From assembly GCA_010909165.1 (NCBI GenBank), contig MU008164.1, positions 1,302,001 to 1,366,000 on the forward strand: a stretch of DNA of 64,000 bases, in the 5' to 3' direction. The notes below the pieces were generated by a model. That model made no database searches and was not told the DNA's origin. It saw nothing but the letters and a program-made list of their open reading frames with translations. Each line of letters starts with the position of its first letter. Positions within the stretch are counted from its first letter, which is position 1. Below, piece by piece: positions 1 to 64,000 of the stretch. A program made the position numbers and the translations under genes. The DNA comes from Anthoceros angustus. Its lineage: Eukaryota; Plantae; Anthocerotophyta.

Positions 1-960
1 GTACTTATGGTAAGCAAGCATGGGTCGTAATATGCCAAATTCGATGGCGAACTCGCTAACCCTTTGTGTGATGGAACCTTTGCTCGGACGTCAATTTCAT
101 CCCTTATCGACCCTTATTTTCAGGCCTTTGGACGATGTTGCCCAAAGCGTGAATCGACCCATCCCAAACCCCTTCCGACGATATTTGGTTGAAAACCCTA
201 CGTATATTAACCCCTCAAGATTAGCATGTTGCCCAATTACGCCCGCCTTCTTGTTGGCGGTCATCCACGCAGCGCATACGCCACCGCCTTTCGTCCTCCC
301 GCCCCATTACCTCGCGTTCGCGTGGCCGCATCATCGCGCCTTCTTGTGGCCGCAACACGCAAAACCAACGGCGCGCCGAGCCATCGCGCCCTCGGGCTTC
401 ATTCCCAGCCTTGAATAAGCGCTATCCACCCCTGACACTTGCCTCTCCCGTCCGCCCCATCGCGGGTACGCGCACTTCACCCGATTCGGTGCGGGCCTCT
501 ACCTGAGGGATTCCTCGACGATGTAGCCCTCATGCGTCGTTGCGAGCAGCGCCCTGTCTCTCGGATATGGCCATGGTTCCACGATTTACAAAACTTGTCG
601 CCGTGCTTGGGTCTTCACATAGCGGCGGCGTATCAGAACTTCCCTCCTTGCGCGCCTCCGGAACCTCCCCTCCCCTTCCCCCCAACCTCCCGCGCCCGCT
701 CACACCGCCGCCTCACGCTTGCCCGGCCGCACACTCGCTTGCCACGCACTGCCTGCCTGCACCGGCCCCGTTCCCGCCCCCGGACCGCCCCGGCCCGCCC
801 GCCCGGCGCCCCGCTCACCCGGCCCTCCCGCTCCAGGCCCCCCTCCCGGGCGTCCGTCCGCCCGGCCACCCGCCCGGCCGCCCGCCCGCGCCCCGGCCGC
901 CCGCCCCGCCCCGCCGCCGCCCCGCCACGCCCGCCCGTCCGCCCGGCCTATTATGGGTTC
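1..960. repeat. partial diverged copy of the 8.2-kb unit (matches ~1646-2600)
   Basis: gtacttatggtaagcaagcatggg...ccacgatttacaaaactt...cccccaacctcccgc is colinear with 1646-2600. Confidence 0.8.
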
Positions 961-983
961 GCTTTGAATTCCGTAAACATCTC

Positions 984-3900
984 TATTCCATTGACAAAAA
1001 GCGATCGAGGATAAGTTGAATGAATTGCGGGGCTTCATCGAGCCCGGCCAAAGTGCAGATAGTGGCGAAGGCGGTGAGGACATCGGGCCCTTGGACATGG
1101 AAGGTGTCAATTCGGAGATGAGTGAAAAGATGTATGAAGTGGAGGCAAACATCGGTGGACATCGGTGACAAGAGGTTTACTCTCGGCCGAAGTGTCTTGA
1201 CCGCCAAGTGTTAGGCTCAAAGTGGGAGCTCGCGTTAGTGATAGGGAATCACTGTTGGTGCTATCATTCGGTGGAAGTTGAAGAAGTTGGAGTCACTTCC
1301 ACAGTAGGTTGCGATGTCGACAGGACAAATGGCGGCGCGGTGGGCGGCGCCGCCGCCATTTTTCACCATCTAGTAGCATGGAAACCGTTTTCCGCGATCA
1401 CATTATTGTACATTTTGACGCTATATAACCCATCCGTCGCATGCCTAAATCCTAAATCGTGGAAATTGGGTAGCTCGGCGCCCGGCGCCTGGCCCTCTTG
1501 CCAAAAACAAAAGACTATGGGTTACGGACGGTTCGGAAAGAAGTACCATTCTTTACCAATGATGATGAAGATTGCCCAATGTCTTCAAAAGACCTTGTTT
1601 ATTTAGGGCATGCCTCAACAACCCGTTCCTTTTAGTCCTTAGGGTACTTATGGTAAGCAAGCATGGGTCGTATGCCAAATTCGATGGCGAACTCGCTAAC
1701 CCTTTGTGTGATGGAGACACCGCTCGGACAATTTCATCCCTTATCGACCCTTATTTTCGGGCCTTTGGACCGATGTTGCCCAAAAGCGTGATCGACCCAT
1801 CCCAAACCCCTTCCGACGATATTTGGTTGAAAACCCTTCTATATTAACCTTCAAGATTATGTTGCCCAATTACGCCCGCTTCTTGTTGGCGGTCATCCAC
1901 GCCACGCCACCCGCCCCTCGTCCTCCGCCCCATGCTTCTCTGCGTTCGCGTACGCATCCGTCGCGCCTTCCCGTGGCCACCAACCCAAAACCAACGGCGC
2001 GCCGAGCCGCCGCCCTCGGGCTTCATTCCCAGGTGAATAAGCGCTATCCACCCCACCCAGGCACTTGCCTCTCACGTCCGCCCCTGTCAGGCCACACGCA
2101 CTTCACCCGCCCGAAGCACGCGGGCCTCTACCCACAGGATTCTCGACGATGTATCGCCTCATGCGTCGTTGCGAGCGCGCCCTCTCGGATAGCGCTGGCC
2201 ATGGTTCCACGATTTACAAAACTTCGAGCCGTGCTTGGGTCTTCCCAGCGGCCGTAGAACTTCCCTCCTTGCGCGCGCCTCCGTGCCTCCCCTCCCCTTC
2301 CCCCCAACCTCCCGCCCGCGCCACCGCCGCGCCCGCCTCCCCACACGCCAGCACTCGCTTGCCACACCGCACCCTCCCACGGCCCGTTCCACTTGCCGCC
2401 GCCCCACACGGCCCGCTTGCCCGCGCGCCCGCTCTCCCCCGGCCCGCTCCGCTCCCGAGCCCCTCCCGGGCGTCACCGTCCTTGACCGCCGACCCGCCCA
2501 CCCGCCGACCCGCCCGCCCGCCGCCCGCCCGCGACGCCCCCGCCCGCCCGCCCGCCGCCGCCCCGCCGCCCGGCCCGCCACGCCCGGCGCCCGTCCACGC
2601 CCCATGGTGACCGGCGGCCAGGCGCCCAAGTCTGTTGTTCGCTCCTCCTGCGGCCAGAAACCTGGCGGTGGTCGAGATGCCATATCTTCCTTACATTGTC
2701 TCGGTGGGCGGATAGGAGGAAATAATTTGCCTCGGACAATACACAGGCTCTGAAGCCATGCATGCCCAAAACGAACATTTTGACAACAGGAGCGTGGCAC
2801 ATTTCAAAGCAGACGTGGGGACACCCATCACCCATACCGCACCGACCTCGCCAATTCCTACAATCGTTAAATGCAAGTAGGCTCAATGCCATACACTGTT
2901 GTGAGAAATGGCGGTGACCACCTCGCGCACATAGTGTCCTCGAGTCATACAAGGGAAGTAGCAATGTCGGCGCACGTCATGGCCGTGGGAAGCTGCCGCT
3001 CTTCAATGGCACTTGGAACACCATAATTGGCGCCTCGCCAAAATACCGATCCGTTATGAAGGTGAAAAGTTTAGCTCTCTGCAACAGCCTCCGCACGTCA
3101 CGAACATGGTCTTCAACTCCTCACGGCATGCCTCAAAAGTAATGGCGTTGATGAAGTCATCCGCCATACATCCTTGAGCTGGAGAAAAAACTAACCACTT
3201 GAGACAACGTGTTCTGTCGCCAGAGCCCTCGCGTCAAGCTATGGACCACTAACTGAACCCATCCCCAACAAGCCCTCCAACATGCAAGCACTTTTAAATA
3301 AGCTCCTCCGTCGACCTTCTCACGCACCAAGCTCACCTCCATGCCGGCGCTGCCACAGTCTGCAAAATGTCCAAAAACTCGGATCCCTAGTTGATGAGGG
3401 CAACAGCCTCCTTGATGGCCGCATGTTGTGATCGACACTAGCCCACGCCGCCTTTTTGAGCATCGATATCACACCCATCAATGAGGGTAACAAGCTTTCA
3501 TGTCCGCCTTGAATGCTTTTTCATGAAAGCCGACCGGCATCTTGCCACACCTTGTGAACACCGCCCAGCTCCCAAGCGTGCGCACTGTGGTCATGGGCAT
3601 GACACACGCGGCCAAGCACCATGTACACGAGGTAGCCAAAGAAGCGCCTTCAAATCAAGGGAGGTGCGTTAGAATGAAAGGATGGCATGTGCGAAATAGG
3701 GAAGGGTTGATGGTTACCATGAACATTACACACCGCGCCTTACCACGAATTCGCCATGGACGCTTCTTGAGGTGATACTGCGTCTCGAGCCGCCGGATGG
3801 TCCCTTGCCTCGAACACGCAGCTTCATGAACATGGGATTCGCTGGTGCCGCCATGCCTCCCGATGCGTCGGGTCGCCACCGCGTCCACCGTCTCCGCCTC

Positions 3901-6900
3901 GGGCAAAGAACCCCCATGCCTCGCGGAGTACCGACCAGGAACCGAGGGGCGTTTCCGTCGCCATGCTCTCTGAGCAGTTCACGATCGCACTCACTTCCAC
4001 CTCCACTGCGACCTCCGGGCGGTCAAAGTAGCCGTGCTTGCGAACACGCAGCATGGCATATGCAACGGAAATGCGCAGCTCTTACCTTCAAAGATCGCCT
4101 CTTACAAAGCGTCTGCTTTTGTGGATGGGTTGGAGCGTGGTGTGTGTGTGACGGCGCGCCAGCGGAGTTCGCGCATCTGGCCTCTGCGCCACTTCCGGTG
4201 AGGGCTTCAAACTCTTGCTCACATGCTTGGCCGCTCCTTTCCGACCGCGGACTCTCGACCCAATCGCGGTGGCTGCGTGTAGGCGTAGCAACTCCTCTTC
4301 GCCAAGGGAGTGGGAGGTTGGTAGAGGCCCAAGTCTCAACAAGTCTTGAGCTCTATCGCCCGAGGTCCGGGGAGGTCTATGTCTTGACGAGAGCCTCAGC
4401 AGCGATGTCCATCGGCTATGAAGCTATCTATTGTCCCGACATCGTAAAGCTCCAACCCCGCACACCAGCAAGTCGCACCAATCCCTTCCGTGTCTATCCC
4501 ATGCTGTGCCTTTCTCCATTATCGCGTGGGCGTCAACAACGCTGCGTGGTCCGGTTCCCACCTTGGCACTCCATCTTTCGCCTCCCGCAAGATGGCGAAG
4601 AACATTTCGCCTCGGCGCTCGAGCATTCCGTTTCACGCCACGGAAGATGGCGGCTTTCTTCGCATCCTCCGTGATAACCGCGGCCATGCCGCCACAAGCC
4701 TATGCGTCGGCAATGGGCCGGCGGAAAGCGCGTTCACCGTTCGCTGCGCGGTGTGTTGGGGTGACGCTCGCCACCGCGGGCGTCGCCGTCCTTTCTTCCG
4801 CCCGCTCATTTCCGTGCACCGCCCTCCCGCAATGCATTGAGAGCCCCGGTCCGGCGATGTCGCCTTGATGCCACACGGTCGGCGCCCAGCGTCCGGCATC
4901 ATCCCGAACCATGTCCGTCGCTCCACCGTGACACCGTCCCGTCGCATCCTCTTTGACGCACCCTCGCGTCTTCCAACACGCCTTTTGGCGGTAGTTCACA
5001 TATGCAGGCGTCATCCGGGATCTGGGATCCCACATATATACGCCACCACGTTAGCGCTCTCGGATGCAGTCTTTGGAGGGAAGAGGAGCTGCTCCAGGGG
5101 GCGGTCGCGGTGCGGGCTTGCACCTTGATTTCTTCGATGAAACGGGGCCCAAGAGGCTGGGCAAGGCGGAAGAAGCGCCACACAGTCGGCAGGCGCCGCG
5201 GCGAGCTCGATCAACCATCGCCCCCCACGGGCATGGCGGTAGGGCGTGCAAGTCGGCGATGCAATCCACTCAATCCGCCGACAAACCTCTCCCCATCACC
5301 GCTTGTCCTAAGTGGATGCCCTCGTATATGCGATTCTGAACCGTGATCTTCAACTTCTTCATGTGCACGCGACCATGCGCATTGTAGCGCCATCCCCTTT
5401 CCCGTCTCCCCACGCTGAGACCATTATCGGGTGATTCGGCGTTGTGTCAGGAATGTTTCAATCGCCGCGGACGTTGCCTCTTCCGGCGCGCTTGGGCGAA
5501 GGTGCGTTCTGCGCTTCCCGCGGAGGTTCCTACCCCGTCACCTTGGGAAGTAGGCGTGGCTACTGCCACGGAGGACCGCCTTGGCAGGCGGGTGCTGCAC
5601 ACCCAGCGGGCCTCTGCGTTCCGTCTAGCAAGTCTGCGGAGGCCGTCGAAGCACAGGCACGAAGGAGGGCGTCACCCGCCGATGGGGGTTACATTGGAAA
5701 ACATTGTCATTCATCGTTGTCGTGGACCCAATCCTCCAAGATATCGTCACGCAATCGTGCACCTCATTCAATCTGCGGCGCTGGGCCAGTTTTCGTCGGT
5801 GGCCATGCCAGTCAAGAAGATTGCAGTTGCAGGTGGAAATGTCACTGTGACCGGCTCGTGAGAGAGATGTCGAGGCAGTAGCGCGAAGAAGAATGCCGAT
5901 CTTCCGATGTCATATATCAAACCCTTTTACCTTCCGGATCTGCGGATCGCCGTTGCCGCATGCACTCTTCCTGCACGCCGAGAGGTCACGGCCATTACTC
6001 GTGTAATCGCCCCAAATTTTCTCATCCGCTTTTCGGATATGCAATTGGGCCGATATAGTATGGGAACATGTGCCTGTTTAAAGGTTTCATGCCGGCGGCG
6101 CGCGCGCCGCCCTCCCCAAAGAAGCGGCGGCGAGGTCATTAAATGCGCAATGAGCGTGAGGAGGACTGCAATGGATGGGAGGCTCCTAGCGCGCCCGGGT
6201 TCGCGTAGCGTCCACCGCTCTTATGCAGTATGCACAGGAACAAAGCGCCCATGGAAGTCAACGGCCGGGCCGGTGCGCGGCGCGGTAATGACGCCATTTC
6301 GTCATCTCCGAATATGGGAAATGCCATCATTACATGCAAAACAGCATGTACCCGAGCATGCATATATCGAGTTAGTCCCTAGCCTTGGAAAAAATGCCGC
6401 TTCAGTTTGATTTTTATAACCATCGCATGGCAAATTTGTCGAGCTTTGAGTTGCCGCCTTCGTCACAAACGGGATCGGGTGAATAGCGGCGATATTTACG
6501 TATCACCATCCTTGGGTTTTAGTGTGTACGAAGAAACGGAATAACGACCAATTGTTTCAAGTCCAACGTGGAAGGAGGAAATTTGGATGTGAAAAATGGG
6601 AAAAATGCGGGACACGTCTCTATCCCTCCACACAAGTGATGCATGGGCATCGTGGGGACGCGGTGATATGGTGCATATATAGACATATATTTTGTGCATG
6701 CCTATATACATGTCCATACATGTATGCACTCTGCATATATAAACAGGTATGACATAAAAGTCTATATCCTTGGCCTATGGCGAAGGAACTTCAGCCAAGA
6801 TGCATGACAACTTGTTAAGTTTTTCCACATTCCTTGGTCTTTGGGAAGGTGGGTATGAAATAAATGTCTATATATGCAAGAAGAAGGCGGAAACGCAACA

Positions 6901-9205
6901 GCCGGCACCAACCGCCTCTTTCCTTCGCGTATGGCAAGGTTTTCCATCAATCGGGGACAAACGTCATATGCCTTTCCCGAAGGAACCTTTTCTACAATGC
7001 ATGTCAAGTTCTTCTCCGGGTGTTTCCGCCTCTCCCCTTGGTCTTGGCAAGCCGAAGAACATGTTGGTTTCTCCCATTCCTCCCATGGATAGGCATATAT
7101 TTCATATATGTGTCTAAGTCTGTACATATTTTCGCATGTGACATGTTATGTACATGAATGATTGAAAACCCTCCTTGGCCTATGGTAGTTCTTACAGTTG
7201 TTCCATGCGGCCGGACAAAGTTCCTTGGCCTATGGCGAAGGAACTTTGGCAGATGCATGGAACAACTTGCCTCCTTTTTCCCCAGTTTCTTCGCATGTGA
7301 CATGTTATGTACATGAATGATTGAAAACCCTCCTTGGCCTTTGGTAAGTGAGACGGCATGCCTTGGTCTTTGAAAGGAAGTTAAATAACAAAAGTCTATA
7401 TGCTTTGGAAGAGGGTGAACTTTTTACATGATGGTGCAAAAGTTGGCTTCCAGTTTTCCCAAGGAACAACTAGACATGGCAAGTTGTTCCATACAACAGG
7501 ACAAAGTTCCTTGGCCTATGGCGAAGGAACTTTGGCGAGATCATGGAACAACTGCCTCCTTTTTCCCCGATGTTTCTTTCCATGTGACATGTTATGTACA
7601 TGAATGATTGAAAACCTCCTTGGCCTTTGGTAGAAGTGACGGCATGCCTTGGTCTTTGAAAGTGAGATCGTGGTGTATAAATCACGTGGAATAATAATGT
7701 ATGGGGAGCGGTAACCCTGCTCAGTAGTTGGCTACATACATGGCGATTTGTTGTGAGGGTGTGCGATTCGAGAAGCAGGGGCGGCGGCACACCGTCCGTC
7801 GGTTGGATCTGGCCGCGGTGAAACGTTGGGATGCCAGTCCGATCATGGTGAGATTGGAAGAACAACTTGCACGCCGAAGGGCTAAGAGAAGGAAGCGGCG
7901 CGAAGAATGGCGGAAGGCGGAGACATCGGATCTGCGGCCCGGAGGTGGTGCATGACGGGTAGTGGCGTGACTGCTGGCAACCTGCAAGAGGGCCAATGGT
8001 GTGCGGTGATTATGCGTCACGGTGGACACCTCCCGATTTTTGCGTACGCGGGGTGTAGGGTATGCGGCCGCGGTGGGCGTGAACACCCGCAAGTGTGATG
8101 GATGGAGAGGAAAGAGCTGCAGTGCGGCGCGTGCTCTGGCGATGGCGGCGAATGACGGTGGGCGCTTTTCAGCGGTGCGCACATCCTTGGAATGGAAGCG
8201 GAGGAGTTTGCCTCGCGGTGGCTGAGTGGAAACGCCGAGGAGGTGGTGCGAATGCGAGGACTTTCGGTGCAGCTTAACGATAACGGCACAGTGAGCGAGA
8301 AAGGGCGGTTGTCGTCCGGTGCAGTGCCGTCTTTGCGGGTAGATCCGGTGGGACAAAGGGCAAGGAAGCGGGCAGGGCGGCGGTGGCCCAGCGGGCATGG
8401 CCGTTGTGGAGCGGGCGGAGGAGGAGGCTTGGAGTGGCATGGATGACGGGAGGGCGTTGGAGGCGGTGTCGGAGGTGCGGCCGAGGAAGGGTCTAGGAAA
8501 ACCTACACGTTTCTGTTGCTATTTTTGCTTGCTATGCGATCACGATTATGAGCTTGCCATGGTGTGCGATGAGTGCAATGGTAGTAATCTGATGGCGGCC
8601 GCGGCTCATTCGTGGTGAGCGGAAACCCCAAATAATGGAAACCCCAAATCATGATTGTGAATAGTGATGTGTTTTGGGCAGTCCAGTATACGCTCCACTG
8701 CGAGTGTCATGTGAAGAGGACAAGAGTTGGCGGTTAAGGACACGAACATAAGGAGGGCCAAAAGGGTTGACAAAGCGCTGAGAGACAAAATTTTATGGTT
8801 GCCATCCCGGTGCTGCAGTCGAACTGGGGTGGTGGACAATTGGAGTTCATGATCGGCGATGTGGCGGGGCCGTGACGCATCTGTTGCCATTTGCGCATGC
8901 GAGGGGCAAATTGGGGACGTTAAATGGGCGGCCCGAATCGGGCCATGGCGAGAGACACGGCGGAACCTCTTTGCGAAATAGGAACCCCAGTTGCGAGGAC
9001 ACGCGAGTCGCCACGTCGACACCGAGGCCCGGCCCGGAAGTGCATCGCAATTGGAAAGTAGGGAGCGTGAAGAGGCGCGGAAGGGAGTGAAGAAAAGGGC
9101 ACCTCGGGCGTGGAAGGGCGAAGCGATGCGAGGAGGCGGATCGCGGTGGTGGCGGCAAGCGGGGAGGCGGAGGCGGCCGAGAGCCATGGTGGAGGCCACG
9201 CTCCC
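984..9205. repeat. ~8.2-kb long repeat unit, copy 1 (unidentified; possibly a degenerate transposable element)
   Basis: 984-2317 recurs almost identically at 9206-10540 (offset 8222). 2630-8775 recurs with many indels at ~11710-19615. No recognisable RT, integrase or transposase motif seen. Confidence 0.85.
6767..7660. repeat. AT-richer sub-repeat cluster (also at 17295-18210 and 19790-20325)
   Basis: ccttggcctatggcgaaggaact at ~6768, 7223, 7510; catgtgacatgttatgtacatgaatgattgaaaac at ~7135, 7294, 7581. Confidence 0.85.
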
Positions 9206-10539
9206 TATTCCATTGACAAAAAGCGATCGAGGATAAGTTGAATGAATTGCGGGGCTTCATCGAGCCCGGCCAAAGTGCAGATAGTGGCGAAGGCGGTGAG
9301 GACATCGGGCCCTTGGACATGGAAGGTGTCAATTCGGAGATGAGTGAAAAGATGTATGAAGTGGAGGCAAACATCGGTGGACATCGGTGACAAGAGGTTT
9401 ACTCTCGGCCGAAGTGTCTTGACCGCCAAGTGTTAGGCTCAAAGTGGGAGCTCGCGTTAGTGATAGGGAATCACTGTTGGTGCTATCATTCGGTGGAAGT
9501 TGAAGAAGTTGGAGTCACTTCCACAGTAGGTTGCGATGTCGACAGGACAAATGGCGGCGCGGTGGGCGGCGCCGCCGCCATTTTCACCATCTAGTAGCAT
9601 GGAAACCGTTTTCCGCGATCACATTATTGTACATTTTGACGCTATATAACCCATCCGTCGCATGCCTAAATCCTAAATCGTGGAAATTGGGTAGCTCGGC
9701 GCCCGGCGCCTGGCCCTCTTGCCAAAAACAAAAGACTATGGGTTACGGACGGTTCGGAAAGAAGTACCATTCTTTACCAATGATGATGAAGATTGCCCAA
9801 TGTCTTCAAAAGACCTTGTTTATTTAGGGCATGCCTCAACAACCCGTTCCTTTTAGTCCTTAGGGTACTTATGGTAAGCAAGCATGGGCATGGTATATGC
9901 CAAATTCGATGGCGAACTCGCTAACCCTTTGTGTGATGGAGACACCGCTCGGACAATTTCATCCCTTATCGACCCTTATTTTCGGGCCTTTGGACCGATG
10001 TTGCCCAAAGCGTGATCGACCCATCCCAAACCCCTTCCGACGATATTTGGTTGAAAACCCCTTCTATATTAACCTTCAAGATTATGTTGCCCAATTACGC
10101 CCGCTTCTTGTTGGCGGTCATCCACGCCACGCCACCCGCCCCTCGTCCTCCGCCCCATGCTTCTCTGCGTTCGCGTACGCATCCGTCGCGCCTTCCCGTG
10201 GCCACCAACCCAAAACCAACGGCGCGCCGAGCCGCCGCCCTCGGGCTTCATTCCCAGGTGAATAAGCGCTATCCACCCCACCCAGGCACTTGCCTCTCAC
10301 GTCCGCCCCTGTCAGGCCACACGCACTTCACCCGCCCGAAGCACGCGGGCCTCTACCCACAGGATTCTCGACGATGTATCGCCTCATGCGTCGTTGCGAG
10401 CGCGCCCTCTCGGATAGCGCTGGCCATGGTTCCACGATTTACAAAACTTCGAGCCGTGCTTGGGTCTTCCCAGCGGCCGTAGAACTTCCCTCCTTGCGCG
10501 CGCCTCCGTGCCTCCCCTCCCCTTCCCCCCAACCTCCCG

Positions 10540-11365
10540 CCATGGAGGCGGCAGGGAGGGGGCACTCTGCCTCCCCATGGAGGCGGGCGGGGCGGCGCCT
10601 CCCCGCCGATGGGCGGAGCGGTCGGGGGCCTGTGCAGGCGCGGGCGGGGGAGAACTGCCTCCCCATGGCGATGGGCGGGGCGGGAGGCGGCGCCTCACTC
10701 GAGAAAGGGGGCGTGGCCTCCCCTCGCGATGGTGGCGGCAGGCGGCGGGGCCCAGCGGTGCGGCGGGCGGGGAGGCACTCGCCTCCCCATGGCGATGGGC
10801 GGGCGGGAGGCGGCGCCTCCGCCCCTCTCGAAGCAGGGGGCCTGGCCTCCCCTCGCGATGGGCGCGGGCAGCGGGTGCGGCGGCAGCGGGGAGGGCACTC
10901 GCCTCCCCATGGCGATAGGCGGGGCGGGAGGCGGCGCCTCTCTCGAGCAGGGGCTGGCCTCCCACAGCGATGGGCGGCGGGGCTGAGCGGCGGCCAGGAC
11001 GGCGGGGGAGGCACTGCCCTCCCCATGGCGATGAGGCGGGCGGGAGGCGGCGCCTCGCCTCGAGAGCAGGGGCGTGGCCTCCCAGCGATGGGCGGGGCCG
11101 GCGGCGGCGGGACAGGGAGGCACTGCCTCCCCATGGCGATAGGCGGGGCGGGAGGCGGCGCCTCGCCTCTCGAGGAAAGGGGGCGCCTCCCACAGCGATG
11201 GGCGGCGGGGCGGAGCGGGGGCAGGCGGGGACCAGGCGGGGAGGCACTCTGCCTCCCCATGGCGATGGGCGGGGGCGGGGAGGCGGCGCCTCCGCCCTCG
11301 AAGGGGCCGGCCTCCCCCTGATGGAGGCGGCGTGGGAGGCGGGGACCCAGGCGGAGGCGGGGAGG
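10540..11365. repeat. GC-rich minisatellite (core gcctccccatggcgatgggcggggcgggaggcggcgcctc)
   Basis: Core recurs about every 120 bp with a related cctccc(t/a)gcgatgg half-unit in between. Confidence 0.8.
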
Positions 11366-13074
11366 CTCCCCTCCCCTTCCCCCCAACCTCCCGCGCCCGC
11401 TCACACGCCGCCCCGCTCTCACACGCGCCAGCAGCCCTTTTTCGCTTGCCCACGCACACTGCCTCCGCACGGCCCCCGCCCCGGACACGGCCACGCTTAC
11501 CCGGCGCCCGCTCTCACCCGGCCCGCTCCCGCTCCCGAGCCCCCCTCCCGGGCGTCACCGTCCAACCGCCCGCCCGCCCGCCGACCCGGCCATGCCCGCC
11601 CGCCCGCCGCCCGCGCCGCCCCGCCCGCCCGCCCGCCCGCCCGCCGCCCGGCCCGCCACCGCCCGGCGCCCGCGTCCGCCCGGCCCAGGCGGTTGTGCGG
11701 CGCAGTCTGCTGTGTTCGCTCCTCCTGCGGCCAAAACCTGGCGGTGGTGGAGATGCCATATCTTCCTTCGTTGTCTGGTGGAGCGGATAGGAGGAAATAA
11801 TTTGCCTCGCGTGGACAATAATCGTCTGTCTGCCATGCATGCCCAAAATCGAATCAACATTGCTTGACAACAGGAAGCGTGGCACATTTCAAAAGTGACG
11901 TGACACCCATCACCCATACCGACCGACCTCGCCTAATTCCTACAATCGCTCCGGCAAGTAGGCTACGCATGCCATACACTGTGTTGTGAGAAATGGCGTG
12001 ACCACCCTCGCGCATAGTGTCCTGAGTCATACAAGGGAAGTAGCAATGTCCGCCGCACGTCATGGCCGTGGGAAGTCGGGCCTGCCGTCTTCAATGGCAC
12101 TTGAACACCATAATTGGCGCCTGTCGCCAAAATACACGCGTCCGTTATGAAGGTGAAAAGTTTAGCTCTCTCGCAAAAGACAGCCTCCGACGCCGCCACG
12201 AACATGGTCTTCAACTCCTCACAAAGATGCCTCAAAAGTAATGGCGTTGATGAAGTCATCCGCCTGCATCCTTGAGGGAGAAAAAACTAACCACTTGAGA
12301 GACAACGTGTTCACAATCGCCAGAGCGCCAAGCTATGGACCACTAACTGAACCCATCCCCAACAAGCCCTCCAACATGCAAGCACTTTTAAATAACTCCT
12401 CCGTCGACCTTTCTGCACCAAGCTCACCTCCATGCCGCGCCGCAGTCGTGCAAAATGTCCAAAAACTCGGATCCCTGCAGTGATGAGGGCAACAGCCTCC
12501 TTGATGGCCGCATGTGAGTCGCACTAGCCCACGCCTTTTTGAGCATCGATATCACACCCATCAAGCGAGGGTAACAAGCTTTCATGTCGCCTTGAATGCT
12601 TTTTCATGAAAGCCGACCGGCGCATCTTGCCACACCTTGTGAACACCGCCCAGCTCCCAAGGGCGCGGCGCAATTGTGGTGTACATCGGGCATGACACCG
12701 CATCACGGCCGCAAGCACCATGTACACGAGGTAGCCAAAGCGGGCCTTCAAATCAAGGGAGGTGCGTTAGAATGAAAGGATGGCATGCGCGGAAATAGGG
12801 AAGGTTGATGGTTACCATGAACATTACACAAACGCCGCCTTACATTCGCTCAAACGCGACATGGACTTCCCTTCTGAGGGTGGTCTGCCTCCCAGAGCCG
12901 GGATGGTCCCTTGCCTCGAACACGCAGTTCATGAACATGGGATTACGCGGTGCCGCCATGCCTCCCGATGCTCGAGCCACCCGTCCACCGCCTCCTCGGG
13001 CAAAGAACCCCCATGCCTCGCGGAGTATCGTGACCGTGTGAACCGAGGGAAGAGGCAGTTTCTCCGGTCAGCTT

Positions 13075-15200
13075 CATAAAGGCGCCGCACTCACTTCCAC
13101 CTCCACTGCGACCTCCAGGTCAGAAAGTAGCCGTGCTTGGCGAACACGCATAGGCATAACCGGAAATGCAGCGGCTCTTACCTTCGGTCGCCTCTTACAA
13201 AGGCGTGCTGTTTGTGGATGGGTTGAGCGTGTGTGTGAGGCGCATGCGGAGTTCGCCGTGGGCCTCTGCGCCACTTCGCCGAGGGCTTCAAACTCTTGCT
13301 CACATGCTTGGCCGCCTTTCCGACCGGCACTCTCGACCCAATCGCGGTGGATCGCCGTGTAGGCGTAGCAACTCCTCTTCGCCAAGAGGGCGGAGGTTGG
13401 TAGAGGCCCAAGTCTCCAGCAAGTCTTGAGCTCTATCGCCCGAGGTCCGTGCCCGGGTCTATGTTCGAGCCTTGAGCCTCGCAGCAGCGATGTCCGATCG
13501 GCTATGAAGCTATCTATTGTCCCGACATCGTAAAGCTCCAACCCCGCAAACAAATCGCACCAATCCCTTCCGTGTCTATCCCATGTGCTGCCTTTCTCCA
13601 TTATCGCGTGGGCGTCAACAACGCTGCGTGGTCCCCCACCTTCGGCACTCCCGATCTTCGCCTCCGCAAGATGGCGAAGAACATTTCGCCTCGGCGCTCG
13701 AGCATTCCGTTTCACGACGGAAGATGGCTGGCGCTTTCTTCGCATCCTCCGTGATAACCGCGCATCGCCATGCTCTCTGAGCAGTTCACGATCGCACTCA
13801 CTTCCACCTCCACTGCGACCTCCGGGCGGTCAAAGTAGCCGTGCTTGCGAACACGCAGCATGGCATATGCAACGGAAATGCGCAGCTCTTACCTTCAAAG
13901 ATCGCCTCTTACAAAGCGTCTGCTTTTGTGGATGGGTTGGAGCGTGGTGTGTGTGTGACGGCGCGCCAGCGGAGTTCGCGCATCTGGCCTCTGCGCCACT
14001 TCCGGTGAGGGCTTCAAACTCTTGCTCACATGCTTGGCCGCTCCTTTCCGACCGCGGACTCTCGACCCAATCGCGGTGGCTGCGTGTAGGCGTAGCAACT
14101 CCTCTTCGCCAAGGGAGTGGGAGGTTGGTAGAGGCCCAAGTCTCAACAAGTCTTGAGCTCTATCGCCCGAGGTCCGGGGAGGTCTATGTCTTGACGAGAG
14201 CCTCAGCAGCGATGTCCATCGGCTATGAAGCTATCTATTGTCCCGTAAAGCTCCAACCCGCACACCAGCAAGTCGCACCAATCCCTTCCGTGTCTATCCC
14301 ATGCTGTGCCTTTCTCCATTATCGCGTGGGCGTCAACAACGCTGCGTGGTCCGGTTCCCACCTTGGCACTCCATCTTCGCCTCCCGCAAGATGGCGAAGA
14401 ACATTTCGCCTCGGCGCTCGAGCATTCCGTTTCACGACGGAAGATGGCGGCTTTCTTCGCATCCTCCGGGATAACCGCGCATCGCCATGCTCTCTGAGCA
14501 GTTCACGATCGCACTCACTTCCACCTCCACTGCGACCTCCGGGCGGTCAAAGTAGCCGTGCTTGGCGAACACGCAGCATGGCATATGCAACGGAAATGCG
14601 CAGCTCTTACCTTCAAAGATCGCCTCTTACAAAGCGTCTGCTTTTGTGGATGGGTTGGGCGTGGTGTGTGTGTGACGGCGCGCCAGCGGAGTTCGCGCAT
14701 CTGGCCTCTGCGCCACTTCGGTGAGGGCTTCAAACTCTTGCTCACATGCTTGGCCGCTCCTTTCCGACCGCGGACTCTCGACCCAATCGCGGTGGCTGCG
14801 TGTAGGCGTAGCAACTCCTCTTCGTCAAGGGAGTGGCGGAGGTTGGTAGAGGCCCAAGTCTCAACAAGTCTTGAGCTCTATCGCCCGAGGTCCAGGCCGG
14901 GTCTATGTCTTGACGAGAGCCTCAGCAGCGATGTCCATCGGCTATGAAGCTATCTATTGTCCCGTAAAGCTCCAACCCGCACACCAGCAAGTCGCACCAA
15001 TCCCTTCCGTGTCTATCCCATGTGCTGTGCCTTTCTCCATTATCGCGTGGGCGTCAACAACGCTGCGTGGTCCGGTTCCCACCTTGGCACTCCAGATCTT
15101 CGCCTCCCGCAAGATGGCGAAGAACATTTCGCCTCGGCGCTCGAGCATTCCGTTTCACGCCACGGAAGATGGCGGCTTTCTTCGCATCCTCCGGGATAAC
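13075..15200. repeat. tandem triplication of a ~717-bp segment (equivalent to 3958-4680)
   Basis: tcgccatgctctctgagcagttcacg starts at ~13765 and ~14482; each block ends in gataaccgcg. Confidence 0.8.
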
Positions 15201-18200
15201 CGCGGCCATGCCGCCGCCGCCAGACACGGCAATGGGCCGGCGGAAAGGCCGCGTTCACCGTTCGCTGCGCGGTGTGTTGGGGTGACGCTCACCCCGCACC
15301 CAGGGCGTCGCCGTCCTTTCTTCCGCCCGCTCATTTCCGTGCACCGCCCCGCAATGCATTGAGAGCCCCGGTCCGGCGATGTCGCCTTGATGCCACACAG
15401 TCGGCGCGCCAGCGTCGGCTGCATCCCGAACCATGTCCGTCGCTCCCGACACGCCCCACCGGCCCGCATCCTCTTCCGGCGAGCGCACCCTCTTCGTCTT
15501 CCAACACGCTTTTGGCGGTAGTTCGGAGCATGTCGGCGTCATCGGGATCTGGGATCCCACACATATCAGGCGCACCGCAAACGTTAAGCGCTCTCGGATG
15601 CGGTCTTGCTGGAGGGAAGAGGAGTGGCTAGCTGAGGATTGCTTGCTGCGGCTTGCACCTTCCGACTCGCCGTGGCCCAAGAGGCTGCGGGCAAGGCGGA
15701 AGAGAATCGCCACTGGTCGAGCGGCTCGGCTGCTCGACTCAACCATCATACCTCGCCCCACGGGCATGGCGGCGGGCGTGCAAGTCGGCAGTGCAATCCG
15801 CTACTCCAATCCGCCTGACAAACTGCCTCCCCCCATCACCGTCTGGTCCTAAGTGGATGCCCTCGTATATGCGATTCTGCGGAACCGTGATCTTCAACTT
15901 CTTCATGTGCACGCGACCATGCGCACTTGTAGACGCCATCCCCCTTTCCCGTCTCCCCACGCCTGAGACCATTATCGGGTGATTCCGGCGTTGTGTCAGG
16001 GGAATGTTTCCAATCGCCGCGCGGACCGTTGCCTCTTCCGGCGCACTTGGGCGAAGGTGCGTTCTGCGCTTCCCGCGGAGGTTCCTACCGCCCGTCGACC
16101 ACCTTGGGAAGTAGGCCTGTGGCTAGCCACACGGAGGACCGCCTTGGCAGGCGGGTGCTGCACACCCAGCGGGCCTCTGCGTTCCGTCTAGCAAGTCTGC
16201 GGAGGCGCCAAGAAGCACAGGCACGAAAGGAGGGCGTCCCGCCATGGGGGTTACATTGGAAAACATTGTCACGTCATCGTTGTCGTGGACCCAATCCTCC
16301 AAGATGCCACCGCAATCGTGCACCTCATTCAATCTGCGGCGCTCGGGCCTTCGTCGGTGGCCATGCCTTGAAAGATTGCGGTGCAATTGGAAATGTGTGA
16401 ACCGGCTCGTGAAGAGATGCGATAGCAGCGCGAGAAGAATGCCGATCTTCCGATGTCATATATCAAACCCTTTTACCTTGGGGAGTGACGGATCGCCGTT
16501 GCCGCATGCACACTCTTCCTGCACGCCGAGAGGTCACGGCCATTACTGCGTGTAATCGCCCCAAATTTTCTCATCCGCTTTTCGGATATGCAATTGGGCG
16601 CGGTATATGTATGGGAACATGTGCCTGTTTTAAAGGTTTCATCGCCGGGGCGAGCGCGGCGCCCCCCAACAAAGAAGAAGGTCATTAAATGCATGAGCGT
16701 GAGGAGGCGACTGCAATGGATGGGAGGCGCGTAGCCGGGGTTAACCGCGTCCACATTATGCACCGCAATGCACGGAACAAAGCGCCCATGGAAGTCAGCG
16801 GACGGCAAGTGCGGGCACGCCATTTCGTCATCTCCGAATATGGGAAATGCCATCTGCTCATAAAACGGCATGTACAACGAGCATGCATATACCGAGTTAG
16901 TCCCTAGCCTTGGAAAAAATGCCCAGGTTTGATTTTTATAACCATCGCACATGGCAAATTTGTCCAGTTGCCTCAGCCTTCGTCAAAGCGGGATCGGGTG
17001 AATAGGCGCGATTATCACCATCCTTGGGTTTTGGTGTACCAGAAGAACAGAATAACAGCCAATTGTTTCAAGTCCAACGTGGAAGGGAGGAAATTTGGAT
17101 GACAGGAAAAAATGGGAAAAAATGCGGGACACGTCTCTATCCCTCTACAACAGTGATGCATGACTGGCATACGTAGGACGACGGTGATATGGTGCATATA
17201 TAGACATATATTTTGTGCATGCCTATATGTCTGCATGTCCATATATGTATGCACTCCTGCATATATAAACAGGTATGACATAAAAGTCTATATCCTTGGC
17301 CTATGGCGAAGGAACTTCAGCCAAGATGCATGACAACTTGTTAAGTTTTTCCACATTCCTTGGTCTTTGGGAAGGTGGGTATGAAATAAATGTCTATATA
17401 TGCAAGAAGAAGGCTGAAGCAACAGTGCAAGACCAACCGCCTCTTTCCTTGAGATGGCTAGGTTTTCCATCAATCGGGGACAAAGCGTCATATGCCTTTC
17501 AAGGAACCTTTTCTACAATGCATGTCAAGTTCTTCTCGGGTGTTTCCTCATCTCCCTTGGTCTTGGCAAAGTAAGAACATGTTGGTTTCTCCCATTCCTC
17601 CTGCATGGATAGGCATATATTTCATATATGTGTCTAAGTCTACAGAGCATTGCATGTGACATGTTATGTACATGAATGATTGAAAACCCTCCTTGGCCTA
17701 TGGTAGAAGTTCTTACAGTTGTTCCATGCAGCCCGGACAAAGTTCCTTGGCCTATGGCGAAGGAACTTTGGCCAGGATGCATGGAACAACTTGCCTCCTT
17801 TTTAACCCCGAAGTTTCTTTCGCATGTGACATGTTATGTACATGAATGATTGAAAACCCTCCTTGGCCTTTGGTACAAGTGAGACGGCATGCCTTGGTCT
17901 TTGAAAGGAAGTTCAAAAAGAAAAGTCTATATATGCTGGAAGAGGGTGAACTTTTTACATGATGGTGCAAAAGTTGGCTTCCAGTTTTTTCCCAAGGAAC
18001 AACTTGCGACATGGCAAGTTGTTCCATGCAGCCCGGACAAAGTTCCTTGGCCTATGGCGAAGGAACTTTGGCCAGGATGCATGGAACAACTTGCCTCCTT
18101 TTTTTCCCTGATGTTTCTTTCCCATATGACATGTTATTTACATGAATGATTGAAAAAACCTCCTTGGCCTTTGGTAGAAGTGACCCGGCATGCCTTGGTC

Positions 18201-21200
18201 TTTGAAAGTGAGGGGGATCGGGTGGTGTATAAATCACGTGGAATAGCCGGAATGTATGGGGAGACAGTAACCCTGCGCCCCAAGTAGTTGGCTACATACA
18301 TGGCGATTTGTTGTGAGGGTGTGCGATTCGAGAAGCGGCATGGAACGGCACACCGTCCGTCCGGTTGGATCCCCTAGCGGCGTGAACGCGTTGGGATGCC
18401 GGTCCGATCATGGTGAGATTGGAAGAACAACTTGCATACCAAGGGCAAGAAGAAGGAGAAGCGGCCGTAAGAATGGCGGAAGGCGGAGACATCGGATGCG
18501 GCCGACGAGTGGTGCATAGAGTGGTGCGGCCTGCCACCACGGTTGGCCAATGGTGTGCGGTGATTATGCGTGCGGTGGACACCTCCCGATTTTTATACAC
18601 GGGGTGTAGGGTGTGCGATTCGAGAAGCAGGGGCGGCGGCACACCGTCCGTCGGTTGGATCTGGCCGCGGTGAAACGTTGGGATGCCGGTCCGATCATGG
18701 TGAGATTGGAAGAACAAACTTACGCCACCAAGCAAAGAAGGAGGCGGTGACGAAGAATGGCGGAAGGCGGAGACATCGGATGCGGCCGGCAGGTGGTGCC
18801 GGCGGGTAGTGGCGCCGCGTCCTGCATTATTGGCCAATGGTGCGGTGATTATGCGTCACGGTGGACACCTCGATTTCTTGTACGGCGGGGTGTAGGGTAT
18901 GCGGAACCGCGGTGGACGACACGCACGCAAGTGTGATGGATGGAGAGGGAAAGAGCTGCGGTGCAGTGCGCGTGCTCTGGCGATGGCGGCGCGACACGCG
19001 GGCAATCGCTTTTCCGCGCGCACACATCCTTGGAATGGAAGCGGAGGAGTTTGCCTCATGGCTAGTGGAAACGCCGAGGAGGTGGTGCGGAATCGGAAGG
19101 AGGACTTTCCGGTCTGACCGATAGCGGCACGGTAGAGGCGAAAAGGACGGTTGTCGCCCGGCGTGCCGTGTGGCCGCCGAGGTGAAGATCCGGTGGGACA
19201 AAGGGCAAGGAAGCGGGCAGACGGCGGTGGCCCAGCGGCATGGCGTTGTGGAGCGGAAGGCGGAGGAGGAGGAGGCTTGGGTGGCATGGATGACGGGAGG
19301 ACGTTGGAGGCGGTGTCGGAGGTGCGGCCGAGGAAGGGTCTAGGAAAACCTACACGTTCTTGTTGCTATTTTGCTTGCTATGCGATCACGATTATGAGCT
19401 TGCCATGGTGTGCGATGAGTGGCAATGGTAGTACATCGGCGTACCGTTGCATGTGGACGGAGGCGGAAACCCCAAATAATGGAAACCCCAAATCATGATT
19501 GTGAATAGTGATGTGTTTTGGGCGATCAGTATACGCTCACTGCGAGTGTCATGAAGAGGACAAGAGTTGGCGGTTAAGGACACGAACATAAGGAGGCGAA
19601 AAGGGTTGACAAAGCGTCATATGCCTTTCCCAAGGAACCTTTTCTACAATGCATGTCAAGTTCTTCTCCGGGTGTTTCCTCATCTCCCTTGGTCTTGGCA
19701 AAGCTCGAAGAACATGTTGGTTTCTCCCATTCCTCCTGCATGGATAGGCATATATTTCATATATGTGTCTAAGTCATGTGCATATTTTCGCATGTGACAT
19801 GTTATGTACATGAATGATTGAAAACCCTCCTTGGCCTATGGTAGAAGTTCTTACAGTTGTTCCATGCGGCCGGACAAAGTTCCTTGGCCTATGGCGAAGG
19901 AACTTTGGCGATGCATGGAACAACTTTCTCCTTTTTCCCCGAAGTTTCTTTTATGACATGTTATTTACATGAATGATTGAAAACCCTCCTTGGCCTTTGG
20001 TACAAGTGAGACGGCATGCCTTGGTCTTTGAAAGGAAGTTAAATAACAAAAGTCTATATATGCTGGAAGAGGGTGAACTTTTTACATGATGGTGCAAAAG
20101 TTGGCTTCCAGTTTTCCCAAGGAACAACTTGCGACATGGCAAGTTGTTCCATGCAGCCCGGACAAAGTTCCTTGGCCTATGGCGAAGGAACTTTGGCCGA
20201 ATCATGGAACAACTGCCTCCTTTTTCCCCGATGTTTCTTTCCATGTGACATGTTATGTACATGAATGATTGAAAACCTCCTTGGCCTTTGGTAGAAGTGA
20301 CGGCATGCCTTGGTCTTTGAAAGTGAGATCGGGTGGTGTATAAATCGTGGAATAGCGAATGTATGGGGAGGCGGTAACCCTGCCCCAAGTAGTTGCTTCA
20401 TACATGGCGATGTTGTGAGGGTGTGCGATTCGAGCGGCATGGCAAGCGGTAGCACCGTCCGTCCGGTGGATCTGACGGCGGTGAGCGTTGGGATGATCCG
20501 ATCATGGTGAGATTGGAAGAACAAACTTACGCCAAGCAAGAAGGAGAAGCGGCCCGGCGAAGAATGGCGGAAGGGGCGGAGACATCGGATGCGGCCGACG
20601 AGTGGTGCATAGAACGGGTAGTGGCATGCCATACCTGTTGAGGCCAATGGTGTGCGGTGATTATGCGTCACGGTGGACACCTCCCGATTTTCTTGTACGG
20701 GGTGGGTGTGGAACACCCTGGGCGCGGTGGATGGAGAGGAAGAGCTGCGGTGCAGTGCGCGTGCTCACGGCGATGGCGGCGGAAGGGCGGCGGTGGCAAG
20801 CGCTTTTCGCTGCGCATCCTTGGAATGGAAGCGGAGGAGTTTGCCTCATGTGGCGTGGAAGCAGGTGGTGCGGAATGGGAGGACTTTCCGGTGCAACGAT
20901 AACTGCGGTAGGGAGAAGGACGGTTGTCGTCCAGTGGCGGTGCCGTCGAGGAGGTGAAGATCCGGTGGGACAAAGGGCAAGGAAGGCGGAAGGGAGGCGG
21001 GCAGGCGGTGGCCCAGGCATGGCGTTGTGGAGCAGGCGGAGGAGGAGGAGGCTTGGAGTGGCATGGATGACGGGAGGGCGTTGGAGGCGGTGTGGAGGTG
21101 CGGCGAGGAAGGGTCTAGGAAAACCTACACGTTTCTTTGCTTGCTTGCTATGCGATCACGATTATGAGCTTGCCATGGTGTGCGATGAGTGGCAATGGTA

Positions 21201-21839
21201 GTATCTTGGCGGTGGCGGCCGCGGCTTTGCGTGGGAGACGGAAACCCCAAATAATGGAAACCCCAAATCATGATTGTGAATAGTGATGTGTTTTGGGCGA
21301 TCAGTATACCGCGAAAGTGTCATGAAGAGGACAAGAGTTGGCGGTTAAGGACACGAACATAAGGAGGCGAAAAGGGTTGACAAAGCGAGAGACAAAATTT
21401 TATGGTTGCCATCCGGTCTGCGGTCGAGCGGGTGGTGGACAATTGGAGTTCATGATCGGCGGTGTGGCGGTACGCTGCACGCATCGCACCGCCATTTGCG
21501 ACACGCATGCGGGCAAATTCGGGATTAAATGGGCGGCCGAATCGGGCCATGACCAGAGACAACGGCGAGACCTCTTTGCGAAATAGGAACCCGAGTTGCG
21601 AGGACACGCGAGTCGCCAGCGTCGACACCGAGGCCAGCCGGAAGTGCATCGCAATTGGAAAGTAGGGAGGCGTAGAAGGCGCGGAAGGGGAGTGAAGAAA
21701 AAGGGCACCTCGGGCGTGGAAGGCGAAGCGATGCGAGGAGGAGGCGGATCGCGGTGGCGGCAAGCGGGGAGGCGGAGGCGGCGGCGGGGCCGGAGCCATG
21801 GTGGAGGCCACGCTCCCTATTCCCGCCACGACGGCGGTG

Positions 21840-23180
21840 GCGAGCATTGGGCGAGCGCCATGGCGGCAGCGGCGAGAGGGGCGGCGGCCGGCGGCGGGGG
21901 CGGGGAGGCACTCGCCTCCCCATGGAGAAGGAGGCGGGGGCGGGGATGGCGGCGCCTCCCCGCGATGGAGGCGGCGGCAGGCGGGGCCCCATCGTGAGGC
22001 GGGGAGGCACTGCCCTCCCCATGGCGATGGAGAGGAGGCGGAGGCGGCGAGTCGCCTCCGCCCTCAAGGAAAGGGGGCCTGGCCTCCCCATGGCGGCGGC
22101 GGCCGGCGGGGGGCACTGCCTCCCCATGGAGAAGGAGGCGGGGCGGGCGGGCGCCTCCCAGCGATGGGCGGAGGCGGCGGGGCCCAGGCGGGCGGGGGGG
22201 GCACTCGCCTCCCCATGGAGAAGGAGGCGGGCGGGCGCCTCCCCGCCGATGGGCGGAGGCGGGGAGCGGCGGGGCGGCGGGCGGGGAGGCACTGCCTCCC
22301 CATGGCGGGAGGCGGGGCGGGAGGCGAGGCGCCTCCCCATGGAGAAGGAGGCGGGGGCACTGCCCTCCCCTCGCGATGGTGGCGGCAGGCGGGGGCGGGG
22401 CGGGGAGGCACTGCCTCCCCATGGAGGCGGGGCGGGAGGCGAGGCGCCAGCCGGAAGTGCATCGCAATTGGAAAGTAGGGAGGCGTAGAAGGCGCGGAGG
22501 GGAGTGAAGAAAAAGGGCACCTCGGCGTGGAAGGCGAAGCGATGCGGAGGAGGCGGATCGCGGTGGTGGCGGCAAGCGGGGAGGCGGAGGCGGCGGCCGC
22601 GGAGCCATGGTGGAGGCCACGCTCCCTATTCACGCCCGGCGATGGCGGTGGCGAGCATTGGGGGCGGGCGCCATGGCGGCCAGCGGCGAGAGAGGCGGCG
22701 GCGCGGCGAGGGGCGGGGGAGGCACTGCCCTCCCCATGGAGGCGGGCGGGGATGGCGGGCGCCTCCCCGATGAGGCGGGGAGGCAGGCGCCTCCGCCCTC
22801 GAAGGGGCTGGCCTCCCAGCGGCGAGGCGCAGGCGCGGGGGCAGGCGGCCAGCGGGGAGGCACTCGCCTCCCCATGGCGGCGGAGGCGCGGGCGGGCGCC
22901 TCCCAGCGATGGCGGTGGCGGAGGCTCGGGAGGAGGCAGGGGCAGCGGGGCGGGGCGGCAGCGGGGAGGCACTGCCCTCCCCATGGCGATGGGCGGGGCG
23001 GGAGGCGGCGCCTCGCCCTCGAAGGGGCCTGGCCTCCCCCTGATGGAGGCGGCGTGGGAGGCGGGGGACCCAGGCGGCGGCGGGAGGCGGCCTCCCCATG
23101 GTGATGGAGGTGGCGGTGGGCTCGGCGGAGGAGGCGGAGGAGGCGGGGAGGCGGGTTGCCCTCCCAGCGATGGCGGGCGG
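21840..23180. repeat. GC-rich minisatellite, same family as 10540-11365
   Basis: Repeated gcctccccatgg(ag|cg) motifs. 22970-23080 closely matches 11250-11360; 22445-22630 duplicates 21630-21822. Confidence 0.8.
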
Positions 23181-24499
23181 GAGGCACATCAGCGGAGAGG
23201 AGAGGGAGGAGCATGGCGCCGAGGAGGAAGGCAACCCCGCCTTTGGGGACGGGCGGGAGGCGGGCGGAGGCGGGGCGGGAGGCGATTGCCGCCGCCGCCG
23301 CCGAGGCCGAGGGGAGGAGGATGGCGGCAGGTGCCTCACGCCGCCGAGCCGGAGGCCGAGCTCGGGCATGGCGGTGGCATGCATGTCCGCCGCCATGCCC
23401 GAGCCGGAGGTGGAGCATGGTGGCGGCATCGCGATGACTGCCGCCGCCGAGACCGAGGCCGACGGAGAGCCTAGCGATGGCGGGAACGAGGGCGGGGATG
23501 CGGAAGGCGCGGATGGGCGGCCGTCTTTGGAGCGGACGGCGAGCCTAGCGATGGCGGCGGGCGCCATGGCGGCGGGAGGCGCGCCGATCCGGTTGAGAAG
23601 CGATTTATGGGAGGAATAACCGGTTCCATCGGTGAGGCATCTCGGCGTGGGCGGGCGGCGGAGGCTCGGGAGGCGAGGCTGCGGAGGAGGCGGGGAGGCG
23701 CTGCGCGAGCTCACGGCGGTGGAGGAGCATCCGGCACACTGGAGGAGGAGGAGGAGGAGGGGAGCGGTGGCGGTGGCGGGCGGAGGCCATGTCGGAAGAA
23801 GAAGGAGGCGGTGCGGCTCCAACCCCAACTCCCGCGGAGGCGAGCACAAGGGGAGGAAGCGCGACTACGAGTCGGACACGGTGTCGGAGTGGAAGCCGGC
23901 CAAGGCGGGTGCCTCCGACGCCCAATCCGGGCCTGCTGGGCGCTGGACGGCGAGACGGAGGCGATGAACAGCGGAATGCTCGGCCGTCGAGCCATGGAGG
24001 GCACAATTAAGGTTCTCGTGATGATGAAGCGCATGGAGGACGAGGGAAGTAGGCGTCGTCATCCCTTGTGCTCGAGTTGCATCACCAGTATTAGGTTTTG
24101 CATAGGGGCGGCCAGGAAGGCCGCCTTGATGGGAGATAGGGTTGGATGCTAGCTGTTACTGCGATGTGTCGGTGGACATCCTTTTGATCAATGCAATGGC
24201 ACCGCTGAAAATTTCGCTCTTTGCACGCCTATCCGTTCTTGGCGAGGTTGTTGGGTGGCGCGGTGGTGGTGTGGGTTCTTGCCGCAGCTTACTAATTCGC
24301 GGGTGGAAGAAAGCAGTGAGCAATTTGTCAAGTCAGTTGAGCCGGATCAGTGAGTTTTGAAGACCACCGATGGTCACAGCGTTGAATGTGGTTGTAGAAA
24401 ATGGGAAGGACTTTCAAAGTGGGGACTGTGTTTGTGGACCGAACCTTGTGGATGGGCAGACGGGTTTTGCACGAGCCGCTCCTGGTCATCTAACATGAA

Positions 24500-26150
24500 A
24501 GGAACAGCAGTCAACCGGGGCAGAATGCGAGAGGTGCATCAAAGCCACCCTTACAGGGAAGGAAGCCGGTGCAAGAGGATGTGTTAGCTGCCACATAGGT
24601 GGGGAACGATGTGGCGAGGAGGAATGGCTGACCCTAACAGGATGACCGTTGTTTGAGTCCCGCAGGCTTGTCGAATGTACGCACCTAGGTGCGGAGAAGG
24701 GAGGCAATCTGCGGTGTGAAAAGAGGCGGACGATGTGTTTGTGCCCGTTGTGGTGAATATGTATGCCAAGTGTGGGAGAATGGAGGCGCTTACGGAGTGG
24801 CGTTGTCGCGAAGAGAAATCGTGGGGAATTCTCGTGACACCTCGTGGTGGGATGAAAGGCAAAATCCGTGTGAGATAGATAGGGCAGCGGGCCATCCACC
24901 TATACCATTCGATGCGCAGTGGAGTGCACAAATGCCCATGTGTTTGTGGGAGGTGGGCGGGGAGTGTGCAAGGGCATCCGATATGAAATGTGGGTACTAG
25001 GGCATGCAGTTGTTGCTTGATGCCGGACTCGGTTTACATGCGACTTAAAGTGTGGTGAACATGTATGGAATGTGTGGCAGATTGGGGGACGGACAATCAG
25101 GGAATGACGGCCTACACCAGAAGAAAGTGGTGACATGAACTGCTTTCATAGCACCATAATCTGAGGAAGGTATGGGGCAGAATACCCTGGATCTGTCCAG
25201 TGCTATCCAACCTGGAGCCATGGGTGTCCCATGCATGACTGTTGACATGTGTGGCACTTGGTGGGTTGTGCGAGTGGACGCACCCTGCCTCTGGAGAAGG
25301 GGAGGCAGCTCCATCTGCAGACGAGGAAAAGAGAGCATGAAGACCATGTGTACGTGCCCAACAGTTTGGTGGATATGTATGCCAAGTGTGGCAGAATGGA
25401 GGACGGTCAGATACTGACGTTGTCGCCAGGAAACATGGTGGCAACAATTTTAGTGGTGGCCCCTCACTGTGGAGGAATGAAAAGCCAAAATGTGCTTGTA
25501 ACCAGGGGAGAGGACAATCAGGCCATACAGCTGTTACAACGGACGTGGAGGTCGAGTGCAAACCCACATGCCCATATGTTTGAGGAAGGTCTTCAGGCTG
25601 GTGGAAGGGAATGCGATATGAAATCTGGGCAGCAGGTGCTTGCTGCTTTGTTAGGTAGTGGCGTGGAACCAGATTCCCATGTGTCTACCTGTCTGGTGAA
25701 CATATATTGAAAGTGTGGCAGCTTGGCGGACTGGCAAAGAGTGAATGACAGCCAAGAGCAGAATAATGTGGTGACATGGACTGCTTTGATTGCAGCATAT
25801 TCTCAGGAAGGTAAGGGGTAGACAACCGTGCATCTGTCCAGTGCTATGCAAGATGAAGCCATGGCTATACCTAATTGCATGACAGTTGTGTGCCTCCTGC
25901 AGGCTTGCGCGAGTGTAGGCACCCGGGCTCTGGAGAAGGGGAGTCAGATCTACGTGCAGTTCAGGAAAAGAGGACATGATGGCGATGTGTTTGTGCCGAC
26001 CATTGTGGTGAATATGTATGCCAAGGGTGGCAGATTGGAGGGGCAGTCGATGAGTGTTTCATAGACTTAAGATGGGATGTGGTTACCTAGACTTGCATAA
26101 TAGGAGGAATTCGACCACCGTGTGCGTGGCATGTATCATGTATACCGTGA
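24500..26150 (+). pseudogene. degenerate PLS-class PPR gene
   Basis: Fragments VVNMYAKCGRME, NSLVDMYAKCGRMEDG, CLVNIY*KCGSL, VVTWTALIAAYSQEG, TVVCLLQACASVG, IVVNMYAKGGRLE, broken by stops and frameshifts. Confidence 0.8.
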
Positions 26151-27112
26151 TATGGAAGAATAAGGCATGGGTCTACCCAATTCGGTCACCCATCCCTCTT
26201 CCACTTTGTGGAGGTGGATCACGCTAGAGCGTGTTTGAACAGCGTGTACCCTAAACCCTACAAACAAGAATCCATTGTCCCTAGATAAGAAGACACGGAC
26301 ACGCCCGGCGTGTGCGGGGTTCGCAAATGATGGCCGTCTTGTCGGCCTCGGCCGTCATTGCCTTGCAAGCCATGGCCGGCGAAGGGTTTAGCAACAGTTA
26401 GTGCGCTGCTTGGCAGCAGGTTAGGGTTTGCGGGCATGGGATAGCATCGAAGAAAACTTAATGGCGGGAGGAAGTGTAGAAAACTTGAAAACATAGTTTC
26501 CGGTCCGGCTCTTTGTTTTCAAAGTTGGAAGGACAAAACATTTAAACCAAACTTAGGGTTTGGGGGTGAAAGTGTGTGTCCCTTTGGTGCTTGGCGCTCT
26601 TGGTTAGGCGCCAAAGCGGCCATGTGGGCATGTGCTCGAAAAAAGAAACCGTCTTTGGAATGTAGGGTATATTCCTCAACATCCCCACGCCTTGCATGGG
26701 TTTCGCGAAAAAAAAAATGTCCCATCCCCTCTGTCCCCTTTGGTATGCCATACAGGACTTCACAAGGTTGATTCATTTTGTTTAACATCCCAATGTATAG
26801 CTATATTTTTATACTATTTAATATACTATTTAATAAAGATATAGGTCGTAGAATAGGTATCCTAGGGTTTGGTATCTGTAAATAAATAAAACAATTCCGG
26901 ACAGTTGATATCGGGGCAGCAAATAAAGTTTCCGTTGCTCTTCTAAGATGGTATGTGAACTTGGTGAGATAATTCAAGGAAAGGGGATACATACATAGGG
27001 AAAAAACGCGGCAGGCTAAATAACCCGGGATCAGTCTTTCTCGAAAAAACAAACCCGGGATCAGTGACATGACGTGAACGTCCTGCGGCTCTAGACAGCA
27101 GGAGTGGGAAGC

Positions 27113-28669
27113 ATGGGAAAGGGCAAAAAGCAGCAGCGCCAGAGGCAACAGTCGCGATGCCATGATGATCTGCCATCGTCGGCCTTCGATGCAGCAGGAG
27201 CAGGAGTAGGAGTAGGAGCAGAACTACCTCATGCGGAGCACGGGCAGGATTCAGACCAGGACTATGGAGCTTTGGCCAGCGGGATCGACAGGCACGCCTT
27301 GTACCAGCGGTCTGTGCAGGTGTGTTTCCTGGTCATTACCCCATCTTCGGCTTTTTATTCAACAAGAATAACACTGAGATTGTACATTGCAGTCTCCCAA
27401 GGGGGACATCAGCTACTTGCAGAAGTTTTTCTTGACCTACATCGGCGGAAGGACTCCAATCCATCTTTGGGAAGACTTCTGCGGAACTGCTTTCATATGG
27501 TGTGGCTTTGGTGTTTGCGGTTGTGTTGAGCTGCGTCTTTCCTGGCTTGGGGCTTGTGAGTCATGGCAGGATTAGGACCTCGTTTGAAACGTGATTGCCA
27601 GTGCAGAATGGGTGCGAGGAGATGCACGGCGCACGGCATTGGGCCTGGATCTGGACAATGATGCACTCTCCTGGGGCTTAAAACATAATGTAGGGAGGCT
27701 TGGAGCTGATGCAGAGAGCAGAGTCCATCTCTTCCTCGGAAACGTTCTTCATCCTGTGTCCATGGACCAGATTGTAAGATCCTCCCATGGCTCATGCGGG
27801 AATGTGCTGCCGAGGTCCGACTGCAAAGCCTCTGGAGAGTGCGATGACTCAAAGAGTGCAGGCATTGAGGAAAAGGTGGATTCCGATGTGCCACACATTC
27901 TGGTCAATGGGGCGGACATCATCTGTGCATTCAACTACAGCTGCTGTTGCCTGCATAAGCGGTCTGATTTGGTGGCTTACTTTAGGCGAGCTCGGCAGCA
28001 CTTGAGCAGCAAGGGTGGAATCTTTGCAATGGACCTATATGGAGGTGCTTCCTCTGAATGTGCTCTAAAGCTTCGCCGCCGCTTTGAAGATTTCACGGTA
28101 TGCGTTGATAGTTTAGACACCTTGGTTTATGTAGCATTTCCAAGTTTTGCTTATTTTCTTGTGAGGGCAAGGCCTGGCTCTTCTGACCTTGCCTTCTTGC
28201 CCTTCGCTGTTTTCCAGTACACGTGGGAGCAAGAAGTATTTGATGTTCTCACACGTACAACTCGCATCAGTTTGCATTTTCAGTTGAAAAAGCAGGGTGT
28301 GTTGCGACATGCGTTCAGTTACAGTTGGCGACTGTAAGTGCCCACGGTTTTCATTTACGCTTTCATAATGTTTACCATGCAGTACGCAGTGCAGTCGCCC
28401 ATTATCCCCAGTTCGTTGTTCACGCCTGAAGAAGACTTTGTTGTTCTGTGTATAGTTGGACTCTTCCTGAAGTGCGAGATTGCCTTGATGAGGCAGGGTT
28501 TGATGCAACTTATGTGTGGGTCAGGGAGATGTCAGATTTGCAGGGAAGAGATCCTGGAGAAGACTTAGAAGATGACGATGGTCAGTATCAGGAAGCTGCC
28601 ACTTTTGAGCAAAGTGATGCATGGAATGCATATGTTGTTGCAATCTCAAAGCCACGACAATCTATCTGA
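27113..28669 (+). CDS. SAM-dependent methyltransferase-like protein (multi-exon)
   Basis: ATG 27113 (MGKGKKQ). Motifs LYQRSVQ/SPKGDISYLQKFF, EDFCGTA, ALGLDLD, ADIICAFNYSCCCLH, GGIFAMDLYGG, YTWEQ, FSYSWRL/WTLPEVRDCL, WNAYVV. GT-AG introns; TGA 28667-28669. Confidence 0.85.
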
Positions 28670-28940
28670 GAATTTTTAACATGATATGTAGATGCTCTTA
28701 AGTGCGAAACAAAATGCTTTCACTGGTTATGCAGAGCACTCCTTTATTAAGAAGTACAGCAGGTGCGATACATATTGAACAGATGTTACAGGTCACATCC
28801 ATGGGTCGCTCAAGGGGTCACTAATACCAACGTGACAGCCCCAGGCGTGTAGCCCAAACTGTAGAACGCACAGAAGCGCATGGAAAACAGGTATTTTCCT
28901 TGAAAAGATCGATGTTGAGAAAGATCCTTTTTCGTGCGCA

Positions 28941-30658
28941 CTATACTTTGGAATACGCATATGCTGCATTTCTACGCGCACAGCAACCGATGGAATACAG
29001 CAGTCCCTGCAGCGTGAAATACATTTGAGTCAGAGCCCGAGCCAGGGTCCGAACAAGACATGGTAAAGAGACAGATTGACATCGCACTGCAGACATTGAA
29101 GACAGCACTTACAAGTACAACAAAGACAATGATGTTAAAGATCGCAATGAATCGCCATCTCTGTCTCAGGTATTGTGCAACACCAGCTCTGCACCCAGAA
29201 AATTGTAGAAATTTATTAGTCTTTGGAGAAAGCAGATGATAACTCTCCGACATAAGGTAGTGAAAGTGCGAGGCTTACTTGCAGGAGCTACAATCGAAGC
29301 ACTCTACGGTGGGATCGTTACTATACAACGTGCAGTCCGGTTGAGTGCTGTTGGACTTTTGGCTAAGGTCGAAGTAGGTCGCGTTCACTATTGGATATCC
29401 ACACCTGAAGCACATTCGAACCACACGGTCAGTAAGGCCCCTGCTCACGGAAGTCACATGGCTTCCGGACAATCGCTAGGAAACATACTCTGTTGGGGGT
29501 CTGCAGCAACCCGATTGTATGGAGTTCAGTGGTCCTTGCTGGTAAAGCTTCACAGTCTGACAAAGCACAACCTTGTCATCCATCAAACAACGTGGGCCAC
29601 CAAATTTTGACCTCAAAAGAACGTGAGGGGGTCCAACTTACAGGGTAGGTTGTGGCCAAATCTTTACAGTACTTAGCCTCCACCAAGCAACTCTTCAGGT
29701 TCTTCCAGTGATCGGTATCGTTGAGCTACAAGGACAAAAAGTTATGATAGGCCTTCAATTATGATTATGCAATCGTACAGCAGGGTTGCCCCACGATTGG
29801 GTCCGCGATGCTCACCCTCTTGATTAGCCACCGGTTGTAATCACCAAGCTTGTACTCTTTAAACCTGGACCCATGAAATGGAACGTAGGTGAGCTGGACT
29901 GAATTGCAAGAAGGTGGAAATGCGATCCTGCATTCAGTTGACGGGAGAACGCAAACTTACCCTTGACCACTCACGACATGACCTGCGCCAGTGTTCGTCA
30001 CAATAAATCTGGAAATAGAAACCAGACGTTCAAAAATTCGATGGCAAGGGAGTCGAAAATAAACACGTCACGGACGTAGGTCTCAAAAGTGGGGAAGGCA
30101 ACAGAGACGGGAGCTTACGCAAACACTGTGAAGGCGCCGAGGAAGACGAGCAGAATAAACATGACAGTCAGATACTGCGAGAACTACTGTCAAGGGTGAC
30201 AACTGAAGAGGAAGAATACTACTGTACTGTAATTCAGGTAAAACACAGGGATGGATACAATCCACAGAAGGAAAGAGATGTCTCTCCAGGCTCCGATGAA
30301 GCCGACCAATGATCTGCCAACCAGGTCGTCATAAGAAATATGTGCAGTCATCATGCTCGCTGTTCCATCATGCAGGAAGGCATGTACAGATACTTACAAC
30401 ACAAAAGTGAAAACTCCGAGGACTAGGACGGGTTGCATCAAGAACTTGGCGCAATCTTGATGTCTGGTAGACAAATATATTCCTAAAGCCAGAAGGCCAA
30501 GAGAGAAAATCTGCCAAGACAAGCGGCCACACTATGAACGTCCATCGGAAGAACTCCAACTGACTTACAAGCCGAGCTGGTTGGTGGTAAGGGACTGTCA
30601 TTACCATGGTTAGAAAATTGATCCACTTGATGACGAAGGAGCTCATACCAGCCGCCAT
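28941..30658 (-). CDS. TET10: tetraspanin, TET10-like (multi-exon)
   Basis: MAAGMSSFVIKWINFLTM / IFSLGLLALGIYLSTRHQDC / KEYKLGDY / GCC.PP..CGYPIVNATYFDL..DCTLYSND..CFDCSSCKAGVAQYLRQRWRFIAIFNIIVFVV / GCCARRNAAYAYSKV*. Intron-rich structure typical of the TET10 clade. Confidence 0.85.
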
Positions 30659-32314
30659 GGCTGAAGGCCTTTACCGCTTCAAATGGGCCCTGGAACCAGC
30701 GAATAACGCGGCAGGAATTAGGCTACCAGTACCCAATGAAAAAACGGTTACAAGAAGAGAACAACACAAATCTGCCTCCTGAAGCGGCATGCACGACTCG
30801 GACTCTCCACTGAGCATGTGACAAAATCTTTGAGACACGGAGCTCATACTGTCCTAAACGAGTATCACAGCTGCGCACGCTGGTAGCATCCCTTTCTGAG
30901 AAGAAGGGCTCCAGACAGCACCATAGCAGAGGGGAACGAGCAGAGCATGCCAAAAGTCAACCGTATCATCCAGGAAACCGACAGGAAAGGCAGGAACAGT
31001 GAGGAGCAAATCCCACAGGCATACATCCCCGCTGCTCTTGCCGTATGCACCATATGATTCGCCTCAACATCATTTCTGCGTCCTCCCGGAAGATGATGAA
31101 AAAAAAAGCGCGGAAAGCCGCTAAAACTACAGCATACCATCCATGCACGAGCCAGAACGCTGTCGGCACACAAATAACACCAAAACCTGTCGAACAGGAG
31201 ATCGATTCTACCTCTCCTGACCAGTTCAAACCCGTTCCTTCCACAATCGGGTGCAGGCAGACGCTTCCACGGCATCAACCGGAGCACAAACAGCACCAAC
31301 TCTTCCGGAATTCGAACAGAATCCACAACTCTGCTCATGAACCGTCCGCAAAAGATGAGATTCCTTCACTCCATTCTCCAACAATCCGCCTTAACCAGCA
31401 ACAGCACGAAGAAGGAAGCCGCTCCCGCAGAATGCAACCCTTGCAATACCTCGAATGGAATGCATTCACTCACAGCCCCCTCACACGCAGAGGCACAGGC
31501 AGCAAAGAAGCCAGTGAAACCGGCCACGAGCACACTCCGGCGGCAGCAGCAGGCCGCGCAATCCCGATTCCCGGGCCGGTGCATGCCAGCCCGCCAGGAC
31601 CAGGCCCCGCCAACCGGCCCCGCCCGCCGACATGCACGCTCAATTCAAACGCCATCCCGGAATCAAGCCGTTGGAGCCCGGCGGTCCCCGGTGGCCCGGT
31701 GGCCCGGTGGCGGCAGTTAAGGCCGCAAACGGTCGGCTCGGTTGTGTCAGCGGACGTTACGTAAGGCGTTAATTCTTAACTCCGGTTTAGCAGGCTGACA
31801 AAGAGACGTTCACCCCAATAGCGACTCACGGCGCGAGTTCGCCCGACACCGCCATTAAGATAATCACGTTTCGAAATTCGGGCCCGGAAGAACGTTTGGC
31901 CTTCGTACTCCAGAGCTCACATATATGTTCTTCTCTGGAGCCAGGAAGCCTCAACATTCCGGCTTGTTTTACCCGCCTGGAGCAAAATTGCCTGGTGGGC
32001 TGCATTGCGCGCTCTTCCACCCTTCCGCCTCCCGATTCTTCTCTGCGAGCTCCATCCATTGAGCTCGCAATTTTGCTGGGTTGTTGTGGGATTCAGCTTC
32101 GAGAAAGCGGATTTCAGCTCGGAGGACTGACTGATTTCAGCTCGGACTTCGCTTCCAAGGCACTGGTGTGCATCAATTGAGCTCGGCATTGCTGTCGCCT
32201 GCTTCTACCAGCTTGTTGCTTTGTTTGCATTTGGATATCCTCGTTGCTGACGGAAAGGCTGAGCTTGGTCTGTGGGTGTTTTTGATTTCCGGCAGAGGCA
32301 CAAAAGGAAGAACG

Positions 32315-35230
32315 ATGGCGGGGCCGGGGCCGAAAAAGAAGCTTCATGTGGAGGTGGTGAATGCGCGGGCTTTGATGCCCAAGGACGGGCAGGGATCGGC
32401 CAATCCTTACGTGACGCTGGACTACGAGAAGCAGCGGATTCGGACCAAGGTGAAGGACAAGGATCTGAACCCGACATGGAACGAGAAGTTCGAGTTCATG
32501 CTGGCGGACGGGGGAGGGGATGGGGTGCTGGAGGTGAATGTCTACAACGACAGGAAGATGGGCCGGCCGAGCGGGTTCCTTGGGAGAGTGCGAATTCCGC
32601 TCACAGACCTGGCTGTGAAGGGGAAGGAAGCAGTGAAGTACTTCAAGCTGGAGAAGCGGAGCCTCTTCTCCCACATCAGAGGCGAGATCGGGCTGAAGAT
32701 CTACACGGAAGACATCCCTCCTCCCAAGCCAGCAGCCCCGGCAGCGGGTGGAGCAGCCGCAGCTCCAGCAGCAGCTGCTGCTCCCGCTGCGGGAGCTGCC
32801 GCAGCAGCTCCCGCAGCTGCGGCAGCTGCCCCCGCAGCTGGCGGTGACAAGAAGGATGACGGAGCGAAGAAGGATCCCGAGCCCCCGAAACCGAAGCCGG
32901 AGCCGAAGATCGCAGCTTCTGTCGATCCCAAGGAGTATAACCTCAAGATGTCTGATGCCAGGCTGGGAGGAGCGGGAGAAATGCGGCAGACCCTGGCCTA
33001 CGATCTAGTGGAGGAGATGCCGTATTTGTTTGTGAAGCTGGTGAAGGCTCGGGGTCTGGCTGCCCACAAGGATGTGAAGGATGGGAATGCCACCACCAGC
33101 GATCCCTATGCAAAGATCAGTGTTGGGTCTCTGTCTGCGAAGAGCAAGACGGTGGCCAAGAGCCTGGGCCCGGAATGGAACCAGGTGTTCGCATTCTCGA
33201 AGGGGAACCTCCATGGTGGGACTCTCCAGATCGAGCTCTTCGATGAGCCGGAGAAGCCAGAGAAGGACAAGCCTGCCAAGGACCCTGAATTCCTCGGAGT
33301 GGTGATGATGGATGTTGGGGAAGTGCCTGTGAGGAAGCCTCCGGAAAGTCCCCTGGCCCCGCAGTGGTACAAGCTGGTTGGCCCGGAGAATCGTGTGAAG
33401 GGAGATGTGATGTTGGCTGTCTGGATGGGGACTCAGGCGGATGAGGCATTCCAGGATGCATGGCAGTCGGATACCGGGGGGAATCCCAACTTCAGATCGA
33501 AGGTTTACATGTCGCCTAAGTTGTGGTACTTGAGGGTGAAGATCATTGAAGCCCAGGATTTGCTCCCGGCGGAGAAGGGGAGGGTCCCGGAGCCGAGCGT
33601 CAAGACCCATTTGGGGTCTCAGACCTACAACACCAAGCCCTCCAAGAACCGGAGCACGAGTCCGTTGTGGGACGAGGATTTGATGTTTGTTGCTGCGGAG
33701 CCGTTTGAGGACGTGTTGCATTTGATGGTGGAGGATGCGGTGGGGCCGAAGAAGGAGCTGCTGGGACAGGTTAAGATACCGTTGAATACGATTGAGAGGA
33801 GGATTGATGGGAGGCAGGTTGGGTCGAGGTGGTATGTGCTGGACAAGGATGACAAGGGGCAGTATCGGGGGAGGATTCACCTTCGGTTGTGCTTTGATGG
33901 TGGGTACCATGTGATGGAGGAGAGCACCACCCACAGCAGCTGCATGAGGCCTGCTGCGAAGCAGCTGTGGAAGCCGAGTGTGGGGATGCTGGAGCTGGGA
34001 ATTCTGGGAGCTACGGGGTTGCTTCCGATGAAGACCAATGCGGTGAACAATAGGGCCAGCACTGACTCCTACTGTGTTGCAAAGTATGGGCAGAAGTGGA
34101 TCAGGACCAGAACCATCACTGAAACATTCAATCCGAGGTGGAATGAGCAGTACACTTGGGATGTGTATGATCCATGCACTGTGCTGACGGTCTGCGTGTT
34201 TGATAATCGGCATCTGGTTGCTTCTGACAAGCCGGATGCTGTGAAGGATGCTTACATTGGGAAGGTGAGGATCCGGTTGTCTACTCTGGAGAATGACAGA
34301 GTGTATACCAATCTGTATCCCCTGCTGATGCTGACCCAGTCCGGTGTGAAGAAGCATGGGGAGCTGGAGCTGGCTGTGAGGTTCTCGGTGACCTCTACTG
34401 TGAATGTGATGCAGATCTATCTCCAGCCTCCTCTGCCTCAGATGCACTACTACCACCCTCTGGACCAGACCCAGCTGGAGTTTTTGAGGAGCTCGGCCAT
34501 GAAGATTGTGCAGGGGAGGCTGGCCAGGGCGGAGCCTCCTCTGCGGGGAGAGGTTGTGTCGTATGTGCTGGATGCGGACAGCACCATCTGGAGCATGAGG
34601 AGGAGCAAGGCGAATTTTCACAGGATCCTGTCTGTGCTGTCTAGCGCCATCGGGGTGTACAAGTGGTTCCAGGACATCTGCAAGTGGGAGAGCCGGGTGA
34701 CGACGGTGCTGGTGCACGTGCTGTTTCTGATCCTGGTGTGGTACCCGGAGCTCATCCTGCCCACGGCCTTTCTGTATCTGTTTCTGATGGGCGCCTGGAA
34801 CTACCGGTTCCGGCCGCAGGCCCCGCCCTTCATGGACGCCAAGCTCTCGCAGGGGGAGCAGATCGGGGACCCCGACGAGCTGGAAGAGGAGTTCGAGGTG
34901 CTGCCCAACCAAAAGACGCAGGAGATTCTGAAGCAGCGCTACGACCGGCTGCGGAACGTAAGCAGCAAGATCCAGAACGGGCTTGGGGAGCTGGCTTCGC
35001 AGGGGGAGAGGTTCGAGGCTCTGCTCAGCTGGAGGGACCCAAGGGCTACTCTGGTGTTCGTGCTTTTCTGTCTTGTGGCTGCCGTGGTGCTCTATGTCAC
35101 TCCCTTCCGGGTGGTGGCTGTGCTGCTGGGCATCTACGTCATGCGGCCTCCCAGCTTCAGAGATCCCCTTCCTCCCCTTCCTCTCAACTTCTTCCGCAGG
35201 CTGCCATCCAAGGCAGACAGAATTCTCTAG
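32315..35230 (+). CDS. MCTP (multiple C2 domains and transmembrane region; FTIP/QUIRKY family), intronless, ~971 aa
   Basis: Four C2 domains (KLHVEVVNARALMPKDGQGSANPYV; YDLVEEMPYLFVKLVKAR; VYMSPKLWYLRVKIIEAQDL; LELGILGATGLLPMK), Ala/Pro linker after C2A, PRT_C-type end (DELEEEF, GERFEALLSWRDPRAT, NFFRRLPS). Confidence 0.95.
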   Translation: MAGPGPKKKLHVEVVNARALMPKDGQGSANPYVTLDYEKQRIRTKVKDKDLNPTWNEKFEFMLADGGGDGVLEVNVYNDRKMGRPSGFLGRVRIPLTDLAVKGKEAVKYFKLEKRSLFSHIRGEIGLKIYTEDIPPPKPAAPAAGGAAAAPAAAAAPAAGAAAAAPAAAAAAPAAGGDKKDDGAKKDPEPPKPKPEPKIAASVDPKEYNLKMSDARLGGAGEMRQTLAYDLVEEMPYLFVKLVKARGLAAHKDVKDGNATTSDPYAKISVGSLSAKSKTVAKSLGPEWNQVFAFSKGNLHGGTLQIELFDEPEKPEKDKPAKDPEFLGVVMMDVGEVPVRKPPESPLAPQWYKLVGPENRVKGDVMLAVWMGTQADEAFQDAWQSDTGGNPNFRSKVYMSPKLWYLRVKIIEAQDLLPAEKGRVPEPSVKTHLGSQTYNTKPSKNRSTSPLWDEDLMFVAAEPFEDVLHLMVEDAVGPKKELLGQVKIPLNTIERRIDGRQVGSRWYVLDKDDKGQYRGRIHLRLCFDGGYHVMEESTTHSSCMRPAAKQLWKPSVGMLELGILGATGLLPMKTNAVNNRASTDSYCVAKYGQKWIRTRTITETFNPRWNEQYTWDVYDPCTVLTVCVFDNRHLVASDKPDAVKDAYIGKVRIRLSTLENDRVYTNLYPLLMLTQSGVKKHGELELAVRFSVTSTVNVMQIYLQPPLPQMHYYHPLDQTQLEFLRSSAMKIVQGRLARAEPPLRGEVVSYVLDADSTIWSMRRSKANFHRILSVLSSAIGVYKWFQDICKWESRVTTVLVHVLFLILVWYPELILPTAFLYLFLMGAWNYRFRPQAPPFMDAKLSQGEQIGDPDELEEEFEVLPNQKTQEILKQRYDRLRNVSSKIQNGLGELASQGERFEALLSWRDPRATLVFVLFCLVAAVVLYVTPFRVVAVLLGIYVMRPPSFRDPLPPLPLNFFRRLPSKADRIL

Positions 35231-36328
35231 AGGGTTCTGCCTTTCCTCTTCCAGCCTGCCTTCCTTCCTGGCCTGCGGACACTTCTGCAAACTTCCTTCT
35301 TCCCTTTCTGTGCAAGCTTCTTTTTTGGCTCCACTGATGTACATTGCTGTAAATTCTCCTTCGGTGCTACATCCTGTGGCAGGGAATAGGACTAGGACTA
35401 CGACTAGGACTCTAGGCCGCACCTCAGATTTTTTAGCTTACCTTTTTGGCATAGGAAGGGAAGGAGCTTAGCTAGCTAGCCAAGATAGGTTGCCTCTCTT
35501 CTCTGCCGTGTGCGGAGGACACATTTTTGTATCGGGCATGTTAGTTAGAAATTTAACAACAACGGTTTCCTTCTGTAGCCATGTGTCTCGTTGCACTATG
35601 TCACTTCCTTGTAGAAGAAGCAAGCAAGAAGTTGGCTGATCGCGTGCTTCTTGCAGGGAGGACAGTCAACTGCCAAAAATTGCGAGATTTGGTGTATAGA
35701 GAGCAGCTTGCCTGAGGGAGGTGGTGGGTGCTATGCTCCTCGTGGATGGTATGTTGTGTTACAAGCTAGGTGACAGCCTCCTCAGCTCCCACAGGAGTGC
35801 TGACAGGTGTGAGTGAATTGGGGAGGCCGTAAAATGTCTTGGCGGAGCAATCTGAAAGCATGGGAAAGCACCCAAATGAGCAAAATGTGCTGTGAAGATT
35901 TACGACCGGAGACTATGTAGAGTGCATGCACCTCTCTCTAGCATGTCGGATGTGGTAAATCCGAGCACAGACTGAGATCTGGAACCTCGATTGACCTACA
36001 CATGCCTCTCATCCGGTTATATCGGCTCTTGAGGTCACTGATTTCCTAAATCAGTCGTCTTGATCTCAATGCTTCTCACCTGTGCTCGCGTTCACTGTGA
36101 TTGCAGCTCCCCGTCGATAAGATCCGGAATGTCCGGTGTGAGTTTTGTGTGCCAACGACCCTGCTGTATGTACTGATTGGGGAAGGTGCTGCTGCAGGCA
36201 TTTAGCGTGGAAGCAGTCCAATGCGAACGCACTGGGTTGTGGGCAGCACACAGGCTGGAGCAGTGAGGGAATAATCGGTGTACAGTAGGCTTTGCCTTGG
36301 AGTGGGAAGGTGGGCTAGGGCTCTGGCT

Positions 36329-38734
36329 ATGGCTGACTTCATCAAGGAGCAGCTTCTCGTTGATGGAGTCAGCTCGGTGGCGTCACTGTCTCCTACGGGA
36401 CTGCTCCAGTGGAGTGGTGCCAAATCTGGAAGCCTCGTATTAGCTGATGATGTCCTGGGAATTGTCAAGGGTCAAGACACCATCACACTTCAGACGTTTC
36501 AGCTCACGGTGCCGGGATGTACAGATTGTGGTGGTGGCCACCCTAAGCGGGTCCGCAAGGACATTGTCCTGACTTTCACTGACCAAGAAGCACACCAGAC
36601 CTGGTTTGAAGCTATTCAGCGATGTCTTGACAGCTCAGGTACCACCAAGAATGTTCAAGCAGGCCACGCCCCGATTTTGTGTGAAGAAGAAGAAGCTCTT
36701 CGAGAGAGGGGTTTTCTTGGCACCTTTTCTCATCTGAAGAACTCTTGGCAGGGAGACCTACGCGGCTTATGGTGTTTGTGAATCCCTTTGGAGGGAAGCG
36801 CGGAGCTAAGGATGTCTTCTTCCGGACTGTGGAGCCGATGTTCAGGGCTGCTGGCATTTCCATAGTCATGAGAGGTCAGACTCGATGTAGTCTTTCTGGG
36901 GCCCATATGTATGCCACCCTTTGCATCATGGGCCGGGGTAACGTCCGCCACGCCTCTCATATGCTGGGCATCCTTCTCATGCTGATCCAGTGTTGGTAAT
37001 GACAGAGACACAATTTCAACACCATGCAAAAGACCTTGCAAAGTCGATCGATGTCTCGCAATTCGATGGTGTTGTCTGCGTCAGTGGCGATGGGGTGCTA
37101 GTTGAGGTGAGTAACTCGGTTGAGGTCCCCTTCCTTCTTTTGCATGGTAGGATGCGTCCAATCCTCAAGTTCGAGTTTGCTCATCACAGGTTCTCAATGG
37201 TTTGTTAGAAAGGGCAGATTGGGAGCGGGCAATTAAATTGCCTTTAGGAATTATTCCTGCAGGTATGTATCTTGTCTTGTACAAGGTGAAAGCGTCATGT
37301 TCCCTGCCAACCTTCAGCACCGCAAGCACCACTGCTGAGCTGGTCTTGTTCTGCTTGAAATAGGTTCAGGAAATGGTATGGCTAAGTCTGTCCTCAGTAC
37401 AGCAGGGGAACCCTGCGATGCTGCTTGTGCAACTTTCGCCATCATTCGAGGTGAGTTCTGGAAGTCCTTCAAGCATGGTGGCACCGTCTGATTCTGCTCC
37501 ATCCTCACGTTCCACCGCTCCCTATGATTTGTAGGACACACACGGGCATTGGATGTTTCTACAGTTTCACAAGGGCAAGCAAAGTTTCATAGCGTGTTGA
37601 TGCTGACGTGGGGTAAGTTTGTTTTCCTTTGCACATCTGCTACAAGTCTGCATTCCTCATACACAGCACTTGTCATCAAGTCAGTTTTTGCATCACTCAG
37701 ATCTTCTGTTTGCATGCTTTTGCAGGACTTGTTGCCGATGTAGATTTCGAGTCCGAAAAATTGAGATGGCTAGGTGGTCTTCGATTTGATGTCCAGGTCT
37801 GTACGCTTGATTTCATCACTCTGGTACATTTGAGTACTACACGTGGTCTAGAATGAACTTCGTATATTTCTTGTTTCTTGGCTTAGACTTACCTGGGCAT
37901 GGGGATCAGAAGGACAAGAATGTGATGCAAATCCTCTCTCCTGCAGACGCTGTGCCGCTTACTGTTCCTCCGGCACTACAATGGCAGCTTTGCATATATT
38001 CCTGAACCTGGCTCAGAAGGCACAGGTGAAGTCTACAGCGCAGAGCAAGATGAAAGGGGACTTCTGTCAAAGCGCGTAGAGGCAAGCGACCAAGAACGCA
38101 GCTGGCGCAAGAACGGTTACTCAGGACCTCTCGTCCCTACAGAGGGAGCTGAGTGGCGCACCATGGAAGGCTCCTTTGTCCTCCTTTGGCTGCTCAATGT
38201 TCCCTGGGCAAGCACGGATGCACAACCAGCACCTCTGGCCAAAGTAAGAACATCCTTGGTGCCATATCAGGAACAACAGTAGTGATGCTTGCCAGTTCCA
38301 GGTCTAACCAATGCCTGGTGCCTGCAGTTTTCAGATGGCTGCTTGGACTTGCTTGTAGTGAGAGAGGTCCCTCGGTGGACCCTTCTGAGCATGCTTCTAG
38401 GCCTGAAGAAGGGCACCCACATCAAATCCAAGTACGTCGAGTATTTGAAGGTACCATGGCTTGCCTAACTTCCTTCTGAAGCCATCTGAATCTGGTGGAA
38501 AAGCTGCTGTTGTAAAACTGGTGTGGCTTGGTGCAGGTGAAAGCCTTGCGGTTGGCTCCAGGCGGCATAGTTGGCAGCTCAGGGAAAGGAGGATACCTCG
38601 ACCTGGACGGTGAGGTTTTGGCCCGGGGAGAGGGTGCCTTGGGCGACAGTAGCAGTGATCCTATGGTGTATGGCCCAACCGTAGAAGTGACTGTGGAGAA
38701 GGGCCTTGCCACTATTTTTTGCCCGCCTTCATAA
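36329..38734 (+). CDS. SPHK: sphingosine kinase / long-chain-base kinase (multi-exon)
   Basis: RLMVFVNPFGGKR, VCVSGDGVLVEV/LNGL, LGIIPA/GSGNG, ADVDFESEKLRWLGGLRF, YLDLDGE; GT-AG introns; stop 38732-38734. Confidence 0.9.
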
Positions 38735-39255
38735 TAATATCTTGATTTCTGAATCGATTTGAGTCTGGACATCTCACCTTTTTCCATTAGGTGGTCAGCA
38801 TATGGGACTCCCTTCACATAAGCCAGTTCTCTCCCGGAGCAGCATCGCAGGAGAGAGAGCAAATAGTTCGATGCTCCATGCGGAACGCGTCCAATGGAAT
38901 CCCATTTGTCCGTTTGTTTGGAACCGACTTGTACTGGTTTCGTTCGACAATGAACACCAGTTCACATGAACCGGGAGTCTGTAGGGGTCCTTGCCTGTTG
39001 GCTGCTTCATCAAACACAAAGGATGTCTTCACTGCGGAGTTCTGAGAGCTCATGTCTGTACCGGCGTGTCTACGTTCCCGGCTTGGACTATTATTTCGTG
39101 TAGTTGTACACCTATACAGTCTTGTTTGCATTCAAGGCCTTCGGGTTCGGGCCGGGCTCATGGGAGCCAGCTCGAATGGTGTGGTCGTGCACAGTGCCTG
39201 GGCATCCTGGCATAGTCTGTTGTTAGACTCATCTTCCGACAGCGGTACCTGAACG

Positions 39256-42200
39256 ATGGCCACAGTATGGCAACAGGACCCGCTGTGGACCCAACAAATT
39301 GGTGTGTGTACAGGGATTCTACTTGGAGCTCCAGCTCATCTCACTTTAGGGAGTGAACCCCTGGCCAACACAGCCTCCAGGTGCAGCTGTGTAAGGAGCC
39401 CAGCACTTCCGCTTCCGGTGAAACGTGTGGGTGAGGACGGGATTTCCAACGATGGTCGTCGCCAGGAGCAAGAACACTTGTGGCAACAATTTTTTCTGGA
39501 CCCTACTATGTGGTGGGATAACAGACGAGACAAGAAGAGCTCCCGTTCGCCTGACTTCCGGCGTAAGGGGTCCGGCGAGGTGCTGTGGTTGAACAACATG
39601 TTTAAGCCAGCTTGGGTTGATGAGCAGCTCATTTCCTTGGATATGCAGATGGGCCATGGTGCCTCTCCTTCCGAGTCCAGCTCTCCAGATAATCCTGAAC
39701 CTGGGAGGCGTGCAGGATCGGAAATGGGCGTCGTAACGGCTGGAACCGTGAGCTTGTTATGTCAGCAGGGGAAGCTTTCTGAGGCCGTTGGAGCCCTGGA
39801 ATCTCTGGCGCAGACAGACTCTGCTGTTTCTCAGTCTCTGTTTTACATTGTGCTAAAACTGTGTACAGCTAAGAAGGATTTGGTTGTGGGACGACGAGTT
39901 CATGATCTCAGTGTCCAACTTGGGTACGAGTCGAATGCATACTTGGGGAACCATATCTTGCGCATGTATGCAAGTGGAGGTAGGCTAGAGGAGGCCATGG
40001 ATGTGCTCACCAGAGTGGGCAAACCGGATGCCTTCATGTGGTCTTCCATAATCTCCGCATACGCTAAGCATGGGAAACCTAATGAGGCCGTACAATTGTA
40101 CCATGAGATGTGTAGGTCAGGAGTGAAGGCGGATGCTCACGTCTTTGTGGCTGTCCTTCAAGCTTGTGCATTTGCCGCTGACTTGGAATCAGGCAGAAAA
40201 GTGCACAGTGATGTGGTGCAGAGTGGCATTCCTACTAACTTGATTGTTGGCAACTGCCTGGTGGATATGTATGCAAAATGTGGTCAACTGGAAGACGCAC
40301 GCCTGGTTTTTGACAGCATGAACACAAAGGATGTGGTGACATGGAATGCCTGATTGCTGGGTATGCACAGCAAGGACTCGGACAGAGGCGCTTGTGTATG
40401 GACAAATGGAGCAGGGCCTGATTTTGGCTGACCATGTTACTTTTCTTGCCTTCTGAAGGCCTGTGCAAGCACTGGTGCCTTACAGGGCAGGCAGCTGCAC
40501 TCACAGATTGTCGAAGAGGACTGCTGGATAACGTAGTGGTGGGCAACTGCCTGGTGGACATGTATGCAAAATGTGGTGAACTGGAAGATGCACGCCAGGT
40601 TTTGACAGCATGGCCACAAAGGATGTGGTGACATGGACCGCCTGATTGCTGGGTATGCACAGCAAGGACTCCAAGAGGCGCTTGTTGTGTATGGACAAAT
40701 GGAAGAGGCGGGCCTCATTTTGGCTGACCATGTTACTTTTGCTTGCCTTCTGAAGGCCTGTGCAACTGGTGCCTTACAGAAGGGCAGGCAGCTTCACAGA
40801 TTGTCGAAGAGGACTGCTGGATAATGTAGTGTGGGCAACTGCCTGGTGGACATGTATGCAAAATGTGGTGAACTGGAAGATGCACGCCAGGTTTTGACAG
40901 CTTGGCCACAAAGGATGTGGTGACATGGAATGCCTGATTGCTGGGTATGCAGCAAGGACTCGGCCAAGGCGCTTGTTGTGTATGGACAAATGGAGCAGGA
41001 GGGCCTCATTTTGGCTGACCATGTTACTTTTGCTTGCCTTCTGAAGGCCTGTGCAAGCACTGGTGCCTTACAGAAGGGCATGCACTCACAGATTGTCAAA
41101 GAGGACTGCTGGATGACGTAGTGGTGGGCAACTGCCTGGTGGACATGTATGCAAAATGTGGTGAACTGGAAGATGCAGGTTTTGACAGCATGGCCACAAA
41201 GGATGTGGTGACATGGATGCTGATTGCTGGGTATGCACAGCAAGGACTCGAAGAGGCGCTTGTGTATGGACAAATGGAGGAGGCGGGCCTTATTTTGGCT
41301 GACCATGTTACTTTTGCTTGCCTTCTGAAGGCCTGTGGAAGCACTGGTGCCTTACAGAAGGGCATGCAACTGCACTCACAGATTGTTGAAAGAGGACTGC
41401 TGGATGACGTTGTGGTGGGCAACTGCCTGGTGGACATGTATGCAAAATGTGGTGAACTGGAAGATGCACGCCAGGTTTTTGACAGCATGGCCACAAAGGA
41501 TGTGGTGACATGGAATGCCCTGATTGCTGGGTATGCAGAGCAAAGACTCAAGAGGCGCTGTGTATGGACAAATGGAGGAGGGCCTTATTTTGGCTGACCA
41601 TGTTACTTTTGCTTGCCTTCTGAAGGCCTGTGCAAGCACTGGTGCCTTACAGAAGGGCAGGCAGCTGCACTCACAGATTGTTGAAGAGGACTGCTGGATA
41701 ACATAGTGGTGGGCAACTGCCTGGTGGACATGTATGCAAAATGTGGTGAACTGGAAGATGCACGCCAGGTTTTGACAGCATGGCCACAAAGGATGTGGTG
41801 ACATGGAATGCCCTGATTGCTGGGTATGCACAGCAAGGACTGGGCCAAGAGGCGCTTGTTCTGTATGAAAAAATGGAGCAAGAAGGGCTCATTGTAGCTG
41901 ATCATGTCACATTTGCTTGCCTCCTTAAGGCCTGTGCTTGCACTGGTGCCTTACAGAAGGGCCGGCAGCTGCACTTACTGATCCTCGAAAGAGGAGTGAT
42001 GGATAATGTAGTGGTGGGCACCTGCCTGGTGGACATGTATGCAAAATGTGGTGAACTGGAAGATGCACGCCAGGTTTTTGACAACTTGGCCACAAAGAAT
42101 CTGGTGACATGGAATGCCCTGATTGCTGGGTATGCACAGCAAGGACTCGCCAAGAGGCGCTTGTATGGACAAATGGAGGCAGGCCTCATTTTGGCTGACC

Positions 42201-43609
42201 ATGTTACTTTTGCCTTCTGAAGGCCTGTGCAAGCACTGGTGCCTTACAGAAGGCAGGCAGCTGCACTCACAGATAGTCGAAAGAGGACTGCTGGATGACG
42301 TTGTGGTGGGCAACTGCCTGGTGGACATGTATGCAAAATGTGGTGAACTGGAAGATGCACGCCAGGTTTTTGACAGCATGGCCACAAAGGATGTGGTGAC
42401 ATGGAATGCCCTGATTGCTGGGTATGCACAGCAAGGACTCGCCAAGAGGCGCTTGTGGTGTACGGACAAATGGAGCAGGAGGGCCTGATTTTGGCTGACC
42501 ATGTTACTTTTGCTTGCCTTCTGAAGGCCTGTGCAAGCACTGGTGCCTTACAGAAGGGCAGGCAGCTGCACTCAGATTGTCGAAAGAGGACTGCTGGATG
42601 ACGTAGTGGTGGGCAACTGCCTGGTGGACATGTATGCAAAATGTGGTGAACTGGAAGATGCACGCCAGGTTTTTGACAGCATGGCCACAAAGGATGTGGT
42701 GACATGGAATGTCCTGATTGCTGGGTATGGTGCTTGTGATGAAGGTCACAAGGCACTAGCTTGTTTTGAGGAGATGTTAGTTGCCGGTGTTCAGCCTGAT
42801 GATGCTACTTTTACTTGCCTTCTAGTAGCATGCAGTCATGAGGACTGGTCCACGAGGGTCGCAAACACTTTGATTCCATGGCTGAACAGCATGGCATCAA
42901 ACCTACTATTGAGCATTACACCTGCATGATTGATCTTCTTGGGCGTGCTGGCCATTTAGATGAAGCAGAGAAAATGCTTTTGACATGCGAGGGGCAAAGT
43001 AATGTTGTGGGCTTGAGGTCTTTGTTGAATGCCTGCAAAATTCACGGGGATATAGAAAGGGCTCTGTGGTGTTTCGAAAGGATTGTTAGGCTGGACCCCC
43101 AGGATGCGACCGCATATGTGCTCATGGCCAATGCCTACGCAGATGGAGGTATGTGGACCGATGTAGACAGGATTGAAACACAGAGACGGGTAGCAGGAGC
43201 TAACAAGAAGCCTGCAGTCACGACCATTGAGGTGAACAAGCAGGTACATCGCTTTGTGGTGGGAGAAAGGAGAGAGGATATTGCGCTTAAGGTAGAGAGC
43301 ACGAATGCCCGTCTGAAGCAGGAAGGAGGCCACATACCTCACACGAAATTGGTATTGAAGCCACTGTCTGAAAAGGAAAAGGAAGATGCGCTTTGTGGCC
43401 ATGCTGAGAAGCTAGCTCTGGCGTTTGGTCTCTTGAACACTCCGAGTGGGACACCTCTGATGGTAACGAAGAACCTACGCATGTGCAGTGACTGCCACAG
43501 TTCCACGGAGATCATGTCAAGGCTTGAACAGAGAGACATTGTCGTAAGGGATGGGTACCGTGTGCATCGATTCGCAGATGGTTCTTGCAGTTGTAAGGGT
43601 CGACCCTGA
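39256..43609 (+). CDS. PLS-class PPR protein with N-terminal PDF motif and C-terminal E-DYW:KP (GRP-type) deaminase; candidate U-to-C editing factor; frameshifted within the repeat array (pseudogene or assembly error)
   Basis: WWDNRRDKKSSRSPDFRRKGSGEVLWL; PLS triplets; HYTCMIDLLGRAG; KKPAVTTIEV; HAEKLALAFG; KNLRMCSDCH; CSCKGRP*. Confidence 0.85.
40240..42730 (+). repeat. near-identical ~300-bp tandem repeat (PLS triplet), 9 anchor copies
   Basis: ctgcctggtgga(c/t)atgtatgcaaaatgtgg at ~40254, 40547, 40838, 41131, 41422, 41716, 42021, 42312, 42616. Confidence 0.9.
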
Positions 43610-44265
43610 GGCTGAGAATGACGAAGAGCTAGCCAGTACCAAAGTGTGTACGCCAGAGAATATTGCTTCCTTTCTTGGGGTGAATGTGCTTGCCAAACTC
43701 CACCTCTCCAAACTGAGACATGGAGATGGTTGGCTAGCTTGTTTGAAGGCCTGCGATCTGGCTGGGTCACGGAGTGGGGATAGGACATCAGGAATCAGGG
43801 GTGCAGGCCTGGAATTTGGGTCACATCCGGTGGAATCGGGGCTCCGGTTGCCGGATTGACCTGGTAGTTGTGGCGGGGAGCGCCCGAGGTCACGACGTGC
43901 TTTCGGAGGCGGGCCTGATTCCGGCTCCAAAGACGAAAGCCCGAGGTCCAGATGGCGCAGTCGAAATCCTCCGAACTGCCATCCGCAAACGTTGCTCCGT
44001 CCGCACTCAAGGCTTTGACAGCGGACGTCGCCTGGAGAAGAAGAGAAGCGAAGTATGCTTAGTATTGCACTCAAGCGGGGCGGAGTTTGGCTTCGTGGAA
44101 GGAATGAGGAAGAGCATGGAAGGTGAGAAACGCAAGGGAAATTTTCTCAAGACAGCCATTGCAAGGTGTGTAGACCGGCCGAGCACTTCGCGGGAAAAAC
44201 ATTAATCCGTGCGGCAGCCTTGACATTGCGCGCAGCGTGCGAATGTTGCTTGAAATCTTTTCCGT

Positions 44266-44305
44266 TTTCAAGCAACAGACCCGGGTTCGACACTAGGCAA
44301 ACGTA
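44266..44305 (+). pseudogene. 3' half of a tRNA-Gly(UCC)-like sequence
   Basis: tttcaagcaacagacccgggttcgacactaggcaaacgta resembles the plant tRNA-Gly(UCC) 3' half as recalled (ttccaagcaatagacccgggttcgactcccggcagacgca). T-stem mismatched, no 5' half. Confidence 0.45.
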
Positions 44306-45200
44306 TTCGTACGAATACAGAGCAGGAGTAGCCTAGATTCCTTTCGATTTTGGACGCTTAAAAATCGAAACCACAAGCAACCTCCCAAACCACTAAGGTA
44401 CGGTCCACCCTCCCTAATTGGTACTCCATAGCATCTTCCTCTACCTTGGTTTGCAGGTCGTTTATTCTTCCTGTATATGACATTGTGGGTGCAGTAGGTG
44501 ACTTTAGGTAGGGAGCTCAGCTGCTCCTCTTCACCTCGACCCCTAGTCCCCTTTGGTTGTCCCCTCCTAGATGGACTTTTCCTATCATTTTTTCACCTCA
44601 ATAAAACCTTCTCTAAGGTTAAATAGTAAATGGGACATAAGTGGTATCGTTATCATAATAATTCCAAGCTTCTCATGCACATCCCTCGAGATGCACAAGA
44701 ACGATCACTATAGACAGAGTCAACTCTGGAGCACAAATATACCTTATAGTTTGTGAATCCTTGCAGTAAACTGACCAAAGGAGGCGCACGGGACGTCCAA
44801 ATCATACGAACCATTTCCAGTGGCAGATGAAGCAGTATCACATGGCGCAGATGAATCAGGTGACGGGGCTTCTGCCATCTCCTTGGCAGGACTGCATTGA
44901 TGGAGTCCAGATGCTTCTTCCACCCACTCTCTCGCACCGGCATGCACGGTTACCGTGCTCTGCAATGGCGTTCACGATCGAACAACTCAGTGCTTGACTT
45001 TGCTCTAACCAACACGACCGGGTACAATCACGAGGCCGCTGTGCGGAGCTCACGATCCGTCCTCGTCGATGAGCTGCCATTCTCCATCTGCCAAATGCCA
45101 GTGCCAGCGACGGCAGGCCAGATCGCTACACCATAAAGACAGCAGCCGCGTGCTCAGAATTCAGATCCCGAGCTTCTCGCATCCAGACCTCACTGGCAGA

Positions 45201-45955
45201 ATGCAGGTGCAGCCTTCTTCGTGCGCGTTGCCGGTTCTGGCTCTGCTCCTCCTCCTTGCGGCCTCGCTCTCGGTGGATGGACAGGAAGATGTCGCTCGGT
45301 CGCGGTCTTTGCTGAAGTCAGGTAAGAGGATTTCCCGCCATCGCACTAAGGAGTGACATGCTACCTGCAGATTCTTGCTCGTTGCAGTTGATTGATGAAT
45401 GCAGAACGGAGCTGCCGTGGTTCTAGGTTTTGTGTCTCCGCGTTGGAGTTGTGTTCTTGATTGCATGCGTGTGTTGCAGAGGAGAAGCCGCTCGATGGAG
45501 GAAGCAAATTCGACCGTGATTGGCACCATGGCGGCTGGGGACACCACGGAGGCTGGGGACACGGAGGCGACCGCGAGCGTCACGGCTGGGGAGGAGGAGG
45601 AGACCGCGACCGCGACCATCGCGGCTGGGGAGGGGGAGGCGGCGACGACTGGCATCACCATGGAGGATACGGAGGCGGCCATGGCGGAGGGCATGGCGAA
45701 GGAGGAGGTTATGGCGGAGGGCGTGGCGGAGGAGGAGGCTATGGCGGAGGGCATGGTGGAGAAGGCCATGAGGAAGGAGCTGGCCAAGGTACTGGCGATG
45801 GGGCTGCTGCCGGTGCTGGCGGGGAGGAGGCAAGCAGGAAGACGATGGAGCAGGTGGAGGAGGGGCCACAATATGGTGAAAACCACGGCCATGGCTGGGG
45901 CGATCACCGCCATCACCGAGGTGGCGGCCGTGGTCACCATGGCGGGCCTCCATGA
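45201..45955 (+). CDS. secreted Gly/His/Trp-rich protein (2 exons: 45201-45321, 45480-45955)
   Basis: Signal-peptide-like MQVQPSSCALPVLALLLLLAASLSVDG; phase-1 GTAAG..TTGCAG intron joins in frame to EEKPLDGG..WHHGGWGHHGGWGHGG..GGHGGGHGEGGGYGGG. Confidence 0.8.
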
Positions 45956-46098
45956 TCCCTTTGGGCTGCAGCAGGGCATGGTAAGTTGCTGGAAAGATGC
46001 AATCGATGGCTATGGACATGGTGTCCTGCAGGAAATAGCAAATATGTGTTGAAAGGTTGCTCGTCAGGTCACCGCAACCGGGGTGTTTCTTGTTGCGA

Positions 46099-47140
46099 GA
46101 GTGTGCGCTTGTAGCTACTAATGTAAGCGCAACTTACAGATTGTAACGTTGGGTTTGTAACGTTGTTGATAGGGAGAAATCTCTAAGCGTTGTTCACTTG
46201 CTTTATCCATAAAAGTATATCTATAAAAGTAAGATTATATATAAGAATATAAAGATATATTATTTATATATAATATGAAGTTTTAAGCTTACAATATAAC
46301 TTTTTTTGCAGTTAGGTTGTAAGTGGATTAGTAATGTATCGGAAGAGGACATGGTACCCGGGTCATCTTTTGTTGACCCGATTTTTATGAATAGGTAGAT
46401 GAACACTTTCATTAAAAAGACACTACATTTGATACCAATTTGTTGGTGACTCCCACTTAAACTTGATATACCTAATGAGAAAACTAATTGCTGCTGGCGT
46501 TTGGTCCTACTCTTACAATCAAATTGCCCAATGAACTGAACCCCGATTTTTCATGGGACCCCTACACCGCTAGTTCCCATGTTCGTATGAACTCGTGGAA
46601 CGATATCTTAGTTGATGAAGCGAGTGTGCGCTTGTAGCTACTAATGTAAGCGCAACTTACAGATTGTAACGTTGGGTTTGTAACGTTGTTGATAGGAGAA
46701 ATCTCTAAGCGTTGTTCACTTGCTTTATCCATAAAAGTATATCTATAAAAGTAAGATTATATATAAGAATATAAAGATATATTATTTATATATATGAAGT
46801 TTTAAGCTTACAATATAACTTTTTTTGCAGTTAGGTTGTAAGTGGATTAGTAATGTATCGGAAGAGGACATGGTACCCGGGTCATCTTTTGTTGACCCGA
46901 TTTTTATGAATAGGTAGATGAACACTTTCATTAAAAAGACACTACATTTGATACCAATTTGTTGGTGACTCCCACTTAAACTTGATATACCTAATGAGAA
47001 AACTAATTGCTGCTGGCGATTTCGTCAGCCTACTCTTGCAATCAAATTGCCCAATGAACTGTGAACCACGATTTTTCATGGGACCCCTACACACTGCTAG
47101 TTCCCATGTTCGTATGAACTCGTGGAACAGTATCTTAGTT
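46099..47140. repeat. AT-rich ~523-bp direct tandem duplication
   Basis: gagtgtgcgcttgtagctactaatg at 46099 and 46622; near-identical through tatcttagtt. Shorter related repeats continue to ~47400. Confidence 0.9.
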
Positions 47141-49559
47141 CGGTGAACTGAGTGTGCTTGCTGTACAATTCAGTTTTAATGTTTAACTTAGAGAGCTCAG
47201 TTCAGGAATTTAACTCAATTGTGAGCTCGACTCATCAGCGCTTAAGCGGCTGGGAGTTCCTATGAACTCGTAGACTGGTATATTAGTTAGTTCGGTGAAC
47301 TGAGTGTGCTTATTGTACAATTCAACTTTAATTTTTGACTTAGAGAGCTCCGTTTGGGAATTTCCCTCAATTGTGAGCTCGACTGATCGGTGCTTGGTTG
47401 GGAGTTGCATATCCAACTTCAGGCCATACATTGCATCCAACATGTTCCATAGTGCACGTAACATTTTCATGTTTGTAGTGCAAGAAAAATATGGTATGCT
47501 AAAGAGGATAGAAGAAAAACGGTTGTTTTTTATATTCTAAATGTATTTTACATATAATATATTCCTTAATACATATAAAATATAGTCGATGCATACAAAT
47601 TACCCCATGAAGAAACCAAATTCTGCCCACCTCCTCCCATGCCCCAAAAAGGACGTATGTACATCTAATTTCTTTTCTTTTTGATCCACACGATTTTTTA
47701 TTTCTTTTTCTCTGTGAGTACTAGCTTTAGGAAAACTTAAGTCCTCTTACTAGGAAGGAGCTCTCGTTTCTTACCAAAATGTTCGCATTACCGTGGTAGA
47801 GTTTGGAAGAACCAAGTATGATGATCCTCGTTGCATTAATTTGTTGGGTTAGTTGCGCTCAACATTACAAGGACCTTTAAGTATCATTGTAGACAACATG
47901 CTCGATGATATGCATTATTTGTATTACAAGCTCGTTCTATTATGTCGAGCCGGAAGCTAGTGACATGGTCGTTAAATGTGCAAGGAAAGGAGAGGAAGCC
48001 AAATCAAAACTATCCAATACATATATTCTCATTGCTTTTGCTTCAAACCACAAGAAGTAACGGAGGGATAGGAGGATGCAACGGTGGGAGGAAAGAAGCG
48101 GAGAGAACCAAAGATTTTTCCAAGGGTGAGTTTGTTTCAGATAAAAACTGACCTCGTAAGTGACCCTTGTGCTTCATACATGGTTTGGGGATAGGGAAAA
48201 AATTGCAATCATTGATTCAAAATAGTCGATACTGGGAAGATGATGAATTCAAACTAGAAAGGCGATGAATTTAAATTTAGTGTCTTCTCAATAGTTTCTT
48301 GTACCAATTTGTTGCAGCTAGTATTTCTCATTTCGGAACACAATTCCAGCAAAGTTCTATTTCTAGTTGTCAAGGTGGCTCAGAATTCTAGTATGTAGGG
48401 CATAACAACTTTCTCTTTCATGCACTAAAGTTAGGACAAACTTCGGGCAGAATCATATGTGTCTTTAGAAGGAACTGCTTTTTTGTAAAGCTCTTCATAT
48501 TCTCCAAAGTTGGAGAATTGAGCTTGAGCTTGTGACCGAGCGTGGAATGTGCTGCTATTTCCATGGAGGTAAGAGTCCTCAGGCACTAATCTATCTTGTT
48601 TCCATCATTGCTTGCTGTTAAACAACACGCCTATATCTTGTACAATCATTTTCCCCGTGCCTCAGTAAAATGTAATTTTTTTTCCCTCTTTGGCGTTACA
48701 TCCTATGGAATTGTGTGCTTGCGCCTATTGGGACTTTGCCTTCGATTGTTGATTATGGAGCTTAGTTTGTGTTCTATGTACAAATTTGTGTCCTATCATC
48801 CTGATCTGATTAGGATAATCCTATTTCATAAGTAATATAACTAATTACCTATCTCTTCACATTGCCTATAATGAAATATTTTTTTGTTTCATGTTTCCAT
48901 GTTGTAAACTTTGATTCATGAGATTAGTCCATTCGTTTTAATCCAAAAACGAGAAAGCAATGATTCTTCGTAAAGCAATGTATGCATTATATACCATATT
49001 TTTGTATAAAACATGTACATAAAATAAGAATATCATATTAACTTGAAAATGAAGAGCCATTTTTCTTTATAAAAACATTGAATGAGTTTTTCTTTGTTAG
49101 GTCTTTTATTATTAAATTGTTCAAAATAATTAGTTGCATGTTCAGTTTTGCAAGAGCTTTCAAATGACATCGCTCGGGCTCTCATTAAACAAAGTGTCTA
49201 ATTCCCAACTCCCTTCTTTGAGTGGAATAAATCTTTCTGGATGTGCATAGCACACGGAAAGTAAGTTAAGATGTAGAAATTTTTGTCCTAGTGAATGATT
49301 TTCATATTGACTGCTCATAAATGAGCTCCAAGTTTCATTTCCTATTTTCTAAAAAACTTCTTATTCTGAGTTAAGCTATTCTACATGCGTTCTCCATAAA
49401 GGGTCACTGTTTTTTATAAAGACTTTAATATTTTGAAGTGCTTTGTGAGGGCAACGACATTCTCTCGTTAACACTGAATATGACTATTTCTTTTTCATTA
49501 TCCTACCTTCTATTCGCAAGAGTGTGTGTTCATTGTTCATTTGAAAGCAACAACAATAT

Positions 49560-50160
49560 TGTTTTATATTAGCCGGCGTCTCCGTAAGTTGGCGATGTAA
49601 GAAGCAAACAAGTCTTGCCTTAAGTTCAACAGAGGTGGAATATAAAGCTCTTACGGAAGCAGGTAAAGAGGTTGATTGGGAGCGCTCACTCTTAAGTGAT
49701 ATTAAATGGCTCCAACCTCAGCCTACCCTGCTTAATTGTGATAATATGTCGGCTATCGCGTTAGTCGCTAATCCTCGTTATCATGCTCGTACGAAGCATA
49801 TTGAGTTATATCATCATTATATTCGTGATATTACTTCACGAGGAGTGGTGGTGGTTGGTTATATAAATACCAAGGATAATACTGCCGATATATTTACTAA
49901 GTCTCTTCCGTCTTATAAACATAATAAATATAGAGAAGGACTAGGAGTAGTTGAAGGCAGTGACATAATCACCTTAGCAGCTGAGGAGGCAAAGTTAACG
50001 ACAAAATAACACTTTGCAAGCTTAAGTGGGAGCTATCCGAGTGACGAGAGAGGATGAAGCTAATATGCATTAGATCCAATCATCTAGTCACTTAGTACAT
50101 AGTCTTAGAAGCATGTCTTTGTGTGCCTAGAGCTGTGTGGGGAGTGTGGAGATAAAACAT
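49560..50160 (+). mobile_element. Ty1/copia retrotransposon remnant (RT end/RNase H, possible PPT)
   Basis: VSWRCKKQTSLALSSTEVEYKAL..CDNMSAIALVANPRYHARTKHIE..NTADIFTKSL; purine-rich ggggag before TG at ~50140. Confidence 0.9.
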
Positions 50161-50289
50161 CTCTAACCCACAAAGATAAACTAGAATTTAATTAGAAATG
50201 TCGTTTCAATAAGTTGATAAGTGAGCAATTTTGTTAATCTGAATAATTAATGAAAGAGAGAAGTTTGGAGTTTGTCTCGTTGCCCTCTT

Positions 50290-50745
50290 TCACTGTTTGG
50301 GGGCCAACCCCATGCTTGAGCGCATAGAGCGAGGAGGGGAAGAGGAAGGGCAGGAGGAGGAGGAGGACAGAGTGCGGGAGGAATGCGGGGTGGTGCGGGA
50401 GGAATGCGGGGTGGTGTGGAGATCTTCGGAGAGCCGCAGCACCGGGGGAAGGGTTCGGGCAGCTGGCCGTGGTGCGCAACGGCAACTACAGGGAGCTGCG
50501 GGCGGGGGCGGCTCTGGAGGAGAACGGGTCCATCTTCAACACCTGTTCCGAGACCGAGTTTGTGCTGCACCTGATAGACACCACCAAGGCCCGGCTTCAT
50601 CGCCCGGATCGTGGACGCCTGCGAGCAGCTGGAGGGGCCCTACTCCCTCGCGTTCCTCACGGAGGACACGCTGGTGGCGGTGCGGGACCTCTAATGTGGC
50701 TTCCGCCCTCTCGTCATGGGGCAGCGGGTTGACGGTGCCGTCGTC
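50290..50745 (+). pseudogene. purF: amidophosphoribosyltransferase (purF/ASE) N-terminal fragment
   Basis: REECGVV (duplicated 18-bp unit), FGQLAVVRNGNY, LEENGSIFNTCSETEFVLHLI, IVDACEQLEGAYSLAFLTEDTLVAVRD..GFRPLVMG; internal deletion and frameshifts. Confidence 0.8.
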
Positions 50746-51822
50746 TCATTGTAGGGAACTCTGTGAGGGTTGGAGATAGTCTTGGAGGGGAGACTTGCAC
50801 GAGCAATTCAGATTAAACAGAGGAATCAAGCTGGCTGCGGCTGCAGGCGCGGGTGCGGCTGCAGTGTTAGCTTGCCCGTTCGCACGCAAATAAACGCCGT
50901 GCAAGCTGTCCGGGGAAGGGACTACATCATTGGAACTTCCGATTACATTTGCTGGATTGGAAGCAGCACATCCATTGCTCAAGTGCAGTTCCCTTCTGCA
51001 TTTTATTGTTGCGCAACAGTTGGACTTCTGAAACAAGTGGTGGGTACCCCCGGAGAAGAACGAAATACTGCTCATGAACGAGCTTCAGGCACTTAAATGC
51101 AAAGTTTCCACCATTATTAATCCATCTACTTCCTGCAATTGAGTCGGAACTGGGTGACAGCCCCACAGAAGAACAACAATGAAACCCTCATGTTTGAGAC
51201 ATCAACGCAACAAGTAGATCGCAGAGTACTTCAGTAGAATCCTTATGATCTTCCGCACATATGCACGTCTGAGTCCCTTGTTCATGTAGCGGGTCCTAGT
51301 TCCGCATATATGTGAAGTCTTTTCACCCAGTATCCCTGTCACCACTGAATGGTACCCAGGAATGTTCCGCTTTGTCTACTGTCATTTGTGAAATATAGGC
51401 AGGACTCCAGCAGTTTAAGTGAGGGACATCCTGTCACAGCCTGGGCTGGTCAGAAAGATGTAACACACATCTCGTATGCAAAAAATCTAGAAATCATTCA
51501 ACCAGAGGAATTCTTATATGGACTTCCTTCTTGAAACCAAAAGCTAGAGCTACAGTTTGACAACTCGCTGGTTTCTTCCTCCCTAACGTCCAGCGCTATC
51601 ACCTGTTCATCGACACAAGGAGGATGTGAGACGTTTCTCCTGCCAATTGCACGCGAGCCTAAACACAGATGAGCAGAAATGGAGAAATGAGAAAGATAGT
51701 ATTAGAAACAGTTTGCTGCACCAACAGCCAATTGCTGGGAACGATACCTTCAGGATCGCTGATAGAAGGCATTACAGGCTGGTTACTTATGAAGGACCAT
51801 GGCCACACCGAACTCCCGCTGG

Positions 51823-54800
51823 CTAGGTGAGTGGACTATATGGTAAAGACCAGTATAGCCCTCTTGTGAGTGTGGAGTACAACTCGGGGCACTGGAATTC
51901 CTTCTGGGGGGGCATTCCTGCTTGGCCTTGGAGCTTGTTCTCCATCTCCGTGACCTTGCCAATCACGCTTGTTAGAATGCTCAGCACATCTGCTGTTTGA
52001 GAGCCCTCAACGATGGAGTCCATCAAAGCTGTGATAAAGTTTGTGCCTTTCTCGGTATCCCTGAAGGATTTATGTCCATGACTGGTCGAGAAAAAAATGA
52101 GACAATCGCTCACAGAATGGAGGAATCGGACTTCTCCGGCTCTCTTGCTCACATATTGGCTACTCTCAACTTCAGAGTCCACGGCTTTCTTGCTTGTGAT
52201 AAGACAGCCACCGCCCCGACAAGCATTGATCACAAACACTTTAGGCTTGTTTGCAAGAAACCTGGATTCAGAGATCGGCCTCAAGATATCATCAACAACA
52301 TATAGCTTCGCACCTGCTCCACTGATAACAATGTATTCCCTTCCATCGTCTTCGATTCCCCCATGAGCATTAATGCAACACAGAAAGCAGTCGTCGTTAG
52401 CTAGGAGGGGGAGCTTCGCAAGTTGTCTAAGACGTGCTTTGATCTCCTCAGGATCGTTCACCACAACTTCGGTATCAAACATCAAGCACTTGAGAAGAGC
52501 TTCAAGTCGTCCTCTGTCTACGGCTGCTCCAGCTCTGTCCTCTTCCATGCTCACTATCACTGCCAAACCTCTCCGTCTGCCTGCTTGCACGCTGTGGTTA
52601 GGATAATTCCCAGCGATATGTTGTACTTTCTGCACTTCCCTCACATCCGGGAATAATTGTGTGGGAGTTTCCCGAGACAAGCTGCTACTGGATTTCAATC
52701 CTGCAACAACAGGCGCAACCTAAGAGTTTGCAGGGAACAACGCATACTTATGTCATGCTATTGAGAAACTACATGTGCAAAACTAGGACACATGACTGAG
52801 AGCAGCGACGAACCTTGAAACTCTGCTTCGGCTTTGGCAAGGTCCTCTCTTTGCCCCAAGATGACATGACCGTCCACCACGGTTGCAAACTCTTTGTTGG
52901 CCTTCAAAATGGGTGCCCGGTTCTGCGAGCTGTGGAAGATAGCTCTCCAAGATTGTGTGTAGTGAGCGTGGCCTTTTTCTTTTGAAGCAGCCACCTCTTT
53001 AATAAGCTTATGTGTTTGAACACACTCCTGTTTCCTGTATCTACATAACGTGAGTGATGTCACACATTCATGTCGAAGGACACCTTCAACCAATGTAACT
53101 CCTCCACAACCTTGATATGAGATACAAAATGAGCGGATTTGAGATATAATATGTTCCTGCAGAAATTCTAAGGATTTTGCGTAGCCCTGGGTTGATCGAA
53201 CTAGTATATCTATGTAACAACCTATTTCTGGATTGAATTCCACAAATACGTCAAGAAATTGAATAGATAATAGTAGAACGTTGGGCTGCAAATGTATCCC
53301 AGAGTCCATTGGATTATCCTCATCAACCCAATCATTTTTCAAACAATATGCATAGAAAAAAACCTATCATCCGTATCAACAACAAAAATTATAAGTACAT
53401 AGTTGTATAAAATATTAAGGTTTCGACGAGTCAAAAAGAAAGAAAGGGAATGAGTTGAGAATAAAGTGCACACCTGCAAACGAGGGAAAAAGCCCGGCGT
53501 GAGAAATGTGCAATCCTGATCAAGACATTGCAAACGCAAACCCATGAAGATGTAATCATGGGAATCACCACCATGTGAAGGCCATTCCAGTTGTCTATCA
53601 ACACCTACTAGGTCGCCCTTTGCATAAGTGCATACTGGTATGAAATAACGCACATGATCTTCTTCATCCCTGCTTTTGTAACAGAGGTGCAACTCAAGCA
53701 ATAGTTGGATAAACTGTTCTACACTCACAATGGTCTCAACAACCCCAATCTTGTGTAAAGACATCTTAAGAAGTTTGCTCAACTCATATTCGCTCATAAA
53801 CCCATTTTGATCTTGAAGCCAATCTCGTTCATCGCCATCTGATACTCCAAATATACTAATTAGTTGCCCAAAAACTCCCATTCCTAACCATTGGAGGTTG
53901 ATGACCATAAGCCCCGACATTTCAAAATAAATGATCTCCCCTGAATCCCTGAGGTAGGATGCTACGACTTTCCAACTATCCTCCTTTACCACGAAATCCA
54001 TGAGAAACCTTTTGCAGTCCTCCGATATTAGTGGATGACTTAATGCCACTTGGCATGTGTCATGGAACAACTCACTAAACTTACTAATAGAAATGATTGG
54101 CATACCTTGCTGATCTTCAGCCCACCTTTGTACATGTATCCTTGTTTGCTCACAAATATTGGGAATGGGGGTCAACTTTCTAATAAGTTGCTGCAACTTT
54201 TGCTCTATAGTAGTGCGTACACCATGTACATCTTTCCAATTCCGCCCATTGATGAAAGTAGGTTCATCTCCTACCTCCACCAAATCCATAAACTTTTTCT
54301 TCACCACTAACATTTCATCACATATTGCAACAAAACGTCTACCCCCTTTCAACTTGTCAGCAAATGTCACCACCACATGCACGTAAGGTTTTACCTGCTG
54401 AACTAATTGTGAATTGGAAGCAATAAACTTAAGCCAGTAAATAAATTCTTCTCTGAAATGCTTTCTATCCTTCATCTCCATGTTTGAGCCTTTCGCACTA
54501 AACTGGAATGGATTATAAACAAATAAGAACATGGACGAATTATTGACACGAGGAAAAACAAAATCATGAAGAGAGTGATACTCTCTATGCCCTGCAAGAT
54601 CCCAAACTGCAATCCTCATGGTTGGAGCATCTTTTATCACCTTCACCTCAAAGCCACGTGTTCGAGGCATATCATCTGCAATAGTTTCGCTCTCTGATTC
54701 AACACAATGTTCATGTGTTTCCATCTCCATAAATGTATTCCTTATAGTAGTCTTCCCTGAAACAACGTCATTTCATATTAATCTTACTATTTACAAAGAC

Positions 54801-57800
54801 AAGTATAACAATAAGCGACAAAACGTCCGTTGAATCTTGTCAGCCACTTTGTGTTCGCCAACATGTACATGAGAATCCGGATCATTTATGAACACGCATG
54901 AAAATCCAGAGACAAGAGAATAAAAACACAGGATGACACTTACCTGCATATGGAAATCCACAGAGTACCAGGCGGCATGATTTCACAGGCATTGTGGGAA
55001 CCCCAGCGAGAGCTCTTCGATATTCCCTGTTTTGCCGTAGTATTTCATCGACTGCAGCACCTCTTCCCTGTCTTTTCCACACAGTATTCTCAAAAGATAC
55101 ACTCTCCAAGTTGGTGTTCACCTGCAGGGCCTGCATGAGCTCTTGGAACATACCATCGTCCAACCCTTCCCAGCCATCCAAGACCAACCTTTTGAGGTAT
55201 CGACTGGTCTGCAACGACTTGAAAAACGTAATCGAGAGGTTGGATGATCCCAAACTCTCCTGAACTAGGTGTAGACTTTCCACTGTCTTGCACCTCTGCA
55301 GGATCGGCATCAACTTCCAGTAATCGTCGCTAACACTAGAGCTACCATGTCGGACTGTGAGACGATTAATGCTGCTGTTGTCGCACAACCCCTCCAATCC
55401 CTGGCTTATGAAGCAGCTAGATAGATCGAGATGCCTTAAAGTGGTGTTAAAGCGAAGCAAGCGAGCCACAGCTTCTCCCAACGCAGCGGTGACAGGCTGC
55501 TGTCCTGCTCCCCATACTTCTAGCTGGAGGTGCGTGACAGACTTGTTGACAGCAAAGGGCCTGGGAGCAACACTGGGAAGCTTCTCCTCTCCGTCCCGCA
55601 TACCAGGGGTGAATGCTCGGGCTAACAGCGTGGCCGTCATCCCGGCCTGCTCTGGGCTCCACACTCCAAATCCTATTCTCAGCGAGTCAAGTGTGGTGTT
55701 TTGCGCCAGAGCATTCCCTATCATCACTGCTCCCACCTCATCCAGCCGTATGTCCCAAATCCCAAGGTTGAGAAGTGCGGAAGTGCTAGTCAAGATTTCA
55801 GCCAGGTGTGCTGCTCCAGCACCTTCTCCTATACCCCTGTTTCCCGAAAGAGAAAATCCACGGAGCACCGTGCTGCGATTATGTCGCAGGGCTGCAGCTA
55901 TGCGACCCAGTCCATCGGCAGTCATGCCAGTGTATCCCATGTTCAGACATTGCAAGGTGCGGCTAGATTGTAAGGTAGCGGCGAGTGCGGTGCAGACTGG
56001 AGCCGCTCCAAAACCACAGTAGCCATGGAGATTCAAGTGTTCCAGTACTGCATTCGAGCTTAGGCCTTCCAAGAGTGCCGTCGCCTCTGCCACCGTCACC
56101 CTGTAAATTCGACGGCAACGAGGGTTGAGAACTATTGTTCTCAGCGTGGGGCACTTACCGATAGCTGTCATAAGGCGCAAGCGCAGGTCCCGTTCCGCCT
56201 TTGCATATTCAATATCCTCCTTGAACAAGTGCCCCAAGGCTTCCACATGAGGAAGACGAGTGAGTGTAGGCGAAGGTGAGTCCAGCTCGGTAAGCAGGGC
56301 AAGCAGGTCCGGATCCTGAGAGAGAGGAACTGGAATGGTGACATTTCCATTCGGATGTTGAGAAACAGGAGCTGGCATGGTGACAAGGAACACAGCCAAC
56401 CCGTCAATTCCCACACTGCCAGCAACAGCTAGCAGACATGCATTCAAGCATGTAGTTGCAACAACAACAGCTTGGAAGCTGGGACAAACGCAAGTATTGT
56501 GAGTAGTTTCATACCTGAGGCGCCTGAAGCCGTTGCAATGGTGGCCATCGGCGGTCGTGGCACGTCTTCAGAACCTGCGGAAGTGATCTCCCTGTGAGGT
56601 GAAAGTTTGTGGGTTCCTACAGATGCAAATCAGGACAACGATAGGTAGCTAGCTTGGGGCACCTACCCTGCCGTCCAGCGCTCCTTGTGCGTATGCTTCT
56701 TGTGAGAGCATTCTGGATATGTTTCCCCTTGCCTTCACTTTCCCAGGATGTCCCCTTGATAGAAATGTTCTCGAGGACGTTATGTCGCAGAGAGCGCATC
56801 AAGTCGTAGAACATGTAGTCATCCAACCCATCCCAGGCATCCAACACAAGCGTCCTGATGCTGCGGTTGTTGTGCAATCCTTGGAAAAACGCTTTGGTGA
56901 ACCTGGATGGACCAAAGGGCTTCATAAACTGAAACTTCAGCTCCTGAACAGACTTGCACTCCTCCAGGATGGTGATGAGGGTCGGATCCATGTCACCATC
57001 GTCCGCATGCCGCGTATGTATGACTCTGAGTTTGGTGATGCTGCTGCTTTCACGCAGCGCTCCCAATCCGCGTGTCACGAAGAAGCTGGCAAGTCCGAGC
57101 TCCCGGAGAGCACGGTTGGAGCGGATCACGCGAGCTAGGGCTTCTCCTAGCCCCGGCTCCACCGCCTCCTGGCCTCCCGGACACTCAAGAAACAGCATTG
57201 TGATGGAATGATTGGAAGCCCCGGCCCGAGGAGTCTCCCGATCTGCCGTGTGCCACACCAAAGCTTCGAGCAGTGGAATGATGAACATGGGCGCTGGCTG
57301 CTTTGGATTCCATGGGGCAGGATCTCCGATTCCAAGGCTGGTGAGTGTGGTGGTGTGCGCCAGGGCCTCTGCGATCACCACGGCTCCTTCCTCGTCCATG
57401 CCTATATCGCCAATCCAGAGAGCGCGGAGCGTGGGCGAGTTGGCGAGAATGTCGGCCAAGTGTTGCGCCCCGACAGCATTCCCGATGTGGTTCCCACAGA
57501 GAGCCAATCTGGATAGGACTGAGGTGCCATTGCGTCGAAGGCCTGCAGCGATGTAACCCAGTCCTTGTGCACTCAATCCCACATACTGCAGATTGAGGTA
57601 GTCCAATGAGCGATAAGATCTCTGGATGACGGCGGTGAGTGCCTGCACGCAGGCTGCTGTTGTCCCAAAGCCCACGAAGCTTGACAAGATCAGCTCCTGC
57701 AGCACAAGGTTGTGTTGCAAGCCTGAAAAGAGCGCCAGCGCCTCTACCTGCCTCACGCTGTAACCCAGTCTCCGCAGGGGATTCAGGTCAATCTCCCTGA

Positions 57801-59376
57801 GCGTGCGGCATTTGCCGAAGGCTGTGAGCAGGCGCAGGCGCACATCCCACTGCCACTCGCCACGGTGTTGACACTCCCCGTCTTGGCAATTGCAATCGAA
57901 GTAGCTCCCCCACAAATCCACAGAAGGGAGTTGCTGCAGCGCTGGCGAGTCGGACTCCAGGTCCGCAAGCAGCGCAAGCAGTTCCGGCTTCACTCTTGTA
58001 TCCCTCAACCTCTTGGCCAAAAGTTCGCCTTTGCCATGCTTTTCCCACGAGGTGCCCTTAATGGAGATGTGCTCCAGCTTGGTGTTGGTGGACAGAGATT
58101 GGATCAGCTCTTGAAACATGTGGTCGTCCAGCCCATCCCAGCTATTCAACACCAGCTTCTTGATGCAAGGCTTGTTGTGCTTCAACCCCTGGAACAACTC
58201 CTCGGTGAAGTTGCTACGCCCGTAGGGTTTCAAAAACCCGAACTGCAGCATTCGAAGCTTCACGCACTTGTGCAAGATAGGCATCAGCACAGGATCCAGC
58301 TCCTCCTCATCCAGGGAATGGCCGTGCTCCAGTACAAGGTGCGTGATGCTGCTGTTGTAAGCCAGTGCGGACAAGCCGCGCGTCACAAAATAGCTGCTTA
58401 CGTACAGGAGCTTCAAGGTGGTGTTGGAGTGCAGCATTCCAGCCACCGCTTCTTCGAGCCTACCCTCCACAGGGCTGCCATCCTCACCTCCCGGCAACCC
58501 GGATACTTCAAGCCATAACTGGGTGATGGATTGGTTAAGGGCAGCAGTAGCACATGTGAGACTGTGAGACTGCAACTCCGACCAGCTCGAGGAGGGCACA
58601 CCGCTACGGGGGCTCAAGGCACGCAAGATAGGAATCAACATAGCTGCCTGCTCAGGATTCTTGTGCCGGTCATATCCGATATCAAGCCTGTCGAGCGTGG
58701 TGGTGAGCGCCACAGCCTCTGCAATCAGCCCGGCGCCCTCATGGTCCATGCCTATCCCAAACAGTCCCAAGGTTCGCAGAGCAGGCGAGTGGGTGAGGAT
58801 GGCGGCAACGTGCCGCGCCCCGGCAGCGTTCCCTATCATATCGTTGTCGTCAAGATACAACTTGCTGAGTAGTGAGCCGCTGCTCTTGTCTCGCAAGGCT
58901 GCGGAGATATGAGCCAAGCCTTCCACACTCAGCCCAATTGCCCGCATATCCAGATACTCCAACCTGCAACCGGGTCGCAGGACGGCAGCAGCGAGTGCAA
59001 TGCACGCTTCCGTCGTCCCGAATCCTCCGAACCCGTACAAGCTCAGGTTTTCCAGCGCTGGATTGTGCTGCAACCCCTTCAGCAGCGCTGTTGCCTCCAC
59101 GTCGCTCACGCTGTACTTCCCACGCTTCCTCAAGGGATTCAGATCGATGGTTCTCAGGCTTCTGCAGTTGCCGATCGCGCTCATGATGCGCAAGCGCAGA
59201 TGGCGCCTCGATTTCCCCAAAGCTTCATGTTCGCCGGCGTTCAAGAAGTAGGAGCCCCAGGAAGCCGCAGCATCCGGAGGAGGAAGCGCAGTGACGCTCG
59301 GCGACTGGGACTCGAGGCTCTCCAGCAGGGCAACCAAAGCGGCAGGAAGAGGAGGAGGAAGAGGCTGCTCCGCCAT
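51823..59376 (-). CDS. 3x LRR(RI-like) - Roc GTPase - COR - caspase fusion protein (TORNADO1-like Roco-caspase), predicted 2302 aa
   Basis: Exons 59376-56667, 56574-56515, 56371-54944, 54756-53474, 53363-52814, 52700-51823 (6909 nt, in frame). All five introns GT-AG, 92-187 bp. Roc GFPYAG|KTT, RTRGFEV, WDLAGHREY, VTFADK; COR FLTPGFFPRLQV; caspase AHG and NACRG. A shorter 1381-aa model from ATG 56378 is also possible. Confidence 0.8.
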
Positions 59377-59639
59377 AGCTGCCAACTCGGCAACAACGTC
59401 GTCCGAGCTCCTCCCGACTGCTGCCAAAGCCCGTTGAAGGACTTGAAATTCAAGGCAAGCTAAGCACAGCTCAACACAGCGGAGTGCACACACAGCAGAG
59501 GCTTCTGTGGAAACCCACTTTTTCTGAACAACTTGGCCCCGACATCTCTGGGAAGAAGTGGCGTTTTTCAAAAAAAAAAATGTCTTGCACTCCCAAAGAC
59601 CCTAAAAGCATGAGGCATATTTTGACGAGCACGCAGTAG

Positions 59640-60450
59640 TCTTTGAACTGCACTAATATTATCATGTGTCAAGATAGGTATGCTTATGACCCAAGAGGGA
59701 GATGCCTAAGCTTATTTAATTACATTAGTGAGTACTTGAGAAAGCTGGACATTGATATGAAAAAGTGCTTTGGATTTGGATTAGATGGTGCGGTACTGAT
59801 GTTTGGGCGCAAAAGAGGAGTAGCAAGGTGGATAAGAGTGGTTAATCCTTCCTACTTCTATACACTGTCTTGCTAATAGACATGCTTTGTGTGTGTCACA
59901 TGCTGCAATAAGATTCAGACTCTTCTCAAAAGAGATTGATCAAGTTATTATTAATATAAATACATACATGAAAGCTCTCTTGAAAGATTATGGGTATTGG
60001 CTAGTTTGCAAAATGATATTAAGGGGTATGACTACGGAACATCATCCATACTCGATGGCTTAGCACGACAAAGGCTGTAACAAACTTATGCGATAATTAT
60101 GAGCCAATTGCTTATTTTTTAGAGACAGGACCAGGAGCAACGTTCATTATATGATTGCTTCCGGAGTTTTAAGTTTGTGTATTGCCTATTTTTTCGTAGG
60201 GGATTTGCTTGACAAGTTGAGTAATATGAGCAAGTACTTCCAAACAACCAATCTTGACCTTACAATAATTAAATCTCTCGTTGAGGTAGAAGAGGAATAA
60301 ATAGAAAATTTGTACATATCCGATCCTCTTATGGACTTGGAAGGTGCGCAAGTTGATTCAATGGATTACCCTATGCTCTCAGAATATGGCCCTTTATTTT
60401 TGAAGGAAAAATCTTATGTTTATCAACTTCGGAATGCGGTGAAAGACAAT
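59640..60450 (+). mobile_element. degenerate hAT-superfamily transposase remnant
   Basis: LFNYISEYLRKLDIDMKKCFGFGLDGAVLMFGRKRGVA (DGAxxMxG), IHC..NRHAL-like, TRWLSTTKAV motifs with frameshifts. Confidence 0.7.
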
Positions 60451-60556
60451 ACACTCAAGGAGTGTATTTACTACTCTAGGTTCACCTGGAATATCTGGAA
60501 CCACACCTACGTTGATGATCTGGCTTCTCCTGTTAACTTCCTTTTGAGTACCTTCG

Positions 60557-61491
60557 TCGCCTTGTACTGTTTTCTCCTTGGCCCAATCAGCACATCATGA
60601 ATCCTCCGCTGCCAGACTTCTTTTGTTCATAGTCTGAACATCCTTCTCTTTATCATCTGTATGAATGCACGCACCGTTGCTGATTGAGTGAATGTTTGTA
60701 CATTCACAATCTGTCCAGATATCTGCACTTTCCTCATTGGCCCTAATATCCTTGTCCCCAGAAACCGTTCGGATACCTCTCCGTATGGTACTGGTTGAAC
60801 GATGTTCAATTGCAACAATTGGAAATTTTGTAGCCTCTACTGGTACTGACACTTCGTCATGGCCAACCACCTGAACTCCTGTATCTTTGTTGACGGTAGC
60901 TACTCATGCATTTTCACTGGTCTCAAAAACATTTGCATGTGGGTCACCATCAATAGCTTGAACGCCAGATTCATGAGTGCCTTTGCGAATATTTTTAACA
61001 CCACCAATTTGAACATCGCCAACCACTTGAGCATTGCTACAGGCGTTCTCACTAATCCTTTGAATGCTGACGAAGCCTGTCACTTGAGTGCCATTGTAGA
61101 TGGTCTCTCCTGTAGCCAAACTGTTTGTATTCTTGTGCACCTCCTGTTTGTTTCCGAGGGCACAAGATGAACCCTCTTCCACTATATTGTTAGCATATAA
61201 AGACCGCACGTCTATATCAATGTCTTCCTTCACATCAGAGTAAGAGTTGACAAGTTTATTTGCTAGTAAATCCTTGTCTTCATCTCCAGACAGTGTCACC
61301 AAATTAGGTTTTTCTCCTTCTTCCCTTACTCTCGCCGAAATTTCCTCGTTTTCAACGTAAGAGACGCTTACTTGTTCCGCGTCTTCGAAAGGTGGCAAAA
61401 GTCTACAGAGGTGGCATGATAAAGAGTGGCATGAGAAAAGACCTTGTCCCCTATTAACCATCCCATTGAAGTTAGATTGTTGTAGACACAT
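60557..61491 (-). pseudogene. unidentified acidic/low-complexity ORF fragments (possibly TE-derived)
   Basis: 195-aa and 91-aa ORFs with protein-like composition, separated by a stop or frameshift; no recognised domain. Confidence 0.3.
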
Positions 61492-62170
61492 ATGCTAACA
61501 AAGAAGTGCAAGAGCTATGCGATTTCTACAGGACTCCGAAAAGAGCAAGCAATATTACAATTCCAGCTATTACAAATGCCGAAGACACAAGCATTGAGTT
61601 TTTTGGGTTTAAGACCATGGCTAGGAAGGAAGGGCCTAGGACAAACCATGCAAACTGCTTGGAGCACAATTTTCACAAAATATATGTTTATGCTTTTGTG
61701 GCCAAACTTAGTTGAAATAGCATTAGTTCAATGCACCAACACGGCTCGTTCCGAAAGTAGGAGTAGTGGATATATTTGTTCTTAATCACAAGAGAGAATT
61801 GAGTGCCCTTCTTTTTTTTTTAAATGGCTCTAGGCCTCTGGTTTTTACAAAAAGAGTCTCATTGATACTTTATTGATATTAAAAAATGTCTTGAGATTTA
61901 TTTTTTCAGGAAAAAAGAGTTTCCAGCCTCCACCCTAGAATTTATTTACCGAGTGCTGTAACGGAGATGAGAGCTGAGGGCTACTATATTTGATGTCATG
62001 TAAAGAGACACCACTGATCCATATAAAGATTCGCACATTAATGTACTATGTGACTTGTGACAAGTTGCACGAAAAAGTAGACTTGTAGCTTGCAGAGCAC
62101 GCCAGTGAAGCAAGTAGTGCACGCCAGCCAGCGAAGCAAGAGTGAAGCAAGTAGTGCACGCCTGCAACGC

Positions 62171-62340
62171 ACATTGCTCTTCCAAGTCTATTTATAATCA
62201 GCCTAAAGTAGAGATGGCATTCCATATACATTGCTCTACCAAGTCTATTTATAATCAGCCTAAAGTAGAGATGGCATTCCATATACATTGCTCTACCAAG
62301 TCTATTTATAATCAGCCTAGAGTAGAGTGGACGGCATCCC
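62171..62340. repeat. 57-bp tandem repeat x3
   Basis: acattgctct(a/t)ccaagtctatttataatcagcct at 62171, 62228, 62285. Confidence 0.9.
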
Positions 62341-62539
62341 ATATTATCTTTTTCACTACGCACAAGTGCCAACAGACACATGGCCGAACCAACCTTCTGA
62401 GTGGCCTTCATGAGCAGTACACTATATGTAGAGTATATTTTACTCTTGTGGGCTACAGCCTTCCATGAAAGGATGCATCTAGCAAGGTTATTGTGGAACT
62501 GATATTTCCAGCCGAGTTGTTATCCACCCACAATCCGTA

Positions 62540-63570
62540 CAATGTGAGCTGGGTTGAGAACTTTTGAGGCAGGTTCTTGCCAAGTCAGTGGAAGCATCGC
62601 TCGTTCATCTCACCAACACTACCGTCGGCATGCAGACTGCAGTACAGGCTAGATAGGATTCCTTTGCCGTGTGATGCCGTCAAGGTAACGCTGTCCTTGG
62701 ACCCAGTCATGACAAGCTGCAGTCAGCTTTCCACAAAGTACCGGTCGATGATGTCCCAAGAGTTGCACGTACGCTGGGGATGTGCCACACAACAGCTGAG
62801 ACCTTGTGTTCCGTTTGTGACGGAAGCTTTTCCGGACAGGAGGCAGAGGGATAGCAATCCTTGGTTGCTGGAGTCTCGTAGAAAATGGATTAGCTAGACT
62901 ACCTCTGTGTGTAGCCTGGCACGGGCATCACAGCTTGTACGCTGGTGATGCTAATATGCAGGGTTCATTACTTCTGAGGGGAGACAGGTAGCCTCATGAC
63001 GGACCTTCGGACAGAGATGAGGATACCGAGCCATTTATAACCAGTCTACAGTAGACATGGGCATATGTATCATTCCTAGAGAACTGTCACAAGGCAGATG
63101 CTTGTGAGTGGCTTTCAGGACCGGTACACTGTATCTCTTGTGGACCACGGCCCTCCCATGAGAGGATGAATGCTGGCAATACCAAGGTGTGGTCAGAGTT
63201 TCATAGTTTCGAGGCGAGTCATCCACCCTCAAGCCGTACAACGTGAGCTGTGTTGACAACTTGAGGCACGTTTTTGCCAAGTCAGTCAAGCACCGCTATT
63301 TCATCTCACCAACACTGCAGTGCAACCCAGATAGATTCCTCTGCAATGTGATGCTGCCAAGGTTGACGCTGTCCTTGAACGCTGCCAGGCAGCTTCCCAG
63401 AGAGTCATGCAACCCATTGATTTCCTACCAGCTGCACTTAGTGCTTTGCCACAACGCTGCGACCTTGTGTTCCGTTTGTGATGGAAGAGGAGGCAGAGGA
63501 ACAAGAATGCTTGGTTGCTCAAGTCTCTTAGAAAATGGATCTATGTACATATAGCCCTGGCACGGGCATC
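62540..63570. repeat. diverged direct duplication (62540-62930 ~ 63235-63570)
   Basis: Shared gtacaa..gtgagctg..ttgccaagtcagt..tcatctcaccaacact..gaccttgtgttccgtttgtga..gaaaatggat..tggcacgggcatc. Confidence 0.75.
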
Positions 63571-63589
63571 CGTGGCCATGGAAGCCACT

Positions 63590-64000
63590 AGGAACGCCAG
63601 AGCTACCTTCTCAGCGTGCCCACCACAAAGTACATCTTCCTCTTCCTTCTCACCCCGTGGCGTCAACACCAACTTCGTGGGAGGTACGTGGCCCCCTTCC
63701 TGCTTCAGACGTGCACTCGTGCTCTCTACCTTAAGCGCAATATCCTCTCTTCTTCCACCCACTAGAAATCGATGTGCCTGCTTTCTCACCTCATAGTTGC
63801 CACTGCAGGTTTCTTGTTAACTCCTGCTACCCTTCTTCTTGTTTCATCAATCCTGTCCACATCGGTCCACCTACCTGCATCTGCGTAGGCATTGGCAATG
63901 AGAACATATGAGGGCGCCTCGTGGGGGTCCAGCCTAACAAAGCTTTCGAAACACCAGATTTCCCCCTCTCTATCCCCGTGACATTCGCAGGCATTCAACA
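63590..64000 (-). pseudogene. truncated E-DYW:KP PPR paralog (continues beyond window)
   Basis: NACECHGD..WCFESFVRLDP..KKPAVAT / HRFLVGGRREDIALKVESTSARLKQEGGHVP..LCGHAEKVALAF, closely related to 43030-43430; frameshift near 63790; lacks CxxC and GRP. Confidence 0.85.

Follow-up and report, generated by a model that had tools for sequence, protein, structure and literature searches.

A predicted LRR-Roc-COR-caspase gene in the hornwort Anthoceros angustus

The window analysed here is a stretch of 64,000 nucleotides of the Anthoceros angustus genome (GCA_010909165.1, MU008164.1:1302001-1366000), and all positions are counted from its first letter. In addition to plant-type C2-PRT_C and PPR-E-DYW genes, the window carries on its minus strand, from 59376 to 51823, a predicted Roco-caspase gene of six exons (Table 1). 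Checked exon by exon, all six are open; their lengths sum to 6909 nt, corresponding to a predicted product of 2302 aa, and the sole stop is the last codon. The five introns are all of the GT-AG type, with phases that are consistent across the exons. The frame, the splice sites, the searches and the folds were handled for each exon singly, and the structures discussed below are per-exon models. The initial annotation had proposed these five introns, at the same coordinates and with matching phases, and a stop-free CDS of this length, all of which the exon-by-exon check bore out. It had also placed intron 3 inside the P-loop and had joined COR to the caspase exon in frame across intron 5, and both junctions proved correct: the former cuts a Gly codon, and the latter leads from COR-B into the caspase exon.

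Table 1. Features of the predicted Roco-caspase gene, in window coordinates
Feature	Position	Strand	Remarks
Exon 1	56667..59376	-	2710 nt; start codon and LRR modules 1 and 2; open frame
LRR module 1	about 59346-58021	-	Exon 1; 12 repeats
LRR module 2	about 57990-56677	-	Exon 1; 12 repeats
Intron 1	56575..56666	-	92 nt, phase 1; GT-AG; putative; alternative acceptor 56592
Micro-exon	56515..56574	-	60 nt; linker; ATG at 56548 a possible start of a shorter gene
Intron 2	56372..56514	-	143 nt, phase 1; GT-AG; in-frame ATG 56378; alternative acceptors 56330, 56316
Exon 3	54944..56371	-	1428 nt; LRR module 3 and first half of P-loop (from 54959)
LRR module 3	about 56297-55005	-	Exon 3; 12 strand motifs
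Intron 3	54757..54943	-	187 nt, phase 1; within P-loop Gly codon; shared with L001, L006
Exon 4	53474..54756	-	1283 nt; Roc GTPase and COR-A; Pfam, 28 relatives, motif alignment
Roc G1	54754	-	K-T; P-loop spans intron 3; motif alignment
Roc G2	54664	-	RTRG; motif alignment
Roc G3	54604	-	WDLAG; motif alignment
Roc G4	54367	-	TFAD; motif alignment
Intron 4	53364..53473	-	110 nt, phase 0; after FFPRLQ; shared with L001, L002, L006
Exon 5	52814..53363	-	550 nt; COR-B, dimerisation half of COR; alignment to Sphagnum proteins
Intron 5	52701..52813	-	113 nt, phase 1; separates COR-B from caspase
Exon 6	51823..52700	-	878 nt; linker, caspase domain, stop codon
Catalytic His, H112	52363..52365	-	A-H-G; alignment
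Catalytic Cys, C160	52219..52221	-	N-A-C-R-G; alignment
Candidate self-cleavage Asp, D174	52177..52179	-	A-V-D/S in flexible inter-subunit linker; aligned with caspase-8 linker Asp; low-confidence model loop

The LRR part consists of three tandem modules of about 450 aa, each with 12 strand motifs, which makes 36 repeats in total; the modules are mutually 43-52% identical, with values of 42-43% by tblastn. An AlphaFold model of exon 3 (single-sequence, pLDDT 65.5) resembles the ribonuclease inhibitor (RI) and the LRRs of NLRP proteins, and relatives align to this exon with their LRR tail. As in TRN1, the RI-like LRR precedes Roc-COR. A word-index homologue search with exon 1 returned a single match, an unrelated oomycete LRR protein, and no full-length relative with stacked modules. 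Among the three modules dN/dS is 0.30-0.37, indicating purifying selection. The concave face is more variable than the other non-core positions (identity 0.31 versus 0.44, p about 0.004), and this is also the case when it is compared with polar positions alone (p 0.014). Positive selection on this face is unsupported in the comparison of the three modules, where pN (0.45) is lower than pS (0.77).

Exon 4 alone matches the Pfam Roc family at 28.4 bits, against a cut-off of 27 (E 2e-6), and COR-A weakly, under the Pfam cut-off (E 4e-4); a PDB sequence search with the same exon gave no significant match. The residue following the G3 motif is His, where most relatives have Gln, and His is also found in one of them (P0151). 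For exon 4, 28 relatives were recovered. COR follows directly upon Roc and is collinear with COR-A and COR-B of the Sphagnum proteins; exon 5, which has no Pfam match, aligns with the Pfam COR-B region of these proteins through to 52806. By its G1 to G4 motifs and the adjoining COR the gene is a member of the Roco family, and its designation as TORNADO1-type is upheld by its closest Roc-COR relatives, which are moss TRN1-type proteins (29-33% identity to those of Sphagnum). None of the exons has a Pfam match to an NB-ARC or NACHT ATPase. The switch module is Roc, and its likeness to NLRs is one of logic only.

In Pfam, exon 6 is assigned to Peptidase_C14 (E 4e-31), and caspase-8 heads its PDB sequence matches; a word-index homologue search with this exon gave no match. 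The model of the caspase (pLDDT 90) was built on an alignment of 88 sequences that is rich in animal-type rows and may bias the fold toward animal caspases. With that reservation, it matches caspase-8, -3 and -9 with Z scores of 27.5-27.9 (caspase-8: 27.9, rmsd 1.7 Å over 208 residues), MALT1 with 21.6, and Arabidopsis metacaspases with 18.9 and 17.8, and the best eight structural matches are all animal caspases or cFLIP. Six core strands are present and the dimer strand is C-terminal; the chain does not extend beyond strand 6, and the two extra strands of metacaspases are absent. Retained residues are, in exon-6 numbering, R55, H112, G113, C160, S211 and R213. In the S1 pocket (Arg179, Gln283 and Arg341 in caspase-1 numbering) both arginines are kept and the Gln is replaced by Asn (N158), giving NACRG in place of QACRG. 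On sequence and predicted fold the protease is a caspase (C14A) rather than a metacaspase (C14B), the latter being rejected on the lower Z scores, the six-stranded sheet and an S1 pocket that is basic instead of acidic. The caspase effector of the initial annotation thus appears to be a true caspase with the His-Cys dyad and the Asp-pocket arginines intact; we infer that it is specific for Asp and cleaves itself within the linker. Of the domains that the annotation had led one to expect (LRR_RI, Roc, COR and Peptidase_C14), Roc and Peptidase_C14 are recovered by Pfam, the LRR by fold and COR-B by alignment, and COR-A stays below its cut-off.

Intron 3 lies in the same codon and phase in two contigs of another organism, and intron 4 in three contigs of that organism (Table 1); one of these, L001, has the order LRR tail, Roc-COR, COR-B, caspase. 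Three further sequences (P0002, P0005 and P0051) carry COR-B and the caspase in one ORF, spanning the equivalent of exons 5 and 6. A contig from a different run (L036) proceeds from COR-A through COR-B to the caspase, with intron 4 absent at an identical junction and with small frameshifts, so that the fusion is found in two independent runs. Given the conserved introns and the COR-caspase ORFs in other plant-like data, the Roc-COR-caspase fusion is well supported at the level of sequence. The Sphagnum TRN1-type proteins align up to 52806 and then continue into a differing tail of about 300 aa. A stand-alone caspase gene was rejected as unworkable, since exon 5 would terminate at 52760 if left unspliced and exon 6 has its first Met (residue 51) past the first core strand.

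The 5′ end allows more than one gene model. Exon 1 may be connected to exon 3 by three in-frame splice routes, namely that of the initial annotation, one via 56592 and 56316, and one that splices 56666 straight to 56372, and there are two possible internal ATGs (56548 and 56378). Ranked by approximate weights among the GT sites in the gene, the donor at 56514 falls in about the top 1% and counts as strong; that at 56666, in about the top 5%, is moderate. If exon 1 is read through unspliced, it meets a stop at 56617 and forms a complete ORF of 919 aa. The gene could therefore be a shorter one of about 1400 aa, starting at 56548 or 56378 and having one LRR module, with exon 1 as a separate LRR-only gene. 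Both internal ATGs are in good start context, the strength of the 56666 donor is no more than moderate, and the relatives seen (Sphagnum and L006) carry a single LRR module. However, the stop is separated from the ATGs by just 70-240 nt in which none of the common poly(A) and TATA hexamers tested occurs, modules 1 and 2 share one frame, which means that module stacking does occur, and multiple in-frame routes lead from exon 1 to exon 3. We consider the shorter gene somewhat unlikely and a single long gene including exon 1 probable, the join of exon 1, micro-exon and exon 3 being plausible. Because the LRR modules are under purifying selection, exon 1 would be coding under either model. The single-chain LRR-Roc-COR-caspase of the initial annotation is consequently well supported from Roc to caspase by the conserved introns and the one-ORF relatives, and is plausible, by an ambiguous route, at its 5′ join. 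Neither the triplicate LRR arrangement nor the non-unique splicing between exons 1 and 3 had been recorded in that annotation. The choice between the gene models is a question of structure, and the shorter one is compatible with the sensor-switch-protease mechanism proposed below.

In a quick tree of 88 domains, which is unrooted and in which most rows are unlabelled, the caspase falls in a group of 15 rows (SH-aLRT 99) that includes Marchantia polymorpha, M. paleacea, Riccia fluitans and the hornwort Nothoceros aenigmaticus, and that stands apart from the remaining rows, mostly unlabelled and of animal type. The best identity is only 37-38%. A pattern-based search of limited reach revealed no prokaryotic relative of the clade in 185,579 genomes, and a metagenome scan yielded 25 short, distant caspase loci, all of them without Roc-COR. 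Other members of the clade (L003-L005, L007-L009, L039 and L040) are located upstream of NB-ARC-LRR, often with a SERAC1-like hydrolase in between, and in those of Marchantia the caspase is preceded by an alpha/beta hydrolase. In the organism that contributed L001, L002 and L006, the Roc of L001 has decayed and its caspase is intact, L002 has no catalytic Cys, and one paralogue is without a caspase; clade members P0005, P0014 and P0030 are without the catalytic Cys or His. A land-plant origin of the gene, as first annotated, is well supported by the grouping of the caspase with liverwort and hornwort proteins, by the plant-type genes nearby and by the conserved Roc-COR introns. No direction of transfer and no donor of the caspase are claimed from an unrooted tree with mostly unlabelled rows.

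How might such a protein work? By analogy and from its sequence, we give about an even chance to a native bryophyte gene for a one-chain immune sensor, switch and protease that would be activated via COR dimerisation. It may have originated from a TORNADO1-type LRR-Roc-COR protein in which the C-terminal tail was swapped for a caspase domain and the LRR module was triplicated. The ligand of the LRR solenoid would be a molecule from a pathogen or a host protein that has been altered, and binding would shift the nucleotide state of Roc, for which the motifs are present. Induced dimerisation is what activates initiator caspases. In line with Roco and caspase biochemistry, COR-COR dimerisation could pair two caspase domains, much as adaptors do with caspase-8 and -9; the dimer, having the necessary residues, would first cleave at the Asp of its own linker and next attack substrates that contain Asp, with defence signalling or cell death as the outcome. 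COR is the part that mediates dimerisation in Roco proteins (PMC4104024), and the best-studied of these, that of Chlorobium, is monomeric when bound to GTP and dimeric when bound to GDP or free of nucleotide (PMC5714945). If the Chlorobium protein is a guide, the active dimer would be the GDP-bound or empty form, and since GTP gives monomers there, GTP may turn the hornwort product off rather than on. Alternatively, a resting dimer might be kept inactive by the LRRs.

The immune reading draws on the intact frame, the caspase fold, the catalytic residues, a caspase exon unable to start by itself, the recurrence of the fusion in one ORF elsewhere, LRR modules under purifying selection but with a variable face, the caspase relatives linked to NB-ARC-LRR sequences, and the receptor role in immunity that has been proposed for bacterial LRR-Roc-COR-caspase proteins and brown algal ROCOs; the NLR-adjacent clade, the variable face and the paralogue patterns are compatible with an immune gene family. 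Against it stand the pN below pS on the LRR face, the His in place of Gln after G3, the decay of Roc in one paralogue (L001) and the missing catalytic Cys of another (L002), and the role of TRN1, the sole characterised plant Roco, in development. No substrate gene for the caspase was found within the 64-kb window in a limited test. TRN1 works in leaf patterning (PMC4104024), and with moss TRN1-type proteins as its nearest Roc-COR relatives the gene might instead encode a developmental protease, acting in TRN1-like patterning or in the programmed death of particular cells, with the caspase as a regulated, non-immune processing enzyme. This we regard as unlikely, because the TRN1 tail has been replaced, and the triplicated LRR with its variable face and the NLR-linked caspase relatives are a better match to arms-race genes. 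The protein could also be a scaffold that binds or pairs with family members in the manner of cFLIP, or a weak enzyme cleaving after non-Asp residues, as the change from Gln to Asn in QACRG and the clade members deficient in catalytic Cys or His would suggest; but Asn is typical of the clade (11 of 14 rows), and this protein, like the majority of its clade, retains the dyad, the oxyanion Gly and the two S1 arginines, which leaves this alternative distinctly unlikely. A recent pseudogene caught before decay, or an unexpressed copy, is quite improbable for 6.9 kb free of stops and frameshifts, with canonical splice sites throughout and every key motif present. Animal contamination or a chimeric assembly, to which insect caspases among the best named single matches and a drop in GC3 from 0.69 (exon 1) to 0.38-0.40 (Roc-COR exons) might point, is exceedingly improbable and largely refuted, having been rejected on the placement of the caspase with Marchantia, Riccia and Nothoceros away from the animal-type rows, and the moss-like Roc-COR with its conserved introns, the plant-type genes in the window and the recurrence of the fusion in two independent runs also speak against it.

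Returning to the immune sensor-switch-protease, a broader picture is possible, though we hold it tentatively and on the doubtful side. Bryophytes may possess genuine caspases of their own lineage that are specific for Asp and coupled to several kinds of immune sensor (Roco-LRR, and hydrolase with NB-ARC-LRR); in the present gene, as an intact one-chain receptor, the Roco nucleotide cycle would switch the caspase on and bring about cell death, possibly via a gasdermin-like substrate; this would amount to an inflammasome-like pathway that is absent from seed plants. Canonical caspases have been stated to be absent from plants (PMC12521494), a view that an intact land-plant caspase fused to a Roco switch would contradict for bryophytes. 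Likewise, plant Roco proteins have been stated to be LRR-Roc-COR only (PMC4104024), and the present gene would extend that view. As a direct reporter of dimerisation, the caspase could tell in which nucleotide state Roc-COR is switched on, and the unbroken copy makes cloning and direct testing practicable.

With TRN1 the gene shares an RI-like LRR, Roc, COR-A and COR-B in the same order. Compared through two Sphagnum proteins of this type (P0202 and P0217), it differs in having three LRR modules instead of one, and a caspase in place of the tail that follows COR-B; the role known for TRN1 lies in development. Animal initiator caspases (caspase-8, caspase-9, CED-3 and Dronc) have in common with exon 6 the fold, the dyad, an Arg-lined S1 pocket, a linker Asp and a long N-terminal part. 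Unlike them, the hornwort protein has no DED or CARD, would carry sensor and dimeriser in the same chain, has NACRG and not QACxG, and belongs to a separate bryophyte clade. Plant metacaspases and the paracaspase MALT1 share the clan CD fold and the dyad, whereas their structural match is weaker, the S1 pocket of exon 6 is basic and not acidic, and its chain stops after strand 6. The peptidase entry IPR009003, which we take to be the trypsin-like clan, differs in kind from a caspase. It is this peptidase that a small group of the expanded LRR-ROC-COR proteins of brown algae and other SAR, candidate immune receptors, carry at the C-terminus, and a caspase is nowhere mentioned for them (PMC11378527).

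The closest parallel in layout is bacterial. Kaur et al. 2021 predicted bacterial LRR-AP-GTPase (Roc)-COR-effector proteins with at least 24 C-terminal effectors, the caspase among them, and for these proteins, which have many paralogues per genome, a counter-invader role was proposed (PMC8195603). The bacterial LRR-AP-GTPase-COR-caspase has a domain order identical to that of the Anthoceros gene. The bacterial systems are prokaryotic and predicted, whereas the hornwort Roc-COR is of the plant TRN1 type and has plant introns, and for this reason the plant fusion looks independent of the bacterial one. The initial annotation had regarded the architecture as undescribed in plants, and we found no description of a plant Roco-caspase in the literature searched, in which coverage of subscription journals was limited; as a layout, however, it had already been predicted in bacteria (PMC8195603). 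What is new here is an intact plant Roco-caspase frame with a triplicated sensor, built on a design already known from bacteria.

Eight loci in the other data carry a caspase of the clade that unites the window's caspase with liverwort and hornwort proteins, in each case directly upstream of an NB-ARC-LRR sequence (see the table below). At most of these a SERAC1/DUF676-like hydrolase ORF sits between the two, and we regard the eight, from the adjacency of their ORFs, as candidate caspase-hydrolase-NLR genes. In Marchantia, an alpha/beta hydrolase precedes the clade caspase. The caspase is C-terminal and intact in the annotated Marchantia proteins Mp6g00860 and Mp6g00900 (P0010), and also in annotated proteins of M. 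paleacea (P0019) and Riccia fluitans (P0049). The annotated Marchantia proteins offer model-plant material for work on the clade.

Features at related loci and in the window
Feature	Position	Strand	Remarks
Clade caspase directly upstream of NB-ARC-LRR	L003:591-6749		
Same	L007:1855-12643		tandem arrangement
Same	L005:10001-18614		
Same	L004, L008, L009, L039, L040		
MCTP-type gene	window 32168-35230	+	multiple-C2/PRT_C, 1020 aa, intronless
PPR gene	window 39256-43609	+	E and DYW domains, plant RNA-editing type
Gly/His-rich ORF	window 45461-45955	+	repetitive
Tandem repeat	window 62149-62327		57-nt unit, three copies
Second PPR gene	window 63541-63998	-	plant RNA-editing type; E and DYW parts out of frame with each other

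GC3 is uneven along the predicted LRR-Roc-COR-caspase gene (window 51823-59376): 0.69 (exon 1), 0.54, 0.40, 0.38 and 0.51 (exon 6). Elsewhere in the window, the Gly/His-rich ORF possibly encodes a glycine-rich wall protein; a signal-peptide-like stretch lies ahead of it, near 45250-45330, in a separate ORF. At 46099-47140, in AT-rich surroundings, a stretch of about 520 nt is repeated in tandem almost perfectly, with small indels between the copies; the duplication is either recent or an artefact of assembly. By eye, fragments at 49635-50009 (+) and 50469-51096 (+) look like the RNase H end of a copia element and a pseudogene for amidophosphoribosyltransferase, respectively; a Pfam search of both returned zero matches.

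Variant Roco-caspase relatives were also seen. The LRR-Roc-COR gene at L006:1395-5706 shares introns 3 and 4 with the window gene, but its tail is not a caspase; the C-terminal part is thus variable within one sample. An intronless COR-caspase contig from a different run (L036:1-1717) has several small frameshifts, and is an error-bearing transcript, a transcribed pseudogene or a retrocopy. At L001:516-2198 the caspase is intact and the Roc motifs have decayed; at L002:694-1977, from the same organism, Gly replaces the catalytic Cys. These two might form sensor/helper or cFLIP-like pairs.

What the first reader, a model, noticed from the sequence alone, without database searches (positions are those of the whole stretch)
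51823..52700. Animal-type (C14A-like) caspase domain with Asp-specificity residues, not a metacaspase
Seen: RRGLAVIV, DRAGAAVDRGRLEALLKCLMF, DCFLCCINAHG (His codon 52363-52365), FLANKPKVFVINACRG (Cys codon 52219-52221), SDCLIFFSTSHGHKSFRDTEKGTNFITAL, DVLSILTSVIGKV, QCPELYSTLTRGLYW. Known: these align motif for motif with caspase-3 (RSGTDVD, LSHG, KPKLFIIQACRG, DFLYAYST..SWRNSKDGSWFI, ILTRVNRKV, QIP..SMLTKELY). The two S1 arginines that confer P1-Asp specificity (caspase-1 R179/R341) appear retained, and Q283 is Asn. Plant metacaspases instead have DxCHSG and cut after Arg/Lys. The p20-p10 linker contains KAVD|S, a plausible autoprocessing site. Inference: a true Asp-specific caspase in a plant, from horizontal transfer or ancient retention.
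Basis: partly seen in the sequence, partly recalled or inferred. Interest (0 to 1): 0.9.

Follow-up and report, generated by a model that had tools for sequence, protein, structure and literature searches.

The report
Plant sensor gene ending in caspase
A land plant carries an intact, transcribed gene whose giant protein joins sensor repeats and a GTPase switch to a protease built like an animal caspase, an enzyme type that plants are generally said to lack.

Summary
A 291-codon open frame at 51823-52698 (minus strand) encodes a full Peptidase_C14 domain (Pfam E 4e-31).

By sequence and by predicted fold it sits with animal caspases: caspase-8/-3/-9 give Z about 28 at 24-30% identity. MALT1 (Z 21.7) and plant metacaspases (Z 18-19, about 15% identity) are further off. 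Both S1 arginines are kept, and the S1 Gln is Asn.

Contigs of a run that holds spliced RNA define five GT-AG introns. Joined, they give one unbroken frame: three RI-type LRR modules, Roc GTPase, COR, then the caspase.

The contig also carries plant genes (MCTP/QUIRKY, PPR-DYW), so this is not contamination.

The domain belongs to a well-supported plant-only clade (100/99). Members include Marchantia and Riccia hydrolase-caspase proteins, another Roco-caspase, and caspase exons spliced to NB-ARC-LRR receptors.

Asp specificity, activity and origin remain untested; the tree has no outgroup.

The scan had already noted broken copies of this family elsewhere in this genome. This copy is intact. 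I found no paper describing it.

The parts
51823..52700 (-). Last exon: a linker of about 40 aa, the caspase (Peptidase_C14) domain, and the stop codon at 51825-51823
   Evidence: ORF; Pfam E 4e-31; PDB caspase-8 E 1e-15; AF2 model pLDDT 89.5; exon start fixed by an RNA contig joint
52363..52365 (-). Catalytic His112 codon (INAHGG)
   Evidence: column conserved in at least 90% of 69 homologues
52219..52221 (-). Catalytic Cys160 codon (NACRG)
   Evidence: column conserved in at least 90%
52534..52536 (-).
   Evidence: alignment to caspase-8; invariant in the plant clade
52225..52227 (-). Asn158 codon, at the position of the S1 Gln of QACxG
   Evidence: In the 13 rows of A2, 10 have Asn here and 2 have Ile (P0004, P0005). 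The following residue varies: NAC in 8 rows, NSC or NTC in 3
52060..52062 (-). Arg213 codon, aligned with the second S1 arginine (caspase-1 R341)
   Evidence: kept in every plant-clade member that keeps the catalytic His
52177..52179 (-). Asp174 codon of KAVD|S, a candidate inter-subunit cleavage site
   Evidence: lies at the end of the low-pLDDT loop 165-174; not conserved in the clade; inference only
52701..52813 (-). Intron (113 nt, GT..AG) between the COR-B-like exon and the caspase exon
   Evidence: an 885-nt contig of run X1, with no mismatch, skips it; GT/AG and phase checked
52814..53363 (-). Exon: COR-B-like region. No Pfam hit, but collinear with the same region of L001.
   Evidence: blastp to the L001 COR-B+caspase ORF gives E 1e-47
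53364..53473 (-). Intron (110 nt, GT..AG)
53474..54756 (-). Exon: Roc GTPase (DLAG switch II) and COR-A
   Evidence: Pfam Roc E 2.3e-5 and COR-A E 4.6e-4, both under the gathering score; Atlas features 0.95 to Roc/COR-A clusters; blastp to the L001 Roc-COR ORF gives E 4e-37
54757..54943 (-). Intron (187 nt, GT..AG) that splits the P-loop GFPYAGK|TT
54944..56371 (-). Exon: third RI-type LRR module and the start of Roc (P-loop)
   Evidence: PDB phmmer hits LRRC34 at 1e-9, NLRP14 LRR at 3e-6 and NOD2 at 4e-4
56372..56514 (-). Intron (143 nt, GT..AG)
56515..56574 (-). 60-nt mini-exon (linker between LRR modules 2 and 3)
56575..56666 (-). Intron (92 nt, GT..AG)
56667..59376 (-). Exon with LRR modules 1 and 2. 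The first in-frame ATG is at 59376-59374, and the frame stays open up to 59571. The 5' end is not verified by RNA.

Best explanation
This is the C-terminal protease domain of an intact, transcribed land-plant gene. The protein has at least 2,302 aa: three RI-type leucine-rich-repeat modules, a Roc GTPase, a COR region and a caspase domain. The domain has the caspase fold, the His-Cys dyad and the two arginines that bind an acidic P1 side chain in animal caspases. It belongs to a plant-only sister clade of the animal caspases, not to the metacaspases.

The most likely mechanism is inferred, not shown. The LRR modules sense a ligand. The Roc-COR switch changes its nucleotide state and its dimer geometry. 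That brings two C-terminal caspase domains into the caspase-type dimer across strand beta-6, as happens with initiator caspases. The active protease then cuts after Asp (perhaps also Glu, given Asn in place of the S1 Gln), in itself and in downstream targets, to trigger an immune or cell-death response.

Shown here: the gene structure, its splicing, the domain identity, the residues, the clade and the fusion partners. Inferred: catalytic activity, P1 preference, activation by dimerisation, and the immune or death role.
For: - Domain identity: Pfam Peptidase_C14 E 4e-31. The best PDB sequence matches are all caspases, with caspase-8 at 1e-15. The AF2 model has pLDDT 89.5 and pTM 0.88. The listed top 50 of at least 500 significant Foldseek PDB matches (E <= 0.001) are all caspases.
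- Fold ranking by VIA-align over 48,161 representatives: caspase-8, -3 and -9 at Z 27.7-28.3 and 24-30% identity; MALT1 at 21.7; AtMC4 at 19.0 and AtMC9 at 18.1 (14-16% identity); Yca1 at 15.0.
- Residues: His112, Cys160, Arg55 and Arg213 are present. Both arginines are kept in all plant-clade members that keep the catalytic His.
- Gene structure: five GT-AG introns defined by mismatch-free contigs of run X1 join into a single 2,367-codon frame with one stop, at the end.
- Plant context: MCTP with PRT_C, and PPR-DYW, on the same contig. The MCTP ORF is 56-61% identical to bryophyte and lycophyte proteins.
- Clade: 14 plant-like rows form one side of a branch at 100/99 in a careful LG+C20 tree. 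Named members are Marchantia polymorpha, M. paleacea and Riccia fluitans.
- Fusion partners of the clade point to receptor and executor roles. A second LRR-Roc-COR-caspase exists in another organism (L001). A caspase exon is spliced in frame to NB-ARC-LRR in L002. The same neighbourhood recurs in L013-L015.
- Dimer: the homodimer prediction scores 0.55 against a best control of 0.03. That mark was reached by 21 of 30 proteins solved as pairs of one chain and by 0 of 23 solved as single chains. The runs agree in at least 59% of contacts and the partner's pLDDT is at least 73. The interface is the last strand (ORF 270-280) and the preceding helix (ORF 237-251), which I recognise as the caspase dimer interface.
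- Architecture precedent: LRR-AP-GTPase-COR proteins with a C-terminal caspase effector are described as predicted conflict systems in bacteria (PMC8195603).
Against: - No enzymology: activity and P1 preference rest on residues alone.
- The S1 Gln is Asn.
- The KAVD|S site is not conserved in the clade.
- Roc and COR-A score below Pfam's gathering thresholds, and COR-B has no Pfam hit.
- The AF2 model was built from an alignment rich in animal caspases, so fold likeness to them is partly built in.
- The dimer pass may come from the model's memory of solved caspase dimers.
- Some clade members have Tyr for the catalytic His, so non-catalytic roles exist in the family.
- The 5' end of the gene is unverified.
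- Run X1 is only guessed to be RNA, although its contigs skip the introns exactly.
- No candidate substrate gene was found in this window.
Confidence: 0.6

Rival explanations
1. The domain is a non-catalytic or differently specific caspase-fold module. It would act as a scaffold or dominant-negative regulator, like c-FLIP or the many inactive caspase domains in bacterial conflict systems, or it would cut after a non-acidic residue.
For: Relatives in the same clade have Tyr for His (P0014, P0030, L002b) or lack the Cys (P0005). c-FLIP's protease-like domain matches the model at Z 23.2. About 70% of caspase domains in the effector position of bacterial ternary systems are reported inactive (PMC7159879). 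The S1 Gln is replaced by Asn.
Against: This copy keeps His112, Gly113, Cys160 and both S1 arginines. The arginines are kept wherever the catalytic His is kept, which is the pattern expected of selection on an acidic-P1 pocket.
Confidence: 0.2
2. The whole LRR-Roc-COR-caspase gene, or its caspase domain, came to an early land plant from bacteria. Its likeness to animal caspases would then reflect a shared bacterial source, not a specific plant-animal link.
For: Bacterial LRR-AP-GTPase-COR proteins with caspase effectors exist (PMC8195603). The Roc-COR exon's nearest feature clusters include Chloroflexota and Cyanobacteriota Roco proteins. The plant clade is not nested inside any supported animal subfamily.
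Against: Among 1.84 billion representatives, every named hit outside the plant clade is metazoan: cricket, sponge, scallop, mite, rotifer and bug. A pattern scan of 185,579 prokaryotic genomes found no relative, and neither did the plasmid search. Both scans have limited reach.
Confidence: 0.25
3. The caspase sequence is animal or other foreign DNA mis-assembled into a plant contig, or a dead relic.
For: Best sequence and fold matches are animal caspases. Earlier scan notes report broken copies elsewhere in this genome.
Against: The exon is spliced in frame to upstream exons of a 7.1-kb open frame by mismatch-free contigs of a run from the same organism. Plant genes flank it on the same contig. 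Its closest relatives are liverwort and plant-like sequences, at only 33-41% identity to anything known.
Confidence: 0.02

Closest known systems
Animal caspases (MEROPS C14A), e.g. human caspase-8, -3, -9 and Spodoptera Sf-caspase-1
   Same: Same fold, at Z 25-28, rmsd 1.6-3.0 A and 24-30% identity. Shared features are the His-Cys dyad in xxHG / xACRG motifs, both S1 arginines, a flexible inter-subunit linker after the Cys, and a predicted dimer across the last strand.
   Different: It forms a separate plant-only clade. It has Asn for the S1 Gln. It has no CARD, DED or short prodomain, and instead sits at the C-terminus of an LRR-Roc-COR protein. Activity and specificity are untested.
Plant metacaspases (C14B), e.g. 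Arabidopsis AtMC4 and AtMC9
   Same: Same superfamily (Pfam PF00656, clan CD) and the same kingdom.
   Different: Much weaker match: Z 18-19 and 14-16% identity, against Z 28 for caspases. The S1 residues here are basic, whereas metacaspases use acidic residues to bind Arg/Lys (established knowledge). There is no LSD1-type zinc finger prodomain and no long type-II linker.
Bacterial LRR-AP-GTPase(Roc)-COR-effector conflict proteins with a caspase effector (Kaur, Iyer, Burroughs, Aravind 2021, PMC8195603)
   Same: Same domain order: variable LRRs, a Roc-type GTPase, COR, and a C-terminal effector that can be a caspase. Multiple paralogues per genome occur there too, as the scan's earlier notes report for this genome.
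   Different: Those are prokaryotic and known only from computational analysis. This one is a spliced eukaryotic gene. Its caspase domain is nearest to metazoan caspases among named sequences, and no bacterial relative was found. Common descent was not tested.
Inflammasome and apoptosome sensors (NLRP1, NLRC4, Apaf-1) that activate caspases by induced proximity
   Same: The logic of an LRR sensor, an NTPase switch and a caspase is the same. Relatives of this domain are spliced directly to NB-ARC-LRR receptors.
   Different: Here the switch is a Roc-COR GTPase, not a STAND ATPase. Sensor and caspase are one polypeptide, with no CARD or PYD adaptor step.
Marchantia polymorpha Mp6g00860 / Mp6g00900, M. 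paleacea Mapa_003498 and Riccia fluitans R1flu_002472 (UniProt automatic name 'Caspase family p20 domain-containing protein')
   Same: Same plant caspase clade, at 28-36% identity. They share the (I/V)xME motif before the S1 Arg and the Asn-x-Cys-Arg active-site motif.
   Different: Their N-terminal partner is a set of repeated alpha/beta-hydrolase domains, not LRR-Roc-COR.
Other Roco proteins: TORNADO1 of seed plants, LRRK2, DAPK1, and brown-alga ROCOs proposed as immune receptors (PMC11378527)
   Same: An LRR + Roc + COR core. DAPK1 also links Roc-COR to a death-signalling C-terminus (own knowledge).
   Different: I know of no eukaryotic Roco protein described with a caspase domain, and none appeared in the papers searched.

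Membership tests
Caspases (MEROPS C14A) | Caspase-hemoglobinase fold with a p20-like and a p10-like part in one chain | tested here: met
   AF2 model has pLDDT 89.5. VIA-align gives Z 28.3 to caspase-8 chain 4jj7_A, rmsd 1.6 A over 207 residues. The listed top 50 of at least 500 significant Foldseek hits are all caspases.
Caspases (MEROPS C14A) | Catalytic His and Cys in the (S/A)HG and QACxG motifs | tested here: met
   AH112GG and NAC160RG align with LSHG and QACQG of caspase-8; these columns are conserved in at least 90% of sequences.
Caspases (MEROPS C14A) | S1 pocket residues Arg179, Gln283 and Arg341 (caspase-1 numbering) | tested here: inconclusive
   Arg55 and Arg213 align with the two arginines, but Gln is replaced by Asn158.
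Caspases (MEROPS C14A) | Cleavage after Asp | not testable with these tools
   Needs enzymology.
Caspases (MEROPS C14A) | Closer to caspases than to paracaspases, metacaspases or orthocaspases | tested here: met
   The best 60 of 159 PDB sequence hits are all caspases. Z is 23-28 for caspases, against MALT1 21.7, AtMC4 19.0, GSU0716 17.9 and Yca1 15.0.
Caspases (MEROPS C14A) | Phylogenetic position inside C14A on a rooted tree | tested here: inconclusive
   The plant clade is one side of a 100/99 branch against 55 animal-type rows. No metacaspase or paracaspase sequence could be fetched as an outgroup.
Caspases (MEROPS C14A) | Homodimer across strand beta-6 | tested here: inconclusive
   Prediction scores 0.55 against a best control of 0.03, with the interface at ORF 270-280 and 237-251. 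The pass may come from memory of solved caspase dimers.
Metacaspases (C14B) | Acidic S1 pocket for Arg/Lys, and greatest similarity to metacaspases | tested here: not met
   The aligned S1 positions hold basic residues. Identity to AtMC4, AtMC9 and Yca1 is only 13-16%, with lower Z.
Roco proteins | Roc GTPase domain with G motifs | tested here: inconclusive
   P-loop GFPYAGKT and DLAG are present. Pfam Roc scores E 2.3e-5 at 25.0 bits, under the 27-bit cut-off, and the P-loop lies on the previous exon. Atlas features score 0.95 to Roc/COR-A clusters.
Roco proteins | COR domain directly after Roc | tested here: inconclusive
   COR-A scores E 4.6e-4 at 20.5 bits, under the 35.3 cut-off. COR-B has no Pfam hit. 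The region is collinear with L001.
Roco proteins | N-terminal leucine-rich repeats | tested here: met
   RI-type LRR: LRRC34 at 1e-9, NLRP14 LRR at 3e-6, NOD2 at 4e-4. The three modules are 40-43% identical to each other.
Bacterial LRR-AP-GTPase-COR-caspase conflict systems | Same domain order with a caspase effector | tested here: met
   Architecture, compared with the description in PMC8195603. This is a likeness of architecture only.
Bacterial LRR-AP-GTPase-COR-caspase conflict systems | Common descent with the bacterial proteins | not tested
   No bacterial member could be fetched. The scans found none.

The most novel reading that the evidence does not exclude
Non-seed land plants have a caspase-based immune or cell-death pathway of their own. 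A plant-specific clade of Asp/Glu-directed caspases would be wired directly into receptors: at the C-terminus of LRR-Roc-COR proteins, as here, and at the N-terminus of NB-ARC-LRR receptors. Activation would be by receptor-driven dimerisation, followed by cleavage of executors. The gasdermin-like genes that the scan noted beside other copies are candidate targets. This would be a one-polypeptide inflammasome that seed plants later lost.
Probability: 0.25. Interest if true: 0.95.

Novelty: new variant of a known kind. Interest (0 to 1): 0.8.

Why it matters
Papers and reviews state that plants have metacaspases but no caspases. One example is the abstract of PMC12521494. The caspase-like activities seen in plant cell death have been assigned to unrelated proteases.

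This gene is intact, spliced and transcribed. Its protease domain is nearer to animal caspases than to metacaspases and keeps the acidic-P1 pocket arginines. That makes the question directly testable in bryophyte model plants.

Its fusion partners are an LRR-Roc-COR switch here, and NB-ARC-LRR receptors and hydrolase repeats in relatives. These link it to receptor-triggered responses. They also bear on how sensor-NTPase-caspase death machinery arose in bacteria, animals and plants.

It would give the first eukaryotic Roco protein that I know of with a protease output. That is also useful for understanding how Roc-COR switches drive effectors.

Tried and rejected
- The search for homologous proteins with the 291-aa exon found nothing. 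With the plant-clade profile it returned only 3 hits. The word index does not reach this family.
- The scan of prokaryotic genomes with the clade profile gave 71 pattern matches, none a relative. tblastn against plasmids found no match. Both have limited reach and do not exclude bacterial kin.
- The metagenome scan gave 7 weak fragments of no use.
- No metacaspase, paracaspase or orthocaspase sequence could be fetched by any tool. The tree is therefore unrooted, and the transfer-or-retention question stays open.
- Pfam finds no family for the COR-B-like exon, for the first two LRR modules, or for the L001 Roc-COR ORF.
- PDB sequence search of the Roc-COR exon gave only E of about 0.4 to Rac, Rab and LRRK2 Roc.
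- No gasdermin or other candidate substrate was found among the ORFs tested in this window.
- Paper searches found no description of plant C14A-type caspases, Roco-caspases or caspase-NLRs. Subscription journals are not covered.
- Contamination was considered and rejected.
- Model coordinates cannot be read, so S1 geometry was not measured.
- The joined (spliced) protein was never handed to a database or folding tool; those searches were done exon by exon, by reference. The join was made only inside local scripts, to check the frame and to compare with the window and with L001.
- One call failed on a frame slip and was corrected.
Full report
**1. Observation**

- Pfam's Peptidase_C14 model matches residues 43-282 over its full length. 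E is 4e-31, at 108.9 bits against a 21.4-bit cut-off.

**2. It is the last exon of a very large gene**

Upstream on the same strand lie long open frames with RI-type leucine-rich repeats and a Roc GTPase signature.
- One public run of the same organism (X1) holds 91% of the sampled words of 51700-54800.
- Its contigs, laid on 51700-57600, skip five segments exactly: 52701-52813, 53364-53473, 54757-54943, 56372-56514 and 56575-56666. The long contigs have no mismatches.
- All five segments begin with GT and end with AG on the minus strand. Joining the exons in a local script gives one frame of 2,367 codons whose only stop is the last codon.
- The first in-frame ATG is at 59376-59374, which gives at least 2,302 aa. 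The 5' end is not verified by RNA.
- X1 is only guessed to be RNA, but contigs that remove GT-AG introns precisely come from spliced transcripts.
- At the variant sites in the caspase exon, part of the depth keeps the window's own letters (table 3). So this copy, and not only paralogues, appears covered there.

**3. Domain order**

- Three modules of about 480 aa are 40-43% identical to each other. They match RI-type LRR proteins and the LRRs of animal NLRs: LRRC34 at 1e-9, NLRP14 at 3e-6, NOD2 at 4e-4.
- The P-loop GFPYAGK|TT is split by the 187-nt intron, and DLAG follows.
- Pfam Roc (E 2.3e-5) and COR-A (E 4.6e-4) are both under the gathering scores. A language-model feature search puts the exon with Roc/COR-A clusters at 0.95, and all ten best hits that carry a family share that family or clan.
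- The next exon has no Pfam hit. It is collinear with the region before the caspase in a second organism (L001).
- In L001 the LRR end, Roc-COR and COR-B+caspase align with this protein in the same order, at E 2e-6, 4e-37 and 1e-47.
- I read the protein as LRR x3 - Roc - COR - caspase. The Roc-COR assignment is well supported but sub-threshold.

**4. It is plant DNA**

- The same contig carries a single-exon MCTP/QUIRKY-type gene: four C2 domains plus the plant PRT_C domain, E 1.5e-80 and 5e-64.
- It also carries PPR ORFs, one with an E motif and a DYW deaminase, and a further PPR E motif at the window's end.
- The MCTP ORF is 56-61% identical to proteins of Marchantia, Sphagnum, Ceratodon, Physcomitrium, Calypogeia, Diphasiastrum and Selaginella. 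Nothing named is closer.
- So the source is a land plant about equally distant from liverworts, mosses and lycophytes. That fits the 'hornwort-like' label of earlier scan notes. I did not prove that label.

**5. What kind of C14 domain**

By sequence:
- The best 60 of 159 PDB hits are all caspases: caspase-8 at 1e-15, Sf-caspase-1 at 5e-14, and caspase-6, -3 and -7.

By predicted fold:
- An AlphaFold2 model from a 69-sequence alignment has pLDDT 89.5 and pTM 0.88.
- Foldseek counted at least 500 significant PDB matches (E <= 0.001), and the 50 listed are all caspases.
- An exhaustive comparison with 48,161 representative chains ranks them as follows:

| Structure | Z |
|---|---|
| Caspase-8, -3, -9 (rmsd 1.6-2.7 A, 24-30% identity) | 27.7-28.3 |
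| Pro-Sf-caspase-1 | 25.1 |
| CED-3 | 23.9 |
| Caspase-4 | 23.8 |
| c-FLIP | 23.2 |
| Dronc | 23.0 |
| MALT1 | 21.7 |
| AtMC4 | 19.0 |
| AtMC9 | 18.1 |
| GSU0716 | 17.9 |
| Legumain | 17.1 |
| Yca1 | 15.0 |

- The model's alignment is rich in animal caspases, so the fold ranking is not fully independent of the sequence result. The identity gap (24-30% against 13-16%) is independent.

S1 pocket:
- The caspase-8 alignment puts Arg55 on the DRNG arginine, Asn158 on the Gln of QACQG, and Arg213 on the SYRN arginine.
- In the plant clade Arg55 is invariant. Arg213 is kept in every member that keeps the catalytic His. It is lost only in the two aligned members with Tyr for His.
- That pattern fits selection for an acidic P1 pocket.
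- Asn at the Gln position is in 10 of the 13 aligned rows; two have Ile. From my own knowledge, Drosophila Dronc, which also departs from QAC at this motif, cuts after Glu as well as Asp. A relaxed Asp/Glu preference is therefore possible.

Candidate autoprocessing site:
- KAVD174|S lies at the end of the only disordered loop, ORF 165-174, 14 residues after the Cys. That is a caspase-like place for autoprocessing.
- The site is not conserved in the clade.

**6. Relatives**

- A full HMMER scan of 1.84 billion representatives gave 1,571 hits. Only four have E at or below 1e-30, and none is more than 41% identical.
- Named hits outside the plant group are all animals: cricket, sponge, scallop, mite, rotifer and bug.
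- Named hits inside it are Marchantia polymorpha (Mp6g00860, Mp6g00900 and allelic entries), M. paleacea and Riccia fluitans. UniProt names them automatically 'Caspase family p20 domain-containing protein'. In Marchantia the domain follows alpha/beta-hydrolase repeats.
- In a careful LG+C20 tree of 69 rows, the 14 plant-like rows form one side of a branch with support 100/99, in 100% of bootstrap trees. They are not nested in any supported animal subfamily.
- No outgroup could be fetched. The root, and with it the choice between transfer and retention, is open.
- Scans for bacterial relatives found none, but they have limited reach.

**7. Fusion partners as a guide to function**

- Two paralogues of another organism (P0002 and P0005, same run) carry a region like the window's COR-B-like exon before the caspase. 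For P0002 the contig also shows LRR and Roc-COR upstream.
- In three JGI metagenome samples, a caspase exon of the clade ends at a GTAAGT donor. It is joined in frame through a CAG acceptor to an 867-aa exon with NB-ARC (E 6e-33) and LRRs. These units sit in tandem arrays.
- The order caspase, then an ORF of about 250 aa, then NB-ARC-LRR recurs in contigs of three further runs.
- So the domain sits where plant receptors carry their executor domains.
- Earlier scan notes add LysM-caspase (about 3 kb beyond this window), RPW8-like-caspase and gasdermin neighbours elsewhere in this genome. I did not test those.

**8. Mechanism**

- COR is the dimerisation device of Roco proteins (Gotthardt et al. 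2008, as cited in PMC7159879). Here the caspase follows it after a linker of about 40 aa.
- A homodimer prediction of the caspase exon scored 0.55 against a best control of 0.03. That mark was reached by 21 of 30 proteins solved as pairs of one chain and by 0 of 23 solved as single chains. The runs agree in at least 59% of contacts, and the partner's pLDDT is at least 73.
- The interface is symmetric, on the last strand (ORF 270-280) and the preceding helix (ORF 237-251). I recognise this as the caspase dimer interface.
- The pass may come from memory of solved caspase dimers. It shows likeness, not binding.
- My reading: ligand sensing by the LRRs and the nucleotide state of Roc-COR set the geometry of a dimer. 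The dimer activates the caspase by proximity, as with initiator caspases. Cleavage after Asp/Glu then follows.
- Every step after the domain assignments is inference.

**9. Comparison and novelty**

- The architecture LRR - AP-GTPase - COR - caspase is described for bacteria as a predicted conflict system (PMC8195603).
- I found no paper on a eukaryotic Roco-caspase, on caspase-NLR fusions, or on C14A-type caspases in plants.
- A 2025 paper still states that plants lack caspases (PMC12521494).
- The liverwort proteins are in databases under automatic names only.
- The scan itself has noted this family many times on other pieces of this genome, mostly as broken copies. The copy here is intact and spliced.
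- I class it as a new variant of a known kind.

**10. Limits**

- There is no enzymology, no rooted tree, no coordinates for the S1 pocket, no verified 5' end and no substrate.
- The spliced protein was not sent to any search or folding tool. Those searches were made exon by exon, by reference.

Noticed in passing
L002:1855-5561; also L003, L013, L014, L015: In metagenome and SRA contigs of plant-like organisms, a caspase exon of the same clade is spliced in frame (GTAAGT...CAG) to an NB-ARC-LRR exon. Caspase and NB-ARC-LRR units form tandem arrays, and some units have an extra ORF of about 240-260 aa between the two. That ORF has no known family. Together this is a caspase-NLR architecture that I did not find described.
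   Followed up: partly
window 32168-35230 (+): A single-exon MCTP/QUIRKY-type gene (4 C2 domains + PRT_C). Its best named relative is Marchantia Mp6g00440, which lies on the same chromosome and about 40 gene numbers from the Marchantia caspase-clade genes Mp6g00860 and Mp6g00900. This may be old linkage of the caspase locus across bryophytes, or coincidence.
   Followed up: no
P0014, P0030, L002:7538-8365, P0005: Several members of the plant caspase clade have Tyr in place of the catalytic His, and two of them have also lost the second S1 Arg. One member (P0005) has SGHG for NACRG. These are probably non-catalytic paralogues sitting beside active ones.
   Followed up: partly
window 51897-52130: Run X1 holds contigs that differ from the window at 8 sites (51984-52120) inside the caspase exon. 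Their depth is several times higher than that of the window's own allele. This indicates closely related, more strongly represented paralogues in the same organism.
   Followed up: no
window 54944-59376 (-): The sensor part is an internal triplication: three LRR modules of about 480 aa, 40-43% identical to each other. Each opens with a P(E/D)LLALL..L(E/D)S.SP motif.
   Followed up: partly
window 39256-43609 (+) and 63786-63998 (-): PPR ORFs. One at 39256-40353 has PPR repeats. One at 42878-43609 has an E motif and a DYW deaminase domain. A further PPR E motif runs off the window's end. These are typical of non-seed land plants with heavy organelle RNA editing.
   Followed up: no
window 49635-50009 (+): A 124-aa ORF that reads to my eye like the C-terminal end of a Ty1/copia polyprotein, although Pfam gave no hit. 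It lies in an AT-rich stretch (46-50 kb, GC 0.36-0.37) just downstream of the caspase gene.
   Followed up: no
window 22001-24000 and 10001-12000: Very GC-rich stretches (GC 0.76 and 0.72) with overlapping long ORFs on both strands and no Pfam family for the two ORFs tested. Unexplained.
   Followed up: no
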